From: Podarcis liolepis | Lineage: Eukaryota | Strand: one strand, 5' to 3' | Length of the DNA: 64,000 bases | Assembly (NCBI GenBank): GCA_965112155.1 | Contig: OZ218098.1 | In this document: piece after piece, positions 1-64,000 of the stretch | Numbering within the stretch: the first letter of the stretch is position 1 | Layout: each line of letters starts with the position of its first letter | Translations under genes and position numbers: made by a program | The notes under the pieces: generated by a model | What the model was told of the DNA's origin: nothing | The model's input: only the letters and a program-made list of their open reading frames with translations | The model's database searches: none

Positions 1-288
<288 letters not shown>

Positions 289-914
289 TAAACTGGTGGA
301 AAAGATTGGATGGTTCTATCTGCCTGTTAGATATAGAAACTGAAGCAAATGAAGTGAGGAGAAGAGAAAAGGAAACGCAAAAATCAAAAGTAGCAAAGAG
401 TCTTATGGCATCTTAAAGACTAACAAATGTATTATGGCAATAAGCTTTCAAGGACCATAATATATGTGTTAGTTTTTAAGGTGCCACATGATTCTTTGAT
501 ATTTTTGCTGCAAAAGCATGACTACACCTCTGGAAATGGTTACAAAAACAAACAAAAAAATCCCATACATTCCCATTTCCCATGCCTATATCTATTATGT
601 GTCTTGTTCCGAAAATAAACACTTTGTTCTCACCTAACCCTTTTGATTCAGTGATCAGGGCTACATTAATTCCAGGTCTCAACAACTTAATCTGTTTTCT
701 GCAGCATGGCAAAAAAAAACCTGGTGTATGTTTAGTAATGTGCAGGGAAAAGTGCCTCCTGAACACATAAAAAGTACTTTTCTCACCTCTGGTTAGTCAA
801 AGCCAGTCCCTGTGCTAAGGATTGAGGAACTGCCCTGTCGTCCTTCAACAACTTTAATAAATAATAAAATAAAAGTAATAAAATAACAGGCTTTGAAGAT
901 CAGCTGATATACTG

Positions 915-1050
915 CAGGAGTGGGGAGCCTTTGCCCTCCAGGTGTTGTGAGACTCCAGCTCCCATCAGCCCCAGCCAACATGGCCAGAGGTCAGGCTTGA
1001 TGGGAGTTGTAGTCCAACAACATCTTGAGAGCCAGAGTTTGCCATCCTTT
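915..1050. mobile_element. Short palindromic hAT MITE copy (degenerate)
   Basis: Homologous to 62266-62402 (gccctccag...ctcccatca...gatgggagttgtagtcc...aacatct). Confidence 0.7.
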
Positions 1051-1582
1051 TGGGCTTAGGCATCTTTCTCTTTAGAAAACAAGTATTCGGAACAGTTAAG
1101 TAAGTAATGCCTGCAGTAAGTAAGCCTGCAGTCTCACACCAACATATGGAACAAGAAGCCATGTTGAAGTCAGCAGGGCTTGCTTCTGAATAGACAGGTA
1201 TAGATTTGGGCTCTGACTCAGTTTTCCTTTACCTTCTCCTATGCTAAACCATCTACTACCAAAGGGGAGCTTTCGCCATTCCTTCCTGCAACCCAGAAAT
1301 GCTAGAGCCCAACCCCTAACTGACGTAAGAAAATGGCCTCCAAGAATTCTAAAAAGGAAATGTGCTTTTGGCACTCTTGCCTTAAAATCTTTCCAGTGTG
1401 TCCTTCAGTGGTCATGCAGTAGGAAGTTTTAATTGCTGCACAATTTAATTTTCCACTGCTCCAGTGCAGTTCCCTGCCTTAATAATTCTCATTTGTAGAA
1501 AAGAGAGTCTTTCCCTGACACTGTTTAAATTATTCCAATGTCCTGTTCCACACACAGATTCTTCCATCCTGGTGTTTTATAA

Positions 1583-1930
<348 letters not shown>

Positions 1931-2470
1931 TAAATCCCACTGAATTCAATGAAGCTCCTCCCAAGTAAGGGTGCATAGGATTGCAGCCTTAGTTGAAATT
2001 CTCATAGATCTGCAATGTAATATCTCGACTCTTGGTTTGCATGCAAGTAATCCACAGGGCAGATTATAAAAGGTAATTCTGAACTCAGTTTTATTCTTGT
2101 GCTGTAGGAAATAATTTCTGCCTGTGAAATATATATTTATTGAGCGGCTTGGTGACTTAAGTCACCAACGCTCCCACCAAGTAGAATTAATTTATTTGGA
2201 GCACTTACAGAAATATTGGCATTCCATCTTGACTTTTGGATGATCTGCTGACATTTCCGATGTTGCGTCTCACCTATAATAGATATGGAGGTGTTAATTT
2301 TCTTTGTGGACATTAATCCACTTAAATGGAAATGTTTATTTTAATACCTACTTGTTCAGAAGAGGGCTGGATTTATCCTTTTGATTAACAGTGCACAGAA
2401 CTTGGCTTCTCTGACTTCAGAACGCTTTGTGTTTATTAAGGCTTAACAGCAGTAAGCTCGATTTTTCTAA

Positions 2471-2638
<168 letters not shown>

Positions 2639-4000
2639 TAATACTTAAAACTGCCATTTTTTCTGTTGAAGAGCCTCCTAGTTGGGCATTGTCTTTTCAT
2701 CCTTTCAGTGAAAAGGATTTGTGCTGAGAGAAGTCACCACTCTCTTTGGCCTGCTTTGCACAGCATGAAAACCCAAACCATGGCTTACTTACTGGGACTT
2801 TGCAAACATGCTAGCTTCCAGAACAAACCTTGGCTACAGACGGTGGCTAAGAAGGAGAGAGCTTAACCATGATCTTGGCTTAGCTGCAACACTGTGCTGA
2901 GCTAAAGGACTGGGGAAGAACAAAGTGGCTGCAATCTCCGCCTCCCCTCCCCTGAGCCAGTATATCTGCGCTAAGCTTTACTTGCAAAGTGGCCCTTCTT
3001 CCTCTCTCCTTACTAATCTTCACAAATACACATGTTCTTTGTTTAAGATACTCAATGGCCAGTGGTTACTTCTTATTTAAAAACCATTCTTAGACAAGAA
3101 ATTATTGAGGGTGGCTTTCTATAATAGAATGCTAAATTAAGTAGGTACTAAATTAACTGAGATGTGCCTTAGGAATAGTTTGTGCTTTGCATTTTTTGTC
3201 TGCATGTTCAAGTTCCAGACTTGCTCCATCTGAATTAGCTTCAGATTGGTTTTAAAACACACACACCACAACTGACTGTAGCTTCAGATCACATTGTACG
3301 TGCAGCTGTGCATATTTGTTTGGCTGTTGTTTTTTAAATTTGCCTACAGTCTGAGTACATGCAGGGGCATCTGGTCACAATCATAATACACATGGTTTTA
3401 AAACAATGTGTAGCTCCAGATCTGCTAGGTTCAGGTATAACTGATCTGTAATACGTACCCAATAAATGAACTTACTAACTTAGGGCTCCTCCTGACTTCC
3501 TTTTGAGCTACGTTTCTAGGCACAGTGGATGGCTTTGAGGTTTTCTTCCTGGGCCAGATCATCTCCCCTCTTTGAAATGGATCCAGTGGATCTATCACTG
3601 CCTACCCCCCCCCCCTTCGGCTCTGCCTCCACCCCACACCTGTAATACATCATTTCAGAGCCCTATACTAGTTACCACTGGAGGGAACACCACCAATGAT
3701 AGCTTCCCAACAGCCTGTGCTTTAGCCATATTGAAGATTTCTGCAATGGCCCCAGTCAGCGGAGGGACACCTCCACCTAATCCCACCAGCAGCACTGAGC
3801 AAGGGATTAGGATAGTTTTGTAACTGTGCTAAAAAGGAAACAAATTTATCTTCTGAAAGCCCTTAACACAGCTGGGCAGGTCTTCAGTTGGTGTTAAATA
3901 TTTAACTCAGTAGAGCTGCAGTGAATTATTCCAGCGACTCGGTTTTGTTTACCTGATCTCTGAAAAACCTGCAAGCAAAGCTCTTTTCCCCTTGAGATGA

Positions 4001-4348
<348 letters not shown>

Positions 4349-4894
4349 TGAGCCAACCAATCCTGCTCTTGATTAAACTGATGTTGGGGAGAAGGGTGCT
4401 AAACTAGTAGCACTGACTAGCCATGCAGATGTGTACAGATATTGACATACAACACTTTTGGCTAAAGCCTTCACTTGTGCAAATGACAGAGAGGGTGACT
4501 GATTTAACGTTCAGTAGCACAGTCTGGAACCTCACCGGATTCACCTTTGCTTAAGGCCCATAGTTTGCAGCCAAGACAGACTATTTTGACTGTGAGGAAT
4601 AAGGCCCTCACATAATGGGGACTGTCTGGCACATAAGGGGTTACAGATTTGAAGCAACAACCTTAAAAGTGTAGGAACAACACTGCAGACAAGTCTGAGT
4701 GGGCAGTCGCTGGAGCGTGCCAGCTGTTTAATTGGTAAGAATTACCAATTAAAGTAGATAGCATGACAATATATTTTTTATATTGTGATTGCCCTGTGAA
4801 CTGCCCTGACACCTCCGGGTATAGGGCAGTATATAAATTCAATCAATTAATAAGGAATTCTGTGTTAGAAGCAGTTTCTTATCAGCATTGTCTA

Positions 4895-5495
4895 AATGTG
4901 GGGTGGGAACCTGGGCTTGGGGCTGCATTGCTCCAGTGGAAAGCTCACCCCGCCCCCAGTTCCTTAAGTGATCAATGCAGATCAGCTAGGAAGGAGGACA
5001 TTTCCGTACCTACTGCAGTGCCAGGATGGGAATGTGAATCATTCTTTTTTCATTTCTCAGCTGATTGGCACAGACCATCTGAGGAGCATGGAGGGTCCGA
5101 TTTCATCCCCATTGCAGCCAGCTGGGTGGGGAGGTTTAAACCTCCAGTGCATGACAATAGGGATGAAAACTGCCTACCACTCCTTGGCTGGTCCACACAT
5201 CAGCTGTGGGTGATGGTGGTTTTCTTCTCCGTCACAGGGTGCCAGGCAGTTTAAACCTCTCTACGCAGGATACCTTGATCAGGAAGAACAGCTGATTGGC
5301 GTGCTGAGGAGCAATAGGCAATTTTCATTCCCATGTAGAGGAAAAACCTTCCGCCCAAAGTACCATTCGGTGGATGAAAATTATGCCCTCCCTACTTCTC
5401 TGATGGTCCACACCAATGTGCACACACCTGGGGAAGCCACGGGAGTGCTGTGGATTGCATAGGAAGGTCTAGTGGGCTGGATTAGGCCTACCCTT
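4895..5495. mobile_element. Old hAT-like non-autonomous element with internal inverted repeats (boundaries approximate)
   Basis: Repeated cagctgattggc...tttcatccc / gggatgaaaa...atcagctg units; 16-bp palindrome ggaggtttaaacctcc at 5130-5145. Confidence 0.4.
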
Positions 5496-5516
5496 GTTTT
5501 AAATGAAAACCTAGGT

Positions 5517-5582
5517 CAGCTTTCCCCAACCTGGAGCCCTCCAGATGTTTTGGACTACAACTCCCATTATCTGCAACCAGCA
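5517..5582. mobile_element. Half copy of the palindromic hAT MITE
   Basis: gccctccagatgttttggactacaactccca, as in the other copies. Confidence 0.6.
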
Positions 5583-5682
5583 TCGCCATGTGCTTCCTCT
5601 CCCTACTGGGCAGCACATTTTCCAAGTCTACAATCACTTTACTGCATTTTGACTAGTCTCCAGGTGCTGCTTCTCAACTTAA

Positions 5683-5895
<213 letters not shown>

Positions 5896-7075
5896 TAGTA
5901 GTGCCTGTAACTTCAGAGAGTTTCTCCATAGAAGCGAATGGAAACCAAGGCTCAGATTCTCCTTGTGAAACCACAACTCAAGTAAAAGTTTTTTAAAATG
6001 TGGCAGAGTCCGTTAACATTAAAGCGTTTGGGGACTCAAAGGAAATGCTAACACAAACGTTTAAAAACCTTATCTCTTTGATTTTCAAACCCTTCTCAGA
6101 TTTAATAGAAATGGCCACATTAACCTAATGAGCCTCTGTGAGAGTAGCTAATGGTTGTGGGGTTGTTTGTTTGTTAAACTTGATTACATGCCACTTCCTA
6201 GCAAAGCTCTTGTATGTTATCCACCCCTTAGAAAATGTACAATGATAACTCATTGCAGTACAAATATTCTACATGTGTAAGCTCACAGGTCAGGTATCGC
6301 TGTCAGTAAGCCTCTTGTTCAGGCCACACTGTCTGTGCTTCACGTTCTTCCTTCTGGATTGTTCTTAAGGTTTTTGCCTCAAAAAGACCAAGGCTAACCT
6401 TGCATGGAACAATCTTCAGCTCAAGCCACTGATTCCAGGCAAAATACTGTTATGTCAGCAACAGCACAAAGGAAGACATCTGGCTGCACGGAATGGCTGT
6501 AAAAAATGTAGTCACCTCATGCGCTAATAGTGTGTAGCTTTTAGGCGTGCTCTGTCAAGTCCTCTATCTCACTCGCATTTTAATGTAGCTCATATTCACT
6601 ATGGGAGTTGTTTTTGTTTGTTTTTTACAATTTAGAAAATACAAAGGCAAGTTAATGTTGCGTCATATCTCTGGGTAAACGTCTAAGTGAAAGACAAAGG
6701 TCTAGTTTTCAGTGCAGGGAGCATCAAGCAGGAGACTTGGTCCAAGTTCTGTTGCAAGGATAAACTTTTGGACTAAAAATGGCTGCAGAGTTGGGGCCAC
6801 TCTAAACTCGCATGTTCTTCTAAATCCAAGGCTCCTCTAAGCGCAAAGATGCTTCAGCAACAGGATATTCCAAATGTGTCCAATGCTTCTCTGCAGTCCA
6901 GGTGGCTCACTAAATGTTTTGCTTCTAAACTTGTTGAAGAAAATGTAATTGTTTCTAATGAAAAGCAGTCTTCAAAGCAAACATTTGTCCCTGGCATGGT
7001 CATGTTTTGTGAGAAAGAAGTGCCAAAAGAAAAAAAGAAAAGGCAGCATTAGCACAATACGAAATGTGAACACAG

Positions 7076-7284
7076 TATCTAACCTTGTGCACTTTTTATT
7101 TCTTCCCCTGTTTTATTTCCTGCATGCCATTCTCCCCCCCCCCCAATCTCTCTCCACCTGCTGCATGGTGCACCTCCTCCTCCTCCTTCTCTCCTTGCCC
7201 CTTTCTTGTTCTCCTTCTCTTCTTTGTCTTATACCACCACCCCACTGGCACTGCATGCCCTGCTGGCTGGCGCACTGCCTAACC
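7076..7284 (+). promoter_or_regulatory. AG-exclusion zone and distant branch point of the NM exon
   Basis: No AG from 7076 to 7284; ATCTAAC with branch A at about 7082; pyrimidine tract; three TGCATG motifs. Confidence 0.75.
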
Positions 7285-7286
7285 AG

Positions 7287-7367
7287 GACCACTCCGGCAC
7301 ACTTGGCCCCGAGGAATTCAAAGCCTGCCTCATCAGCTTGGGTTACGATATTGGAAACGATGCACAG
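7287..7367 (+). CDS. ACTN1: ACTN1 alternative NM exon (Ca2+-sensitive EF-hand; [27 protein letters not shown])
   Basis: aaccag| acceptor, CAG|gtactg donor, 81 nt; matches the known non-muscle exon. Confidence 0.96.
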
Positions 7368-7405
7368 GTACTGAATGCTAGCAAGGAACTCAGGCAAATA
7401 TCAAA

Positions 7406-7894
7406 CCCTAAGGGAATAACATATTTCTTCCTTCTCTTCTTTTTTGTTTTAATCCGTCTTGTCAATGTTCTTATATTTTATTGTGCATATTTCTGCATAC
7501 TGTTGTATGTTCTGTCATAATTCCATTCTTTTCTTTATGCATTGTCAAATCAATTTTTCTCTTCTTGGTTACACATTCCATTTGCTTGATTCCCTAAAAC
7601 TCTTCTTGCCTTCCTTTCTCTTCTCCATTTTTTAAAAAATTATCTTCCTATTGGTACCTTTTTCTTCTTGTTGTTGATCCTTAAACTTTCATCTGCTCCT
7701 TCATTTTCAATGGAATGAATCCATCTCTTTGTTTTCTTCAAATTATTTTCATATTTTCTTTTGTTGTTCAATATATCTCATCTTCCATTTTTCCTTCATG
7801 CAAATCCATTCTTTTAACACCTTCCGTGAGTTCATCTCTACTTTCTATTCCTCTCTTTTCCCTTTCATTCTTCCATCCCTTTATGACTGTGTAG
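7406..7894 (+). promoter_or_regulatory. Long polypyrimidine/AG-exclusion zone and distant branch region of the SM exon
   Basis: Only one AG (GAG 7828-7830) between 7413 and 7892; many TCTT (PTB-type) motifs; branch candidates CCCTAAG/GAATAAC at 7406-7420. Confidence 0.75.
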
Positions 7895-7960
7895 AAGAAG
7901 ACTGGCATGATGGATGCTGAAGATTTCCGCACCTGCCTTATCTCCATTGGTTACAATATG
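7895..7960 (+). CDS. ACTN1: ACTN1 alternative SM exon (Ca2+-insensitive; KKTGMMDAEDFRTCLISIGYNM)
   Basis: gtgtag| acceptor after a very long pyrimidine tract, ATG|gtaatg donor, 66 nt; homologous to the NM exon and matches the known smooth-muscle exon. Confidence 0.94.
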
Positions 7961-10072
7961 GTAATGTAGAAGCACCTGCCACTTATATTCACAATGGTAT
8001 ATTTGACCCTTAAACGAGAAAAGGGCATACTGCTAGTGAACCCAGGTAAAGCTTTGTCAGTCCCGTGACTTGTGAATAAAATCTATGGCATCAGTGGCAT
8101 ATTTATTTACAAACTGGATTGACTTCATACTTTATTTTTGGAAGAAGAATCAGAATATAATCCAAACTGATTCCTGGTTGACCTCTGAATAAGTAGAACA
8201 AAACAATGTCCAAGCCTTGTTCTCCCATGGCCATTTTGCTTTGTATCTGGATTATAATTATGCATTTGTTGCTAATTCATTGTGAGCAGCCCACACAACA
8301 ACCCTTCACACTTGTCCTTCTGCTGTAAAAATAGTCCATTTTCCCACATTTAAACTGCGAGAGTTGGTTTATCAAAAAATGATTTTTTCTTCTTCATTAT
8401 GTACATCCATTGGTATGGAAGAAATTCAATGATCAGGGCTAGCATTTTGGCTTGCCAGACAGAAGAGTCTCCCCCCACCCTCCTCTCCCTGCATGCAATT
8501 GCAGAGGTTCTCTCAACCCCTGCCCCCAGAGCCAATTTGGGGCGGGGGGAGAAAAGGCAGAGAAAGCCCTATGACACATGTGAAAGTCCTTGCTCAGGGC
8601 TGCTACTTGACAGGATTCATTAGTTGAATCCTGTTTTAAGGGGATTTTTTATTCAAACATTTTCGAAGCTCCCCTTTGGCCAAAAATGGTATTTTGTGTC
8701 GGTCTCACAAATCCATAAAAACAACTGGATTTATTCGCAATAAAAACAAACGGCAAAACCAGCAATATATCAACCAACAGATGAAAACCATTTAACCATG
8801 CAGTGTGGGATGCAGCTGCACAAGAGTCTTGGGCACCTTTTCTGTTAAATACTCTGTGCATATTTTCTGTGACTTCATTGTCGATGAGCAACACAGCTCT
8901 CTCTAGGTACGTCTTTGCCATTTTGTGAACAGTTCATGTTTTCACAGTGAAAGGCACACCATCTTTACTCAGAAGAAACTCCTACGGTAGTTAGCGGTGT
9001 TTATTCCAAGGAAAGTGTACACAGAACTGCAGTCCCACAGGGCAACTGTATACTCACATTTTTCTGGAACTGGAGCTATGCTGGTAGAAGTCGCTGGAAG
9101 GGAAATTAGTTATAGCCATCAATTGAAGGGGTGTAGGATATGGTGACGGTCTGTGCCTTCCCATACTGCCTATATTCCACCCATAAGTTCCAGTGGCCCT
9201 GTGGCAGCTAAAATTAGTAGTTCTAAGAATGCAATGCTATTTTCCAAAGAAGTGTATTTTTCAAAGTTATCCATTCTTTAGATCAACAGAGACAGGATGC
9301 CTAATACTATAATCTCATATCTGGCAGTACTACTAATTTTAGCTGTCACAAGGCCACTGAGTTTATCTTCATCAGATTCTGTGATCTCAAATCTTTGGTC
9401 TGGAGCTTGCCCCATCCATGTAAGTTGCTGCAACTGAATTCCATGAATTTTGCTACCACACATGTTACACTGCTCATGTGCATAGCCCATTTGCATAGGC
9501 TAGAAAAGAGGAGGGGGAATTCAGCAATAACATGCTAATTGGCCCCTAGGCTTATTCTTGCCTCAAAATTTATAAAGAGGGAAAAGGAAGTTGCTAGTGA
9601 ACATGTTACAGTTCTCAAGCACCCAGTTCTAAGATGTGAAATGTGGTGAATCTTAATCTCCAGTGAGATCAGCTTTTGTTAACCATGTTTCCTAGCCATG
9701 AAACTGTCAAGGGTACTTTTATTGTGTTTCCCTTCCTATAAAGAGGGTGTTTCTACACAGCAGCTTCTTGTGGACTTGGTGCCATGCATTGCCCACACTC
9801 AACAGCAGCAGCATCACAATAATATGGCATTTGGGTGGTGTTTGGTTGGAGCTTGAGGAATGTCTCTACCTGAAGCAGCTACGCCATTGGCTTCCATTGG
9901 TTGCTGTCTTATCAGACCTGTGATAAGGGGTAGCAGCCCCATTCTTTGGGTGTCAGTGCTGAGAATACTACTTGGTGCCAAACATTTATGAGCTTGTCTT
10001 CCTTATAACTACAAATGCAGTCAAACTACTTCAATTAATTCTTCATGTGCTACATCCTCGATGCCTCTGGAA

Positions 10073-10211
10073 CAGCCTTCCCGAACTTAGTGCCCTCCAG
10101 ATGGGTTGGACTACAACTCCCATCAGGCCCAACCAGAGCAGCAATTGTTAAAGAAAATGGGGGTTGTAGTCCAAAACATCACTGGGGGGGTGGCCAGTTT
10201 GCAAAAGGCTA
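10073..10211. mobile_element. Palindromic hAT MITE copy
   Basis: cagccttccc...aaaggcta termini; ggactacaactccca / ggggttgtagtcc arms. Confidence 0.7.
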
Positions 10212-10267
10212 TGGTGTGTTTCCATAACAAATGCCTATTTCATCCTTTCCTGCCCCCAGTAGATTGA

Positions 10268-10510
<243 letters not shown>

Positions 10511-11873
10511 TGACTAGATGAGGAGTGGTGGAAACAGCCTGACCAAGATGCCCCCCAGGGAGAGTGCAGTGGAAGACAATTTAGAGCCGGTGTTGGTGTC
10601 TTGGTGTTGGATGACCAAACACCCCCTAGAGGAGGAGAGCTGGGAGATACTGGAGTTGAAAAGTTGCCAACTCCTTCTCCCACTCCCAAAACAAGGCACT
10701 TGCTTTATATAATACAGCAGAAAACTAGGCAGACACAGAGAAGGTCCCTTGGAACTCACTGTAGGCAGAGGGAAGGATATGATACACAGAAAATAGACTA
10801 GCTGGGGGTAAGGAAGACACCCTAAGCAACAGCTTATGCTGAGGGAGCATATGAGTCTCCATGAGTCTGATTCTTAATAAAACTGCTAGCTGCAAGTTTC
10901 CTGTCTGGCCTTGTCTCTCTCTGATCTTCGCTGAACTGTGCTACATGTCAGCGCTTCCCCGTGACAGCTGAAATATAAAAATATAACCTGGGTTTTTCAA
11001 ATAAAGATTTTAGGAATGTGTTGTAATTTATTTCAGGTTGGCTGAAACATTAATATAACCTGTTTTGCTTATGGTAATTTGGCCCAATTTGGCCTGCAAG
11101 GCCATTTCCCTCCAACCCACACAACCACTGGTCACGAGTGTCGTCAGCTGATGGGTCAGAAGACAGGGTTTAATCCTGCATTTGGCCGTACACCCTGTTC
11201 CCAGTAGGGAACAGGATCATACAGCCAAGGGAGCAGGCTTTAATCCCTACTCATTAGCTGATGGGTGGAGTTTAAAGCTCTTTCCAGAAGTGCTGTTTGA
11301 AGGAGGTCACACTTCTTCTTTTTTTACTCCACTGGGGTCGTGGCAGCAGGATGAGGGAGAGGAGTCTCCCCCTCCACCCCACTGAGACGGCCTGCCCACA
11401 AGCTAAAAGGAGGAGCATTGCAAACACCGCTTTTCCAAAGTGTTTTAAGGCAGCCTCCAGTAATAAGCAGTACTTCATATGCACGTTGGCTGATGGCAGG
11501 GTGATCCTGACTGGTCTGGATACATGTGAGAACTCTCTGCAGGGAACTCTCTCACACACACCTGAACCTGCTCAGGTAGGTTTTCCGCATGGCAGACAGC
11601 AAGGTCCTGCTAACAGGAAGATTTTTTCCTTTAAAATGAAGCGGGGGCGGGCAGGGGACTTTCCGTTAGCTACACCTTGCTACCTGCTGCTTTCAGGACT
11701 TCAAAACACCAGATCCCCTGCTGTAATTTGTGACATTAGTTGATGGATAAGGATCTGGCCTGTGGAGCCAAAAAGGTTCCTCATCCATGTCCTAATATTG
11801 CAAATTATAAAAGATGCTGCACCCCAATTGGAAAGCAACAGAAACACAGAAAATGCATATCAAATAAAGCCAC

Positions 11874-12113
11874 TAGTCGTACCTTGGATCCCGAATGCCC
11901 TGGAACTCGGACGTTTTGGCTCCCAAACACCACAAACCCAGAAGTGATTGTTCCGATTTGCAAATGTTCATTTGGAACCCGAATGTCCGATGGGGCTTCC
12001 GGGGCTTCTGAAGCTGCCTGCAGCCAATCAGAAGCCGCGATTTGGTTTTCGAATGGTTTGGAAGTCGAATGGACTTCCGAAACAGATTCTGTTCAACTTC
12101 CAAGATATGACTG
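11874..12113. mobile_element. Tc1/pogo(Tigger)-like MITE in the last ACTN1 intron
   Basis: TIR agtcgtaccttgga / tccaagatatgactg followed by TA. Confidence 0.7.
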
Positions 12114-12175
12114 TATTTAATATGGAAATAATTACAATTTACATTAATAAAATTGTGCCTGCCTCATCTAGTTAA

Positions 12176-12367
<192 letters not shown>

Positions 12368-12906
12368 CTATTACCTATCTATCCACCACACATCCTTACC
12401 CTCTCCCATCCAGGAGCACTTTTCTTTCTGTTTGCAAAGCGGGCTCTGCTCTGCCTTTTCTCTCCCCTCCCCCCTGTCCTTCCTGTTTCCACTTCAGATC
12501 CCAGATCCCATTTGGGGTGGGGGCAGCAGAGGGGGAAATGTTGAAATGAAACAGTTTATCATGCCCCTAAAAGATGACGGTTTACACAATTATTTTCTGC
12601 AGAAAAAGAAGTTACATATCAGCAAACGTATTTTATTACAGAAAAAAAAAGTATTTTTCTCCAAGATTGACGCGTAAATAGAAAATGTTAAAAGTATTAC
12701 ACAAAATGTATACGGTTTGTTTTTCTTCTTCTTGCCATTCAGACATAGGAAATGGAGTTCCGTGTTGCGTTCCATCCTAAGATTCCCAAGCCCAGCGCCA
12801 CTCCCCCCCCCCACCTGTCTCTATTTCCTTATCACATTTATTTTAAGAGGCGGAGGCACACAAGTGCATGTATTGCTGGTTCACTTGTTTCATGAAAATA
12901 TTTTAC

Positions 12907-12912
12907 AATAAA
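12907..12912 (+). terminator. ACTN1 polyadenylation signal AATAAA
   Basis: AATAAA about 540 nt after the stop, followed by GU/U-rich sequence (gctgtgttttt); a weaker ATTAAA lies at 13082-13087. Confidence 0.75.
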
Positions 12913-13604
12913 ACTTTTTGAAATTGCTGTGTTTTTTAGGGAAAAATAATGTACACAGCTCATGTTTTCATATTTAATTAAAATTGCAATATGCCTACTT
13001 TGTGTTGTTGCTGAAAGTTGTCTGGTTTCCAAACATGGCGCTTGAGAGTTGGCATCTTTGATATTGCTTGTCACAGACCATATTAAAAAGAAAACTTATT
13101 GTGATAACAAATCTAGACTTCATTCTTTTGTCTAGTTAACTTGTTTCTCTATAACCAGAAAGGCTTTCCAACACTATTCAGAATGCATTGGTCGCTTGGA
13201 GGGTTTTTTGTATATTATTCTGATGTTCATGTTTTTACCTGTTTTCTTAAATGCAAGACACCAAAGTGCTTTCCCCTCCTCCACTCTGCTTTGGAATTGT
13301 ATTGATGTTTACGTGGCTGGTATTACTTCTTCAAATGGAGATAATCTTAAGATAACGAAAGATAAACTTGGACCAAACATGAAGTATGCAAATTGCTGGA
13401 ACTTGCAGCTTTTTTCCAGCAAAGAAATAATTAGCAGTCAATTTTCCTGTTTTAAAGAAGGTTTTTAAGTGACTGACAACAGTCTTATACATGTCTTACT
13501 CAGAAGTCCATGGAGTTCAATGGGACTTCCAGCTAAGTGGGTATAGGACTGCAGTCTTACAGCATGTTCCTATGCAAGTTTACTCAACGTTAAGCCACAC
13601 TGTA

Positions 13605-13836
13605 CAGTCATACCTTGGGTTGCGAACGCTACAGGTTGTGCGTTTTCAGGTTGTGGACCGCTCCAAACCCAGAAGTACCGGAACGGATAACTTCCGGGTT
13701 TCGGTGCTCACGCATGTGCAGAAGCACTGAATCACGTGATACGTGTGCGCATACGCGGCGCTGCAGGTTGCGAACGTGCCTCCCGCATGAATCACAACCC
13801 GAGGCATGACTGTATTCACAACCCGAGGTATGAATG
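13605..13836. mobile_element. Tc1/pogo-like MITE with duplicated right TIR
   Basis: TA|cagtcataccttgggttg...caacccgaggcatgactg|TA, then a second tcacaacccgaggtatgaatg|TA. Confidence 0.75.
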
Positions 13837-15910
13837 TATTTAGTGTATCTTGCTCTTAGGTAAATGTGCATAGGATTGCAGCCTTAATTTTATAAATACA
13901 CTCATCTTATTTGATGAGCCACTGCATTATTTCCAATCCTAGGCATTGGAAGATATGAAATCCACATCTTCCCCCGCCCCCAATGTACAATTGGCTTTAA
14001 AGCAATTGTTTTCGAAACCAATAAATTTTGTGTGTTTAGTTTGTCTTGGGATGTTCTTCCAGCTTTTGTGTATGTTTTTGTTCTCGTATCCACATCTCTG
14101 TAGGTATATCAACATATTCTTAAACACAGGGATGAGGGGGAAAGGGAAGCTTTGAAGGACAGTGAATAGAAACCTGAAGATTTTACAAGAGGAAGTACCA
14201 CTGTGAAAAGCTGGCAGCACTGTGCTGAAGTGTCTGTTTAAAGACACACATTCTCTCTCATCTTTGTTAGGAACAAATGTTTTTCTCTATTGCCAGTTTT
14301 TCCCCAAAGGTATCTGAGCCTGTGTAAATGATCGGGATTCTTGCTGCAGTACTGTAATTTAATTGTTGTTCCAAGAACAAGATCCTTATTGAGCAATAAT
14401 CTGCAAATTCACATGGGACACCTATATTTGTCTGTGGTTATCCAAGTAGCACGAAGGCTGGTTAATAAGAACTTTGCTTCAGAGTACCCTCACTTTTAAA
14501 TTTTGCTGTGATGGTATCAGTTTATTATTTAACTGGAAGGTCATTACAATACAGTATTGTATACAAATACAGCAGCAGCAATAAAATTAAAATATTTTGC
14601 TTCTAGCAGGCCTTTTATGCATGTTTTAAAACATCTTTGAGAAATTAGCTTCTTGACAATTCACTACCTTTCTGCACGTACCCACTTCAGCTGCTTTACT
14701 TTCATACTATATGTATCTCAGGTGAACAAAATGATTTCTACTCCGTTCTCTCATTGGCATTTGGTCTGCAGCCTATAAGGTCGAATATAAATTTCCCCTA
14801 AATTTTCCACCCAGGTATGTATATGTGCATACAGTATATACCCACAAGTCTCAGGGCAGTTAAAGATGCAGAAACACTCCTCTTTTTCACCTGTCCATTA
14901 TGAAATCTAAGCATCCAAAAGGCCCTTTGGAGGGAAATATATATTCAGTGCTGCAGCTCCAGTGGCACAATAGATGTGCGCAAAACAAAGCTTCCTCTTC
15001 CTCTCCTGCCCACCACCCCGTGTTCATCTGGAGCAGATTGGGGATGGGGGAATGAGACGGTATGGCATTCCCTAAGGCTGAGCATCAGAAGAGGAGGAAA
15101 CTGGGAGTATCATCTGATAAACCTCAGCTGCAGAGAAAGGCTGGTGGATAAAAGGAGTAGCCAGAACTGGTTTGAGGCCTATTAATGTGGGAGGGGCAGA
15201 AGCTAAGATGTTGCTGATAGGGCATTCTAGGAGCTATGGGACAGGATGGGGGGTAGCAGCAGCTTGTGGTCCTGCTGGGTGACCAGGTAGCTGAATAGTA
15301 CAGACCTGTCTGCTAGAACTAACAGTGGAAGAACCAGAAGGATGTTAGCTGAGCTGTTTCTACTGAGCATGGGGGTGGGCACTGTGGCATGCCATATGCT
15401 GCCATGCATTTTTACCCATCTTCTGAGAAGATGAGCGCAGGGATGCTAACATCCCACTACTATTTTGAAAGGTGAGTTTGGTGAGACTCCATAGTTGTTG
15501 TTGTTATTAATTATCAGTCATAAAATTTATATGTCATCCTCCACCCAAAGATCACAGGGATGTTTACAGTATAAAAATACAAAATACATATCCTAATAAC
15601 AAAAAATACATACACACACACACACACACACGTTCTCTAAGCAGACAAACTTGCAGGCCCAGAGCAAAGCCTAAGCTCTTCTCTACTCCCACCATCTTGC
15701 CCCTCAGGAGGCAGAGGACCCTGTTGCACCTTTGCTGACAGGTTGAATGGGAGGCTGAGGATACAATATTTCCCACCATGTACAGGTAATCTTACTGGAT
15801 TAGGCAGTATCAGTCAAAGGGGTCTCTTGGACGGAGGGCAGCAGTAGCCACTATTAAACAGTGTCCCCAAGTATGTTGGTGTTACCAGTTGGGCAGAATT
15901 TTGCTAACCT

Positions 15911-16268
15911 CACGGGTGGTGCTGTGGTCTAAACCACTGAGCCTAGGGCTTGCTGATCGGAAGGTTGGCGGTTCAAATCCCCATGACAGGGTGAGCTCCT
16001 GTTTGCTCGGTCCCTGCTCCTGCCAACCTAGCAGTTCGAAAGCACGTCAAAGTGCAAGTAGATAAATAGGTACCCCTCCGGCAGGAAGGTAAACAGCATT
16101 TCCGTGCACTGCTCTGGTTTCGCCAGAAGTGGCTTAGTCATCCTGGCCACATGACCAGGAAAAACTGCAGACAAATGTCAGCTCCCTCAGCCACTAAAGA
16201 AAGATGAGCGCCACAACCCCAGAGTCGTTTGCGACTGGACTTAACTGTCAGGGGTCTTTTACCTTTTT
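15911..16268 (+). mobile_element. Sauria SINE
   Basis: tRNA-like head with B box (ggttcaaatcc), core gccaacctagcagttcgaaagcac...gtgcaagtagataaatagg, and acctttt tail; homologous to the 46484 and 51009 copies. Confidence 0.88.
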
Positions 16269-16560
16269 ATAAAACAATCAGTAAAGTTGGGGTGAAAATT
16301 TGGTAAACGGGGAGGGGGGGGCACACACACTGTCAGCTCCAGGTGCCTGGCTCTGCTTATGTAAACCAGCAATTTCTTTCCTCATTCCACACTATCCTGA
16401 TCCACCAGATTCTATCTTTACAACCCATGATTTACCAGGCACCAATCATAGACCAGTATTTTGTAATTTAAATCCTGGCAGTGCTATAATGCCAGCATTT
16501 ACATTTCCCAGTATAGATAGATGACTGCCAGTTACCCCAATGGGGCATAAATAAAGTGCT

Positions 16561-16587
16561 TGTCTGTCTGTCTGTCTGTCTGTCTGT
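16561..16587. repeat. (TCTG)n microsatellite
   Basis: Read directly. Confidence 0.9.
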
Positions 16588-18289
16588 ATCTCTGAGGCCA
16601 GAGAACCGCACACATCCTTTCTTAAGATCCCAGCACATTGGTGCTCTCTGCTCACCTGTAGCCTGTCATTTGGTGGCATGGAAGTAAAGAAGCAAGCTTC
16701 CAAGTAAGCCCTTAATATTATGACTAGGTGAAAATGTGTAACAGATTTCTGTGGTATTTGTCATGTACACCGAGAAATGTTTGGAGTCCACCCAGTTCCA
16801 CACCGGCTACTCTATCAGGGCAACAGCTCCCCAGGGTTTCAGACAGGCACCTTCCCAGACCTGCCTGGAGATTGGGAACTTCAGCATAGCAAGCAGCACT
16901 GTGGTCATTCCCCAATGCCTATAAAAACAAGGCCACCTTTGTCAGTCACGGAGTACTTGGCTGCACACGTTGGTGAAAAGAAAAGGAGCCATTTGTATGC
17001 AGGGAATCAACAAGAGATTCTTATCACAGCCAATTAATATAAACTTTGGCAAAGAAGAAGCCACTTAATTGTGGTTGTGCTATCACATGCTGCATTAGTA
17101 CAGTCTGTGACTGGCAGGACCTATGTGGGCTGTACATATTTTATGGGCTAATAGCCGTAAATAAATAAATGAAATGAAATATGTGGGCCAAGTGAATGTT
17201 ACACCACACACCAGTTATTACATTTATTGTCCATTTGGCACAGTAGTGATATGAAAAGTCTCTGCCCATCCTCAGCTTACGCAATGGTTTGCAATGGGTT
17301 GGGAAAAACCAATATGGTGGCATCCTTTTATGGAGCAACCTGCTATGTATGTGGCAACCAGTTATGTTTTGGAAAGCCAAGGTTTAGGTTTATTAACTTT
17401 GTATATTGCTCCCCACTAAAAAAACCCCCGAAGTGATTTACAGTAAAAAAAAATGCAATGAAGAAATTTTAAAAATGGTATTTAAAAACTGATGTAACAA
17501 TATCATACAATATCACTGACGTTGCCGAAATGCCTGGGAAAACAAAACTGTCTATGCCTCGTGCCAAAACTGGGGAAACCATTCCTCAGAGGCCACGTAC
17601 CTCAGAAAGATCTGAAGTAGTCTTGTTAAAACAAAGCAAAAAAATCTTCTGACCTATTTTGATAAGGAAATGCTGTGTTGCATATTTAGCTTTTAGTGAT
17701 GTGGAAATGTTGAAAAGCCTGTGTGCCAACTGTGTTCATTAATATGTAATGAGGCACAACATCTTGGTTCTACTCCCCCCACCCTGTAATCTTTCTTGCA
17801 CAACATTTAGCCCAGATCAAAATATCAGACAGGTGACAATTCTCGTGCATTTGCCTTCCTGCGCCACCCTCAAAGCATTAATGCAAAATAGAGAGAAAGG
17901 CATTTTATAATCATTTGAATGAAATTGCTTTGTTTTGATTTAGGCTCTTGGTCTGTGAGCATCTGCAAGGGGGGCAGTCACTCCCTCTTCCCTGGGATGA
18001 ACCACAGTCACTAGATTCCCAGCTTTTTTCTTTTTTAAAAGGGTATAGTTATATAGAGCTATATAGAATCCCATCCCCCACCCCTTCCCCAAGAGCTAGG
18101 GGCAAGTAACAATATATTTATTATTCTGCCATGCCTCTGGTAATTATATAGCTACAGTATTATAAACAAAAGCCCTTTGTATCACTTCAGGAAGAAAAGA
18201 ATTCAAAGTAAGCATTTTTTTTATGGCTTGAAAGCACCCAACTGCAGCGAAGGATAAGGACCTTAGCTTGCATACGTAAACACTGTGCA

Positions 18290-19160
18290 CAAGGAGAGCC
18301 CGGCAGCTGCTCTGGATGAATTAGCCTGGCAGAGAAGCATGGTTTGTATCCCCGCCCGCACTGACGTCCCGAAATGGCGCAATCGCCATTCGCGAGAGCC
18401 GATTGCCTAAGCTCTCTCCCTCGGAAGGACAACACCTCCCGGCCTGCCTCTCTACCAACCCCCGCTCTCCACGAGGCCCCTTCGCAACGGCAGCCGCCTA
18501 CAACTCCCAAGCGGGGCAGCGGACCCTCCATTCGCGTCCAGCAAAGGCGTTCAAACCGCGGCCTCTGGCGCGTTGCCTTCTGGGAGTCGCAGTCCGCAAG
18601 CCGGTTGGAGAGAAAGGGGGCTTTGCGCAGCCGCAGCCGCCTTCTCCGCGGCTCCTCCTCAGGGAAGTAGCGCCGCCATTTTCTCTGGCGGACTGAAGCG
18701 AGCGTCGCGTCCGCACACGGGAGGTAAGCGAGTTTAGTTGGACGCTGGCACCGCCGGCGAGTGCGCGGTTTTCCTCACCCGGGAGGGGGGCCGAGCCGGA
18801 GCAGGGGCGGGTGGGAGAGCGAGGCGGCCCGTGGCGTCGGGGGATAAGAGCCAGCGGGCTCCGTTTTATCTGCTGTGGTAAACGGAGCGGAGCCAGGCTG
18901 CGAGGCCGAAGCTCCGCCTTGCCTGGGCCCTGCGCGGCGCCCGTTCCCTGCATTGGGTCCCGGGTGAGGACTCCCTCTCCCCACATCCCCCCCCCAGGCG
19001 CCCCCTCGTCTTCGTCTCCACTTCTCTCGAGCCTCTGCCGTTAACACTCTCGTTCTTTGCCCTTCCCTTTTCCCTCCCTGCCTTCTGATCCCGAACCGCT
19101 TTTGCATCCCTCCAGATCGGGCCTTGCAAGCGCATCTCAGCAGCCGAACTTTTCATCCAT
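18290..19160. promoter_or_regulatory. CpG-island promoter of the SRSF5-like gene
   Basis: Abrupt GC/CpG enrichment; CRE-like TGACGT at 18362, YY1 cores at 18373-18390 and 18672-18682, ZNF143-type motifs at 18498-18509 and 18581-18595. Confidence 0.9.
18670..18723 (+). other. SRSF5A: Non-coding exon 1 of the SRSF5-like gene (start approximate)
   Basis: YY1 motif GCCGCCATTTT followed by a strong donor GAG|GTAAGC after 18723, inside the CpG island. Confidence 0.7.
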
Positions 19161-19769
19161 TTCCACTCAAAAGGTAATGATTGAGACGGACGATGAAGGA
19201 GCAGATTTGTTTTTGTTTTTAACCCTCCTCACGATCTCTCTCTCTGGACATTTATATTTTTGTGTGCACGCGAAAATGTCTTTATTATTCCGCCCCCCCG
19301 CCCCTGTTTTTTTTGGTAGGTATGAAAAGGAGGCTGAACGGCCTCTGATGCAGAAACATCATGAATCCTAAACTTGTTATCTGCTAAGGTGTTGCCTTAT
19401 CTACTACCAGCTTCTTTTGGTGGAGCGTAGTGGCTTTTGAGTTACACAAGAGCTCAGCTTGAAGGGTTTCTATGCTCCAACACCAGTGGGAGTTGGCGCC
19501 AAGTGAGAGATGGTTTTAATTATTTATTTCTATGCAGTGGATGTTTGACTACGTTTTGAGAGTGTGCATTGGGTACATTTGTGATAAAACTATACTCTAA
19601 AGTTGTTTGCATCTATATTGGCGTGATATAGTGTTTTAAGAAGTATGTTTTAAACACTGTCCTCAGTTGTCTCTTCTGTCCAACATCTGTGGGACTGAAT
19701 TTTAGTATTGATATAATAAAATACCTAACGTGAACACAAAAACTTAATTTCTTTGCAGCTTAGGCTAAA

Positions 19770-19895
19770 ATGAGTGGCTGTCGTGTCTTCGTTGGACGTC
19801 TAAGTCCACATGCTCGGGAGCGAGATGTGGAGAAATTTTTCAAGGGATATGGCCGTATACGTGAAATCAATCTGAAAAACGGCTTTGGTTTTGTG
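19770..19895 (+). CDS. SRSF5A: SR splicing factor 5-like (srsf5a-type), first coding exon (MSGCRVFVGRLSPHARERDVEKFFKGYGRIREINLKNGFGFV), RRM1
   Basis: ATG in aaaATGa context; RNP2/RNP1 motifs; MSGCRVF start typical of SRSF5; donor GTG|gtaggt. Confidence 0.93.
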
Positions 19896-22071
19896 GTAGG
19901 TATATGCGTATTTAAATATTTTCCTCCCAATCTAGATGACTGTAGGCAGTTACATTGTAACATACAAATCACAGGAAATCTGATTAGGCAAAATATCAGA
20001 AATGTTAAACTTCCATCTTCTCTTTAACCTTTTAGATCTTTCTGTAAATGGCTCTTAATATGTGCAAACTTCCTCTTTGAAATTGCTAATATGGTAAAAT
20101 GGAAGGCTGCTTTTTAGGTAAGAATGAAATAAATTAGCTTTGCAATTAATCATAGCCGTAGGTTGTATATGCCATGGTTCCCTCACCTGAGCCTCTCCCT
20201 CCAACCCAACATTTCTCTCTGCTGCCATTACATTTTCCTTCCTCCCCCAAACTCGCAAGAAAAATAAAAATATGGAACTTAAACTTAAGGTAAATACTCA
20301 GGATGGTTGGTTAACACTCAAAGTTTTAAGTTGGGGAGGGAAGGGGAAAACTGACAGCTTTCTTAATAGAGGTGAACTAGCCAGGTTTGTGTGGTTCTCT
20401 TTTTGTACTGGAATTCTCTGTTACATGTACAAAACAAGAGAGCATACTCTGAACACAAATTACTACATCTTGAGGGATTCTTAGTATTCAGAAATTCCAG
20501 CAACCATTAGGTGATCCTTCTTTCAATGAGAAAGAAGCCAGCCAGTTCTGCTTAGGTGGGAAGCACAACAGGTTTGGTGGGACTTGTGTCGTCTTTCTGA
20601 CCCATGCTATCAAGCAAGAGGAGAGAGGAACACAGAAGGAAAAGCAGCAGTCTTCTTTTCTGTATTTGCCTATCCAAGCAAACTCAGTGGGGCTGTGGGG
20701 ACTTGCATTTTCTCTTCTCTTGCTAGGCAAGCTAGGCAACTTGCCCCTTTGGATCTGCCTAGCTGGGGTAAAGGATACTTGGATTCTTTCTTCCTCTCTC
20801 TGAAATAGACAGATAGGGAACAAAAGTCCACCCAACTAGTGCACATCCTACCAAACAGAGGATGATAAAGTTCCATTTTGGGGGCAGCATGTGTGACTTT
20901 ATTCCCCCACTCAACAAGCAGGAGACAGGGAACCTAGCTTGCAGCTGTTTTTCCTATGCTGGAGGGGAGAGAAGTAGTTCCATGTGCCACCTCCAAAATG
21001 ATAGGTAAACTGAGCAGAAATCTTTTCTGCAAGGCAGGAAGTTGAATCCCACAGATGGGGTCTTCAGAGCTCATGAACAGTGTTAGACACTGAGATGTGA
21101 AAGCTAGGAGTTAAATGGCACCTTAAGCCTAAGGTTATGGGCGCCACAACAGAATGTCTAGATAGGTGTTTTTTATACAAAGCTGGAAATTAATGAACTG
21201 CAGCAAAAAAATCATATATTCATTTTACATATGGTTTCATCCTCATCTGAAGACTGCAAAAAACAAAGCTATACTTCCTGCCCGCCCTCCTAATATTCTT
21301 ATTTGGTTCACTCCAGTCTTCAGAGAGTGGCTGGAAGTGGGGAGACAGAAAAAGGGCTTTCTTTCTTTCCACTTTGCAGACAAGCCCTGGATTCTTCCTA
21401 CACCCCCTTTCCTTCATATAAATAAATCTTTTTGGCTCCACAATTAGCACACATTACAGGCCTATACAACCGATGGCAGAGACACCCACCTTGAGTGTCC
21501 AGTTCACAAACCTAAGACTTCATTGTCTTTCAATGATCCCACTCCAAAATTGGTTTCGATTTTAAGCATCACTGTGAGAGTGAGGTAGATAACACTTTAA
21601 AATGCACTACTTAAACCAAACCTATTTAAATCAATCTGAGGCTATAAAGTGCAAAACTGCCTTTCTGTAAGGCCAGCTGAGGTGGAACCTCTCAGCTTTC
21701 CTGTACTGATCTCTTGGAAGTCCAGCAGGGAGGATTTTCTCCTCCCATGCCCTCAGTGCCAGCAGCGGCAGTTTTAATCTTAAATATTAGGTGCAGCACT
21801 GCACCCAGATCTCAGAAACTGCTCATACTAATGAAATTCCCTGTCGCAAAACGTGCCTAGAACAACGGGAGTTTTGAACGCTGCTTATGGAGGTTGCATA
21901 CGTAGGCTGCGTTCACCCATCACAATAAGCAAGGATTGATGGATTATAATGGTATACTGTGAATGCACTGTGCTGGTACCTGCAGCCTGATGTCTCCCAC
22001 TTCACTTATCTCTTGACATGATAGAGAAAGGGAAAACCAGGAAGCTGCAGTTGTTGTGACTTCAGATATGG

Positions 22072-22167
22072 GATCCTGATTTGTTGTTCCCAAACAAGCC
22101 AGCATCACTGCAAGCCTTTATTGGCTTGCAGATCCTGACTTGTTTGGGAACTACAAACCAAGGTCTC
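22072..22167. repeat. Inverted repeat from a degenerate MITE in SRSF5-like intron 2
   Basis: ttcccaaacaag...ctgcaagcc / ggcttgcag...cttgtttgggaa. Confidence 0.55.
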
Positions 22168-23513
22168 TAGTTAGATATCACAGAAAGCCAAGCCTATCTA
22201 CAGCTTCATGGGTTACTTCTCCACTCACATCAGGAAAAGCAGTCAGGCTTAATGTACCACCACATTGCTTGCTCACCGTGAATCATAAGCAAATCTGGCT
22301 TCTTGTGGGAACACTGACATGGTTGTCTTGCCTGGAGGCAATATTTACTTGCCCCAGGTGAGTGGTCATTTTTCTTTTGACTTACACCATCTTCATTACT
22401 AGATTTGCCCATATTTTCTTTTGACCATAAGTCTAAATCACAGCAGCAAACAGCAGAACTAATGCTTTATTCAACCTGCATGCCATTATGCAGAATGCAC
22501 AGTTCTCCAAAGCTTGCCAATTAACTTCAGGCATAGGTGGATGAAGTGGGAAGCATAGGAAAATATCAGGTGTTTTTGTAGTCCCAGACCACTCTGTTAG
22601 GCAGCTGTAGCATATTGTGTGAGGCTGTTTGGTCTGAAGACTGATAGGAATTCATCACTAAACCACTTCTCATCCTGTGTGATTTGACAGCATGGCATGA
22701 CAGCATAGGCGTGCATGCTGCTGGACACAGTCAACCTGTATCATGAGTCCATTCTCATAATAGCACATCATTTCACCTGTATTTGGCAGATTCCTATATA
22801 ATGAACTTGCATTGTACAATGGCATGAGATGTTACAGTAGAGGCAAGCATTCTACTGTATTAGGTGTTGGTGGTCTTCTATTTTATGTTTTATTGTTTTT
22901 CTTATTTAAAATATTTCTACCCTTCCCTATATTTAAATATTTCTTTTAGACTACAGAGCAGACACATGTAGGCTAGCTAAACTAATGTTCCACAAATGCC
23001 TAAGCAAACAGATGTTTTAGAAATTTAATGGTTAAGTAGGTAAGTTTTAATTTGTTATTGAAATGAGTCAGTAGCTTCTGTACCTCAGGGGGGAGGGCAT
23101 TCCTGACAAGACCCATTGCCATGTTGCCACAGAAAAGTATCTCCTGCCAGAGGAACACGTAATATGAACTCCACAGAACTTCAAGCATGGGCAGGCTGGT
23201 TTAGGGAGAGATGACCCTCCTTTAATTAGTTTCCAAGTTAGGGTTTACAATTATTGTTAACTTTCTCACATATTCAGTACTCTTGTGCTGATATATACAA
23301 GTTGGGTCTAATACATCTCTAGAACCACCTGAGCATGTATAGCCTAGCCCACTTACTGAGATCATCTGGAAGAGCATTGTTAATTGCCCTCTGTGTTAGA
23401 GTCATGACTGTAATAAGCTGGAAAAAGGAATGGAAAAAAATCCCCTATTAGGGCAATAAGATTTCACTCTTAAAGAACTGAATACATGATTCATTCCTTC
23501 TTTTCCTTCTTAG

Positions 23514-23584
23514 GAATTTGAGGATCACAGAGATGCAGATGATGCTGTTTATGAACTGAATGGTAAAGAACTGTGTAATGAAAG
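23514..23584 (+). CDS. SRSF5A: SRSF5-like exon 3 (EFEDHRDADDAVYELNGKELCNE-R)
   Basis: ccttcttag| acceptor, AAG|gtaatc donor, 71 nt, in frame with exon 2. Confidence 0.94.
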
Positions 23585-23597
23585 GTAATCTTTAATT

Positions 23598-23660
23598 ATC
23601 ATAGAATTGTAGGGTTGGAAGGGACCCTGAGGGCCATCTAGTCCAATCCCCTGCAAAGCA
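23598..23660 (-). mobile_element. CR1 LINE 3'-end fragment
   Basis: Reverse complement reads ggactagatggccctcagggtcccttccaaccctacaattctatgat, the CR1 3' terminus. Confidence 0.75.
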
Positions 23661-25214
23661 CACAACTAATTGCAGATAAATTGCAATTATGTCTGCTGCA
23701 AGTAAATTGGATGGTCTGCTGCATTTGATTTTTTAAAAATCTCTAGTGTGCTGCTTGTGGGCGCAGAAGGCTGGTAGCAGATCAGGATGCAGGATTACCG
23801 CCTTACTTTTTCAACTGCTTTCTTTGAAACTGAAGAGCAGAAAAACTGGTGCCTACTGTTAACAAAAGAGACCTCACAAGAAATAGGGCTTCCTTTGTTT
23901 TTGGCAGATTACTAACATCTGTTAATCCTAGATTTGACTCCCTATATTGATCAGAGCATTCTAATTTGTGTAGTTTGTAAACCTACCAAATATACAGTGT
24001 TTTGTCGGGGGCAACTTACCCTTTCTATCTTCTATGCCTATTCAGTCTACATATATGCCTTACTGAGACACTAAAAGGTTATATATTTCATTTTTTCAAC
24101 AGAGGCAAGGGGAAAGTTTGCACTCAATAAAATACTTTTTTTCAGCTTCTCAAGAGTGGAACTGGTTTTCCATATGTTGTAGTTTGACCTCTGCACATCT
24201 TTGGGTTTGTTTTATGGCTGACAGCTACCAGCAGCTTCATTCATTTAACTCAGTCTTTAAATACCTTCTAGAGTCAGTTCTTCATAAAAGGGAGGAGTTT
24301 TGCAATGAGAAAAGCTAAGTCTTAATTTGCACAACATCCTTTTCTCCCCCATGAAACTATATTCCTGGGCATCATGTGTAATTTACCAAAAGCAACTGGA
24401 CTAAAATTACTATTGTAATTTCAGAAATAAAGTCATTCTAAGATTTTTCTGTTTTACTGAGTTTTCTAGTATTTGTATTAAATCTACATTGCAAACTTTA
24501 AAGAAATACAGGCATCCATAATTCACTTGCCAGGAACTCTTTGCCAAGATGCCCAGCAGTGTGCATGTATATGCACACTCTTCCTAAACTCATTTGCACT
24601 ACAGGTTGGAGAAGGTAAGAAATAGGGATATTTTCATGTGCAAGATGTCTTCCTCCTCCAGACTAGGCAAGCATTAGAGTTTAGGAGGGAGTTGGAGTCT
24701 TGCCTGTGTATGCAAAGACTTGGTAAGCTAAGAAGAATCAGGCGTGTCTCTCCTGCTGCTTCTTAACCATCTTTATTCCCCAGCAGAAATGAGAAAAACA
24801 CCTGCCACCCCCACCCAGCTGCTTGTATATGCAGGGTTGGTGGTAAGCACAGCTGTTGCTTTGGCCTTCTCGCTAGCCTCTGTCAACCCCCAAACTAATG
24901 CAATTAAAAAGCTGGAAGAAATAGGCGATTCTCTCATATTCGGTCATCTTAAATTGTGTACAATATATGGATGTATGAGGAAGTTAAGATTTTGCAAAAA
25001 TGAGAGGGTTTTTTGGTTACACACGTCTGAATAGACAAATATTTGCTTCTGTTTTCAAGTACCCCAAAATAGCTACATTTCATTTATAGAAATGCTTGGA
25101 GGAAGATGCCTATTTGCTTTGTGTATGTTTCCAGTAGAAAAAGATTGATGTGCTAAAGAATCTATGTCTATTTTTCATTTAATATTAATATTTCATTTTC
25201 ATTTAATATTAAAG

Positions 25215-25307
25215 GGTTACAATTGAACATGCCAGAGCCCGAAGAGGGGGTAGAGGCAGATACCCACAACGGTTCAATTATTACCAATCCTATGGGGGTG
25301 GATCTAG
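25215..25307 (+). CDS. SRSF5A: SRSF5-like exon 4 (VTIEHARARRGGRGRYPQRFNYYQSYGGGS), RGG linker
   Basis: AAG| acceptor (phase 2), TAG|gtaaga donor, 93 nt. Confidence 0.92.
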
Positions 25308-27224
25308 GTAAGAAATATGTTCTTTTTACTGCAAAGTCACTTGTTAAACAGTTAATTTTAGACTATGAACATTCTCCATACACTCAGGATTCTTAACAGT
25401 TCACATTTCTAGGGGTAGCTGCATAACATTTTAAGGTGTTCTTAATGAGCTGTGGTTATTTTCCCAACCTTTCATTACCTTTTTAGTAAGACCAATACAA
25501 GGAATCTTATGCTAGCAATCTTTTCATTGAAATTGCTGAATTCCATCTACCACCTTCAACTATAAGAAGGAGAGGTGTGTGCTGTTGAAGTCATGAATTA
25601 TTGCTGCACCTTGCCTAGTGGGTGTATGGTTAGCACTTGATAGCTTTCATGCCCATTAATATAATTATGATGCACAAGTAGTGTACTCTCACACCAGCAG
25701 GCAGAGTTTGTTATAGTTTGGTTTCAGCCTGTAGTACTTTGGTCCTGTACAAGTCTTACTGAATGGAATGGGCTTTGTGTGACTAGTGCTTCATGGACTG
25801 TGCCCCTCTTTGCTTAAACTTTGGCTGGGAGCCTAGGGGACTATAGACAAGAACTACTTGTATAAGTTAGTTGTGCTCCAAGGTCAGTAGAACCTACGAC
25901 AAAGCAAATATGACGTCTACATAGAAGACACTATAAGGCCAATATTTGTTTGAAATACACAGTCATTATAGAATGTATTTCTGTGATGCATGTCGGACAG
26001 TATATGTGAGGAAATAGTATTTTAAAATATGTTTCTCTCACATTAAACTATTTCACTGTGTCTACTACAAGCTGCTGTTAAGACATCTGTTCATGAAATT
26101 GTTTAGACACTGTATTGATAATTGCTTTTAAATAAAATTTGCATTTTTGCATTTCATTCAGAGGCAGCCTTCTTGCCGTTCTCGTGCTAAACAGAAACCA
26201 AACACATTGGAAACTACTAATTTTGCATATTGAAGTATGCTGTTTAGATTCTCTTTTCTTTAGTGCAGTGATGTTGCTGCAGTAAGAGTGATCCAAGGTC
26301 GAGGCTAAAAGTGAACTTTACTAAAGTAGGATATGTGACTGACGTTCATGGGCATCTTGCATGGTAGTTACGTTCATGACATCAGGCACATGGTGCCAGA
26401 CAAGAAGAGACTACTATTTCCAGTAGTGAAAAGTGGGACTCGGCCTTCCAGTTGGGGGATTCTGGAACTTCTTTTAAATGCTCTGAAGATCTGGATATTC
26501 TGAAAATGTGGGGCATTTAGAGGTATGCAAATGAAATGGAGTTGCCTCTGCTTAAATTTCCAAAAGATGCACTTGTTGTTGGTTGAATTTCATATTATAT
26601 AAAAGAGCCATCATTTGGAGTGGATTTTGGTAGCTAGCCTGAACAAACTAATGTACAGTTCTCCAGTTGTTCATACTAGCACTTTATAATATTTTGGGGT
26701 TTGATGACAGTAAGCCAGATCTTTTATTCATGTAAAATTAGGTAGATAGTGCATCAGCTCCCACAGCTTATTGAAGTACCATAGTGCTGTAGTAAGCATG
26801 CAGTCTCCACAGCCTCATCCTCCTGGGGTGATTCATGCCTGTATGTTCATCATTTGATGTGTGTTCACAGCATGTAGGGTCTTTGAAAAATGTTATGTTA
26901 GGTGATAGCTTTGAAAGCTGTTTATATGCTGGCTGTTGCACACATGGAGGTCATTGACTGATGAACACACTTGCATGAACTGCCCCATAGTCATTTAGTG
27001 TGTGTCTTGCAGTTTGTGTATATATTCCACTTGCCTTCCCTATTACAGACAATAAGCAACTGCCCGGTAGCCTTTCCCCTCATTTAAATAAAACACAGTC
27101 AAATTTCTAAAACATTTTCTGGTTTACTGAGCAATCTGAAGCAATCTGTCCCAGCATAATGCACTTTCATTTTCCGCATGAAGTATAAATGAACAAATAA
27201 TGGAAAAATGTGTTTCTCTTGTAG

Positions 27225-27297
27225 CCAGTATGGACCACCTCTTCGTACTGAACATAGGCTTATAGTTGAGAATCTTTCTTCACGTGTTAGCTGGCAG
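27225..27297 (+). CDS. SRSF5A: SRSF5-like exon 5 ([25 protein letters not shown])
   Basis: cttgtag| acceptor keeps the frame (73 nt); CAG|gtgagt donor; start of the pseudo-RRM. Confidence 0.92.
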
Positions 27298-30200
27298 GTG
27301 AGTTGGAGTTGACCTTAAATACTTCTTTCTTCTCAAAAACAAGTCGTCCCCTTGAAGGAGACACCATAAAATTTAACTTTGCAGCTAAAGCAGTCAGAAC
27401 ATTTTTATTAAAACTCGGGCTTAAAGTTCTTTGATTTGCATACCAAAAAATAAGCATTTAAGCAGCATGTTTTTATTTTTAAAACTGAAGAGCTGATTAG
27501 TGTTTCTTGGACAACTATAATCCTCATCTAATAAGAATTGTGAAAAATCTATTTTAAGACATAATCTTCATAATTAAAGGCATGTCTCAGTGGGAAGGTC
27601 TGTAGTTTGTATCTGGCTTCAATAGAATGAACAGAATGACTGCATGGTTAAAAGAACTCTGTGTTCATAATGCAGGAAATTTTATGTATTACTTAATTCT
27701 AAAAGAGGTTTGTGGCTTTCATTGCATAGCTAGTGTGTGTGTTAAATAACATTCAACATATACATAACTTCACATTTAAGTATTGCCTCTATTTGGTTTC
27801 CTTGCAAAGACAATGCTTTTTTACTCTTCCTTAACTGTAAGGGGTACATGACTAACATAAACCTGAAAATTTCATGCCACAAATTAGTTTGCTTTTCAGG
27901 TGCCCACAGGACCCTTGTCTTAGAACACCAATTTCACATGCAGATTCAAAATATTTATGCTGAAATTGGATAAATGAATCCTCACTTTCAATATTTCAGC
28001 TTTCTGGCAGCTGTTTCTGGCATGTTTTCCATGCAAGTGTGGATGTGCTTGGGTAGGGAGAAGCCTATGTATACCATCTTGAGTGAAGATTATTCAAGTA
28101 TTTTACCAGGTGTATACTGGAAAAATTTGCTATCATTTGCTAGGTGGCACTTAGTCTGGCAGGTTTGCTATACCAAATAATCCCTGAAGTTCATTTTGAT
28201 TCTACTCTTTAGCAAGGCAGCAAGTCTTCAAAGTACACCAGCTTCTGTTATCATTAGCCAGTGAATCTTTAGCTGCTTCACATACCTTTCATTCTAAATA
28301 TTTAGTTGTGAAACAAAAAATGAGATTTAATTGAGCCAGGAAGTAGTGTTAAATATAGAATGTATTTTTATTAGATTTATTTATAATAGGTTTAGGCAAG
28401 TAGCATATTGTCAACTTAATAATCTGCTTTAAATTAGGTTATGGTAGCCTTCATTTTTAATAATATCTATGTGTATATCACTTCCTACAAAGGAGGAATC
28501 TGCAAACTAAAGACTTATTTTCTGCTCTTTGGCTTGCATGTATGCTAACATTTGTTGAGGCCCTGAACAATATTTCACCTATTAACTTCTGGGTATAATG
28601 GTTGCATCCACAGTGAAGACTAATTTTTTTTTATAAAAAAAGCTGATTCTGGTGTCCTGAGTTCTCTTGTAATTTCCTTTTGACTAGTTGCTGTTGTGCT
28701 TAAATGAGGGGCAATTATTACCTTGATCTTAGCACTACTGTCATCAGTGCATGATTTGTCACTTTACCTAACCTCAGTTTTGTCTTCATTTTAATTTGTA
28801 AATTTCAACATGGGGAATGCCTAGCTTTTTAACAGTGCTCTAAACATGTGTTCGTCGAACAGGGCTTTCTTTGGAACCCGAAGGAAGAAGGAAAGGGTAG
28901 GAACAGGTAAATAATTGCACAGTTCAGGAGCAAGATAGCTGTCAAGAGAATAATTGCAACAAACTATTTAGCATACTGCACAATAGCCTTAGCTGAAAGT
29001 AAAGAAACAGGGCTTACTAATATAGGAAATAAACCTGACGCAAGTTAGCCTTTGTTAGCTGATGTAGTGAACTGTAAGAATAATGAAGAGCTTAGTGTAG
29101 GATGGAGAGAAGTTCACATGGGTGATGAAGGGAAGCCTGGCGTATGCATTTGGAGTTCTCTATTTGTGTGGAAATACAGAACTCAACAGTTGAGTCCACT
29201 GTAGAACAAAATACATATATTGAACTACTTGTGTAATTTGACAGGATTAAAATTGCTGCCTTTCCAATAAGTTGCGCAGGGCAACCTACAGAGAAGTATA
29301 AAACGTGAGATGCATAGGGTACCAGTTTTTCAGTCATTTGACTTATGATCCTGAAGTCTTTTGATATCAACACAGGACTTTTTCCATAGATCAGCATTAC
29401 AGATCCCTTTTTGCATTTTAGAAAAGTTTATAAAATAACTGGGTGGGCCTGTTGTTTGGCAATTTATTATTAAGTGCCTAAATTTGAACCAGTCTCTCTC
29501 AGTCATACGAGAGGCATGGGAAGAAATAACTAAAGGGAGGAGAGTTGAACACACGCGAGTCCCGATACGTAGCATTTGTTTTACAAGTAGCTGTGTGGAA
29601 TGACCCACTGGGAAAAATCCTGGGTATGAGTCCAGTGCCACTTATTTTTAAGAACTACTCAATTGTATCTAGAGGCCATCTCACTGAGTATTCAGTTTCC
29701 AATAGAAGCCAGCCAGATACCTTCATGCTCTGCTTATATATTTCTCAGAGGCAAAAACACTTATTTTATTCCCAATATCAAAAGTATACTGTCTCTAAAC
29801 ATGAAGGTTCCATCTGTCTACTATGAATAGTCTTTCATTTATTTGGTCCCAGCCAAGTTTCAGTTGTCATTGGTTATAAATGCATGTCACTTTTGTGGCG
29901 CTTCATTCTGAGGCTTGTATCTCACAAAATTTCCCAGTACACTTTCTGGTGTTGGTAAATGCTGTACTTGTATTGTCATTTGCAGCCATTGGGAAAGCTC
30001 ATCAGGTCATTTGAGACCAGCATGTATGTGCTCTGGTGGGCTATGTCTAATACAGCTACACTGATGTTGCCTGGTGGGTGGGTGTATGATGATGTGGTGT
30101 GGTTCTTAATTTAATGGAAAATTCACTGATGTTCACTGATGTGATAGCACTTCCATCGCTGCTTTTAGACTGCTGTTTATGAAAAGCAGCTTGTATGAAG

Positions 30201-32076
30201 GCACTTCAAACCTTGCCTGGCTCTGCAGAGGTGAAATTAAAAATAGCCAGAACCATTTAGTAAGGTACTTCACACAACATCTTGCTGAGTGGAGCAACTT
30301 CTGTATGGTTCTGTTTTGAACATCCACGGTTCTGTATCCAAGTGAATGAATCAGGCCTTGGAGCAAATTAAGGCAAGGCAAGCAAACAAGGCATGTTTCT
30401 GTTCTGAACAGCATAAAAGTCATCAATTTGCCCCTGAGGGTTTTACATCACAAAGCAACATTTTCTGTTCAAATCTGTTTTGCTGCCATGATACAAACTA
30501 CCTGCTGGTTTATGGGAAAGTTGTATATGCTTTTGGGATAGGTGAGATTACCATTTGTATGAGAAACACTAAATTATTGCAGGCATTGGTTTATCTCAGA
30601 GGTTACTTAGTGCTTACAGAAACATGTTTTCTGAAAACATCATGACTTTATCCTGAGGAGATTCTGGCAAATGTTGTGATCAGAAACAAAAAAAATTGCC
30701 ATGCTGCTTCCATGGCCATTTCTTTGCCTTCACTAACTAGTACATAATGTATGCCTGGCTTCATCATTTCCATAAGCTTTGAATAGTAACAGGAAACACT
30801 TTTTAATGCATCCTTTCCCATATCAATGAAAAGCTGTTTTCAAGGTCCATTGAAATCAGTTTCTGGTTGTCTTGTCTACCTTAGTGGGATTTTGAAAACT
30901 AATACTCATCTGCTCACTGTAGCAGTCGCCCTCAGATAAGTGCCTGTCCTGTGTCTTTTTACTAGCCCTTTAAATTTAGAGCGAAAAGTGGCAAAAGTGT
31001 ACAACTGGGAGCAGTAGCGCAGGCAAGGTTTAAGTTGAGCTGGATTGTGTCCTGATGTTCAAAACTTACTAACTAGCATCTCATGTTCCTAGCATGCAAC
31101 CAAGCAAGCTTTAAGATGAGAGTGCATACATCTTCTTTTGAAGGCCAGCACATTCTGGTGTTTAAAAGTGTTCCAATCTCTTCCTCATTGATTATGACTT
31201 CCAAAATCTAGAATCCCAGTAACTTTTAATAGCACATAGTTTTTACTGCTGATTTCCCCCTAATGGCTGCAAGGTCTCCATAAGCCTAAAGCTAGGAAAC
31301 TAGATCCCTTGGCTTTCTGTGGAAAGGTGTTGCTATAAGCTACTTTAGTCTTCTAATCTAAGGTTCTTCTAACTAAGTTCTCAAGAAACATATTTGAGCT
31401 ATGAACATCTGTACAGACTATTTTGCTTGATGTTTGTAGTGTACGTAATCTTACAATAGACAAGAAATCAAATTTCAAATACATGGTATGGTTGTATTTT
31501 TAAACTTAGATGCCTGCCTTTATAGGTTTATTCACCTGTACTATCAAAGCTAATTGAATTGCATAAGGATTAATGAAAATGTTTTTTTGGCTTTGTCTCC
31601 TATTTACTGTGGATATAATCAGTTTGAAGTATTGTGAACATCATTTTGTATTGTATGATGTGAACTTTGTATTGGGGAGAGTTCAATCCTACAGATGCTG
31701 AGTACCCTGATCTTGGCATGCGCAAAACATTTGTGCTCATTGTGTGATTACAAATTTCACCATCACTAGATTTTACATGTTAGAGGGTGTGCATGCATAA
31801 ATATCAAACAGAATTTGGGCTGGAGTGCTCAGTATGTTGTAGAATTGAACCCTGCCATCAAATGTCTGCTATTAAACTTGTTTCATGTTAGGTTAAAGGC
31901 TCAGGTTTTCAGACTGTTTTATTCACATGTTAGTTTGTAAAAACTAAATTGAACTTTATTAAACACTAAATTAATTGAGGCATCCTGTAAACTGTAGCTC
32001 AGTTTTAGGCTTTTTGTTTGTATTTTTTTTCACAAATATATATCTAACCAAGTTCATTTTGAACCTCTTTTAACAG

Positions 32077-32467
32077 CCTTGCTTTGGGTTAGCCCTCGTT
32101 TCTCTTGTGTGGAGGAGAAAGAACCCAAGAGGTTGGGGTTCCTAGTGGCTGAATTTCTAGGGCTTGGCCTGTTCTGAGTTTTCCCTTTGGTACCCATGAC
32201 ACACCTATCTTGGCGATGTAGATCTTGGTTGGCCCACAGCTCGATTGGCTAGCACAGGTCAACCTCAGGTTCTAGAGCCGCTTCCGGAGACTGTGTCCAG
32301 TGCTTTCAGGGTCTCTGGTACATCTCCCTGAAGCACATTGCTATGGTCCATTCCTCTGTCCCTCCCATGTAAGGGAGTTCCTCTTGGTCTGCTAGGCAAT
32401 TATTGGACAAGCGACTCTTTGCTTAAGGTACCTGCTTATATCATCTGACCACTTGTGGTATGTTGTG
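32077..32467 (+). other. SRSF5A: Candidate poison (PTC) cassette exon in intron 5
   Basis: Branch-like TCTAAC at 32043-32048, ctcttttaacag| acceptor, in-frame TAG at 32143-32145, donors after 32427, 32457 and 32467 (GTG|GTAAGT); GC-richer island inside an AT-rich intron. Confidence 0.65.
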
Positions 32468-33053
32468 GTAAGTAGCCTATGGCTATAAAATGTCAGCTAT
32501 TCTTTGGGGCACTTTGTAAAGGTTAAGAAATAAGTCATAAACAACTTATTTTAAAATATCTTTAACACTTAGTTGTGTAGTGTTGCAGATAGACTCAAGC
32601 TCAATTACATTAAATGCAAGTCTCTGTTAAAATAACACTGAGGTTGTGACACGAACTGATGAAAGCAGAAAAGTTGTGCTTCTGCCTTTTGACAGCTTGT
32701 GACAGAATCTTAGCATTAACTTAATAAAGACATTTGTGTTTAATTTGTATAGACAAGAGGAAGAATGTTTGCAGGCAAACCTTTTAATATACAAGTAAAC
32801 TGAGACTTCATTTATGATCAAATGCTTGCATTTAATAACACCATTTGTGACATAGTTAATATATGTGGTAATCCTTTAAATGGTATGTTATATTGCCATA
32901 TCTGAACAATGTGATTAGCTTAATTTTTCTCATTATAGCTGTAATATATGGGAGTTTACTATAATTGTTAGCCATAACAAGGAGACCTGTTTAAACGCGA
33001 TTTCTTTAGTTCTATGCATCATTTTCTAAGCTGAACTGTGACTTTTACTGCAG

Positions 33054-33127
33054 GATTTGAAAGACTTCATGAGAAAGGCTGGAGAAGTTACCTTTGTAGA
33101 TGCACACAGGAACAATCCAAATGAAGG
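33054..33127 (+). CDS. SRSF5A: SRSF5-like exon 6 (DLKDFMRKAGEVTFVDAHRNNPNE-G)
   Basis: tactgcag| acceptor, |gtaaga donor, 74 nt; completes the SWQDLKD signature. Confidence 0.95.
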
Positions 33128-33528
33128 GTAAGATTTGAACTTTGCACCCAAGGTAGTTAGCTTGATTGGTTCCCAACACAATGACAGTGGTGTTAGTGTT
33201 GTTGCAACATACACAGGATCAGTAGAATAAAATGAAGCACTATACTCCTGTGCACTTCTATTTCCAGATTGGTTGCCGAGGCAACCATGCCACATTCTAT
33301 TTGGCTAGGAATAAGTGATCATGTGGAAGTTCTAAGGAAGGTACATGGAGCTTTATGTCACAATCTGAAATTAAGGATTTGGGAAATTCACACCAATGTT
33401 TACTATAACGCTGTTAATTTGAATATGAGCATTGAAGGAGGGCAGGATCATTGCTCTTCAGTAATCTAAGTAGAAAATAAGCTCTATAATATTTGAACTT
33501 AAATGTCAATTTTGTTTTGGCTGTGCAG

Positions 33529-33639
33529 TGTGGTGGAGTTTGCATCATCCAGTGACATGAAGAGTGCATTGGACAAGTTGGATGGCAGCGAGTTGAATGG
33601 GCGCAGAATTAAGCTAATTGAAGATCGCAAAAGGCGCAG
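33529..33639 (+). CDS. SRSF5A: SRSF5-like exon 7 ([37 protein letters not shown])
   Basis: ctgtgcag| acceptor, CAG|gtatgt donor, 111 nt. Confidence 0.95.
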
Positions 33640-34390
33640 GTATGTCACCATATATGAAGATCTGATGGACTTGACAAGAAACATGGCAATCAGGGCAGGG
33701 GGTGGGAAGCAAGATGTTAGGAAAATGTTGCTGCCCCAAACCTTCTCAAGGTACAATTGAACTGGATCTCTGCCCAAGTATTTCCATGATGGGAACCACA
33801 GGTAGTGACAAAAAATGCAGGGTGACAACACTTGGTATAAACAAATAATTTCTAAATTTTATAACTTTATGGAGATAGCCAGAGTGATCCCCTCCCCAGG
33901 TTTGCTAGACTCCCACTCCCATAAGCCCCAGCCAGCATGGTCAATTGGCAGGAAAGGGAGATGGAGGACACCACCTTGGCGACCCCAGTGTATGTAGTTA
34001 GAGAAATTAGAATTAGAGAAAATGGAGTACAGGCTGAGGGATCTGTATTATGCCTGCTTTCTACACCAAGCAAGCTTGTTTACTGTACAGTGGTACTGAG
34101 ATAGGGATCAAAAAAGAGCCTTAAAATTCTCAAGATTTTTTGTAGACATTGAAGTATGAGAGGGAGTCAGGGTGAAAAAGATACTTTGGGCTGCAACATT
34201 GCCTGTTGGATGAACAGAAGTCAAAGGTTCCATGTTTCTCTAAAGTTAGAGGAGAAATACCACTATAGATGGCATTTTAAAAGACGACCCAGTTGTGTAG
34301 TAGGAATATGCAAGACTGGGTGCAAAAAAATTATTTATGAATATGAATACTGGATATAGACTCTCATAAGATCTGTTCAATCTTTATCAG

Positions 34391-34640
34391 AAGCAGATCC
34401 CGTTCACGGAGTTATTCAAGATCTCGCAGCAAGTCTAGATCTGCAAGATCTTCCAAGTCAACAAGCAAGTCTCGTTCTCGAAGCCGTACCCCTGAAAAGA
34501 GGGGCTCTCGAAGCCGCACACCTGAAAGGAAGGGCTCAGAGAAAAACCACCACTCTGGCCCGCCAAATTCCTCTCCATCTCCTCCCCCAGCCAAGAAAAG
34601 GTCTCGCTCTAGGTCGAGCTCTGCTGAAAGCCGCAGTTAA
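34391..34640 (+). CDS. SRSF5A: SRSF5-like last coding exon, RS domain (SRSRSRSYSRSRSKSRS...RSRSRSSSAESRS*)
   Basis: tctttatcag| acceptor; RS dipeptides; TAA at 34638-34640; spliced CDS totals 798 nt (265 aa). Confidence 0.93.
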
Positions 34641-34809
34641 GGTATTTTGAGAGGTGTATAAATATTTCATTTCTAAGTCAAATTTTCTACAAGCCTGAAT
34701 AAGATGCAAATGGGGGTGGGGGGAGGGACAATTCATCAGGTGAGCATAGACCTCTGAAGAGAGTATGTAAACTTGCCCTCTTTATAGAGTTAGATAAATT
34801 GTAACCAAT

Positions 34810-35965
34810 AATAAAAGCAATTTAAATCGGCAAATTATAATTACCCACATGTACTATGTACTTCTCTAGGTGAAGCCTTACTGACTCAAGCAGTACACAT
34901 ATGGGAGTTTTGTCCTTATTGTTGAATATGATAAATTTAAGACATGGACTGTGGTGCCACTTTTCAGAGTCCTTTGGCTGTGCTTCTTGTTTGCACATAG
35001 AATATCTTCTAGTTAACATTGAGTAAATCACCATGGATAGTTCAGCTGACTATTAACATGCTGTTTTGAAAAGTCCCATGCAACTTCCCAATATACAGTT
35101 AACCTTTAGTAGTGCACAGGTGGGTATCTGAATTGTGAAGGAATAATTTTTCCTTATTCTTAATGAGTATTTACATTTAAAGTAGCAAGCCCGGGAATGT
35201 GTTTTAATGTGTTATCTGGTTAAGCAGATGCTGCTGTGAAATTTTTAATGCTACTTTAGAGTAAGGTCTAGTCAAGAAGTACATCTTCCACACCAAATTT
35301 TATCTGGACAGGGTACAAAGTTTCATAACCCACTTCATGATATAAAAAATCAAAACATAACGGATACTTTAATGCAGCAACTTAGGGTATTTAACCTGGC
35401 AGTCTTGCAAAGGCATTGTTTTACAGAGAATAACCTTTGTGAAATAAAAATACACCAGTTTTACTGAAGTTTTTATTTTAATATTACAAAGAGAGCGACC
35501 AGAGTGTGACACTTAAATACTGCAGGTACATGTAGTATCAGAAGCAGTAAATTGTCAAATTTAATAGGGGAAGGTTATTTTCAAACTGTCAAAACAAATT
35601 TCCAGTCAAGCTTCATGTAATGTGAATTTATTAATGCTAAAGTGTAAAAGGGCATTTTCCTTAGGTTTACAAAACATGATTTTGTTTTTGTTAGTAAGTA
35701 GTACTCTGTTAATCTTTAACAACTTTGTGATCACTAAACTATCTGGCTTCCACATACCTAAATGAGGGAATCTGCTTCAAATATTTGTAAACTGAACCCT
35801 AAAATGTTTAAATGTATTGGTGTGATACAGTAAATACAATAAATGTTTCTCCCCTGCTTCCTGCAGCTTCAGCGGTCTTTCTGTGTTGCTCATTAAAGCT
35901 ACGTTTGTAAACTTTTTTCTTTGTTAGCAACAGTTTTATTTTCAATAAAATTGATACATAATAAA
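34810..35965 (+). terminator. Multiple candidate poly(A) signals of the SRSF5-like gene
   Basis: AATAAA at 34810, 35443, 35838, 35944 and 35960; the last pair is followed by GU-rich sequence. Confidence 0.6.
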
Positions 35966-38550
35966 ATGTTACTTTGTTGGATCATTGTTCAGACTCATTA
36001 CCAAACAGAGTTACTCCTCTCCAGTGTTTATTTCCATTATCTTGGATTAAATAATTTTGAAAGATTAGGGGAGGTGTGTTTATCTGTGTAAGAAAAATAC
36101 TTGCTTATAATAATTGAGTCCCAGCCTTAATACTCGTAACACTCCAAGATTAACTTTTTTAAAAATGCTCTGTTTGTTATACACACTATAGGAAACACAT
36201 TTTTTACCAGTATCTGTTTATGGCTATAGACTTCTGCATGTAACACATGAGCTAGTGAATGCATCGTGACATCTCTCTCTTACCTTTTAAAAGCACTTTG
36301 TGTGTGGGTTAACTGTTTTCATTGGTGTCATTTTCTTATTGGAAATTGATATGCCCGCTGCTACTATTAACAGGAAAAAAGATGGGGGTACCTCTTTCTT
36401 TTCTCCACTGTACCTAAGATCAGCAAGGGGGGTTGTTTAATTCCATTCCCAACCTGCAAAACTGAGTTGAGGTAGCTGCTCATAATGTCTGATGCCTTCA
36501 TTTTGAGGATTCAGTGGTGTTCCCAGTGGACTCCTAATTGAGTTGAGGCCTTCTTTCAACATACCTATGATACGCACACCTTTCTCAAACTTCTACAACT
36601 TTTAGTTTGAATACTTGCTTTGCAAATCTGTGCAGGCCTTGCACTTCTTTCCAGTAAAGCAATTGTGTAGATTTCAGTTACCAAAGCTGACAGCTTATTT
36701 TGTTAAAAACAGCAGTAAGGCTGATTTTCCACCTAGGAGTGGGAGGTTTGCACTGAGGGGAAGCCGTGCTGAACAATTTACACCACTAGGGGATGCTCTT
36801 GATTTTTTTCTAGGCAATTCTTTTGGCCCAGATTTAGGTACATAAATCCAGAGTTGGGTTTAGGTTTCAGATATATATCAAGCACCTAGAATCCTGGAAT
36901 CTTATATGTATATATAAAATTTAGAGAGGAGGTAAAAATGCAAGAAGTAATGGATGGTTTTTATAGAAAGCTGTTTTGGGAGTAAGTGGCAAATAAACCA
37001 TTAATATGAAAGGCCTGAGTGAAAATCAGTTTTGTTTTGGTGAAATCTAAAGGCACATTTTAGTCACTAGATGGCGTTCATGCTGCAGCTGACTGATCAC
37101 TATTGCTATAACTCTTTAAAAATAGCATGCAGGCTGTAAAGTTCACCAGTTCTGTTACAAGCGTTTTAAAAAATGACCCAAAGTCAGGTCCCATGGATGG
37201 CAATAGGAGAATTAGCCACATGCTTAACTTTGGCTGGACTGCTGCACTATATATTTGTACATGTGCACATACAGCCTGGTTCTGTTTGTGTTGACTCCAA
37301 AGTTCATCAGTAACCAAGTTCAATGGGACTTGCTTCCAAGTATAGGATTCTAGCAAACGTACTTTGACCCAAGTCCTGCTGAGTTCAGTAGAGCTCCCTT
37401 CCAAGTAACGCACTGTGAGAAAGGCATATATAATGTTGTAGTTTGACTGGTCTTGGACCTAAATTAGACATGGCGTTAATTGTGTAAATGCAGTTCCCAA
37501 ACTAAAGCACTTCACACAACACTGTTGGGATCTGGGGCAGAGTCTTGCCTCTCCAATGCTCAGAGAAGCTTTTCTGTTTGAATGTAATTAAGGCTGTGGC
37601 TTATCTGAAATTCAGTGGTGGGAACTGCAGTGGTGAAATTGCCACACCTTCACTCCTCATAGGTCAGTGTAAGGTTGTTGTCTGATGGTTTGTTCTAGGT
37701 CATAAAGGATTTGCTAGAGTACTAAAAACAGGTTTCTTAATCCAGCTCTGCATGTGCGATGTTAGGGTGGCTGGGACTTGTTGCTTTCTTCAGTATGGCA
37801 TCCTCTTGATTGTGCTCAGCTTCCTATCTGTGGCCCAGCTACTCCCTAGAACGTTCTGTCGCGGAAGCTCTCTGTGTATTTGGTCATAAGCTTAAACCAC
37901 TGGGCAATATCCCACAGCAATGAGCTTTGACAATTTCTCAGGAGCTCTCCCTCTTTTCCTGCTGTGGTTGACTCGTAATACAATTCTTGCCTCACCTTGT
38001 CCTGACCCTGCAAGCCATGTCTTGAATTACTTGAATCTGTCCTGGCTGAAATGTTGTATTTCTACCCAGTCCCAAGTCTTTCAAATCGTTTTGTTCAGTC
38101 ATTTGGCTTGATATTTATCCTTGCTTTCCAAACAGGTCTTCTCTTTTAAGTCTCCTGTTGAAGATTTGCTACAACAGGTAACGGGCTTGCTTGCTTCTTA
38201 GATGCAAACTGCTTGAAGCAACTTAACTCTTAAGCATGAATGAATTTGCTGTTTGTACTTTACAAGACTGGCTTCCCTTACCTCAATGCATATTTGTTTA
38301 CATGTATCATTGGTTTATAAGCCCATGCTGCAGGGAAACTGATTTGCATATTTTACTATAACAATGCAGAATAGGAAGCCAAGGTATATGTAAACAATAA
38401 TATCAATACAATCTTCCTCTTTCATAAAAGCAGTGATTTCTGCTGAAATTAAATCACATTAATATAAATGAAGGAAAACCTATATTAAAACAGCTTTCCC
38501 TTTGGGCTAGAAACGCAGGAAAAAATTGAAAACTTTTACATATGCTATGG

Positions 38551-38796
38551 CAGGGGTAGGCAACCTAAGGCCCATGTGCCACAAGCGGCCCACAGGGGTC
38601 GTTTAACTGGCCCATGAGCTGCCCCCAAACTGAGCCACCTGCTTGGCGAGTCCCCTTGGCGAGCTTGCACTAAACCAGCGCGGCACAAGGACTCACTTCC
38701 ATGACGCCGGAAATCGCGGGCACGCGCACATGAGAGCAATCTGGCCCTCTGAGGGATCTCCGCTGGAGTGAACCGGCCCAGGCAAGGTAAACCCTG
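38551..38796. mobile_element. hAT/Charlie-type MITE
   Basis: caggggtaggcaacctaaggccc...ccctg termini (right TIR partly deleted); degenerate 8-bp TSD tgctatgg/ttctacgg. Confidence 0.7.
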
Positions 38797-39932
38797 TTCT
38801 ACGGCAAGCCATCTCAATGTTAGAGTTTCATAATGATCTCTGATGGCAGGAGCAGTGGGATTCTCTAAACTTTTCTATTATCAACATAACACTTTAACCA
38901 CATTTAAGTCCTGCCCTTCTTATAAGGAATTCAAGGTGCCCTGCTTTTCAGACTGGGTTCCTTCCTATGTTTATGGCCATGCTGGTCAACCAGAAGTTAT
39001 GAAGATGTGGAATGTATATAATCTGTTGATCTAGTAATCCCATCCTTGGCTTTGCAGCTACATTAAAGCACTGCTACATTAGGTATGGAAGTACCCCTGA
39101 GGCCAGAAAGTTCTCTGCAGAACAGAGTTCAACTGGGGGAACTGGTTACTCTTAGTCAAGGCCATCCAGACATTGCTTTCTGAGGCAATAAACTTACCAC
39201 AATATTGTTATTCCTCATAATAATACCGTAATAATATTTTTAAAATTTATCTAGCTGGGTTTCCCCAGCCACTCTAGGCGGCTTACAACATATATAAAAA
39301 CACAACAAAACATCAAACATTAAAAAAAAAATATTCTATACAAGCCACAAACAAACCAATAAATCAATATAAATCAACAACAACAACAATAATCTTACAC
39401 TAACCTGGCACTCTCTAAATGAGTGTGTGTGTTTGTGTGTATTTATAAATTTATTACTTGTCTCTCACCAAAAGTCCCAGGGTAGATTACAACAATATAC
39501 AATAAACACAAGTAAAAGAGTTCTAAACAAAAATAAAACAGTATAGATTAAACGGTACAGATTTTGGACTTCAACACCCCATTCGTCCCAGGAAACATGG
39601 TTATAGAACTGAGGGTCCTTGGAGATTGGAGGAGACTGCTTGACCTCATCAATTTAATGTGACAAATATTTCTTTCGGATGTGCCCTCATCCAACCTGTA
39701 TATGCCACACCACATAAGCTTCTAAGTTTGCAAGCCTCTCACTCTCTTTCTGTGATGTTGAAATCAAGGAAAGAAAGAGTAATCATGTGAAACTGATTAG
39801 ACAAGGTAAGCCTATTTGATATTATCATTTCAAAATGTGTTAAGCAGCTCTTAGGATTCCCTTTTGATAGCCTGGGATGAGCTGAGTACAGCTGGGGTTA
39901 GATAACAAAATAGCCAAGCCCATAGCTTAAAC

Positions 39933-40047
39933 CAGGGGTAGCCAATATGAAGCCCTTCTGATGTTCATATAATCCACAAGTTGGAAGGGAGGCTGATGGG
40001 AGTTGTAGTCCAACAACATTTGGAGGACATAATGTTGGCTACTCCTG
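39933..40047. mobile_element. Palindromic hAT MITE copy
   Basis: TIR caggggtagccaa / ttggctactcctg; perfect 8-bp TSD gcttaaac. Confidence 0.85.
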
Positions 40048-40412
40048 GCTTAAACTTTCTGCATCAGCGTTCTGCCCCATTGCTGATCAAATCTTAAGGG
40101 GCCTTGCCTAAGAAATGCTTGTGTTTTCATTACAGTGCCACAGCAAAATCAGAATAGCAGTCAAGATTTCTAAATGATAGCACACAATTAGAATGTGTAT
40201 ATAGACATTTATAAAATGAAGATAATTGGGTTAAGTAGTCTACCTTGGGGAATTTGACACATCTGCCTGGTTCCACCCATTCAGAATCACTGCATATAAA
40301 TTACCTCACTCTAGCTAATAACTACTCTCCTCACATTCTCTTCTCCCTCTCTATCCTTCTCAGACCCTCAGCGACCTCTTTTATGATGACTACTTCCAAA
40401 TCTGCCTTCCAT

Positions 40413-40690
40413 CTTGGCTATGTATACCTGAAGGAGCGTCTGCACCCCCATTGTTCTGCCCGGACACTGAGGTCCAGCTCCGAGGGCCTTCTGGCAGTTC
40501 CCTCATTGTGAGAAGTGAAGTTACAGGGAACCAGGCAGAGGGCCTTCTCGGTAGTGGCACCTGCCCCGTGGAACGTCCTCCCTTCAGATGTGAAGGAAAT
40601 AAACAACTATACAGTATGACATTTAGAAGACATCTATAGGCAGCCCTGTTTAGGGAAGCTTTTAATGACTGATGTTTTAATATATTTTTA
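40413..40690 (+). mobile_element. L2 LINE 3' fragment (degenerate ORF2 C-terminus)
   Basis: Translates to YLKERL...RTLRSS..GLL.VP...RAFSVVAP..WN.LP, typical of the L2/CR1-group ORF2 end; contains a stop and a frameshift. Confidence 0.75.
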
Positions 40691-41928
40691 ATCATTTATT
40701 TACCGGTATTTATTATACATACATACATACACCAGAGCTCCTTTTTGCCCTTATAGTGTTATGGGGCCAAACAGTCATAAGGGACATCATTAGCATGTTA
40801 TAAGGTATTCCCATTTAAGTGCCTGCCCTTGAGATAATAATATGCCTTTCTCCAGGAGGCTTTTTGGTGGGTTCCACAGCTTTGGAATTCCCTCCCCAAG
40901 CAAATCCAGGAGGCATTTTCTGTGAATTCATTTGGGCACCAGATTATTATTTAACTTAACACAGCTGTTCTGTTCTGAAACTACTATAGTTTCAATTATA
41001 GTAGTTTTAATTTATTGTCCATTTTAGTGTTTTAATTTGTATAACTATATTGCTTTTTAACTTACTGTAATTGCTTTTTAATACATTAAAGAATTTGAGT
41101 CGCTGCAGAGTTCTGGCCATCTCTCTGCCACATGGTGATGATAAATATCCTAATTTCCCCAGTCAAACCATCTCTCTATTTTTCAGTCACTGATAAAATT
41201 ATTTTTATTCTCCTTTTGTTCGCCCCCCCCCCCCCAATGATCTTTTCTGATCAACGTTTCTAAAATCTGACCTGGTGTAGACTGCATTTAAATATGTGAT
41301 ACATGTCCAGGTCAATTTTGTTCAAAGATTGTCCTCTCCATTGCACCCCCCCCCCCCCGCTCCTGCCATTCCTGGTTATTTCTTTCTTGGTGCATTTGAG
41401 ATGTTGTCAATGATGAACTAGTCATTCCAAAGACTAGTGTTGTACAACAACTCCCTGTTTATAGTGCGAATACCACTTGAGGCTCCACATAGAGGTCCGC
41501 TTTCACTTCTAGCCCTTACCATGAGGTGGCCTTCTGCTTGTTGTATAAAAGTTCACAATCAAAGATGCTGTTTGCATCTTTGTACACAGGCCATGCTAGA
41601 GGTCACTACACGCCTCCTTAAGCAAACAGGGATCCACGCCAGCTGATAAATCATTTACAAGAAGTCAGAAGGGAAGAGCTGGAGATTAAACAGGTCACTA
41701 GGTGTCCTGATGGAATGACGTGTTGGAAGAGCTGAACCAGCAGATCCTGGAACTGCAACCAATAAGTTTCCAACAAACGGACTGAAATGCACGAGAAAAG
41801 AAAAAAGCACCCTTTAGAGATTGGTTAGAAAGAAGTATTACTGCCAGCATGGATTAGTGGCTAAAGAATTTAGCATTGAACTCAGAAATCAAAGTTCACG
41901 TTGTTACTCAAATATGAAATCATGAGTG

Positions 41929-42564
41929 CATACCCTCCAAGTGTCCCTGTTTTCCAGGGACAGTCCCAGAATTATGAAAACCATCCCAGCTTCTGATTTG
42001 ATCCTGGAATGTCCTATTTCACCACCACCAGTGCTGAGCTTGGGGAGGATGAGTGGGTGCTTGTCCTCAACGGCTGTGAGGGGGCATCCCATTTCTTCTC
42101 CATGGCCACCACTGCTGGCCTCCTCCATCAGGCAGCTCATAGCAGGTGCTGGAGAGTGGGTGAGGAGGAGAAGAAAAGGCAGCCACCACTGAGACCCAGC
42201 CCCACTTGGCTCCAAAATGCAGACATGGGCAAGGGCTGTCCTGGGTGTGAAGAAAGGGGGAGCAGAGGAGAGTGCAAGGAGTCTTGATAATTTTTTTTAA
42301 TTATTTGTGTCTAATCTTGCCCCTTTCTAAAATGTATTTATTAGGCTGTGATTTTCTTTTTGTAAATCTACAATAGAATAGAATAGAATAGAATAGAATA
42401 TGGATTAATGGTTTTTTTCAAGACAGTGGAAGGTGTGCGTTCCATTGGAGTAGTGGTGGTGAAAATGCTCGTTTTTGTTGTTTTACAAAAAACGGAGGGT
42501 CGAGGAGGATCATGTGTGCATGACAAAAGTCCCTATTTCCATCTGAGGAATGTTGGAGGGTATG
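41929..42564. mobile_element. DNA-transposon MITE (hAT-like) inserted in an old tRNA-derived SINE
   Basis: Perfect 12-bp TIR cataccctccaa / ttggagggtatg; tgagtg on both flanks; internal (AATAG)n at 42372-42400. Confidence 0.7.
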
Positions 42565-43759
42565 TGAGTGGTTTGGGGAAAGTCACTGTCTTGCAGGCTC
42601 AGAGGCCTGTATGTTAACAGGACCCCTGGTGGTGGCAGTGATGCACTATCTTTAGGCAAGCAAGCAAGTAGCCTGGTATGGAATTAAACTCCTTTGCACC
42701 AGGCTGCACAGCAACCCAACAAGCAGGCCCCTTCATTAAGGATCTTATTCAGATCTCCCCACTTGCATCTTGTCACAGTAAAAGTCAATAATATTCATGG
42801 CCGCTGTGATCCAAGCAGATGTGAAAGGTAAGTCAAGACCGATGTAGGAGGGTATCAGCTGAAAGGAGAAAATCAAACCATTTTTGTCTCTCTTGTTTCC
42901 GGGACATAATTATAAACTGCCGCAATGGTTGTGAGAGTCGCTTCTTCCCCCTCCTGAGCTTGACAATGCAATGGAGAGTGGGTGGATTGAAGGAATTTGC
43001 AGGAGTGCAGGGCAGAGGGAGAATAGGGGAACACGAATGGCAGCTTCCAGAGCAACAGCTTGCTAACTGACTGTTATTAACTGAAAATATGGAAACAGCT
43101 GCTGAGCACAGTGCAACATCTTCAAAGATTTGTGCAGGCAGGGCTAGGCTCCTTAGGGGAAAGAACTTTCAAACGTTTGGGAGTTGGAAATGCCCTCAGG
43201 TGCAGGATTTCTTTCTTTTTTAAAAAAGGGGGTGGTGGCGAGAATTAAAATCTTCATACCTCACCCTTCCTTACAAACCAGAACCATAAAATACAATAAA
43301 AGGCTGTTAATGGTTCTCATCAAACAATGTAATCCTTCCTCTCCTGTCATAATATCCTCTCCACACAGACACACACAAAAGAAACTACAGCAAGGATCCA
43401 AAGGAGATGCTTGTAGAAAATGTTGGTTTTATCACCTGGGCAGAGTATAAAGTTAGATTACGATCACAATTAATATTATTCATGTAGTGCCAAAAATGTG
43501 CGTGGTTCTTTCCTAAGTAATCAGGGCAGGCTCTACGGTTGTGCCGCAAGGAGGGTTACAATCTAAAATCTGATACAGGAGAAGACCAGAGGGAGTGAGG
43601 GCAGCAAGGAAGGAATATGCATTTTGTTCAAATGGCATCCAACTTGCTGCTTAGGAAGAGAGGATGAGTACATTAACTAGAGATATCTGCTAAAATGATC
43701 AGCAGTGAGGCTTCATAAAATAATCGTAACATTTAAAATAATCAGCACTGTATCTCAAA

Positions 43760-43940
43760 AATGCCATGGTGCACCCGTAGCAGCAAAATCGGACGCCTTC
43801 ATCTGCCCCACCTGCAATAAAACATGTCTCTCCCTGATTTGGTCTCTACAGCAGATGCTGCAACTCTCCCAATGGTTTGGTTTTACCCCTGAAGGCACAC
43901 TCTTCCATTGTCTCCCGAGACAGACAGATGCCAACAACAA
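43760..43940 (+). mobile_element. RTE-clade LINE 3' fragment
   Basis: Encodes AFICPTCNKTCLS (C-terminal Cys motif) and ends tccattgtctcccgagacagacagatgcc-(caa)n. Confidence 0.65.
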
Positions 43941-44245
43941 ATCTGAGAACTGAGTTTATATCTTTTTGCTGAACGAGAGTAGCACACATCGCACACAAAC
44001 ATATATTTACTGTGTGGTTCCCGTTCCGTGAGTTGGGGGGGGCAGGGGCAGGAATGGTACCCAGGGCCCCTCACCCTCAAGGGTGGAACATTCCAACATT
44101 GAAAGTACACTCCTGTTGAGACATTGGGCCAGGGTGTAACAAGAAGGGGGCTTCAGGTAATTATGCAAGCCACCCACCCCCTGGGCCTCTGAGAATCTTT
44201 TAAAAGAGCATTTTCTTATCACAATCAAAGTGAAGGAAGTGATAT

Positions 44246-44694
44246 TGTTGCACACCACACCAATCTGAGCAGTATGAGATTCCACCCAGGCTTCGTGTTT
44301 CCTTCAGAATGAGGCACAGCAGAGACTGTGGTTTCTTTATGGTATGTGGTTTATTTACACATGTATACAAACTGAGTCTGTGATGGAGGGGCTCACAGCA
44401 TTAAAGCCCGTGTGGCTCTGTCTCTCTGTTTCTAGCCTGCAGTTTTTGCATCCAGCTTCTAGCTCACACAACTCAACTCTTAACTCTGGCCTTATGTATT
44501 TCTAACAGACAGTTGAGGGAGGGAGGCCCACCCATTCCCCCTCTGCCACAGAGCCACTGTTACCCTAAAGGACCCATACTTAGGGGGGCCATTACCAGGC
44601 TGGCCTGGCTAGTCCAGCAATTGAATCCTTGCTGGTTCCAGGAATTAGAAGTTGCACTCAGGCATACAGCCTACCCTGTCCCCAACTCACAACA
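44246..44694 (-). mobile_element. Solo LTR (Gypsy/ERV1-type), 449 bp
   Basis: tgttg...caaca termini, 4-bp TSD atat on both sides, AATAAA on the minus strand; homologous to 58856-59353. Confidence 0.8.
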
Positions 44695-46483
44695 ATATGT
44701 TTCTATTCAGAAGTTTGAATTCAGGAGTAAAAAAATATAAATGAGTAGGTGTATGATTCCCATGTCTAGGATTGCCTTACAATATTATTTTCTAAGGGTC
44801 CGAGGAAAAATCTAGTTGGTCAGAATCTAAGAGGAGGCTCCCTCTGTTTCTTTGTTTTTTTAAAACTAGATTTTGAACTAGTGGAGCATGTCTCACTCAC
44901 TCACTCACTCACATTTTGCTTCATTCCCTCCACCTCCCCATTTTTCTAATAGGCTATTCATCTCCTCTTTTTTAAAAATAGAAAATGAGGTTTTAAAATG
45001 TTGGACATCATGGTATATTTCCACATATTTCCTCCCCCACATGCCATGTTTATTATGTCTCAGTAGAAATGGCGATAGGCCTTCCATGAATAATGGCTTT
45101 TTACAGCCAAGGCCCTTCATGAATGACAACCCAGACATTTGTTATTCTGAGTAGCTTGTACGTGCAGTGCTAAATGTAGTAACTTTGATACAAGTCTGGG
45201 TGAAGGATTTATGGTTTGTTTTCTGTTTTAATTAAAAGAGCACTGAAGCATCCTGCTAGAGTTAAGAGGGTGATACGGACTTTGGATGGAGATCTAAAGG
45301 AAAAAGTATGTCATTTCTGTTTCTTGAATGTGCCCCTTTAATTGTAATCGGCCACAAGCCAGGTAACCTATTAAACCCTTTGCCCCTTGCACTGCAAGAG
45401 GATAAGAGCATGTAAAATCCAGTAACTCTTTAACTAGGAGACCAAGCATTACTTCAGTTCAACAACAAATACTCTTTTGTTTCTTTGGCTCAAAGTTGCC
45501 GACCAGAGTATCTGCTTCACAGCCCACAGTACCTGAAAGAGCCTTAGCTCTGCCAAAGAGAGCCCGAGATACAACCTACCTCTTCCCCTTGCTTGATGAC
45601 CCTTCCTCTGGAGATCCTTGTACTCAACTTGTATTTCTTACTTGTCCCTCACAAGACAAAATACAAACAATATTGAGTTTGTCATCTCCAGATTTTGGAG
45701 TGTTTTCAGCAACTCTTGTGGCTTAGCTAACATAACCCTGTGGGGTGCCTGGAATATAGCCCTTTTTGGCCCTTGAGTCTGAAGTGTTTGGTCAGTGGAG
45801 ATTAAAAATTTGGATGAATTCTGTCAGAAAAGGAAATGAGAGTGGAAATAGCCACAGTTTGCATGTCCAGTTTGCATGTATTTGTAACGTCAAATACAAG
45901 AGGTATTCACTATCTTTTTTTTTTAGTCCACAAATGCCTCCTAAGCTGATGCTCTAAACCACTACACTGATAAACTAGCCTGCTTCCCCCCATTCTTTAA
46001 CTTTGCACACGCACCCTGGAAAAAGTGCCGTGGACAGCCATGTATGCTGCAACTCCAGATACAAGAAAGTGACTGAGACTGAAGCTTACAGGTCATCCTG
46101 GCCTAGGGCTGTGAAGCCAGAGCCAGATATGAGAAAATAAGGGTGGAATTGGGTTCAGGTTTGGGTTAAGCTCTATTTAACTAGATGTGACTTAGTTTTG
46201 CGCAGAAATGTATAGAACTGTGCTGCAAATCACTCATTTGCATATCACTCAAGAATTATACGCTTGTCTCCTCTTTTAAGATACCCATCTTAGGTAAGAG
46301 GAACAACTTTCTTCCCCCTTTTCTCCTCTCTGTTTAGAAAGAACTCTAGTTTGTTGTTGTTGTGGTTGTTCAGCTTGTTGGCTTTCCCCTTTCTTATTCC
46401 AGGAATCATTGCAGGGATTGGGGGAAGATAAGCTAGAGGCATTGCACACTGCTTTAGACCACTCTCTCTCCTCGCCTTTCCCA

Positions 46484-46803
46484 TTGAGCCTCTTGGGCTT
46501 GCCAATCAGAAGGTCAGTGGTTCGAATCCCCGCAATGGGGTGAGCTCCCGTTGCTCTGTTCCCAGCTTCTGCCAACCTAGCAGTTCGAAATCACACCAGT
46601 GCAAGTAGATAAATAGGTGGGAAGGTAAACAGCGCTTCCGTGCGCTCTGGCTTCTGTCACGGTATTCCGGTGGCCACATGACTCTGAAAGCTGTCTGCGG
46701 GCAAACGCCGGCTCCCTCGGCCTGAAAGCGAGATGAGCGCTGCAACCCCATAGTCGCCTTTGACTGGACTTAACCATCCAGGAGTCCTTTATCTTTTTAC
46801 CTT
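46484..46803 (+). mobile_element. Sauria SINE (5'-truncated)
   Basis: Aligns with the 15911 copy; B box ggttcgaatcc; ctttatctttttacctt tail. Confidence 0.87.
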
Positions 46804-46867
46804 GCTACCAATACAACACCAGGTCCCATATATCCTTCCAAAACAAGAGGCTGCTGAGAGGGAAAGT

Positions 46868-46993
46868 CTGGCTAGCCAACGTGGTAGCTTCTAGTTGTTG
46901 CTGGACTCCACATCCCATCAGCCCAAGCCATCCGGGCCAGTAGTCAGGAAGGATAGGAGTTGTAGTCCAACAACATCTGGAGGGCATAGCTGT
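46868..46993. mobile_element. Palindromic hAT MITE copy (degenerate)
   Basis: ggactccacatcccatcag...ggagttgtagtccaacaacatctggagggc. Confidence 0.65.
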
Positions 46994-48289
46994 CAATGTT
47001 TCCCTTTTTTAAAGGGAAATTCCCTTATTGAGAATAGGATTCCTCACAAGAAAAGGGAAAAGTTGACAGCTATGCTGGAGGGCACCACGGTGGCTTGTCC
47101 CTGTTGTAATATGTTCCATATGTTCTCCAGGTGGCTTACAAAACAGTAAAATATATGCATAAAAGAAAATTAACATAGCATTCCAAATCAAAATAAAAGT
47201 GTCAGTAATAATCATGACTGTCAAAGATTATTATTTTTTAACATTTAAGGTCAGGGGTTTTTTTAAACAGGCAGGCATAGCAACCAGGAGGCAAGCTGAA
47301 CTGGGAACACAATAGGCTGGGGATGGATGGAAGTTCTTTTTGCACCAAAATACCAACAAAAATATCCTCCTAAGCCTGCTATTTGCACTGGGTATAAAGG
47401 TCTCATGGATGCCAATTTCTCCTCATCTCTGCTTAGAACAGTGGTTTGACCAAAGCTGCCTAATGTCTTTATGACTTGAAGTTAGATTTGAACTAGGGAC
47501 TTCCCAGTTGACACTCAAAGCCACTATACAACATCATCTCTCAAACACTGACTAGATTATCTCACTGATAACAAGGAGAGTTTTGATTTTAGCCTGCATA
47601 TATCAACCAAACACATGCATGTTAAAAGTATTTGCCTACGACTATAGAAACACATGGGTCTCATATTTGAAACAGAACGACTATGGATTTCCAGAGGTGT
47701 TTTCAGAGTATGTAAAACTTCCCCACATGTTGGAAATCTGCTTACAGCAGCAAATACATGAGAACCTAACGATGAAAGAGAATGGCCTCTTAAAATGGAA
47801 CTGTTTCACTCACTGTGAGTCAAAATGAGAAAGCACACAGAGCTGTGGAAAGTGAAGAAGGTGTTCAGTAAAGTTATTTGAATCATTAAAAAAAGGACTT
47901 AGTGTGTGAAAAATTAAAAACAAAACAAAACACTAGACCTAAACAAGACATGAGATGGCTGCTGTGTTAAGTTTCTTGAGAACAAGATCTGAATAAGGGA
48001 ATATCAGGGTAGGTCCCTCTTCTGTTCATCTATGCTTGCAAGTTATTCAGAAGTCTTCGTTGGGTAACCTCACCTGCTTACTTACATCTTTACAAAACAT
48101 TTGCCTCCAGCAAGGTCCAGTTTGTATGGGTGCTATTTGGTTAGCTGAGAGCTCACCATAAGTTCAAATATATATAGCAATATATAGTCAGGAGACTATG
48201 GAAACTTCAGGGCAGAATTGTCTCTTTTCCATTCTCATCTCATTGGCATCCAATAGCAACCGAGGTAGAATCTTCCACACATAGGAATA

Positions 48290-48640
48290 GGCAAATCTGT
48301 CAATTTGGTTTTTCTTAGTTTTTCATTTTTCCATTCTTAAGTTCAGTTCCACATCAGCTTGAAAATTATTACGAAATAAGTCCTAATGAAAATTCAGTGT
48401 TTTAGCATGAATTTATCCTACTATACACATATTTGAGCAATTCTGCCTACTATACAAATTTGGCAAAGCAATTTTCACTATGCATCTTTATACACACTTC
48501 ATTCCAGTACATGCATTTTTGGACACGTTACGTGGCTAGAGAACTGCTTTGCAAAATTCGGATAAGTGAATTTAAATAGCTGTGTTACTGTTTGTGCATT
48601 GTTTTGGAAAGTACAGATTAGGCAGATGAATTGAATTGGT
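48290..48640. repeat. Old AT-rich interspersed repeat, copy 1
   Basis: Shares blocks (tttcattttt..cttaagttcagtt, gagaactgc) with 57450-57805. Confidence 0.5.
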
Positions 48641-49690
48641 TTCCCTACACTGTCACCCCTTGGAAAGACATCCATCAGGGACTGATTTGAATGAGGCACA
48701 TGCTTAGACATCATATGCAGATGTCTGGTCATGACTATACCATCATATTGAGAAAGCATAATAAGCATTTGAAAAATAAACCCACTTTGCCAAATCCCCA
48801 CATACTGAACTGATTGTAGTTACTAGCCCCAAGTTAAGCATATTATGTTCTATGAACCAGGCATGTTCATGTTATACTGAGTACTGGAGCCGAGGGGGAT
48901 TCTGGGACAAACTTTTTACAGTGTTAGAAAGCAAGAATATATTATATTACCATATAATCCAAGGCATTCTCCCTGCAGAAAAACACAAAAAGTTATTTAA
49001 TGAACTCTGACCAAAGAATTTAAACATGGCACCATAAGCTCAGGTTTCACTTCCTAAAAGAGAAACCAAATACAGAAGTGAAGACTTTTGAAATAAAACA
49101 CAGGCTTATGATGGGAGGAGTAGAGTTGTAGCCACATCCTGACTGGTTATGCTGTTTATAACCGGTGAAAGTCCCTCTAAAATTAACCTCCCACTGACAT
49201 AACCCAAGCGTTATTAGTTTTGCAACATCAATAACTGACTTTCCTTCTCCCTTCTTCCCGGTTGCTCTTCTTATCCAGAGTCACAGAGTTTTTAAACAGA
49301 AAGGTAATACGCTTTCTCACCTGGTCTGTCGTTCTTTTTGCATAAATCATGTCACATTGACACACAGGAGACACTGTAATACACAAAACACATGTTGCTA
49401 TAGATCCAGCTGGTAGTAAATAAGAGCTCCAAGAATGTATAGAGTTTTATGACACAGAAGCACACTTGGCTATATGCCAATGGTCTAAAAACAGGGGTGC
49501 GAAATTATTATTGTTATTAAATATCTTATCAAAAAATCACTCAGTTGCAGATTTTAAAGAAATTCTGAAAATTGACATTTATATTAAATCTGACATTTAA
49601 TATAAGGGCCCACTTTCTGAAAGGAGCCCAGTGGTTTCCATGTCTAAATTCTCTAACAAAACTGACAGTGGAGTAAAGGCACATAAGTAG

Positions 49691-49937
49691 TGTTATGTAC
49701 TGAAGTTCTCACCCTGGGCCAGCAGGGGGATACTGTAGATAGTTATGCAAATGAAGGATTGAAAGTGACGTTCAGTGATTGGATAGTTTTAGAAAGTTGT
49801 TACAGTAACGTGGTACTAGAGCTCTATATAAGCAGGCTGTCTGAGCCCTTCAGTTCAGTTCTGTCCTGGCCTGTGAATAAACAAGAGCTGTTTGAAGAAT
49901 CGCTGTGTCGTCTGATATGTTCACCCACAACTTAACA
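49691..49937 (+). mobile_element. Short solo LTR, 247 bp (Copia/Gypsy-type)
   Basis: tgtta...taaca termini, perfect 5-bp TSD agtag, TATATAA at 49825 and AATAAA at 49876. Confidence 0.85.
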
Positions 49938-50390
49938 AGTAGTGCTTCCACTGATAATGCAGATCAACATTCACTTTAGGAGGGAACCAATTTGGCAGTT
50001 TAAGACTTCTTAGAGGGGGATCAGCACACCACTGGCCTTCCACAGTGTCAGTAGCAAACGACAAACCTCCGGATGCTGCTCCCAGTGAACTTCCAGTGCA
50101 GCCCTTCTGCCAGGGATGAAAGGAGAAACAGTCTCTTAATTCCTGGGCTGGCATTTGAGCAGCTGCGGCTGCAGGAATAGGAACTGGAGAACTGGAGCAG
50201 GAACACACATGGTTCAAGGAATGGTAGGATGCCAGGTCTTGAGCCAGCCCAGATTTAGGATAACTTCTTCTTTGGCAGGGCATCTGTTCCCTTCACACGA
50301 CAAGATCCATCTAGTGAAGCTTTCGCCATCAAATTCTTGCTTTTTTGTGTAGACATTAAAGACATAGCAGAAAAGTTGGTACCCTTACAC

Positions 50391-50844
50391 CAGGCATGTC
50401 CAAAGTCCGGCCCAGGGGCCAAATCCGGCCCCCTGGTTGATTTAATCTGACCCCCCCCCAGCAATTCTGAGTGCCTGCTGTTCGGCTTGTTCTGCCCAGG
50501 AGTCCACGCATCAGCAGAGAGCTGTAGCTCTCCAGCATCGACCCTTGAAACTGCCCACCTGCGCCCTGTTCTGTTTTCTGGCTGCTGTTCGGCTTGCGCA
50601 GGCGTCCTGCATGTGGCTCTCTATCGTGGCCACTGTGCAGCTCGCTCTCCCACCTGCCTACGGGCTCTTGCAGGGGCTCGCCGTGCGGGTTGCTTTCATG
50701 CCCGCAGGCGCTCTCGCCTGTTTATCTACCCCTCAACAACTTTGGGGTAAAATCCTAAAAAAAAGCCCAACAACTTTGACCGGCCCTCACACACGTTCAC
50801 TTCATCAAATCTGGCCCTCTTTGAAAAAAGTTTGGACACCACTG
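50391..50844. mobile_element. hAT/Charlie-type MITE, 454 bp
   Basis: caggcatgtccaaa / tttggacaccactg termini, ggccc subterminal repeats, perfect 8-bp TSD ccttacac. Confidence 0.85.
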
Positions 50845-51008
50845 CCTTACACTGATCATGGGCTAGATTCAACTAAGTTGTTGCACTAGTGGAGGCAGCA
50901 CAAACGAACTTTCCCTTCCCCCCAGCACCCCCCCCAAATCTTCTCAGGAAGGTCAGGAGAACCCCCAGAAGAGCAGCTGGGGGTGGGGAGAAGAGTGGGA
51001 ATTGTTCA

Positions 51009-51386
51009 GTAAAGGTAAAGGACCCCCAGACGGTTAAGTCCAGTCAAAGACGACTATGGGGTGCAGCAATCATCTTGCTTCAGGCCGAGGGAGATGGCGT
51101 TTGTTCACAGACAGCTTTCCGAGTCATGTGGCCAGCATGACTAAACTGCTTCTGGCGCAACGGAACACCATGACGAGTGCCAGAGTGCACGGAAACGCCA
51201 TTTACCTTCCCGCCGCAGCGGTACCTATTTATCTACTTGCACTGACATGCTTTCGAACTGCAAGGTTGGCAGGAGCAGGGACTGAGCAACGGGAGCTCAC
51301 CCTGCCGTGTGGATTCGAACCGCTGACCTTCCAATCAGCAAGCCCAAGAAGCTCAGTGGTTTAGACCACAGCGCCACACACTCCCC
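51009..51386 (-). mobile_element. Sauria SINE (near full length)
   Basis: Reverse complement of the 15911 family; (aaaggt)n tail at the left end. Confidence 0.88.
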
Positions 51387-51539
51387 AAGTATAAGAAATG
51401 CTTACACTGATTGTATTAGCATGACATTGAATTCCATCCAAGGAACAGGATTCAGCTCAGTTTTACTCAGAGTATTTCCATTTAAGTCTATTAATGTTAC
51501 TCTGAGTAAAATTTGGCTGAATACCACCCAAGAATAATA

Positions 51540-51781
51540 CAGTGGTACTTCGGGTTACATACGCTTCAGGTTACAGACCCGTCAGGTTACAGACTCCACT
51601 AACCCAGAAATATTACTTCGGGTTAAGAACTTTGCTTCAGGATGAGAACCAAAATCGTGCTCTGGCGGTGCAGCGGCAGCAGGAAGCTCCATTAGCTAAA
51701 GTGGTGCTTCAGGTTAAGAACAGTTTCAGGTTAAGAACAGACCTCCAGAACAAATTAAGTTCTTAACCCGAGGTACCACTG
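51540..51781. mobile_element. Tc1/pogo(Tigger)-like MITE
   Basis: TA|cagtggtacttcgggtta...taacccgaggtaccactg|TA. Confidence 0.87.
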
Positions 51782-54700
51782 TATCAACATATAGGGTGGA
51801 ATTCAACAATATGTTAAGGTGATCATTCCATTGGGACAACCATTGGAATTGCGCCCCAATCCCACATGCTGTTCTGGGGGTTATCCAGCCCCGCCCCACT
51901 TACAAAATCTGGTCACGGGTTAGGGGATCCTCTAGAGCAGATTTGGGGGTGGGGTGGCAGAGCTACAGAGGAGAGGAAGGAGACGTCCACTCACACAACA
52001 GTGTATATCAGCTATGGGTACCAGTGCTTCCCACCCTCTTCATCCTACATTTTGAAACATCTAAAGGAATGAGGAGTAGATCAATTCTAAGAAATGTTAA
52101 GAAATTAATGAGCTCTTCATCATCGTTTTGCTCAGGCCTTGGTGAGAAAATTGCACCACTGAATCAAAAGCTCGATGGCTTCAGATCCCTGTGAAAGCTT
52201 GGTTACTTTCTCAATAAACACATGGTTGAGTTTCAAGAAGAGAAAGTCTCTGTCTCACATGGAAACTTAACTTGAAAAGTACTACTATTCACAGGGGACT
52301 TGAGCTTATTTCTGTGCAAATGTGTGCAGGAAATACATACCCAAACAGTGGCTGCAGGAGGAAGTCTAAGCCAAAAACGCCACTGCAAACAATTGCCCAT
52401 TGTACAGGTGAACTATTTGAAATGAACTCTGTGAATCTGAAGTCATTCAGCGTCTTCTTAAGCTTTGAGAGAGAACTCTTGTCACTGGGTTTTCAACGTG
52501 CCATAAAGAAAGAGACAAAACAGGTCCAACCTGGTCTATCTTGTGTGATCTGTGAGTCATTCTTGTAAATCTTATTAGTCTGCTTCAAAAGACTCTTAAC
52601 ATCTAATAATGAACAACAAAGAAGGGGAAGGAAAGCAGCAGAACACACCATCTTCTCTGCTCTCACTTATCATGAGCTCATTTTGTCCTGGTTATCAATT
52701 ATACCGCCAGAAGTTCAGCCCCCATTTAATTGACTTGATTCAGCTTTCTTAACATAGGTCTGCAAGATGCCTTATCAGTGGTCTCACCTAGCAACTGTTT
52801 CCCAGCAAAGAAAATATGCCCTCCCTGACTAACACTTCTCTGTGGATTGAAGTACACCTGATAATTTTAATTAGCCGGTTTAGAAAATGCTGAGCTCTCT
52901 TGATGCACCGCTTAGGCACTCCCCTGCTTTCTCAAGGGGTCAGCCAAGCCAATGGACTGGGCTGAACATGAAGGTGAATCTGTAACCTTCTGGCGATGAG
53001 GAAGTCAAGCTGGCCGGTCACACAGCTTGGGTCTTCCTGCCTGTGGCTTACAAGGTTGCAACCCAGAAATCCCACCTGCCTCTTTAACAACTCAGCAGTC
53101 ACAAAAAGAGGATGCAGCTGCGGCTTCCCCTCCCACAGTGCCACTGCGCATCCTCCTACCTGCAACTGGAGCAAGGAGGACTCTGGTTTTGCCTCACAGC
53201 AGGGAGGGGTGGTATCGCAGCTGCATCCTCTTCTGCTGCATCGAAATCTTTAAAGCGACAGGCAGATCTCCAGTTTACAAGCTGCCACCCTATGACAGGC
53301 TGTCTTCCAGCTTCTCTTAAGTGATCCATGAAAATTATGCCTTAGAAAAAGGTGATTCACCTTCAATAGACTCACCTGTTCTCTAGCCAGACTACGAGAG
53401 GGCTAGTTTGCTTTTATGAGCTGGGTAAAAAGAATAAATCCCACTAGACGCAGCTTCTGTAAAAGCTGCAGCATTGCAATGCATTGCAATGCAGCAAACC
53501 AAATGCAGCCCACCCTCTTGAGAAACATCATGCTGTTGCTGCCTGCCTGGGACTGTAAAAACAAAGAAGGGGGAAAGGGCAGGTCACAGTAGCTTGGCTC
53601 ATTGGTGAATCACAGGCCTTGCGTTTCCTCTTTCAATGTTTTTCTTCTCTGGCTTTCACCAATTCCTTTCATCTTCTTCTGTATGCCTTACCTTGTGAGG
53701 TAGAGCCCAGTTAATCTATTTCACACTGCAAAACTGAAAATACAAAATGTTCTCAACTTTTGCAGTCTCCTTTGCACAACAACAGGCCTTTGTCGGTGTA
53801 AATGAGAACGTTCATTTTAAGCACATCAGCAGATTGTATCACTTTAGATAGAGCACGTTGTATTACAACTCTTAACTACTTCCATTTCTTTATCTCAATT
53901 CTGTGCCTACAGCATTCTTGCTGAATAATCACAAATGTACATTCAAATGTAGAGGTCCTGACAACATACAAGCATTCAAAAGCAGTTGTGTGTTTTTTTA
54001 AAAAACCTATAACACACATTCCCTGTAACATACAATTTGTGTTTGCCATCATGGAGTTCATCTTCTTACGGAGTGTGTTACACACTTTTTCAATTCTTTG
54101 CTGATCTACCATGACAACAGATAATAATCATAGGGTTGTTTGGCCGAGTAAAACCTGAAAGCCAGTTCTTGCACTAGAACAAAATCCTATTTTAACCCAC
54201 CGAGATACCATGATGCCCTGTATCTAACATTCACCACACTTGAGGTTATACATCTCAAACTATGTGTCTTAAAATGTAAAGCAAACCAAGAATTGCCAGG
54301 GCAGGTGTGAGCTCTATCGTCACCTCTCTCGGCTCAGTTTTTGGGAGTTAAGTAGTCATCAGGCAGGGAAGTGACAACCTAGGCTTTTGCTGTCAGTGCA
54401 CTGCAAGGAACTGTTGATATGCACCCACCAATCAAGTGTACAGAGTTCTGTCTGTCACATGCAGCTTCTCCAGTGACCTTTCCTATGTGTCAGACAGGGC
54501 CATAGGCATCCTTGCCGCCTTCTCAAGCCCCTTCCCTTTTCTACCCTGAAAAGCCCATTGTGGGATGCTATTGTGCCACCTAAAGGCTTTCGACCTGGCA
54601 TCTCACTGCCATGCTGTAGGGTTCAGGGCTGCTTTCCAGCTTTGGAGGGAGGAAAGGATCCTGAGGCAAAGGCCTGGTGGCTGCTCTGGGGGCCTGGTGC

Positions 54701-56255
54701 TGGATTCTACACTCTGCTGCAGGCTATCAGCAGAGCATAATGCCAGGGCGTTTGCCAGCTTCCATGAGTTGTTTAGCCTAACCTACATACGCCTGCACAA
54801 AACGGTGCATTTCTGGTACACTGCCAATGTTTTGTTCTGGGCCGTGGGTATTAATGCCTTGCGTACATAACTACTATTTTACTCTCCGATGAAAACAAAC
54901 CAAGCCAAGGTTATTGTCAGACACCTTTTTCTCATATAGCCACCCAACCCTTATTACAATAATAACAATAATTATTATTACATACTCCCTTGTTATTATG
55001 CACTGGTACAGGTAGCTTTTTTCCCACACATTAGTAGCTTTGCAGAGCTCCCATGAGTCACTTAGGAGTCTTTCTCAATGTCCCAGGACTAATTGTATGT
55101 GTTCTCTTGAAAGTTGCAGCTACTTTAAAGTAAGAGGTGCAGATAACACATCTCTTACATCATATGTCTCCATCATTTTAATGTGGCTTGTGTCTGGCGT
55201 AGTCACCCACTTGTGCCATGGGCTACACAAACAGAATAAACATGGGCTATGTATCGGGGCAACCCACCCGCAGCCAAATATTAAAATGGAGATGGAGATC
55301 TTGGCTTTTTTCCAGTGTTTGCAGACATTTTCACCCCGAGTAAATTGAATGGGCATGAAGCAACTTGTTTGTGGGCATTGGCCATGCCGTGTGTCTATTC
55401 AGTAATGGCATTGCACAAATGTGGGTACAGAATGGAGCATCCTGAGAATTACGGCTTTTGTTATTAACGAAAATTTAGAAGGGAGTCTCAAGGATCCTTA
55501 AAGCTGCAAAAACAGGTTTCAGTGCATGTGAGCAACACATAGTGAAACATCAGAGATCATGATAGGTGAATTGTCCTCATAGCACATTGAAAGATACCAT
55601 TAAGCCACTCTCCATCCATTCATTCATTCATGCAGGGAAGAAAATGACTGCACAGACTCTATTAAGCCATAAGCATTTCCTTAATCTCTCTCTCTTAAAA
55701 TACTGTACCAAGGTTTCATCTTGAGAAGAGGGCATGCATACAATAAATAAATTATGAAGGAGTAGTACAAACCCAAGTTCTATGCATCTGCAAGTAGTTC
55801 TCTTTCTAAACAGAGTAAATTTGGTTTAATTTGGACAGGGTTTCATAAGGCTCCTCTCTGATCTCACAGCTTCCTCACTGCCAAATGTCAAAATCCTGCT
55901 CCAAATCCTGGAGGCAGTTCTAGACCTAGTAAAATATATATAGTTTGAAAATATTTAAACATTGGCAAAACTGACAAGTTCTTTCACTTGCCTTCTTGGA
56001 AATTGCTGCAGCGTTCTTGCTGATGTTTTAAAGAACGCCTCTTGCTGGCAAGGAGATCTAGTGTGGAAAATTTCGGCACAAGCAGGATACAATTTTGTCA
56101 GGATGGAATGTCCTATGACACCATAAAGCCACCGCTGCATTATAGGTTTATGAATATAGGCTCAAATTTATATCCTGCCTCTTCTCCAAGGATCTCAGGT
56201 CAGCATATTTGTAATAATCCTATTTCATCCTCACGACGACTTCATCCTTTTTATA

Positions 56256-56514
56256 CCGTATTTTTCGCTCTATAAGACGCACCAGACCACAAGACGCACC
56301 TAGTTTTTGGAGGAGGAAAACAAGGGAAAAAATATTCTGAATCTCAGAAGCCAGAACAGCAAGAGGGATCGCTGTGCAGTGAAAGCAGCAATCCCTCTTG
56401 CTGTTCTGGCTTCTGGGGTAGCTGCGCAGCCTGCATTCGCTCCATAAGACGCACACACATTTCCCCTTACTTTTTAGGAAGGAAAAAGTGAGTCTTATAG
56501 AGCAAAAAATACGG
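56256..56514. mobile_element. Tc2/pogo-like MITE with internal hairpin
   Basis: TA|ccgtatttttcgctctataagac...gtcttatagagcaaaaaatacgg|TA. Confidence 0.88.
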
Positions 56515-56817
56515 TAATTTTTGCTCAGTTGTATTTCATGGAGTAATGAGTCATAAAGTGATAAATGAGTGGAAGAGCTCAAAATTACTACCACTATCTT
56601 ACTGACTTTTCTAACACAACTGCACAGCTTGATTTTACCAGACATTGTTAGCTTGCTTGGAGCTTTGCAGTGAATTTTGGGCCTGAGTATGATAAACTTT
56701 CTGGGTTTGGGCAAAGCATTTTTAATGTTGTTTCCAATATTTCTAGTCACCCTCAGAACTCAAACCCAGCTCTGGTTCTTCTGTCACAAAGCACCAATCT
56801 AAACCCTCCCTTTATAC

Positions 56818-57066
56818 CAGGGGTCATCAACCTAAGGCCTAGGGGCCGGATACAGCCCAATCGCCTTCTCAGTCCGGCCCACGGACAGTCCGGAAATCAG
56901 CATGTTTTTACATGAGTAGAATGTGTCCTTTTGTTTAAAATGCATCTCTGGGTTATTTGTGGGGCCTGCCTGGTGTTTTTACATGAGTAGAATGTGTGCT
57001 TTTATCTCAAATGCATCTCTGGGTTATTTGTGGGGCATAGGAATTAGTTCATTCCCCCCCCCCCCC
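56818..57066. mobile_element. Truncated hAT/Charlie-type MITE with a 71-bp-period internal duplication
   Basis: Left end caggggtcatcaacctaaggcc; 56903-56965 repeated at 56974-57036; ends in poly-C with no right TIR. Confidence 0.7.
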
Positions 57067-57449
57067 ATGTTGCTTGCCACAACCCATTTAGAGATTTCCT
57101 TCCACTGGAAAGGCTGAAAAGAACCAGTTCTGACAGGATGGCAAGGGGAAATTTGGGACCTGGCTCTTTCCAAGCATCTACCACAACACACAAGGGCTGT
57201 TCAAGGCCAAACAAAACATGCTCATTTTTATACGATATGATCCCTATGACGTAAACAGAAGTGATGCTAATGTAAGACCTTAGGCCACCCTGTCCTGACA
57301 TTGTTGTGTTGCTTGGAGTTTTCCACTGAGTTTGGGGACCTGAGTGAGAGCCCTTCCACACATAAGCTGTAGAGTAGCCTACAAATAGCTTATAGCCATG
57401 TTGGCAACACACCCAAGCAGGTGGTCATGCAGCAGTGTGAAGAATGGAT

Positions 57450-57805
57450 GGAGTTGTCATTTTCAGCATCCCTCTGAGTTTCTCATTTTTCAAAACTTAG
57501 GTTCAGTTTGCTGTATTTCTGCATCAGTTTGCTATTTTAAAAAGGGTAATCAAAAAAGTTCATCAGCATTTTAGTATATACTTCTCTTAATAAACATATT
57601 TTTGCAAACAATTTTGCACAATATAATTCATTTTATTCTTTATTTCCAGTAATATTTGCATTTTTATGCACACTTGCCCTGAATATATGCTTTCTGAAGA
57701 CTTTTTTTGTTGTTGCTGGAGAACTGCATTATGACATCTGGAGAAGCACAAAATGCAAAAGGTACATGCATTTTTAGTTTGTTTATTGTTTCAGGAAGTA
57801 TGAAT
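57450..57805. repeat. Old AT-rich interspersed repeat, copy 2
   Basis: Similar to 48290-48640. Confidence 0.5.
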
Positions 57806-58373
57806 GTATCCCCTCAACCTGTCTGCGGCAGAATCATAGTGGGACCTACAAAAGTAGGGGAGTAAGTTCATTGACAACAGCTCTGTGTCCCCTAATCATT
57901 CCTCCTCACTCGCCATACTGAGATGATCTCAACACTCTGAAGTGCACTTGTTGAAAAGCAAAAAGCAGAAGGTGGCGCTGGAGGAATTGAGCTTGTGCCG
58001 CACCTTCAATCTGTTTCTTTTTCTAAGATGACCTATTTTATTGTTATTGTGGATTATCAAAAGCACTTACGCAGCCCTGTGAACTTGTGTAGGGCTTGAC
58101 AAACAGATAAGACAAGCTCCCTGCCCTGAAGTTTTTATGGTTTAAGTAAGAGCAAGACAAACACAAGATAACACATGGGGACAACAACACTGGCAGAGCA
58201 GGGTGTAAGGATTATTAGCAGAGAGGGAAAGGGTGTGTTTTGAGGAGAGAACCGGAGAGGGGGCGGCTATGAGATGAAGATATCAGAACTAGTGGCGCAG
58301 CTATACAGCTACTAACACATTTGCAAAGCTCGGCAGTGTCCGGTATGATTTCAAATTGGATGGGAGACTGCAT

Positions 58374-58453
58374 GTTGAGATTCCAGCTTTGCAGGGGGTT
58401 GGACTACATGAGCCTTGCGGTCCCTTCCAACTCTACAATTCTATCATTTTATG
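58374..58453 (+). mobile_element. CR1 LINE 3'-end fragment
   Basis: gcagggggttggactacatgagccttgcggtcccttccaactctacaattctatcattttatga. Confidence 0.75.
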
Positions 58454-58855
58454 AACTGCAGGAGGCACAGAGCGGGATTCCTCAGAATTGCCCGTCTTAT
58501 GCTCAATGGAGTGGGTGTAAAAATGCATAAGCACTTCGGAGTTGGGAAAGCGCAACATTTTATTTAGTATATAACACTTCATAGAAATCCACAGGTAAAG
58601 AAAAAGATAAGCCTTTGCTCCCCAAATTACAGCCTAATTTTGACAGCCAGGAAGACAACTGTGAAAGGTGCATATGACAAAGGCAACCAGAAATGTATAG
58701 GACCAGTTGCATGTCTTGGGCATGTGAGCCAGGAGGGAGGGATTGGTCTGTATGCATGTCCTTCCCACCTCTCTTCTCAGGCCTAGGTCATACATGATTT
58801 TGTGGTCATTCCATCAGCACAGCAGCAGTGTATCCCTCGACCCAGCAAAAAGTAA

Positions 58856-59353
58856 TATCATGAGCTTGGGGTGTTACGTTGTATGCCAAACCCCTCTAAT
58901 CCCTGGATCCAGCAAGTGTTAAAAACTAATCAAGCCTTCAAATTCCTGGAATAGCCAAGATAGCTTCCTGGTTAGGCGACGGGGGATTAAGGGACTTGAT
59001 GTGAGATGGCAAATGAGTGGGACACCCCTCCCTCAACAGAAAAAGTCAGAGTTGAAGGCAGAGAGTTGGAATGATGTGAGCTAGAGGAACAGCAGAAAAC
59101 TGGAAGACAGGGAGACAGAGCAATGTTTGATGTTTGCTTGAATCCAAAGCTGCATCTATGGGAGAAACAAGACCTTTGGGGGATGTTAATGCTGTGAACT
59201 CCTCCATCACAGGCTTAGGTTGTATATATGTGTAAATAAACCATATATCATAAAGACACCAGAGTCTCCACTGTGTCTCATTTCCAAAAGGAAACACAAA
59301 CCTTGGGTACCCCTGGAATCTTACACCGCTCAGAGATTGGGGTGACATGAACA
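58856..59353 (+). mobile_element. Solo LTR, same family as 44246-44694
   Basis: Shared blocks (ctccatcacag, atgtgtaaataaacca, cataaaga, ggaaacac); ends aaca; degenerate 4-bp TSD gtaa/gtta. Confidence 0.72.
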
Positions 59354-59501
59354 GTTAGTATAGGATTGCTCAGTAGGAGAATTTTTTAAAAAAAGAGGAA
59401 GGAAAGAGTACCCTGGCCAACTCTTGATCATTCAATGTGCTATTGTTGTTGCTCATTATACAATAAGACATGGAATGAAGCAGAGGCTTGGATTTGAAGT
59501 A

Positions 59502-59710
59502 CAGTGGTACCTCGGGTTACAAGCACTTCGGGTTACAGACTCTGCTAAACTGGAAGTAGTACCTCGGGTTAAGAACTTTACCTCATGATGAGAACAGAAA
59601 TTGTGCGCCAGCAGCACGGCGGCAGTGGGAGGCTCCTTTAGCTAAAGTGGTACCTCAGGTTAAGAAGGGACTTCCAGAATGAAATAAGTTCATAACCAGA
59701 GTTGCAACTG
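59502..59710. mobile_element. Tc1/pogo-like MITE, same family as 51540-51781
   Basis: TA|cagtggtacctcgggttac...ccagagttgcaactg|TA. Confidence 0.8.
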
Positions 59711-61869
59711 TAGCCCAGAGTACCTAAAGACCTCAAACTGGACCTGCCCCCATGTTCTGAACACCTGACTATGCCAAGTTGCAGAATTCAGCTTGCGGAA
59801 TTCTACAGACACTCTCTTGCCTTGCCTTCCACCACCCCCTTTCCATTCTTCACACCTTTATTACAAGGGCACATCATCTGTGTGCAACAACAGCTGCCCC
59901 CACAAAGCCAGAACACACAGGCACAAGGAGATTAGAGGGAAGACCTCTATTTTAAAGGAGCCCCCCCCTTCAGCTAGTGTGATTACCACAACTCACGAGT
60001 TTTGCTTTTCCTGTTTTTAAATACCCCGCCATCCTTTCAAGCTTTTGCAGGAGAAGACGTTCACCTACCTGCCTACTTTGGTTGCTGGTCCAAACAACCC
60101 TGCAACTATACTCTGATGCAGTTCCACAGGCATTATTCTGGCCCAGCCTTGGGCCACTTTCAGGTGGGCCTCTGTGCCACATCCTGCCCAGTGCCTCATC
60201 ATTTGACTGCTCCATCCCCATGCCATACAATTTAAGCCTTTTGGTTAGACTGATGCCATTTCTTTTTAAAAATTATGCTGTGCATATACATGTCCCTTTG
60301 AAAACAAGAGATGCACACAGTTTCCTCAGAGCAGCAATAGCAACAGCAAAAAAGGATGAATTGATGGCTGGGTTTTTGCCACCATCAGACTTTCTCCTCA
60401 AACTGAGGAGGGGTGAAGCAAACTGGCTTGCAAGTTATTGACAGGGCTTTCTCCCAAATGTCTGGTAAGAGAGGTAAAATGAGGAGGGGGGAATCCACTA
60501 CCAACTGTGTGTAAATCTATGGAAAAGAAACAAGTGGTGGAGAACTGTCCTTCAGACAGAATGCATCCGCCCACAGGTGATACAAAAAAAATGCAATTAT
60601 AAATCCACTTTTCTACATCAGCATCCATCAATGCAAATGTTATTAAAACAGCATTTCTGTCTTTTATGCATACATACCAAAAGCGAGAGAGACTAAAGTG
60701 TGTTTTAAGTGGAACATGTGAAATAAGTCTTGGGATTTATTAGTTTCTAGTTGGTCCCAGATACAAGACTCTCAAGATGACAGGAAATATCTAAGCGTCT
60801 CCCTTTTGAAATAAAAAGAGCATTCTCTTGGGAACACACATGCCATTGGGAAATACTGATAGATGCAACATGTGCAGTTAGATGTAAGACTGTATTGCAA
60901 TCCGTTCAGTTCACTGGTTACAGGAGGAGAAGCAGCCTAACTGGTAATTACTGTGGGTTTGGCTTTTGCAGGATGAAGCTAAAATGAAACTAGAAACGTT
61001 CTCATAGGTACTTTCCATCAGTGATTTGCTAACTGAAGAAACAGTGTGAGAATTAATGGAGATACCTATAGGAAAGACACAGTAGAAGTGGGGTCTGAGG
61101 GATCGAATTGGTGTGAAATTAGTGTGAATTGTTAAAATATTGAGTTAATATCCAAAGAAAACTGGCTTAGGAAGCATTTTGATACAGAAAATGAGAGGCT
61201 CTTCTGTGCTATTTGCAAAAGAGAGGATGGTGGAAAGTGTAAGCACTGCAAAACAGACTTCTTTGATGCTACAAAAACCTACTTCCTCTTCAGCAGCCAA
61301 AGAAGTGGTTATTGGTAAAAACAAGTTGAAAAGTTAGTTCAACATCCTACTCTATAGACACATTACACATTACTTGCATTTATATTTCCAGTGGAAACCT
61401 TAACGTGACATTTACGTTCTGTTTATGTACAGGACAGCATATCAAAATGACACCACCGTATTTTCCAGTTATCTTGAGACTGCCACCACCACAGTGAGTT
61501 TCACAATACTGCTATATTACCCCTTGCCCAGGAAATCAAAGTATTCAGCAACCATTACAGTGTTTCACAAAACAACTGAACCCAAAGTGCTTCATGTACA
61601 TTTGTCTTGATCCAACAGGAGGTGACAGAGGAGACACAAACAGGTGCTGCATGTCATTTCCCCCAGGCTAAGGAGATCAGCTATCTGTTTGAGGTACAAG
61701 CAGTCAATCAGATTCACTTCCCTCTTTCCTAGAATGAATGATGCTACTGATGACAATGCGACAGGGGCTGCATATGCATTGCCCAAGTACTTTCATGTCC
61801 AGGAAATCTTCATGCACTGCTTATTTGTAAACCTTTTACTTCCTGTTAGATTGGGACAAACATCTTTAT

Positions 61870-61985
61870 AATCACCACAACAACCCTGTATGAGAATCCA
61901 GTGTAATTGTTCACATTTTATGAAGGGGTGGGTGCTGAGATTGAAGGAACTGTGGCTTGCCTAAAGCTGCTTTATGAGTTCACAA
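61870..61985 (-). mobile_element. MIR/CORE-like SINE remnant
   Basis: cacaacaaccctgt...cacattt..tgaagg..gctgagattga..gtggcttgcctaa resembles the reversed CORE region. Confidence 0.5.
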
Positions 61986-62265
61986 TTTAGGCTCCCTGTG
62001 CTAAGTAGCTCTGTTACCCCAACCTACATTATGGAATATGGTTGTATGGCCTGGTCTGGAGAAGGGGATCTGTTTTTTTGTGTGGCCTGTTTTTTGGTGA
62101 CCGTACAGTACTATGCTGTTGGATTGCTAGGTTGAGTAATGAGGGACTGATTTAAAATGTTATATATTTATTGTATTGCTGTGCTTTATGTCAACCATCT
62201 TGGGGAGAATTTCATTCCTGAGAAGCAATATAGAAAATAATTAAATAAAAGTATATGAGCTAGGG

Positions 62266-62402
62266 CAGGCATAGGCAAACTCGGCCCTCCAGATGTTTTT
62301 GAGACTACAGTTCCCATCACCCCTGGCCACTGGTCCTGTTAGTTAGGGATGATGGGAGTTGTAGTCCCAAAACATCTGGAGAGCCGAGTTTGCCTATGCC
62401 TG
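62266..62402. mobile_element. Intact palindromic hAT MITE, 137 bp
   Basis: Long TIR caggcataggcaaactcggc / gccgagtttgcctatgcctg; perfect 8-bp TSD agctaggg. Confidence 0.92.
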
Positions 62403-63182
62403 AGCTAGGGCCTTACAGCTTCTGAGAAACTGTTTGACCCCCTTATAAGCAGCTGGCTCAAGAGCACAACTTGTTATGAAGTTATGTAATCTTATCTCGT
62501 TCCTCTTGTATTACTCATAGGTATAAAGTCAAGAGATTACAGCTCATAATGCTTGTCTCGTGCTGTCTAAGGATTCCTGCAAAGTAATAGTATTGCCTAC
62601 TCAGGCTTCCTGCTAACAATATGTACAGGTACACACTCCCTCCTATAAATGTTTGCACACTAAGCTGCCAATAATCTTTCCTCCACAGCCCTCCTCCTTC
62701 AATACTTCTTTTCACGTCTACTAGCTTTACCTAACAGTGCATGTAAAAAAGTAATGAGTTCCAGTTTGACTCATGCTGGTAAATTCATACTGGTGTGACG
62801 CAACGGAAGTACAGCTAACATAAGAGGCAATGTTTGTTTTTCTTTAGGGCACATACTCTTTTGAAGGCGATTGGCCATCTTACAAAGATGATGGGCAGTG
62901 GCATGGAAAAAAGAGGGAACCTGATTGGCTAGGGATAAATGAAGCAATATTTACCTAACCCTGAAAAACAAAAAGGAAACAAGAGGGGACTTCCAGACCG
63001 TTGCTATTTTAAATCAACAGTGGGGTTCAGTTGCATACTGGGAAATTCAGGTTGTGCAACTGTAGTTGGTTGGGAGGTCTTCCAAAATAAACCCACTTGC
63101 CACAAAAATCAATTTTTTTGCAATAAGGAAAGTGAAGAGGGAATGCACTGGAAAGTGTGGGATAACGTTTCCTTGACACAAA

Positions 63183-63446
63183 AGATTTGTCCACACATCC
63201 TCTTGTCCCCTGCCTCGAAAGCAGGGGTCCAAGAGGTTTTCCACTTGTCCCATACTTTCAAGGCATGGGTCCGAGTGGTTTTTCATTCGTTCAACTGCTT
63301 TCCCCTGGGAAAACCTGCTGTTTACCACTGAATCGGAACAAACATCAATCTGCAGAAAAACTGTTTGACATTTGTTTCGATTCAGCAGTAAACAGTGGGC
63401 TTTTCCAGGGGAATGCAGTGGGACAAGCAGATGTGTAGACGAGCCC
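63183..63446. mobile_element. Harbinger-like MITE with a long internal inverted repeat
   Basis: gtccacacatc / gatgtgtagac termini; arms at about 63294-63348 and 63365-63419. Confidence 0.55.
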
Positions 63447-63692
63447 CATGTCATGTAACCTCCCTGGAAACAAATCAGGGTGAATGCTCAATAAACAGGT
63501 GGTCTGGAAAAGCCCTACAAGTTCTATTGTGACATAGAATACATTAAAAGCCACTATGCTGGGCCCATGTGATGCATTAAACTAAGGTATCCACATGTTT
63601 CCACCTGTGGGGTAAACAGCAGCTGGGAGTGTTGATTTTAATTGGGAAAACAGTGGACTGTGGTTCCAGGCCAGTTTCTTCCCCTCCAGTGG

Positions 63693-63694
<2 letters not shown>

Positions 63695-63734
<40 letters not shown>
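63695..63734. repeat. (AC)20 microsatellite
   Basis: Read directly. Confidence 0.95.
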
Positions 63735-63736
<2 letters not shown>

Positions 63737-64000
63737 TCCTGACTGTGGATATCCCTTATGGTGACAGGTTGTGCTCTCATGTGTATTCCTGTTCCATTAA
63801 GATATGCCTGGTCAGATCAGCCTGCTAGTACCTAGACACAAAGCCTTGTGGGACTACAGATGTATCCCTGGGAAATCATTGCAGCAAATCATACGAAATG
63901 TTTTCAAAATAGTAAATATAATTTGACTAACCTATTAAGATCAAATGTGACCGGTTCATCATTCTTGTGTATACACACAATATTCATTTTAGTGAGATTT

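Follow-up and report, generated by a model that had tools for sequence, protein, structure and literature searches.

Unproductive splicing in intron 5 of the SRSF5 family has been shown across animals and fungi (Lareau & Brenner 2015, PMC4379411). Table S1 of that study counts ESTs for the upstream junction, the downstream junction and skipping: chicken SRSF5a has 1/0/22, Xenopus krt5.1 has 1/0/30 and zebrafish SRSF5a has 11/4/176. Cross-regulation of SRSF5 by SRSF3 is cited in the same work. A poison exon is present in intron 5 of mouse and human Srsf5 (PMC10796970), and that of the mouse responds to Clk inhibition and Srsf4 knockdown (PMC4281565). In zebrafish, an srsf5a transcript subject to nonsense-mediated decay (NMD) rises from 4.5 to 320 TPM (~70-fold) in upf1 mutants (PMC7354994), total srsf5a mRNA is not raised in smg9 mutants (PMC11133409), and mutants have been described as viable (PMC5766196). 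With regard to temperature, SR poison exons under temperature control have been reported in a study whose main text does not contain 'Srsf5' (PMC7726792), CLK1/4 drive temperature-dependent splicing (PMC11346455), and carp srsf5a and srsf5b undergo a cold-induced splicing change (PMC7538616). The available text of a further preprint (bioRxiv 10.1101/2025.09.29.679313) has no bearing on the exon.

A preliminary description of the lizard locus considered here held that mammalian SRSF5 autoregulates through this same intron and that the poison element predates the srsf5a/SRSF5 duplication. The mammalian intron-5 poison exon is indeed published (PMC10796970, PMC4379411), but passages on its control (PMC4379411, PMC4281565) describe regulation by SRSF3, SRSF4 and CLK kinases and not by SRSF5 itself. 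The proposed age agrees with the occurrence of the event across animals and fungi, but is already published rather than a new inference (PMC4379411).

The srsf5a gene and its intron 5

The window, i.e. the whole stretch of 64,000 nucleotides of Podarcis liolepis that was analysed, contains on the + strand a coding region at 19770..34640, in which seven exons encode an SR protein of 265 aa built of RRM1, RRM2 and an RS tail. The coding exons, defined by translation and by tblastn with a gecko protein, are 19770-19895, 23514-23584, 25215-25307, 27225-27297, 33054-33127, 33529-33639 and 34391-34640. The encoded protein is identical to those of gecko and Hemicordylus at 259 and 261 of 265 positions, respectively, and Pfam RRM_1 was matched by two stretches of the 98%-identical gecko homologue. 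With two RRMs, SWQDLKD and a following RS domain, the gene falls in the SRSF4/5/6 subfamily of SR proteins. The helix that carries SWQDLKD is an RNA-binding one.

The gene is srsf5a and not its paralogue SRSF5. When the first coding exon was used as a query, the 120 proteins listed among 238 matches were all of srsf5a type by name or identity, and exon 2 shares 40-42 of 42 residues with srsf5a proteins compared with 34/42 for orangutan SRSF5. In a tree of 34 proteins, the lizard gene fell inside the sauropsid srsf5a set (97/91), itself within bony-vertebrate srsf5a (93/87), with SRSF5 forming a separate group (92/89) and support of just 60% for taking in the shark srsf5a proteins. Both types are present in coelacanth, birds and probably cartilaginous fish, and chicken SRSF5 and SRSF5a are listed ~0.43 Mb apart on chromosome 5 (PMC4379411, Table S1).

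Exon 5 (27225..27297, + strand) ends with SWQ at the donor CAG/GTGAGT, and exon 6 (33054..33127) starts with DLKD. Intron 5 (27298..33053, 5,756 nt) therefore interrupts SWQ/DLKD in phase 0, as an SRSF5-type poison exon would have it, and it corresponds to intron 5 of human SRSF5 judging from its position relative to that in PMC4379411 and from isoform tails, all of which start after SWQ.

Several other features of the window were observed. Upstream of srsf5a, the 3' exons of an alpha-actinin gene occupy ~1583-7400 on the + strand, and the frame 4001-4351 matches solved actinins (PDB search, E 7e-35); from synteny near SRSF5 we take this gene to be ACTN1. Pfam gave no match in four upstream frames, including the one identified as alpha-actinin by the PDB search. 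Judged by motifs, 18200-19173 would be a GC-rich promoter region and probably includes two exons without coding sequence, one with its donor after 18723 and the other at 19116-19173. Exon 4 (25215-25307, 93 nt) is frame-preserving and is missing in Crotalus, Bambusicola and Callipepla records, which reflects either an in-frame skipping isoform or annotation gaps. On the 3' side of the stop codon, five AATAAA motifs (34810, 35443, 35838, 35944 and 35960) suggest alternative 3' ends of srsf5a.

Truncated isoforms of relatives mapped onto intron 5

For comparison, we used annotated truncated isoforms, which are gene models, and their tails of 5-17 residues were back-translated and scored along the intron. 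From the 120 listed proteins, 93 with an organism name were used and 27 without one were left out. Sixteen of the 93 lack DLK after the SWQ pattern: six continue with a non-Val residue, four with Val, and six have no pattern match. Since read-through into the intron begins with Val, a non-Val continuation was regarded as spliced. When a search was restricted to lengths of 30-144 aa, it returned 44 matches, of which 25 organism-named ones were used and 19 unnamed ones were left out. Among them were SRSF5 isoforms whose Pro-initial tail is common to orangutan, pigeon, coelacanth and two frogs, as well as srsf5a isoforms from tuna and killifish; none of the 25 was a truncated isoform of a squamate. 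The only sauropsid srsf5a isoform found was the pigeon srsf5a-type isoform X2 (P0122) with the tail ILVCLGLISIG. The fish tails have a short motif in common, by which the fish register is fixed independently of the lizard.

The choice of scoring affected the outcome. Raw match counts with gaps allowed were abandoned because deletions were penalised unfairly. Ungapped back-translation seemed to favour 32077 (pigeon tail, 6/361 AG sites), with 32222 tied for the top in the same output, and the first nine codons of coelacanth SRSF5 placed 32077 at 1/361 AG sites, a length that was picked after looking. With gapped log-odds scoring, 32222 is the clear match and not 32077.

Anchored at an AG, the pigeon tail (11 residues and stop) mapped to 32222-32252 with 19 bits. 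This match was the best of 363 intron AG sites and of 4,345 on the + strand, exceeded all 4,557 on the - strand, and was reached by 0/200 resampled introns in each of three settings. The signal weakened under harder controls: without the AG anchor, shuffled peptides reached the score in 1/200 cases with the intron background and in 8/200 with the island background, the island being the GC-raised region described below. The first three and last four codons are exact across a 5-nt gap, each pattern occurs once in the intron, and the best start without the AG anchor was still 32222.

The fish tails taken singly were not significant, as 22-59 of 200 nulls reached their scores, and tuna and mudskipper ranked 215-219 and 14-15 of 5,594 positions, respectively. 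When placed in their own register, with killifish left of the stop and halosaur right of it, they peaked at TAG 32219-21, where the value was higher than at any other of 5,591 positions in the intron or of 63,835 in the window (either strand) and was reached by 0/100 resampled introns. Pigeon, killifish and halosaur tails jointly peaked at 32219 under both intron and island backgrounds, and their back-translated tails in register delimit a conserved core at 32180..32252 (+ strand). Our main argument is that three lineages agree on one 73-nt stretch within a 5.8-kb intron. Conservation among vertebrate orthologues was observed indirectly, through back-translated tails, and over ~73 nt only; the 32222 match and the fish register were spotted by eye or in scan output before testing, so that these controls are not blind. 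Since the core falls inside the interval of the preliminary description (32043..32473), it supports that finding.

In an unanchored scan of 18 segments, four had scores reached by at most 1/40 nulls: pigeon and halosaur in the element, and shad and notothenioid at 28520-28567. The latter two, a shad insert and a notothenioid N-terminus, are mutually similar fish gene-model segments that match best there (0 and 1 of 40 nulls). No adjacent acceptor was seen at 28520-28567; with 18 segments scanned, these matches could have arisen by chance, or they could mark another conserved patch. The Sinocyclocheilus tail was best in the candidate tile, with 3/40 nulls reaching its score, and was not used.

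The SRSF5 tails, which are also Pro-initial, ranked 32077 at 2-8 of 363 AG sites, with scores of only -6.5 to +5.6 bits, and with the island background they dropped to rank 330-633 of 5,594 starts. None had its best unanchored match in the element. Coelacanth and frog ranked 32204 second of 5,594 starts, a weak match obtained with the intron background, and bird and orangutan SRSF5 tails had no such match.

Candidate acceptors

The TAG at 32219..32221 (+ strand) aligns with the fish isoform stop through the tails, and its AG would be the acceptor equivalent to that of pigeon, with the exon starting at 32222. This AG (32220-21), 145 nt downstream of 32077, is most likely the acceptor as judged from the mapped tails. 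It has a 41-nt AG-free zone upstream, a TGAC with A at 32199 (-22) and a weak pyrimidine tract (55%). If it is used, the premature stop would be the TAG at 32273..32275, giving a 138-aa product, because the 5-nt gap relative to pigeon shifts the frame away from the TAG 32250-52 that is aligned with the pigeon stop.

A possible further acceptor is the AG at 32177..32178 (+ strand; stop at 32197). Killifish has two acceptors 30 nt apart, and the upstream one, the entry of its longer isoform, falls near this AG, which ranked 3/363 in two of three settings and adjoins the second-best unanchored start, 32180. Because Gln precedes the common fish tail, the fish isoforms imply a CAG acceptor; at the corresponding place in the alignment path, 32204..32206 (+ strand), the lizard has CCT and thus no AG.

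The preliminary description placed the acceptor at 32076, and the motifs and coordinates it quoted all proved correct when the sequence was read again. The site (32044..32076, + strand) consists of a CTAAC branch-like motif with A at 32047 (-29), a tract of 70% pyrimidines and a CAG, and is a consensus-like candidate. However, it is one among 15/363 intron AG sites that pass one simple filter, which is not beyond chance, and it was the best site for none of the srsf5a tails mapped: among ~363 AG sites, 32077 ranked 8-9 for pigeon, 5 for Astyanax, 13 for killifish and 105-208 for other fish. The 22-codon frame from 32077 does end at the TAG 32143..32145 (+ strand), which would be a premature stop with a 143-aa product if this acceptor is used, but in the one sauropsid isoform that was found, the exon begins at the counterpart of 32222, so that this TAG is not supported as the stop. 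Consensus and composition make 32077 a plausible acceptor, and its use as a second one is possible, though we give it somewhat less than an even chance. Alternatively, the exon may be preceded by conserved intron sequence at 32077-32221, by analogy with SR poison exons that have a conserved upstream intron with many weak branch points (PMC5959240).

The fish stop aligned with the TAG whose AG is used by pigeon, together with the lack of an AG at the place of the fish CAG, leads to a reading in which the fish srsf5a acceptor was lost toward sauropsids, the fish stop triplet became the 3' splice site, and 32077 was possibly added in squamates. This tentative reading, to which we give nearly even odds, draws on one bird gene model and short peptides.

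Donor side and premature stop

Splice sites were scored by plain consensus counts. GT sites directly follow 32427, 32457 and 32467, which the preliminary description took as three alternative donors. The GTAAGT at 32468..32473 (+ strand) is the sole GTRAGT hexamer in intron 5 apart from the constitutive donor, and is the most likely donor, with the exon ending at 32467. The sites after 32427 and 32457 agree with the U1 complement at 6/9 positions, as do at least 25/353 intron GTs. A site at 32368 that had not been listed before has a U1 score of 7, equal to that of 32467, and the site at 28906 scores 8; 32368, 32427 and 32457 are thus followed by weaker candidate donors (32369..32463, + strand). 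Among the three alternatives, only 32467 stands out, and the comparative evidence points to alternative acceptors instead.

The 10-nt tandem repeat described at the donors is present, with TTGTGGTA at 32453 and 32463 forming an 8-nt exact match of period 10, but it is ordinary for both intron and window: in intron 5, 3 loci have 8-mers that recur at period 10, the window has 65 such positions, and Tandem Repeats Finder at score 30 did not list the repeat. The simple filter is also passed by eight more acceptor-donor pairs of intron 5; such pairs include 28688-28906, with the best interior donor (28906), and 29749-30073, both without homology support.

For the downstream junction, no sauropsid N-terminal variant was found among 23 named vertebrate proteins, which were the ones inspected from a listing of 120, and there was no squamate isoform in the inspected part either. 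Five N-terminal variants (three sharks, one frog, one notothenioid) and the shad insert did not map to any of the four donors (best rank 9/354), and the best tblastn hit of the same variants (E 0.057) lay elsewhere. A 15.9-bit match of the notothenioid segment ending at 32227 ranked 4 of 13 tiles in local scans and was rejected. The shark srsf5a-type models P0176 and P0195 have a common long alternative N-terminus spliced to DLKD, which does not map to intron 5.

An mRNA is marked for NMD when its stop precedes a downstream junction by more than 50-55 nt. When six acceptors were combined with four donors, all 24/24 pairs gave a premature stop 278-507 nt before the last exon junction. By the 50-55-nt rule, NMD is therefore predicted, and every tested pair has the stop distance of an SRSF5-type poison exon.

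Base composition and other sequence properties

The stretch 32077-32467 is the GC-richest of its length (391 nt) in intron 5, with 50% GC vs 37% overall and 32-33% in the flanks. A two-breakpoint fit delimited a GC-raised island at 32074..32483 (+ strand), with a log-likelihood ratio of 22.5 vs a maximum of 9.4 in 30 permutations and edge intervals of 32048-32093 on the left and 32381-32524 on the right. The edges of the island fit the proposed exon, bracketing 32077 and the donors.

Rfam gave no match in the window at gathering scores, the folding of 32040-32480 was not beyond that of shuffles (z-score -0.35), no significant repeat was found in the element and no second copy of it within the window, and its SR-motif counts were uninformative. 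Downstream of the exon, ATTAAA (32609) and AATAAA (32723) are possible intronic polyadenylation signals (32609..32728, + strand) and are unremarkable in AT-rich DNA.

Discussion

Intron 5 of the lizard gene very probably carries the squamate srsf5a copy of the ancient SRSF5-family intron-5 poison exon, and this copy is very probably functional here. What is new is the species instance, as the event itself is already published for other vertebrates. The default would be joining of exon 5 to exon 6, which gives the SR protein of 265 aa, and a regulated share of the transcripts would have exon 5 spliced into the island. There, 32222 is the most likely acceptor, with 32077 or 32179 as possible additional ones. 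The predicted exon 32222-32467 (246 nt) would then be joined from the donor at 32467 to exon 6, its stop would commit the mRNA to NMD, and any protein made would end inside RRM2 without the RS domain. Inclusion would probably be set by SR-protein level and CLK phosphorylation, as in mouse Srsf5, with retention of the flanking introns and early polyadenylation as likely side routes. We infer inclusion in this animal, the choice of acceptor and donor, decay and SR-level or CLK control, the last by analogy with mouse Srsf5. The preliminary description of a cassette exon persisting here was right about the place and kind of the element, but did not establish its acceptor, stop or donors.

Three other explanations were weighed against this one. 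In its original form, the exon would start at 32077, stop at 32143-45 and end at three competing donors (32427, 32457 and 32467). The consensus-like branch point and acceptor, the GC step starting at 32074 and the high rank of 32077 for Pro-initial SRSF5 tails speak for it, but those tails score low and fall further with the island background, no srsf5a tail is best at 32077, and two of the three donors are ordinary, so that the full three-donor picture is improbable. Alternatively, the element could act mainly through detained or retained flanking introns or intronic polyadenylation, and not as a fully spliced cassette leading to NMD; the RNA would then be kept in the nucleus, or a stable mRNA would encode a truncated protein with RRM1 only. 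In chicken srsf5a, retention ESTs (3 and 7) outnumber junction ESTs (1 and 0), early-polyadenylated mRNAs are listed for frog SRSF5 and zebrafish SRSF5b (PMC4379411), and the detained introns of mouse Srsf5 are not NMD targets (PMC4281565). The poly(A)-like signals at 32609 and 32723 and the lack of a downstream junction in the relatives inspected are also in line with such a route. However, zebrafish srsf5a has four downstream-junction ESTs and an inclusion transcript that depends strongly on upf1, and the donor at 32467 is good; we consider this explanation unlikely as the main route, and since retention and polyadenylation coexist with cassette inclusion in known cases, they are an addition more than an alternative.

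The element could also be a decaying remnant or pseudo-exon, homologous to the ancestral poison exon but out of use in squamates, or else a patch that is GC-rich by chance, for instance a fragment of an old transposon. The fish-type acceptor is gone at 32204-06, the tract at the 32222 acceptor is weak, eight other intron pairs pass the same filter, and there was no squamate isoform among those searched. On the other hand, the core is similar to bird and fish tails and the rest of the intron is little similar, which indicates constraint; there is no second copy in the window, and weak sites are typical upstream of SR poison exons (PMC5959240). A remnant or chance patch is therefore very unlikely.

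The poison exon reading corrects the coordinates to be looked for, with a junction 27297-32222 besides 27297-32077, and adds squamates to the range of a published regulatory exon. A true acceptor shift would mean that selection preserves a short core and the regulatory effect as splice sites change place. It would amount to turnover of splice sites within an ancient regulatory exon, and the paralogue concerned is apparently absent from mammals. In the literature covered, which included few subscription papers and is weak evidence of absence, there was no account of the exon in a squamate or of such a shift. Given the CLK response of Srsf5, temperature-dependent splicing through CLK1/4 and the cold-induced splicing in carp, the exon may serve as a read-out for thermal splicing control in reptiles, and, if true, it would be a CLK- and temperature-sensitive switch in an ectotherm.

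Comparison with known systems

The SRSF5-family exon of Lareau & Brenner (PMC4379411) shares with the lizard element the gene lineage, intron position and phase, and a stop far upstream of the last junction. In contrast, Table S1 of that work lists no squamate, the element described here lies in a 5.8-kb intron and was read from DNA, and the splice sites differ between lineages. The canonical SRSF5 poison isoforms (orangutan P0127, pigeon P0123, coelacanth P0124 and frog P0128) have the same junction, a short tail and a stop, but they belong to the paralogue, and their sequence homology to the lizard element is at most suggestive. The zebrafish transcript ENSDART00000149400 (PMC7354994) derives from the orthologous gene and gains a premature stop by inclusion, and its upf1 dependence is experimental there; it was taken as an intron-5 event because Table S1 of PMC4379411 lists one for zebrafish. 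The entry point of other fish isoforms lies 15 nt upstream of that of pigeon. The pigeon isoform X2 is likewise of srsf5a type and is spliced after SWQ into sequence homologous to 32222-32252, differing from the lizard in frame and stop through the 5-nt gap.

Follow-up and report, generated by a model that had tools for sequence, protein, structure and literature searches.

A very abundant palindromic hAT-type MITE of a lizard genome carries THAP11/ZNF143-type sequence within a core shared by its subfamilies

The palindrome at 62266-62402 of the 64-kb window (the whole stretch of DNA that was analyzed) is a copy of a very abundant MITE family whose arms carry a THAP11/ZNF143-type motif, and this motif lies inside a core of about 37 bp that is common to subfamilies with different terminal repeats. 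Our preferred explanation, to which we assign a probability of roughly one half, is that the core persists because the element needs it to be copied, most simply as a subterminal region read by transposase, and that few copies are bound once they have inserted.

The element at 62266-62402 is intact, non-autonomous and 137 bp long; it starts with CAG, ends with CTG, is non-coding and contains 2 CpG. The initial annotation had called it a palindromic hAT MITE, and this assignment was corroborated by the identity between its arms (54 of 62 columns), by the RNA fold (z -16.8, equaled by none of 200 shuffles), and by the 8-bp target-site duplication (TSD) AGCTAGGG found on either side of it, at 62258-62265 and 62403-62410 (both +). 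The insertion at 62266 was confirmed in DNA runs X1 and X4 by contigs that enter the element from both flanks, and it occurs under both organism labels. Within the family, a perfect 8-bp TSD surrounds two of seven copies. Furthermore, the bases behind the right end of the MITE read GTCTAGAG or CTTTAGAG in all four runs, with 89-536 records per run. The target of Charlie-related Anolis hATs is given as NYYTARRN/NTCTAGAN in table 1 of PMC3014272; the flank consensus agrees with it, the TSD GCTTAAAC of another copy fits it, and AGCTAGGG departs by one mismatch. Measured against a TIR start of YARNG, the CAGGG of the copy at 39933 fits, while the CAGGC of the intact copy departs at the fifth base; the start of hAT-N5_AC is listed as CAGGS (PMC3014272). 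None of the 120 longest of the 169 frames of at least 75 aa in the 64-kb window matched a transposase family, and an Rfam scan of the window gave no matches. The element is a palindromic, non-coding and selfish MITE of hAT type, likely moved in trans by Charlie-type transposases.

Seven copies were found in the window by BLAST and nhmmer, starting at 915, 5518 (half a copy), 10073, 33875, 39933, 46868 and 62266, which corresponds to 7 per 64 kb or 109 per Mb. The full-length copy at 915-1051 is older, lies between exons of a spectrin-repeat gene and has no clean TSD; its right motif is exact and its left motif has one mismatch. At 5518-5590 (+), only a left arm is present, with an exact motif at 5554-5566, and the older copy at 10073-10213 keeps an exact left motif and a right one with one mismatch. 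The copy at 33875-33995, in the last intron of the SR-protein gene, is decayed, with two mismatches in the left motif and the right motif partly deleted. The copy at 39933-40047 retains the perfect 8-bp TSD GCTTAAAC and an exact right motif, the left one being deleted. Finally, the copy at 46868-47103 has one mismatch in each motif, and a palindromic element nested in it has shifted its right end. At least six copies had been claimed for the 64 kb; all six were recovered, together with the decayed seventh at about 33875-33995. One of them, placed near 46956, does exist, but its site at 46954-46966 carries one mismatch.

The left arms of the copies at 915, 33875 and 46868 share the same A>C motif change (ACTC for ACTA), a pattern that suggests an asymmetric subfamily that may have moved with one intact site. 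The element nested in the copy at 46868 sits in its right arm (46986-47073); it is a second, unrelated palindrome of 88 bp (fold z -6.8), surrounded by a short duplication of host-element bases. A strongly eroded stretch at 39562-39591 may be one more arm of the family (nhmmer E 0.16). The open frame across the copy at 915 had no atlas match at 0.9 or above, and none of seven candidates was retained in the longer-protein search, which is weak evidence. Three scans of viral contigs yielded 0, 0 and 0 further copies. Six metagenome-contig loci were rejected as family members, none of the six having the motif core or the MITE ends, as was one locus in a prokaryote genome, a non-palindromic chance match.

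Two DNA and two RNA runs were mapped on 62050-62620. In both DNA runs, the depth of the core was 2.3-3.6 x 10^5 times that of the flank, a ratio of summed contig depth, which is no copy number. Given this ratio, the two arms of each copy and the 109 copies per Mb, the genome likely holds about 10^5 copies. The description of the MITE as very abundant is thus sustained by the depth ratio and by the seven copies in 64 kb. Loose contig ends accumulate before 62345 and behind 62381, depth is greatest in the bin 62350-62369, and the loose-end consensuses reveal at least four different outer ends around one core. Therefore, what the subfamilies have in common, despite their distinct terminal repeats, is a core of some 37 bp at 62345-62381.

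In the intact copy, ACTACAGTTCCCA lies at 62304-62316 (+) and ACTACAACTCCCA at 62353-62365 (-), confirming the motif pair of the initial annotation. The window contains six exact occurrences of the 13-nt ACTACANNTCCCA, where 0.03 would be expected and none of 100 shuffles gives as many, and all six sites sit in copies of one repeat, the MITE. In both arms of the intact copy the exact 13-nt THAP11 motif forms part of a longer SBS2-like site, on the left at 62304-62328 (+), with 3 mismatches in 23, and on the right at 62341-62365 (-), with 2 in 23, the best SBS2 score of the window. Motifs were scored by printed IUPAC consensuses, and on this scale the five top SBS2 scores of the window are all MITE arms (2, 3, 3, 3 and 4 mismatches in 23), with 4 and 4 at the sites of the SR-gene promoter. 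No arm shuffle in 4000 reached 2 mismatches to SBS2 (the best had 4), and the analytic chance of such a match per arm is 1.6e-6 at 2 mismatches and 2.3e-5 at 3. It had been proposed that the MITE spreads THAP11/ZNF143-type sequence, and this holds, the 13-mer being exact in 6 of 13 arms and extending into SBS2.

The 13-mer is enough for a shift with the THAP11 DNA-binding domain but does not by itself bind ZNF143, and in cells THAP11 occupies SBS2 sites of 25 nt (PMC3627581). The published SBS consensus is YWCCCRNMATSCMYYRCR (PMC5006282), and the overlapping 18-nt SBS that ZNF143 needs has, in the best arms, 2-3 mismatches in 17 to the degenerate consensus, with a variable tail. The worry that TCCCATCA in the MITE abolishes the ZNF143 site seems less serious than it first looked, because YWCCCRNMATSCMYYRCR matches the arms with these 2-3 mismatches. 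Predicted human promoter sites with the same TCCCATCA start score 0.826-0.943 at a matrix cut-off of 0.82 (PMC3082894), and the activity of the BUB1B promoter was unchanged by deletion of ACTACAA (PMC1904299). The Ronin motif CTGGGARWTGTAGTY (PMC10329844) has no exact match in the window; five arms agree with it at 14 of 15 bases and the promoter sites at 13 of 15, the MITE having T where the motif has its final G. The prediction is that the factors can bind the MITE motif on naked DNA. Methylation should be unable to block it directly, since the element has only 2 CpG.

The motif is exact in 6 of the 13 arms, has one mismatch in 4 and two in 1, and was lost by deletion in 2. Across arms that are few and non-independent, that mix subfamily differences with later decay, and whose blocks were chosen after seeing the data, the 11 fixed motif bases have 6 mismatches in 121, against 20 in 132 for the adjoining outer 12-base block (Fisher p 0.012; 11 of 13 arms, the two arms with the motif lost by deletion being left out). 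In the same 11 arms, the SBS tail has 39 mismatches in 132 and the termini 86 in 195, and with all 13 arms the fixed bases and the outer block differ similarly (7/127 against 23/151; p 0.011). Additionally, the two free positions of the motif have 5 mismatches in 22, against 6 in 121 at the fixed ones (p 0.014). The earlier claim that the motif outlasts the rest of the arm is therefore borne out in a small sample. Among the 40 of 161 variant rows listed, none falls on a fixed motif base; 62358, a free position that varies in 18% of the depth in both DNA runs, is the only variant of the right-arm motif among those listed. The outer block at 62373-62381 is nearly as steady as the motif, with one variant among the rows listed. 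The low variation at fixed motif bases is the pattern that would be expected from a THAP11-like reader. The motif is mutated or deleted in 7 of 13 arms, and both motifs are exact in only one of seven copies; therefore, it is not protected after insertion.

Under our preferred explanation, one founder element would have carried a THAP11/ZNF143-type site, acquired by capture or chance. The ends would then have turned over among subfamilies, and the core, needed for the element's own copying, would have stayed, most simply as the subterminal region that a transposase reads. Inserted copies would decay and sit in closed, CpG-poor DNA, and only the minority landing in open chromatin would for this reason bind THAP11 or ZNF143, as some mammalian MLT1J copies do.

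A more ambitious explanation, possible but doubtful in our judgment, is that a host factor assists transposition. Either THAP11, which can bridge two sites as a dimer, or ZNF143 would bind the core, open or bend the 137-bp element, and help an active hAT transposase pair its ends. The constancy of the core while terminal repeats change, the concentration of variation at the free positions of the motif and the extension of the match into SBS2 are what such a cofactor would produce. Moreover, Ronin/THAP11 can bring its motifs together in vitro by looping the intervening DNA (PMC10329844), and Anolis orphan hAT families share only TIRs with autonomous elements (PMC3014272). However, the 35-36 nt between the sites are probably short for looping, and the broken left motif shared by three copies suggests that a subfamily moved with one site. 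The window also has 0 exact Ronin motifs, the MITE showing T for G; the SBS tail is variable (39/132); and the statistics come from 11 non-independent arms with blocks picked after seeing the data. We are equally hesitant about the broader form of this idea, in which a vertebrate hAT MITE superfamily would swap its transposase-specific ends and keep a core that recruits THAP11 (transposase-derived) or ZNF143 as a transposition cofactor, most such motifs in the genome being transposon-borne. The initial annotation had cited the kinship between THAP domains and transposase DNA-binding domains; this kinship concerns transposases of the P-element type and thus offers no explanation for a hAT element, since the hAT enzymes have BED fingers instead.

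It is also unlikely, in our view, that the motif is a chance look-alike, with a core that owes its conservation to nothing but descent and detection bias, and with neither factor binding appreciably even in vitro. Some of the observations fit such a coincidence: a 13-mer with p 2.5e-7 per site would be expected somewhere in a whole transposon library, copies are found via their best-kept part, the mid-arm depth peak is partly due to local-alignment edge effects, and the outer block at 62373-62381 likewise has just one listed variant. Against it, the match covers 25 nt and occurs in one of the most abundant short families, and human promoter sites starting ACTACA-N-CTCCCATCA, which are predicted sites, score 0.895 and 0.943 on the SBS matrix, above the cut-off of 0.82 (PMC3082894).

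The initial annotation had also seen in the MITE a mimic of an SR-gene promoter. The only CpG island of the window (18251-19250, +), identified by a CpG scan, is the inferred promoter and first exon of this SR-protein gene, with the RRM starting near 19770. The best solved-structure match of the RRM/RS gene downstream of the island is an SRSF6 variant (E 2.3e-13), and we take the gene to be SRSF5-like. SBS2-like sites in the island lie at 18429-18453 (+), 18497-18509 (+) and 18569-18593 (-), and presumed YY1-like and CRE-like cores are found near 18362-18389 and 18674. The promoter has been said to hold the same motif pair in the same orientation; the convergent orientation is indeed the same, but the pair is not, having one mismatch at 18497-18509 and two at 18581-18593, with 71 nt between the inverted sites, against 35-36 nt in the four MITE copies with two sites. 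The inverted pair of the MITE follows from its palindromic build, because any motif in an arm appears twice and inverted. None of 18 pairs of a promoter site and a MITE arm, anchored at the motif, extended beyond it more than the CpG-island background did, and BLAST of promoter against MITE gave 12 nt at E 0.96. With palindromy accounting for the pair, a different spacing, 0 of 18 anchored extensions and 0 of 7 copies CpG-rich, the claim of mimicry finds no support. The run index lists no RNA run for the promoter stretch, which speaks neither for nor against its use. The promoter was likewise rejected as a decayed MITE, on the same 12 nt at E 0.96, the same 0 of 18 extensions and the lack of a hairpin (z -0.82).

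The base composition around the copies differs from that of the promoter: CpG o/e is 0.11-0.31 at all seven copies, against 0.91 at the promoter. In two RNA runs, of unknown tissue and read to about 12% and 6%, no pile-ups of RNA starts or ends were found in the MITE, with the two directions similarly represented. Neither run has any RNA depth on either flank of the intact copy, and 5715 of 12.8 million RNA records (0.045%) and 1440 of 11.0 million (0.013%) touch the family, the two partly read runs being a weak test of promoter use. Wide use by the host, in which the copies would imitate the SR-gene promoter and either give rise to promoters and enhancers or titrate THAP11/ZNF143-HCF1 as decoys, is improbable. 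In its favor, MLT1J copies bearing SBS2 show an 88.9-fold enrichment in ZNF143 peaks and are bound by THAP11 (PMC3627581), a single SBS can drive bidirectional transcription in reporters (PMC3082894), MITE arms beat the promoter's own sites on consensus score, and the promoter-MITE local alignment, driven by the motif and a 7-nt match, was reached by only 24 of 1000 shuffles. Against it, there is neither homology nor a spacing match to the promoter, the motif is lost or mutated in 7 of 13 arms, RNA starts do not pile up, the two RNA percentages are small, and 0 of 7 copies lie in a CpG island.

Bulk RNA run X23 differs from the DNA at five positions that are rare in DNA (0.1-3.2%) and changed in the A-to-I direction. 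In the first-mate-plus reads, T>C is seen at 62272 (19% against 7%), 62298 (24% against 1%) and 62299 (32% against 2%), and in the first-mate-minus reads, A>G is seen at 62369 (28% against 4%) and 62372 (12% against 3%). Places with A>G/T>C stand to those with C>T/G>A as 43:23 in X23, against 14:17 and 13:16 in DNA (p 0.07-0.08). Against editing, RNA run X21 gives 31:34, with no direction bias, and changes that editing does not make are likewise elevated or confined to one side in RNA (C>T at 62393, 2% against 27%; A>C at 62279; G>C at 62383). In addition, the positions of the left arm are mirror images of those of the right, 62311 was excluded because it is a subfamily variant, and the signal at 62395 is weak. 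With DNA and RNA from different animals, strandedness assumed and a few highly expressed copies as a confounder, the hairpin RNA of the MITE is likely A-to-I edited, which makes the family a candidate Alu-like source of dsRNA in lizards.

Parallels for a self-folding, edited repeat exist in Xenopus tropicalis, where a palindromic Harbinger repeat is an ADAR target that is edited without a neighboring inverted copy (PMC5625713). That repeat differs from the MITE in superfamily and species, and the passages of the same paper on lizard editing name Penelope and SINEs, not a hAT MITE. As to build, the closest known system is hAT-N1_AC of Anolis carolinensis, with 135 bp, 57-bp inverted repeats, more than 1,000 copies, an 8-bp NYYTARRN duplication and CAG ends (PMC3014272). 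Its first 20 bases differ from every end found here, in a comparison that covered ends and build. The likeness to Anolis elements, with the stretches taken as Sauria SINE copies, points to a lizard genome. The Anolis orphan hAT-N families have no similarity to autonomous elements beyond the TIR, and the account of Anolis hATs in PMC3014272 names, in its passages on these families, no factor motif.

Mobile carriers of such motifs have been described in other hosts. MLT1J LTR elements carry the same 25-nt motif, are bound by ZNF143, THAP11 and ICN1 via SBS2, and have been proposed as the seed of SBS2 sites (PMC3627581). The two differ in that MLT1J, whose binding has been demonstrated, is an old retroelement of mammals, whereas the MITE is a DNA transposon with two inverted, putative sites and likely far more copies. 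Mouse B2 SINEs also bear abundant ZFP143 motifs, which were tested and found unbound, in contrast to the MITE match, a sequence-level one that includes the ACTACA half (PMC11687419). Plant MITEs amplify E2F, bZIP60, PIF3 and TCP motifs and are high-copy carriers too, for other factors and in plants (PMC5950925). MITEs mark open chromatin of liver in Xenopus, in an account whose relevant passages do not mention ZNF143, Staf or THAP (PMC12676858). Among the papers listed from the open-licence literature, none was found that links ZNF143/THAP11 to a lizard or frog MITE. The suggestion that the association is undescribed is thereby only half upheld: none was found for a lizard MITE, but the THAP11/ZNF143 motif on a mobile element has already been published for MLT1J (PMC3627581).

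If the preferred explanation is true, about 10^5 repeat copies would swamp ZNF143/THAP11 motif scans in squamates, and the genome would allow a natural test, on a large scale, of what makes a strong housekeeping motif attract its factors at promoters and not in repeats. If assisted transposition is true instead, a MITE would be using a core promoter factor to transpose, and this would account for the persistence of an orphan MITE through a succession of transposases.

The start of the window lies inside a gene with weak spectrin-repeat matches (Pfam E 0.001-0.002, below the curated cut-off), whose peptides presumably resemble alpha-actinin 1. The exons of this gene (1-10500) are on the same strand as the SR gene and stop some 8 kb before its promoter, and three MITE copies lie between them. 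Other inverted-repeat or palindromic elements, different in sequence, were observed at 385-507, 9191-9359, 13603-13838, 22055-22182, 56254-56516 and 63289-63424; those at 56254-56516 and 13603-13838 are flanked by TA and have what we take to be Tc1/mariner-like ends. Two stretches at 46276-46769 and 51038-51364 are similar to each other and presumably represent copies of a Sauria SINE.
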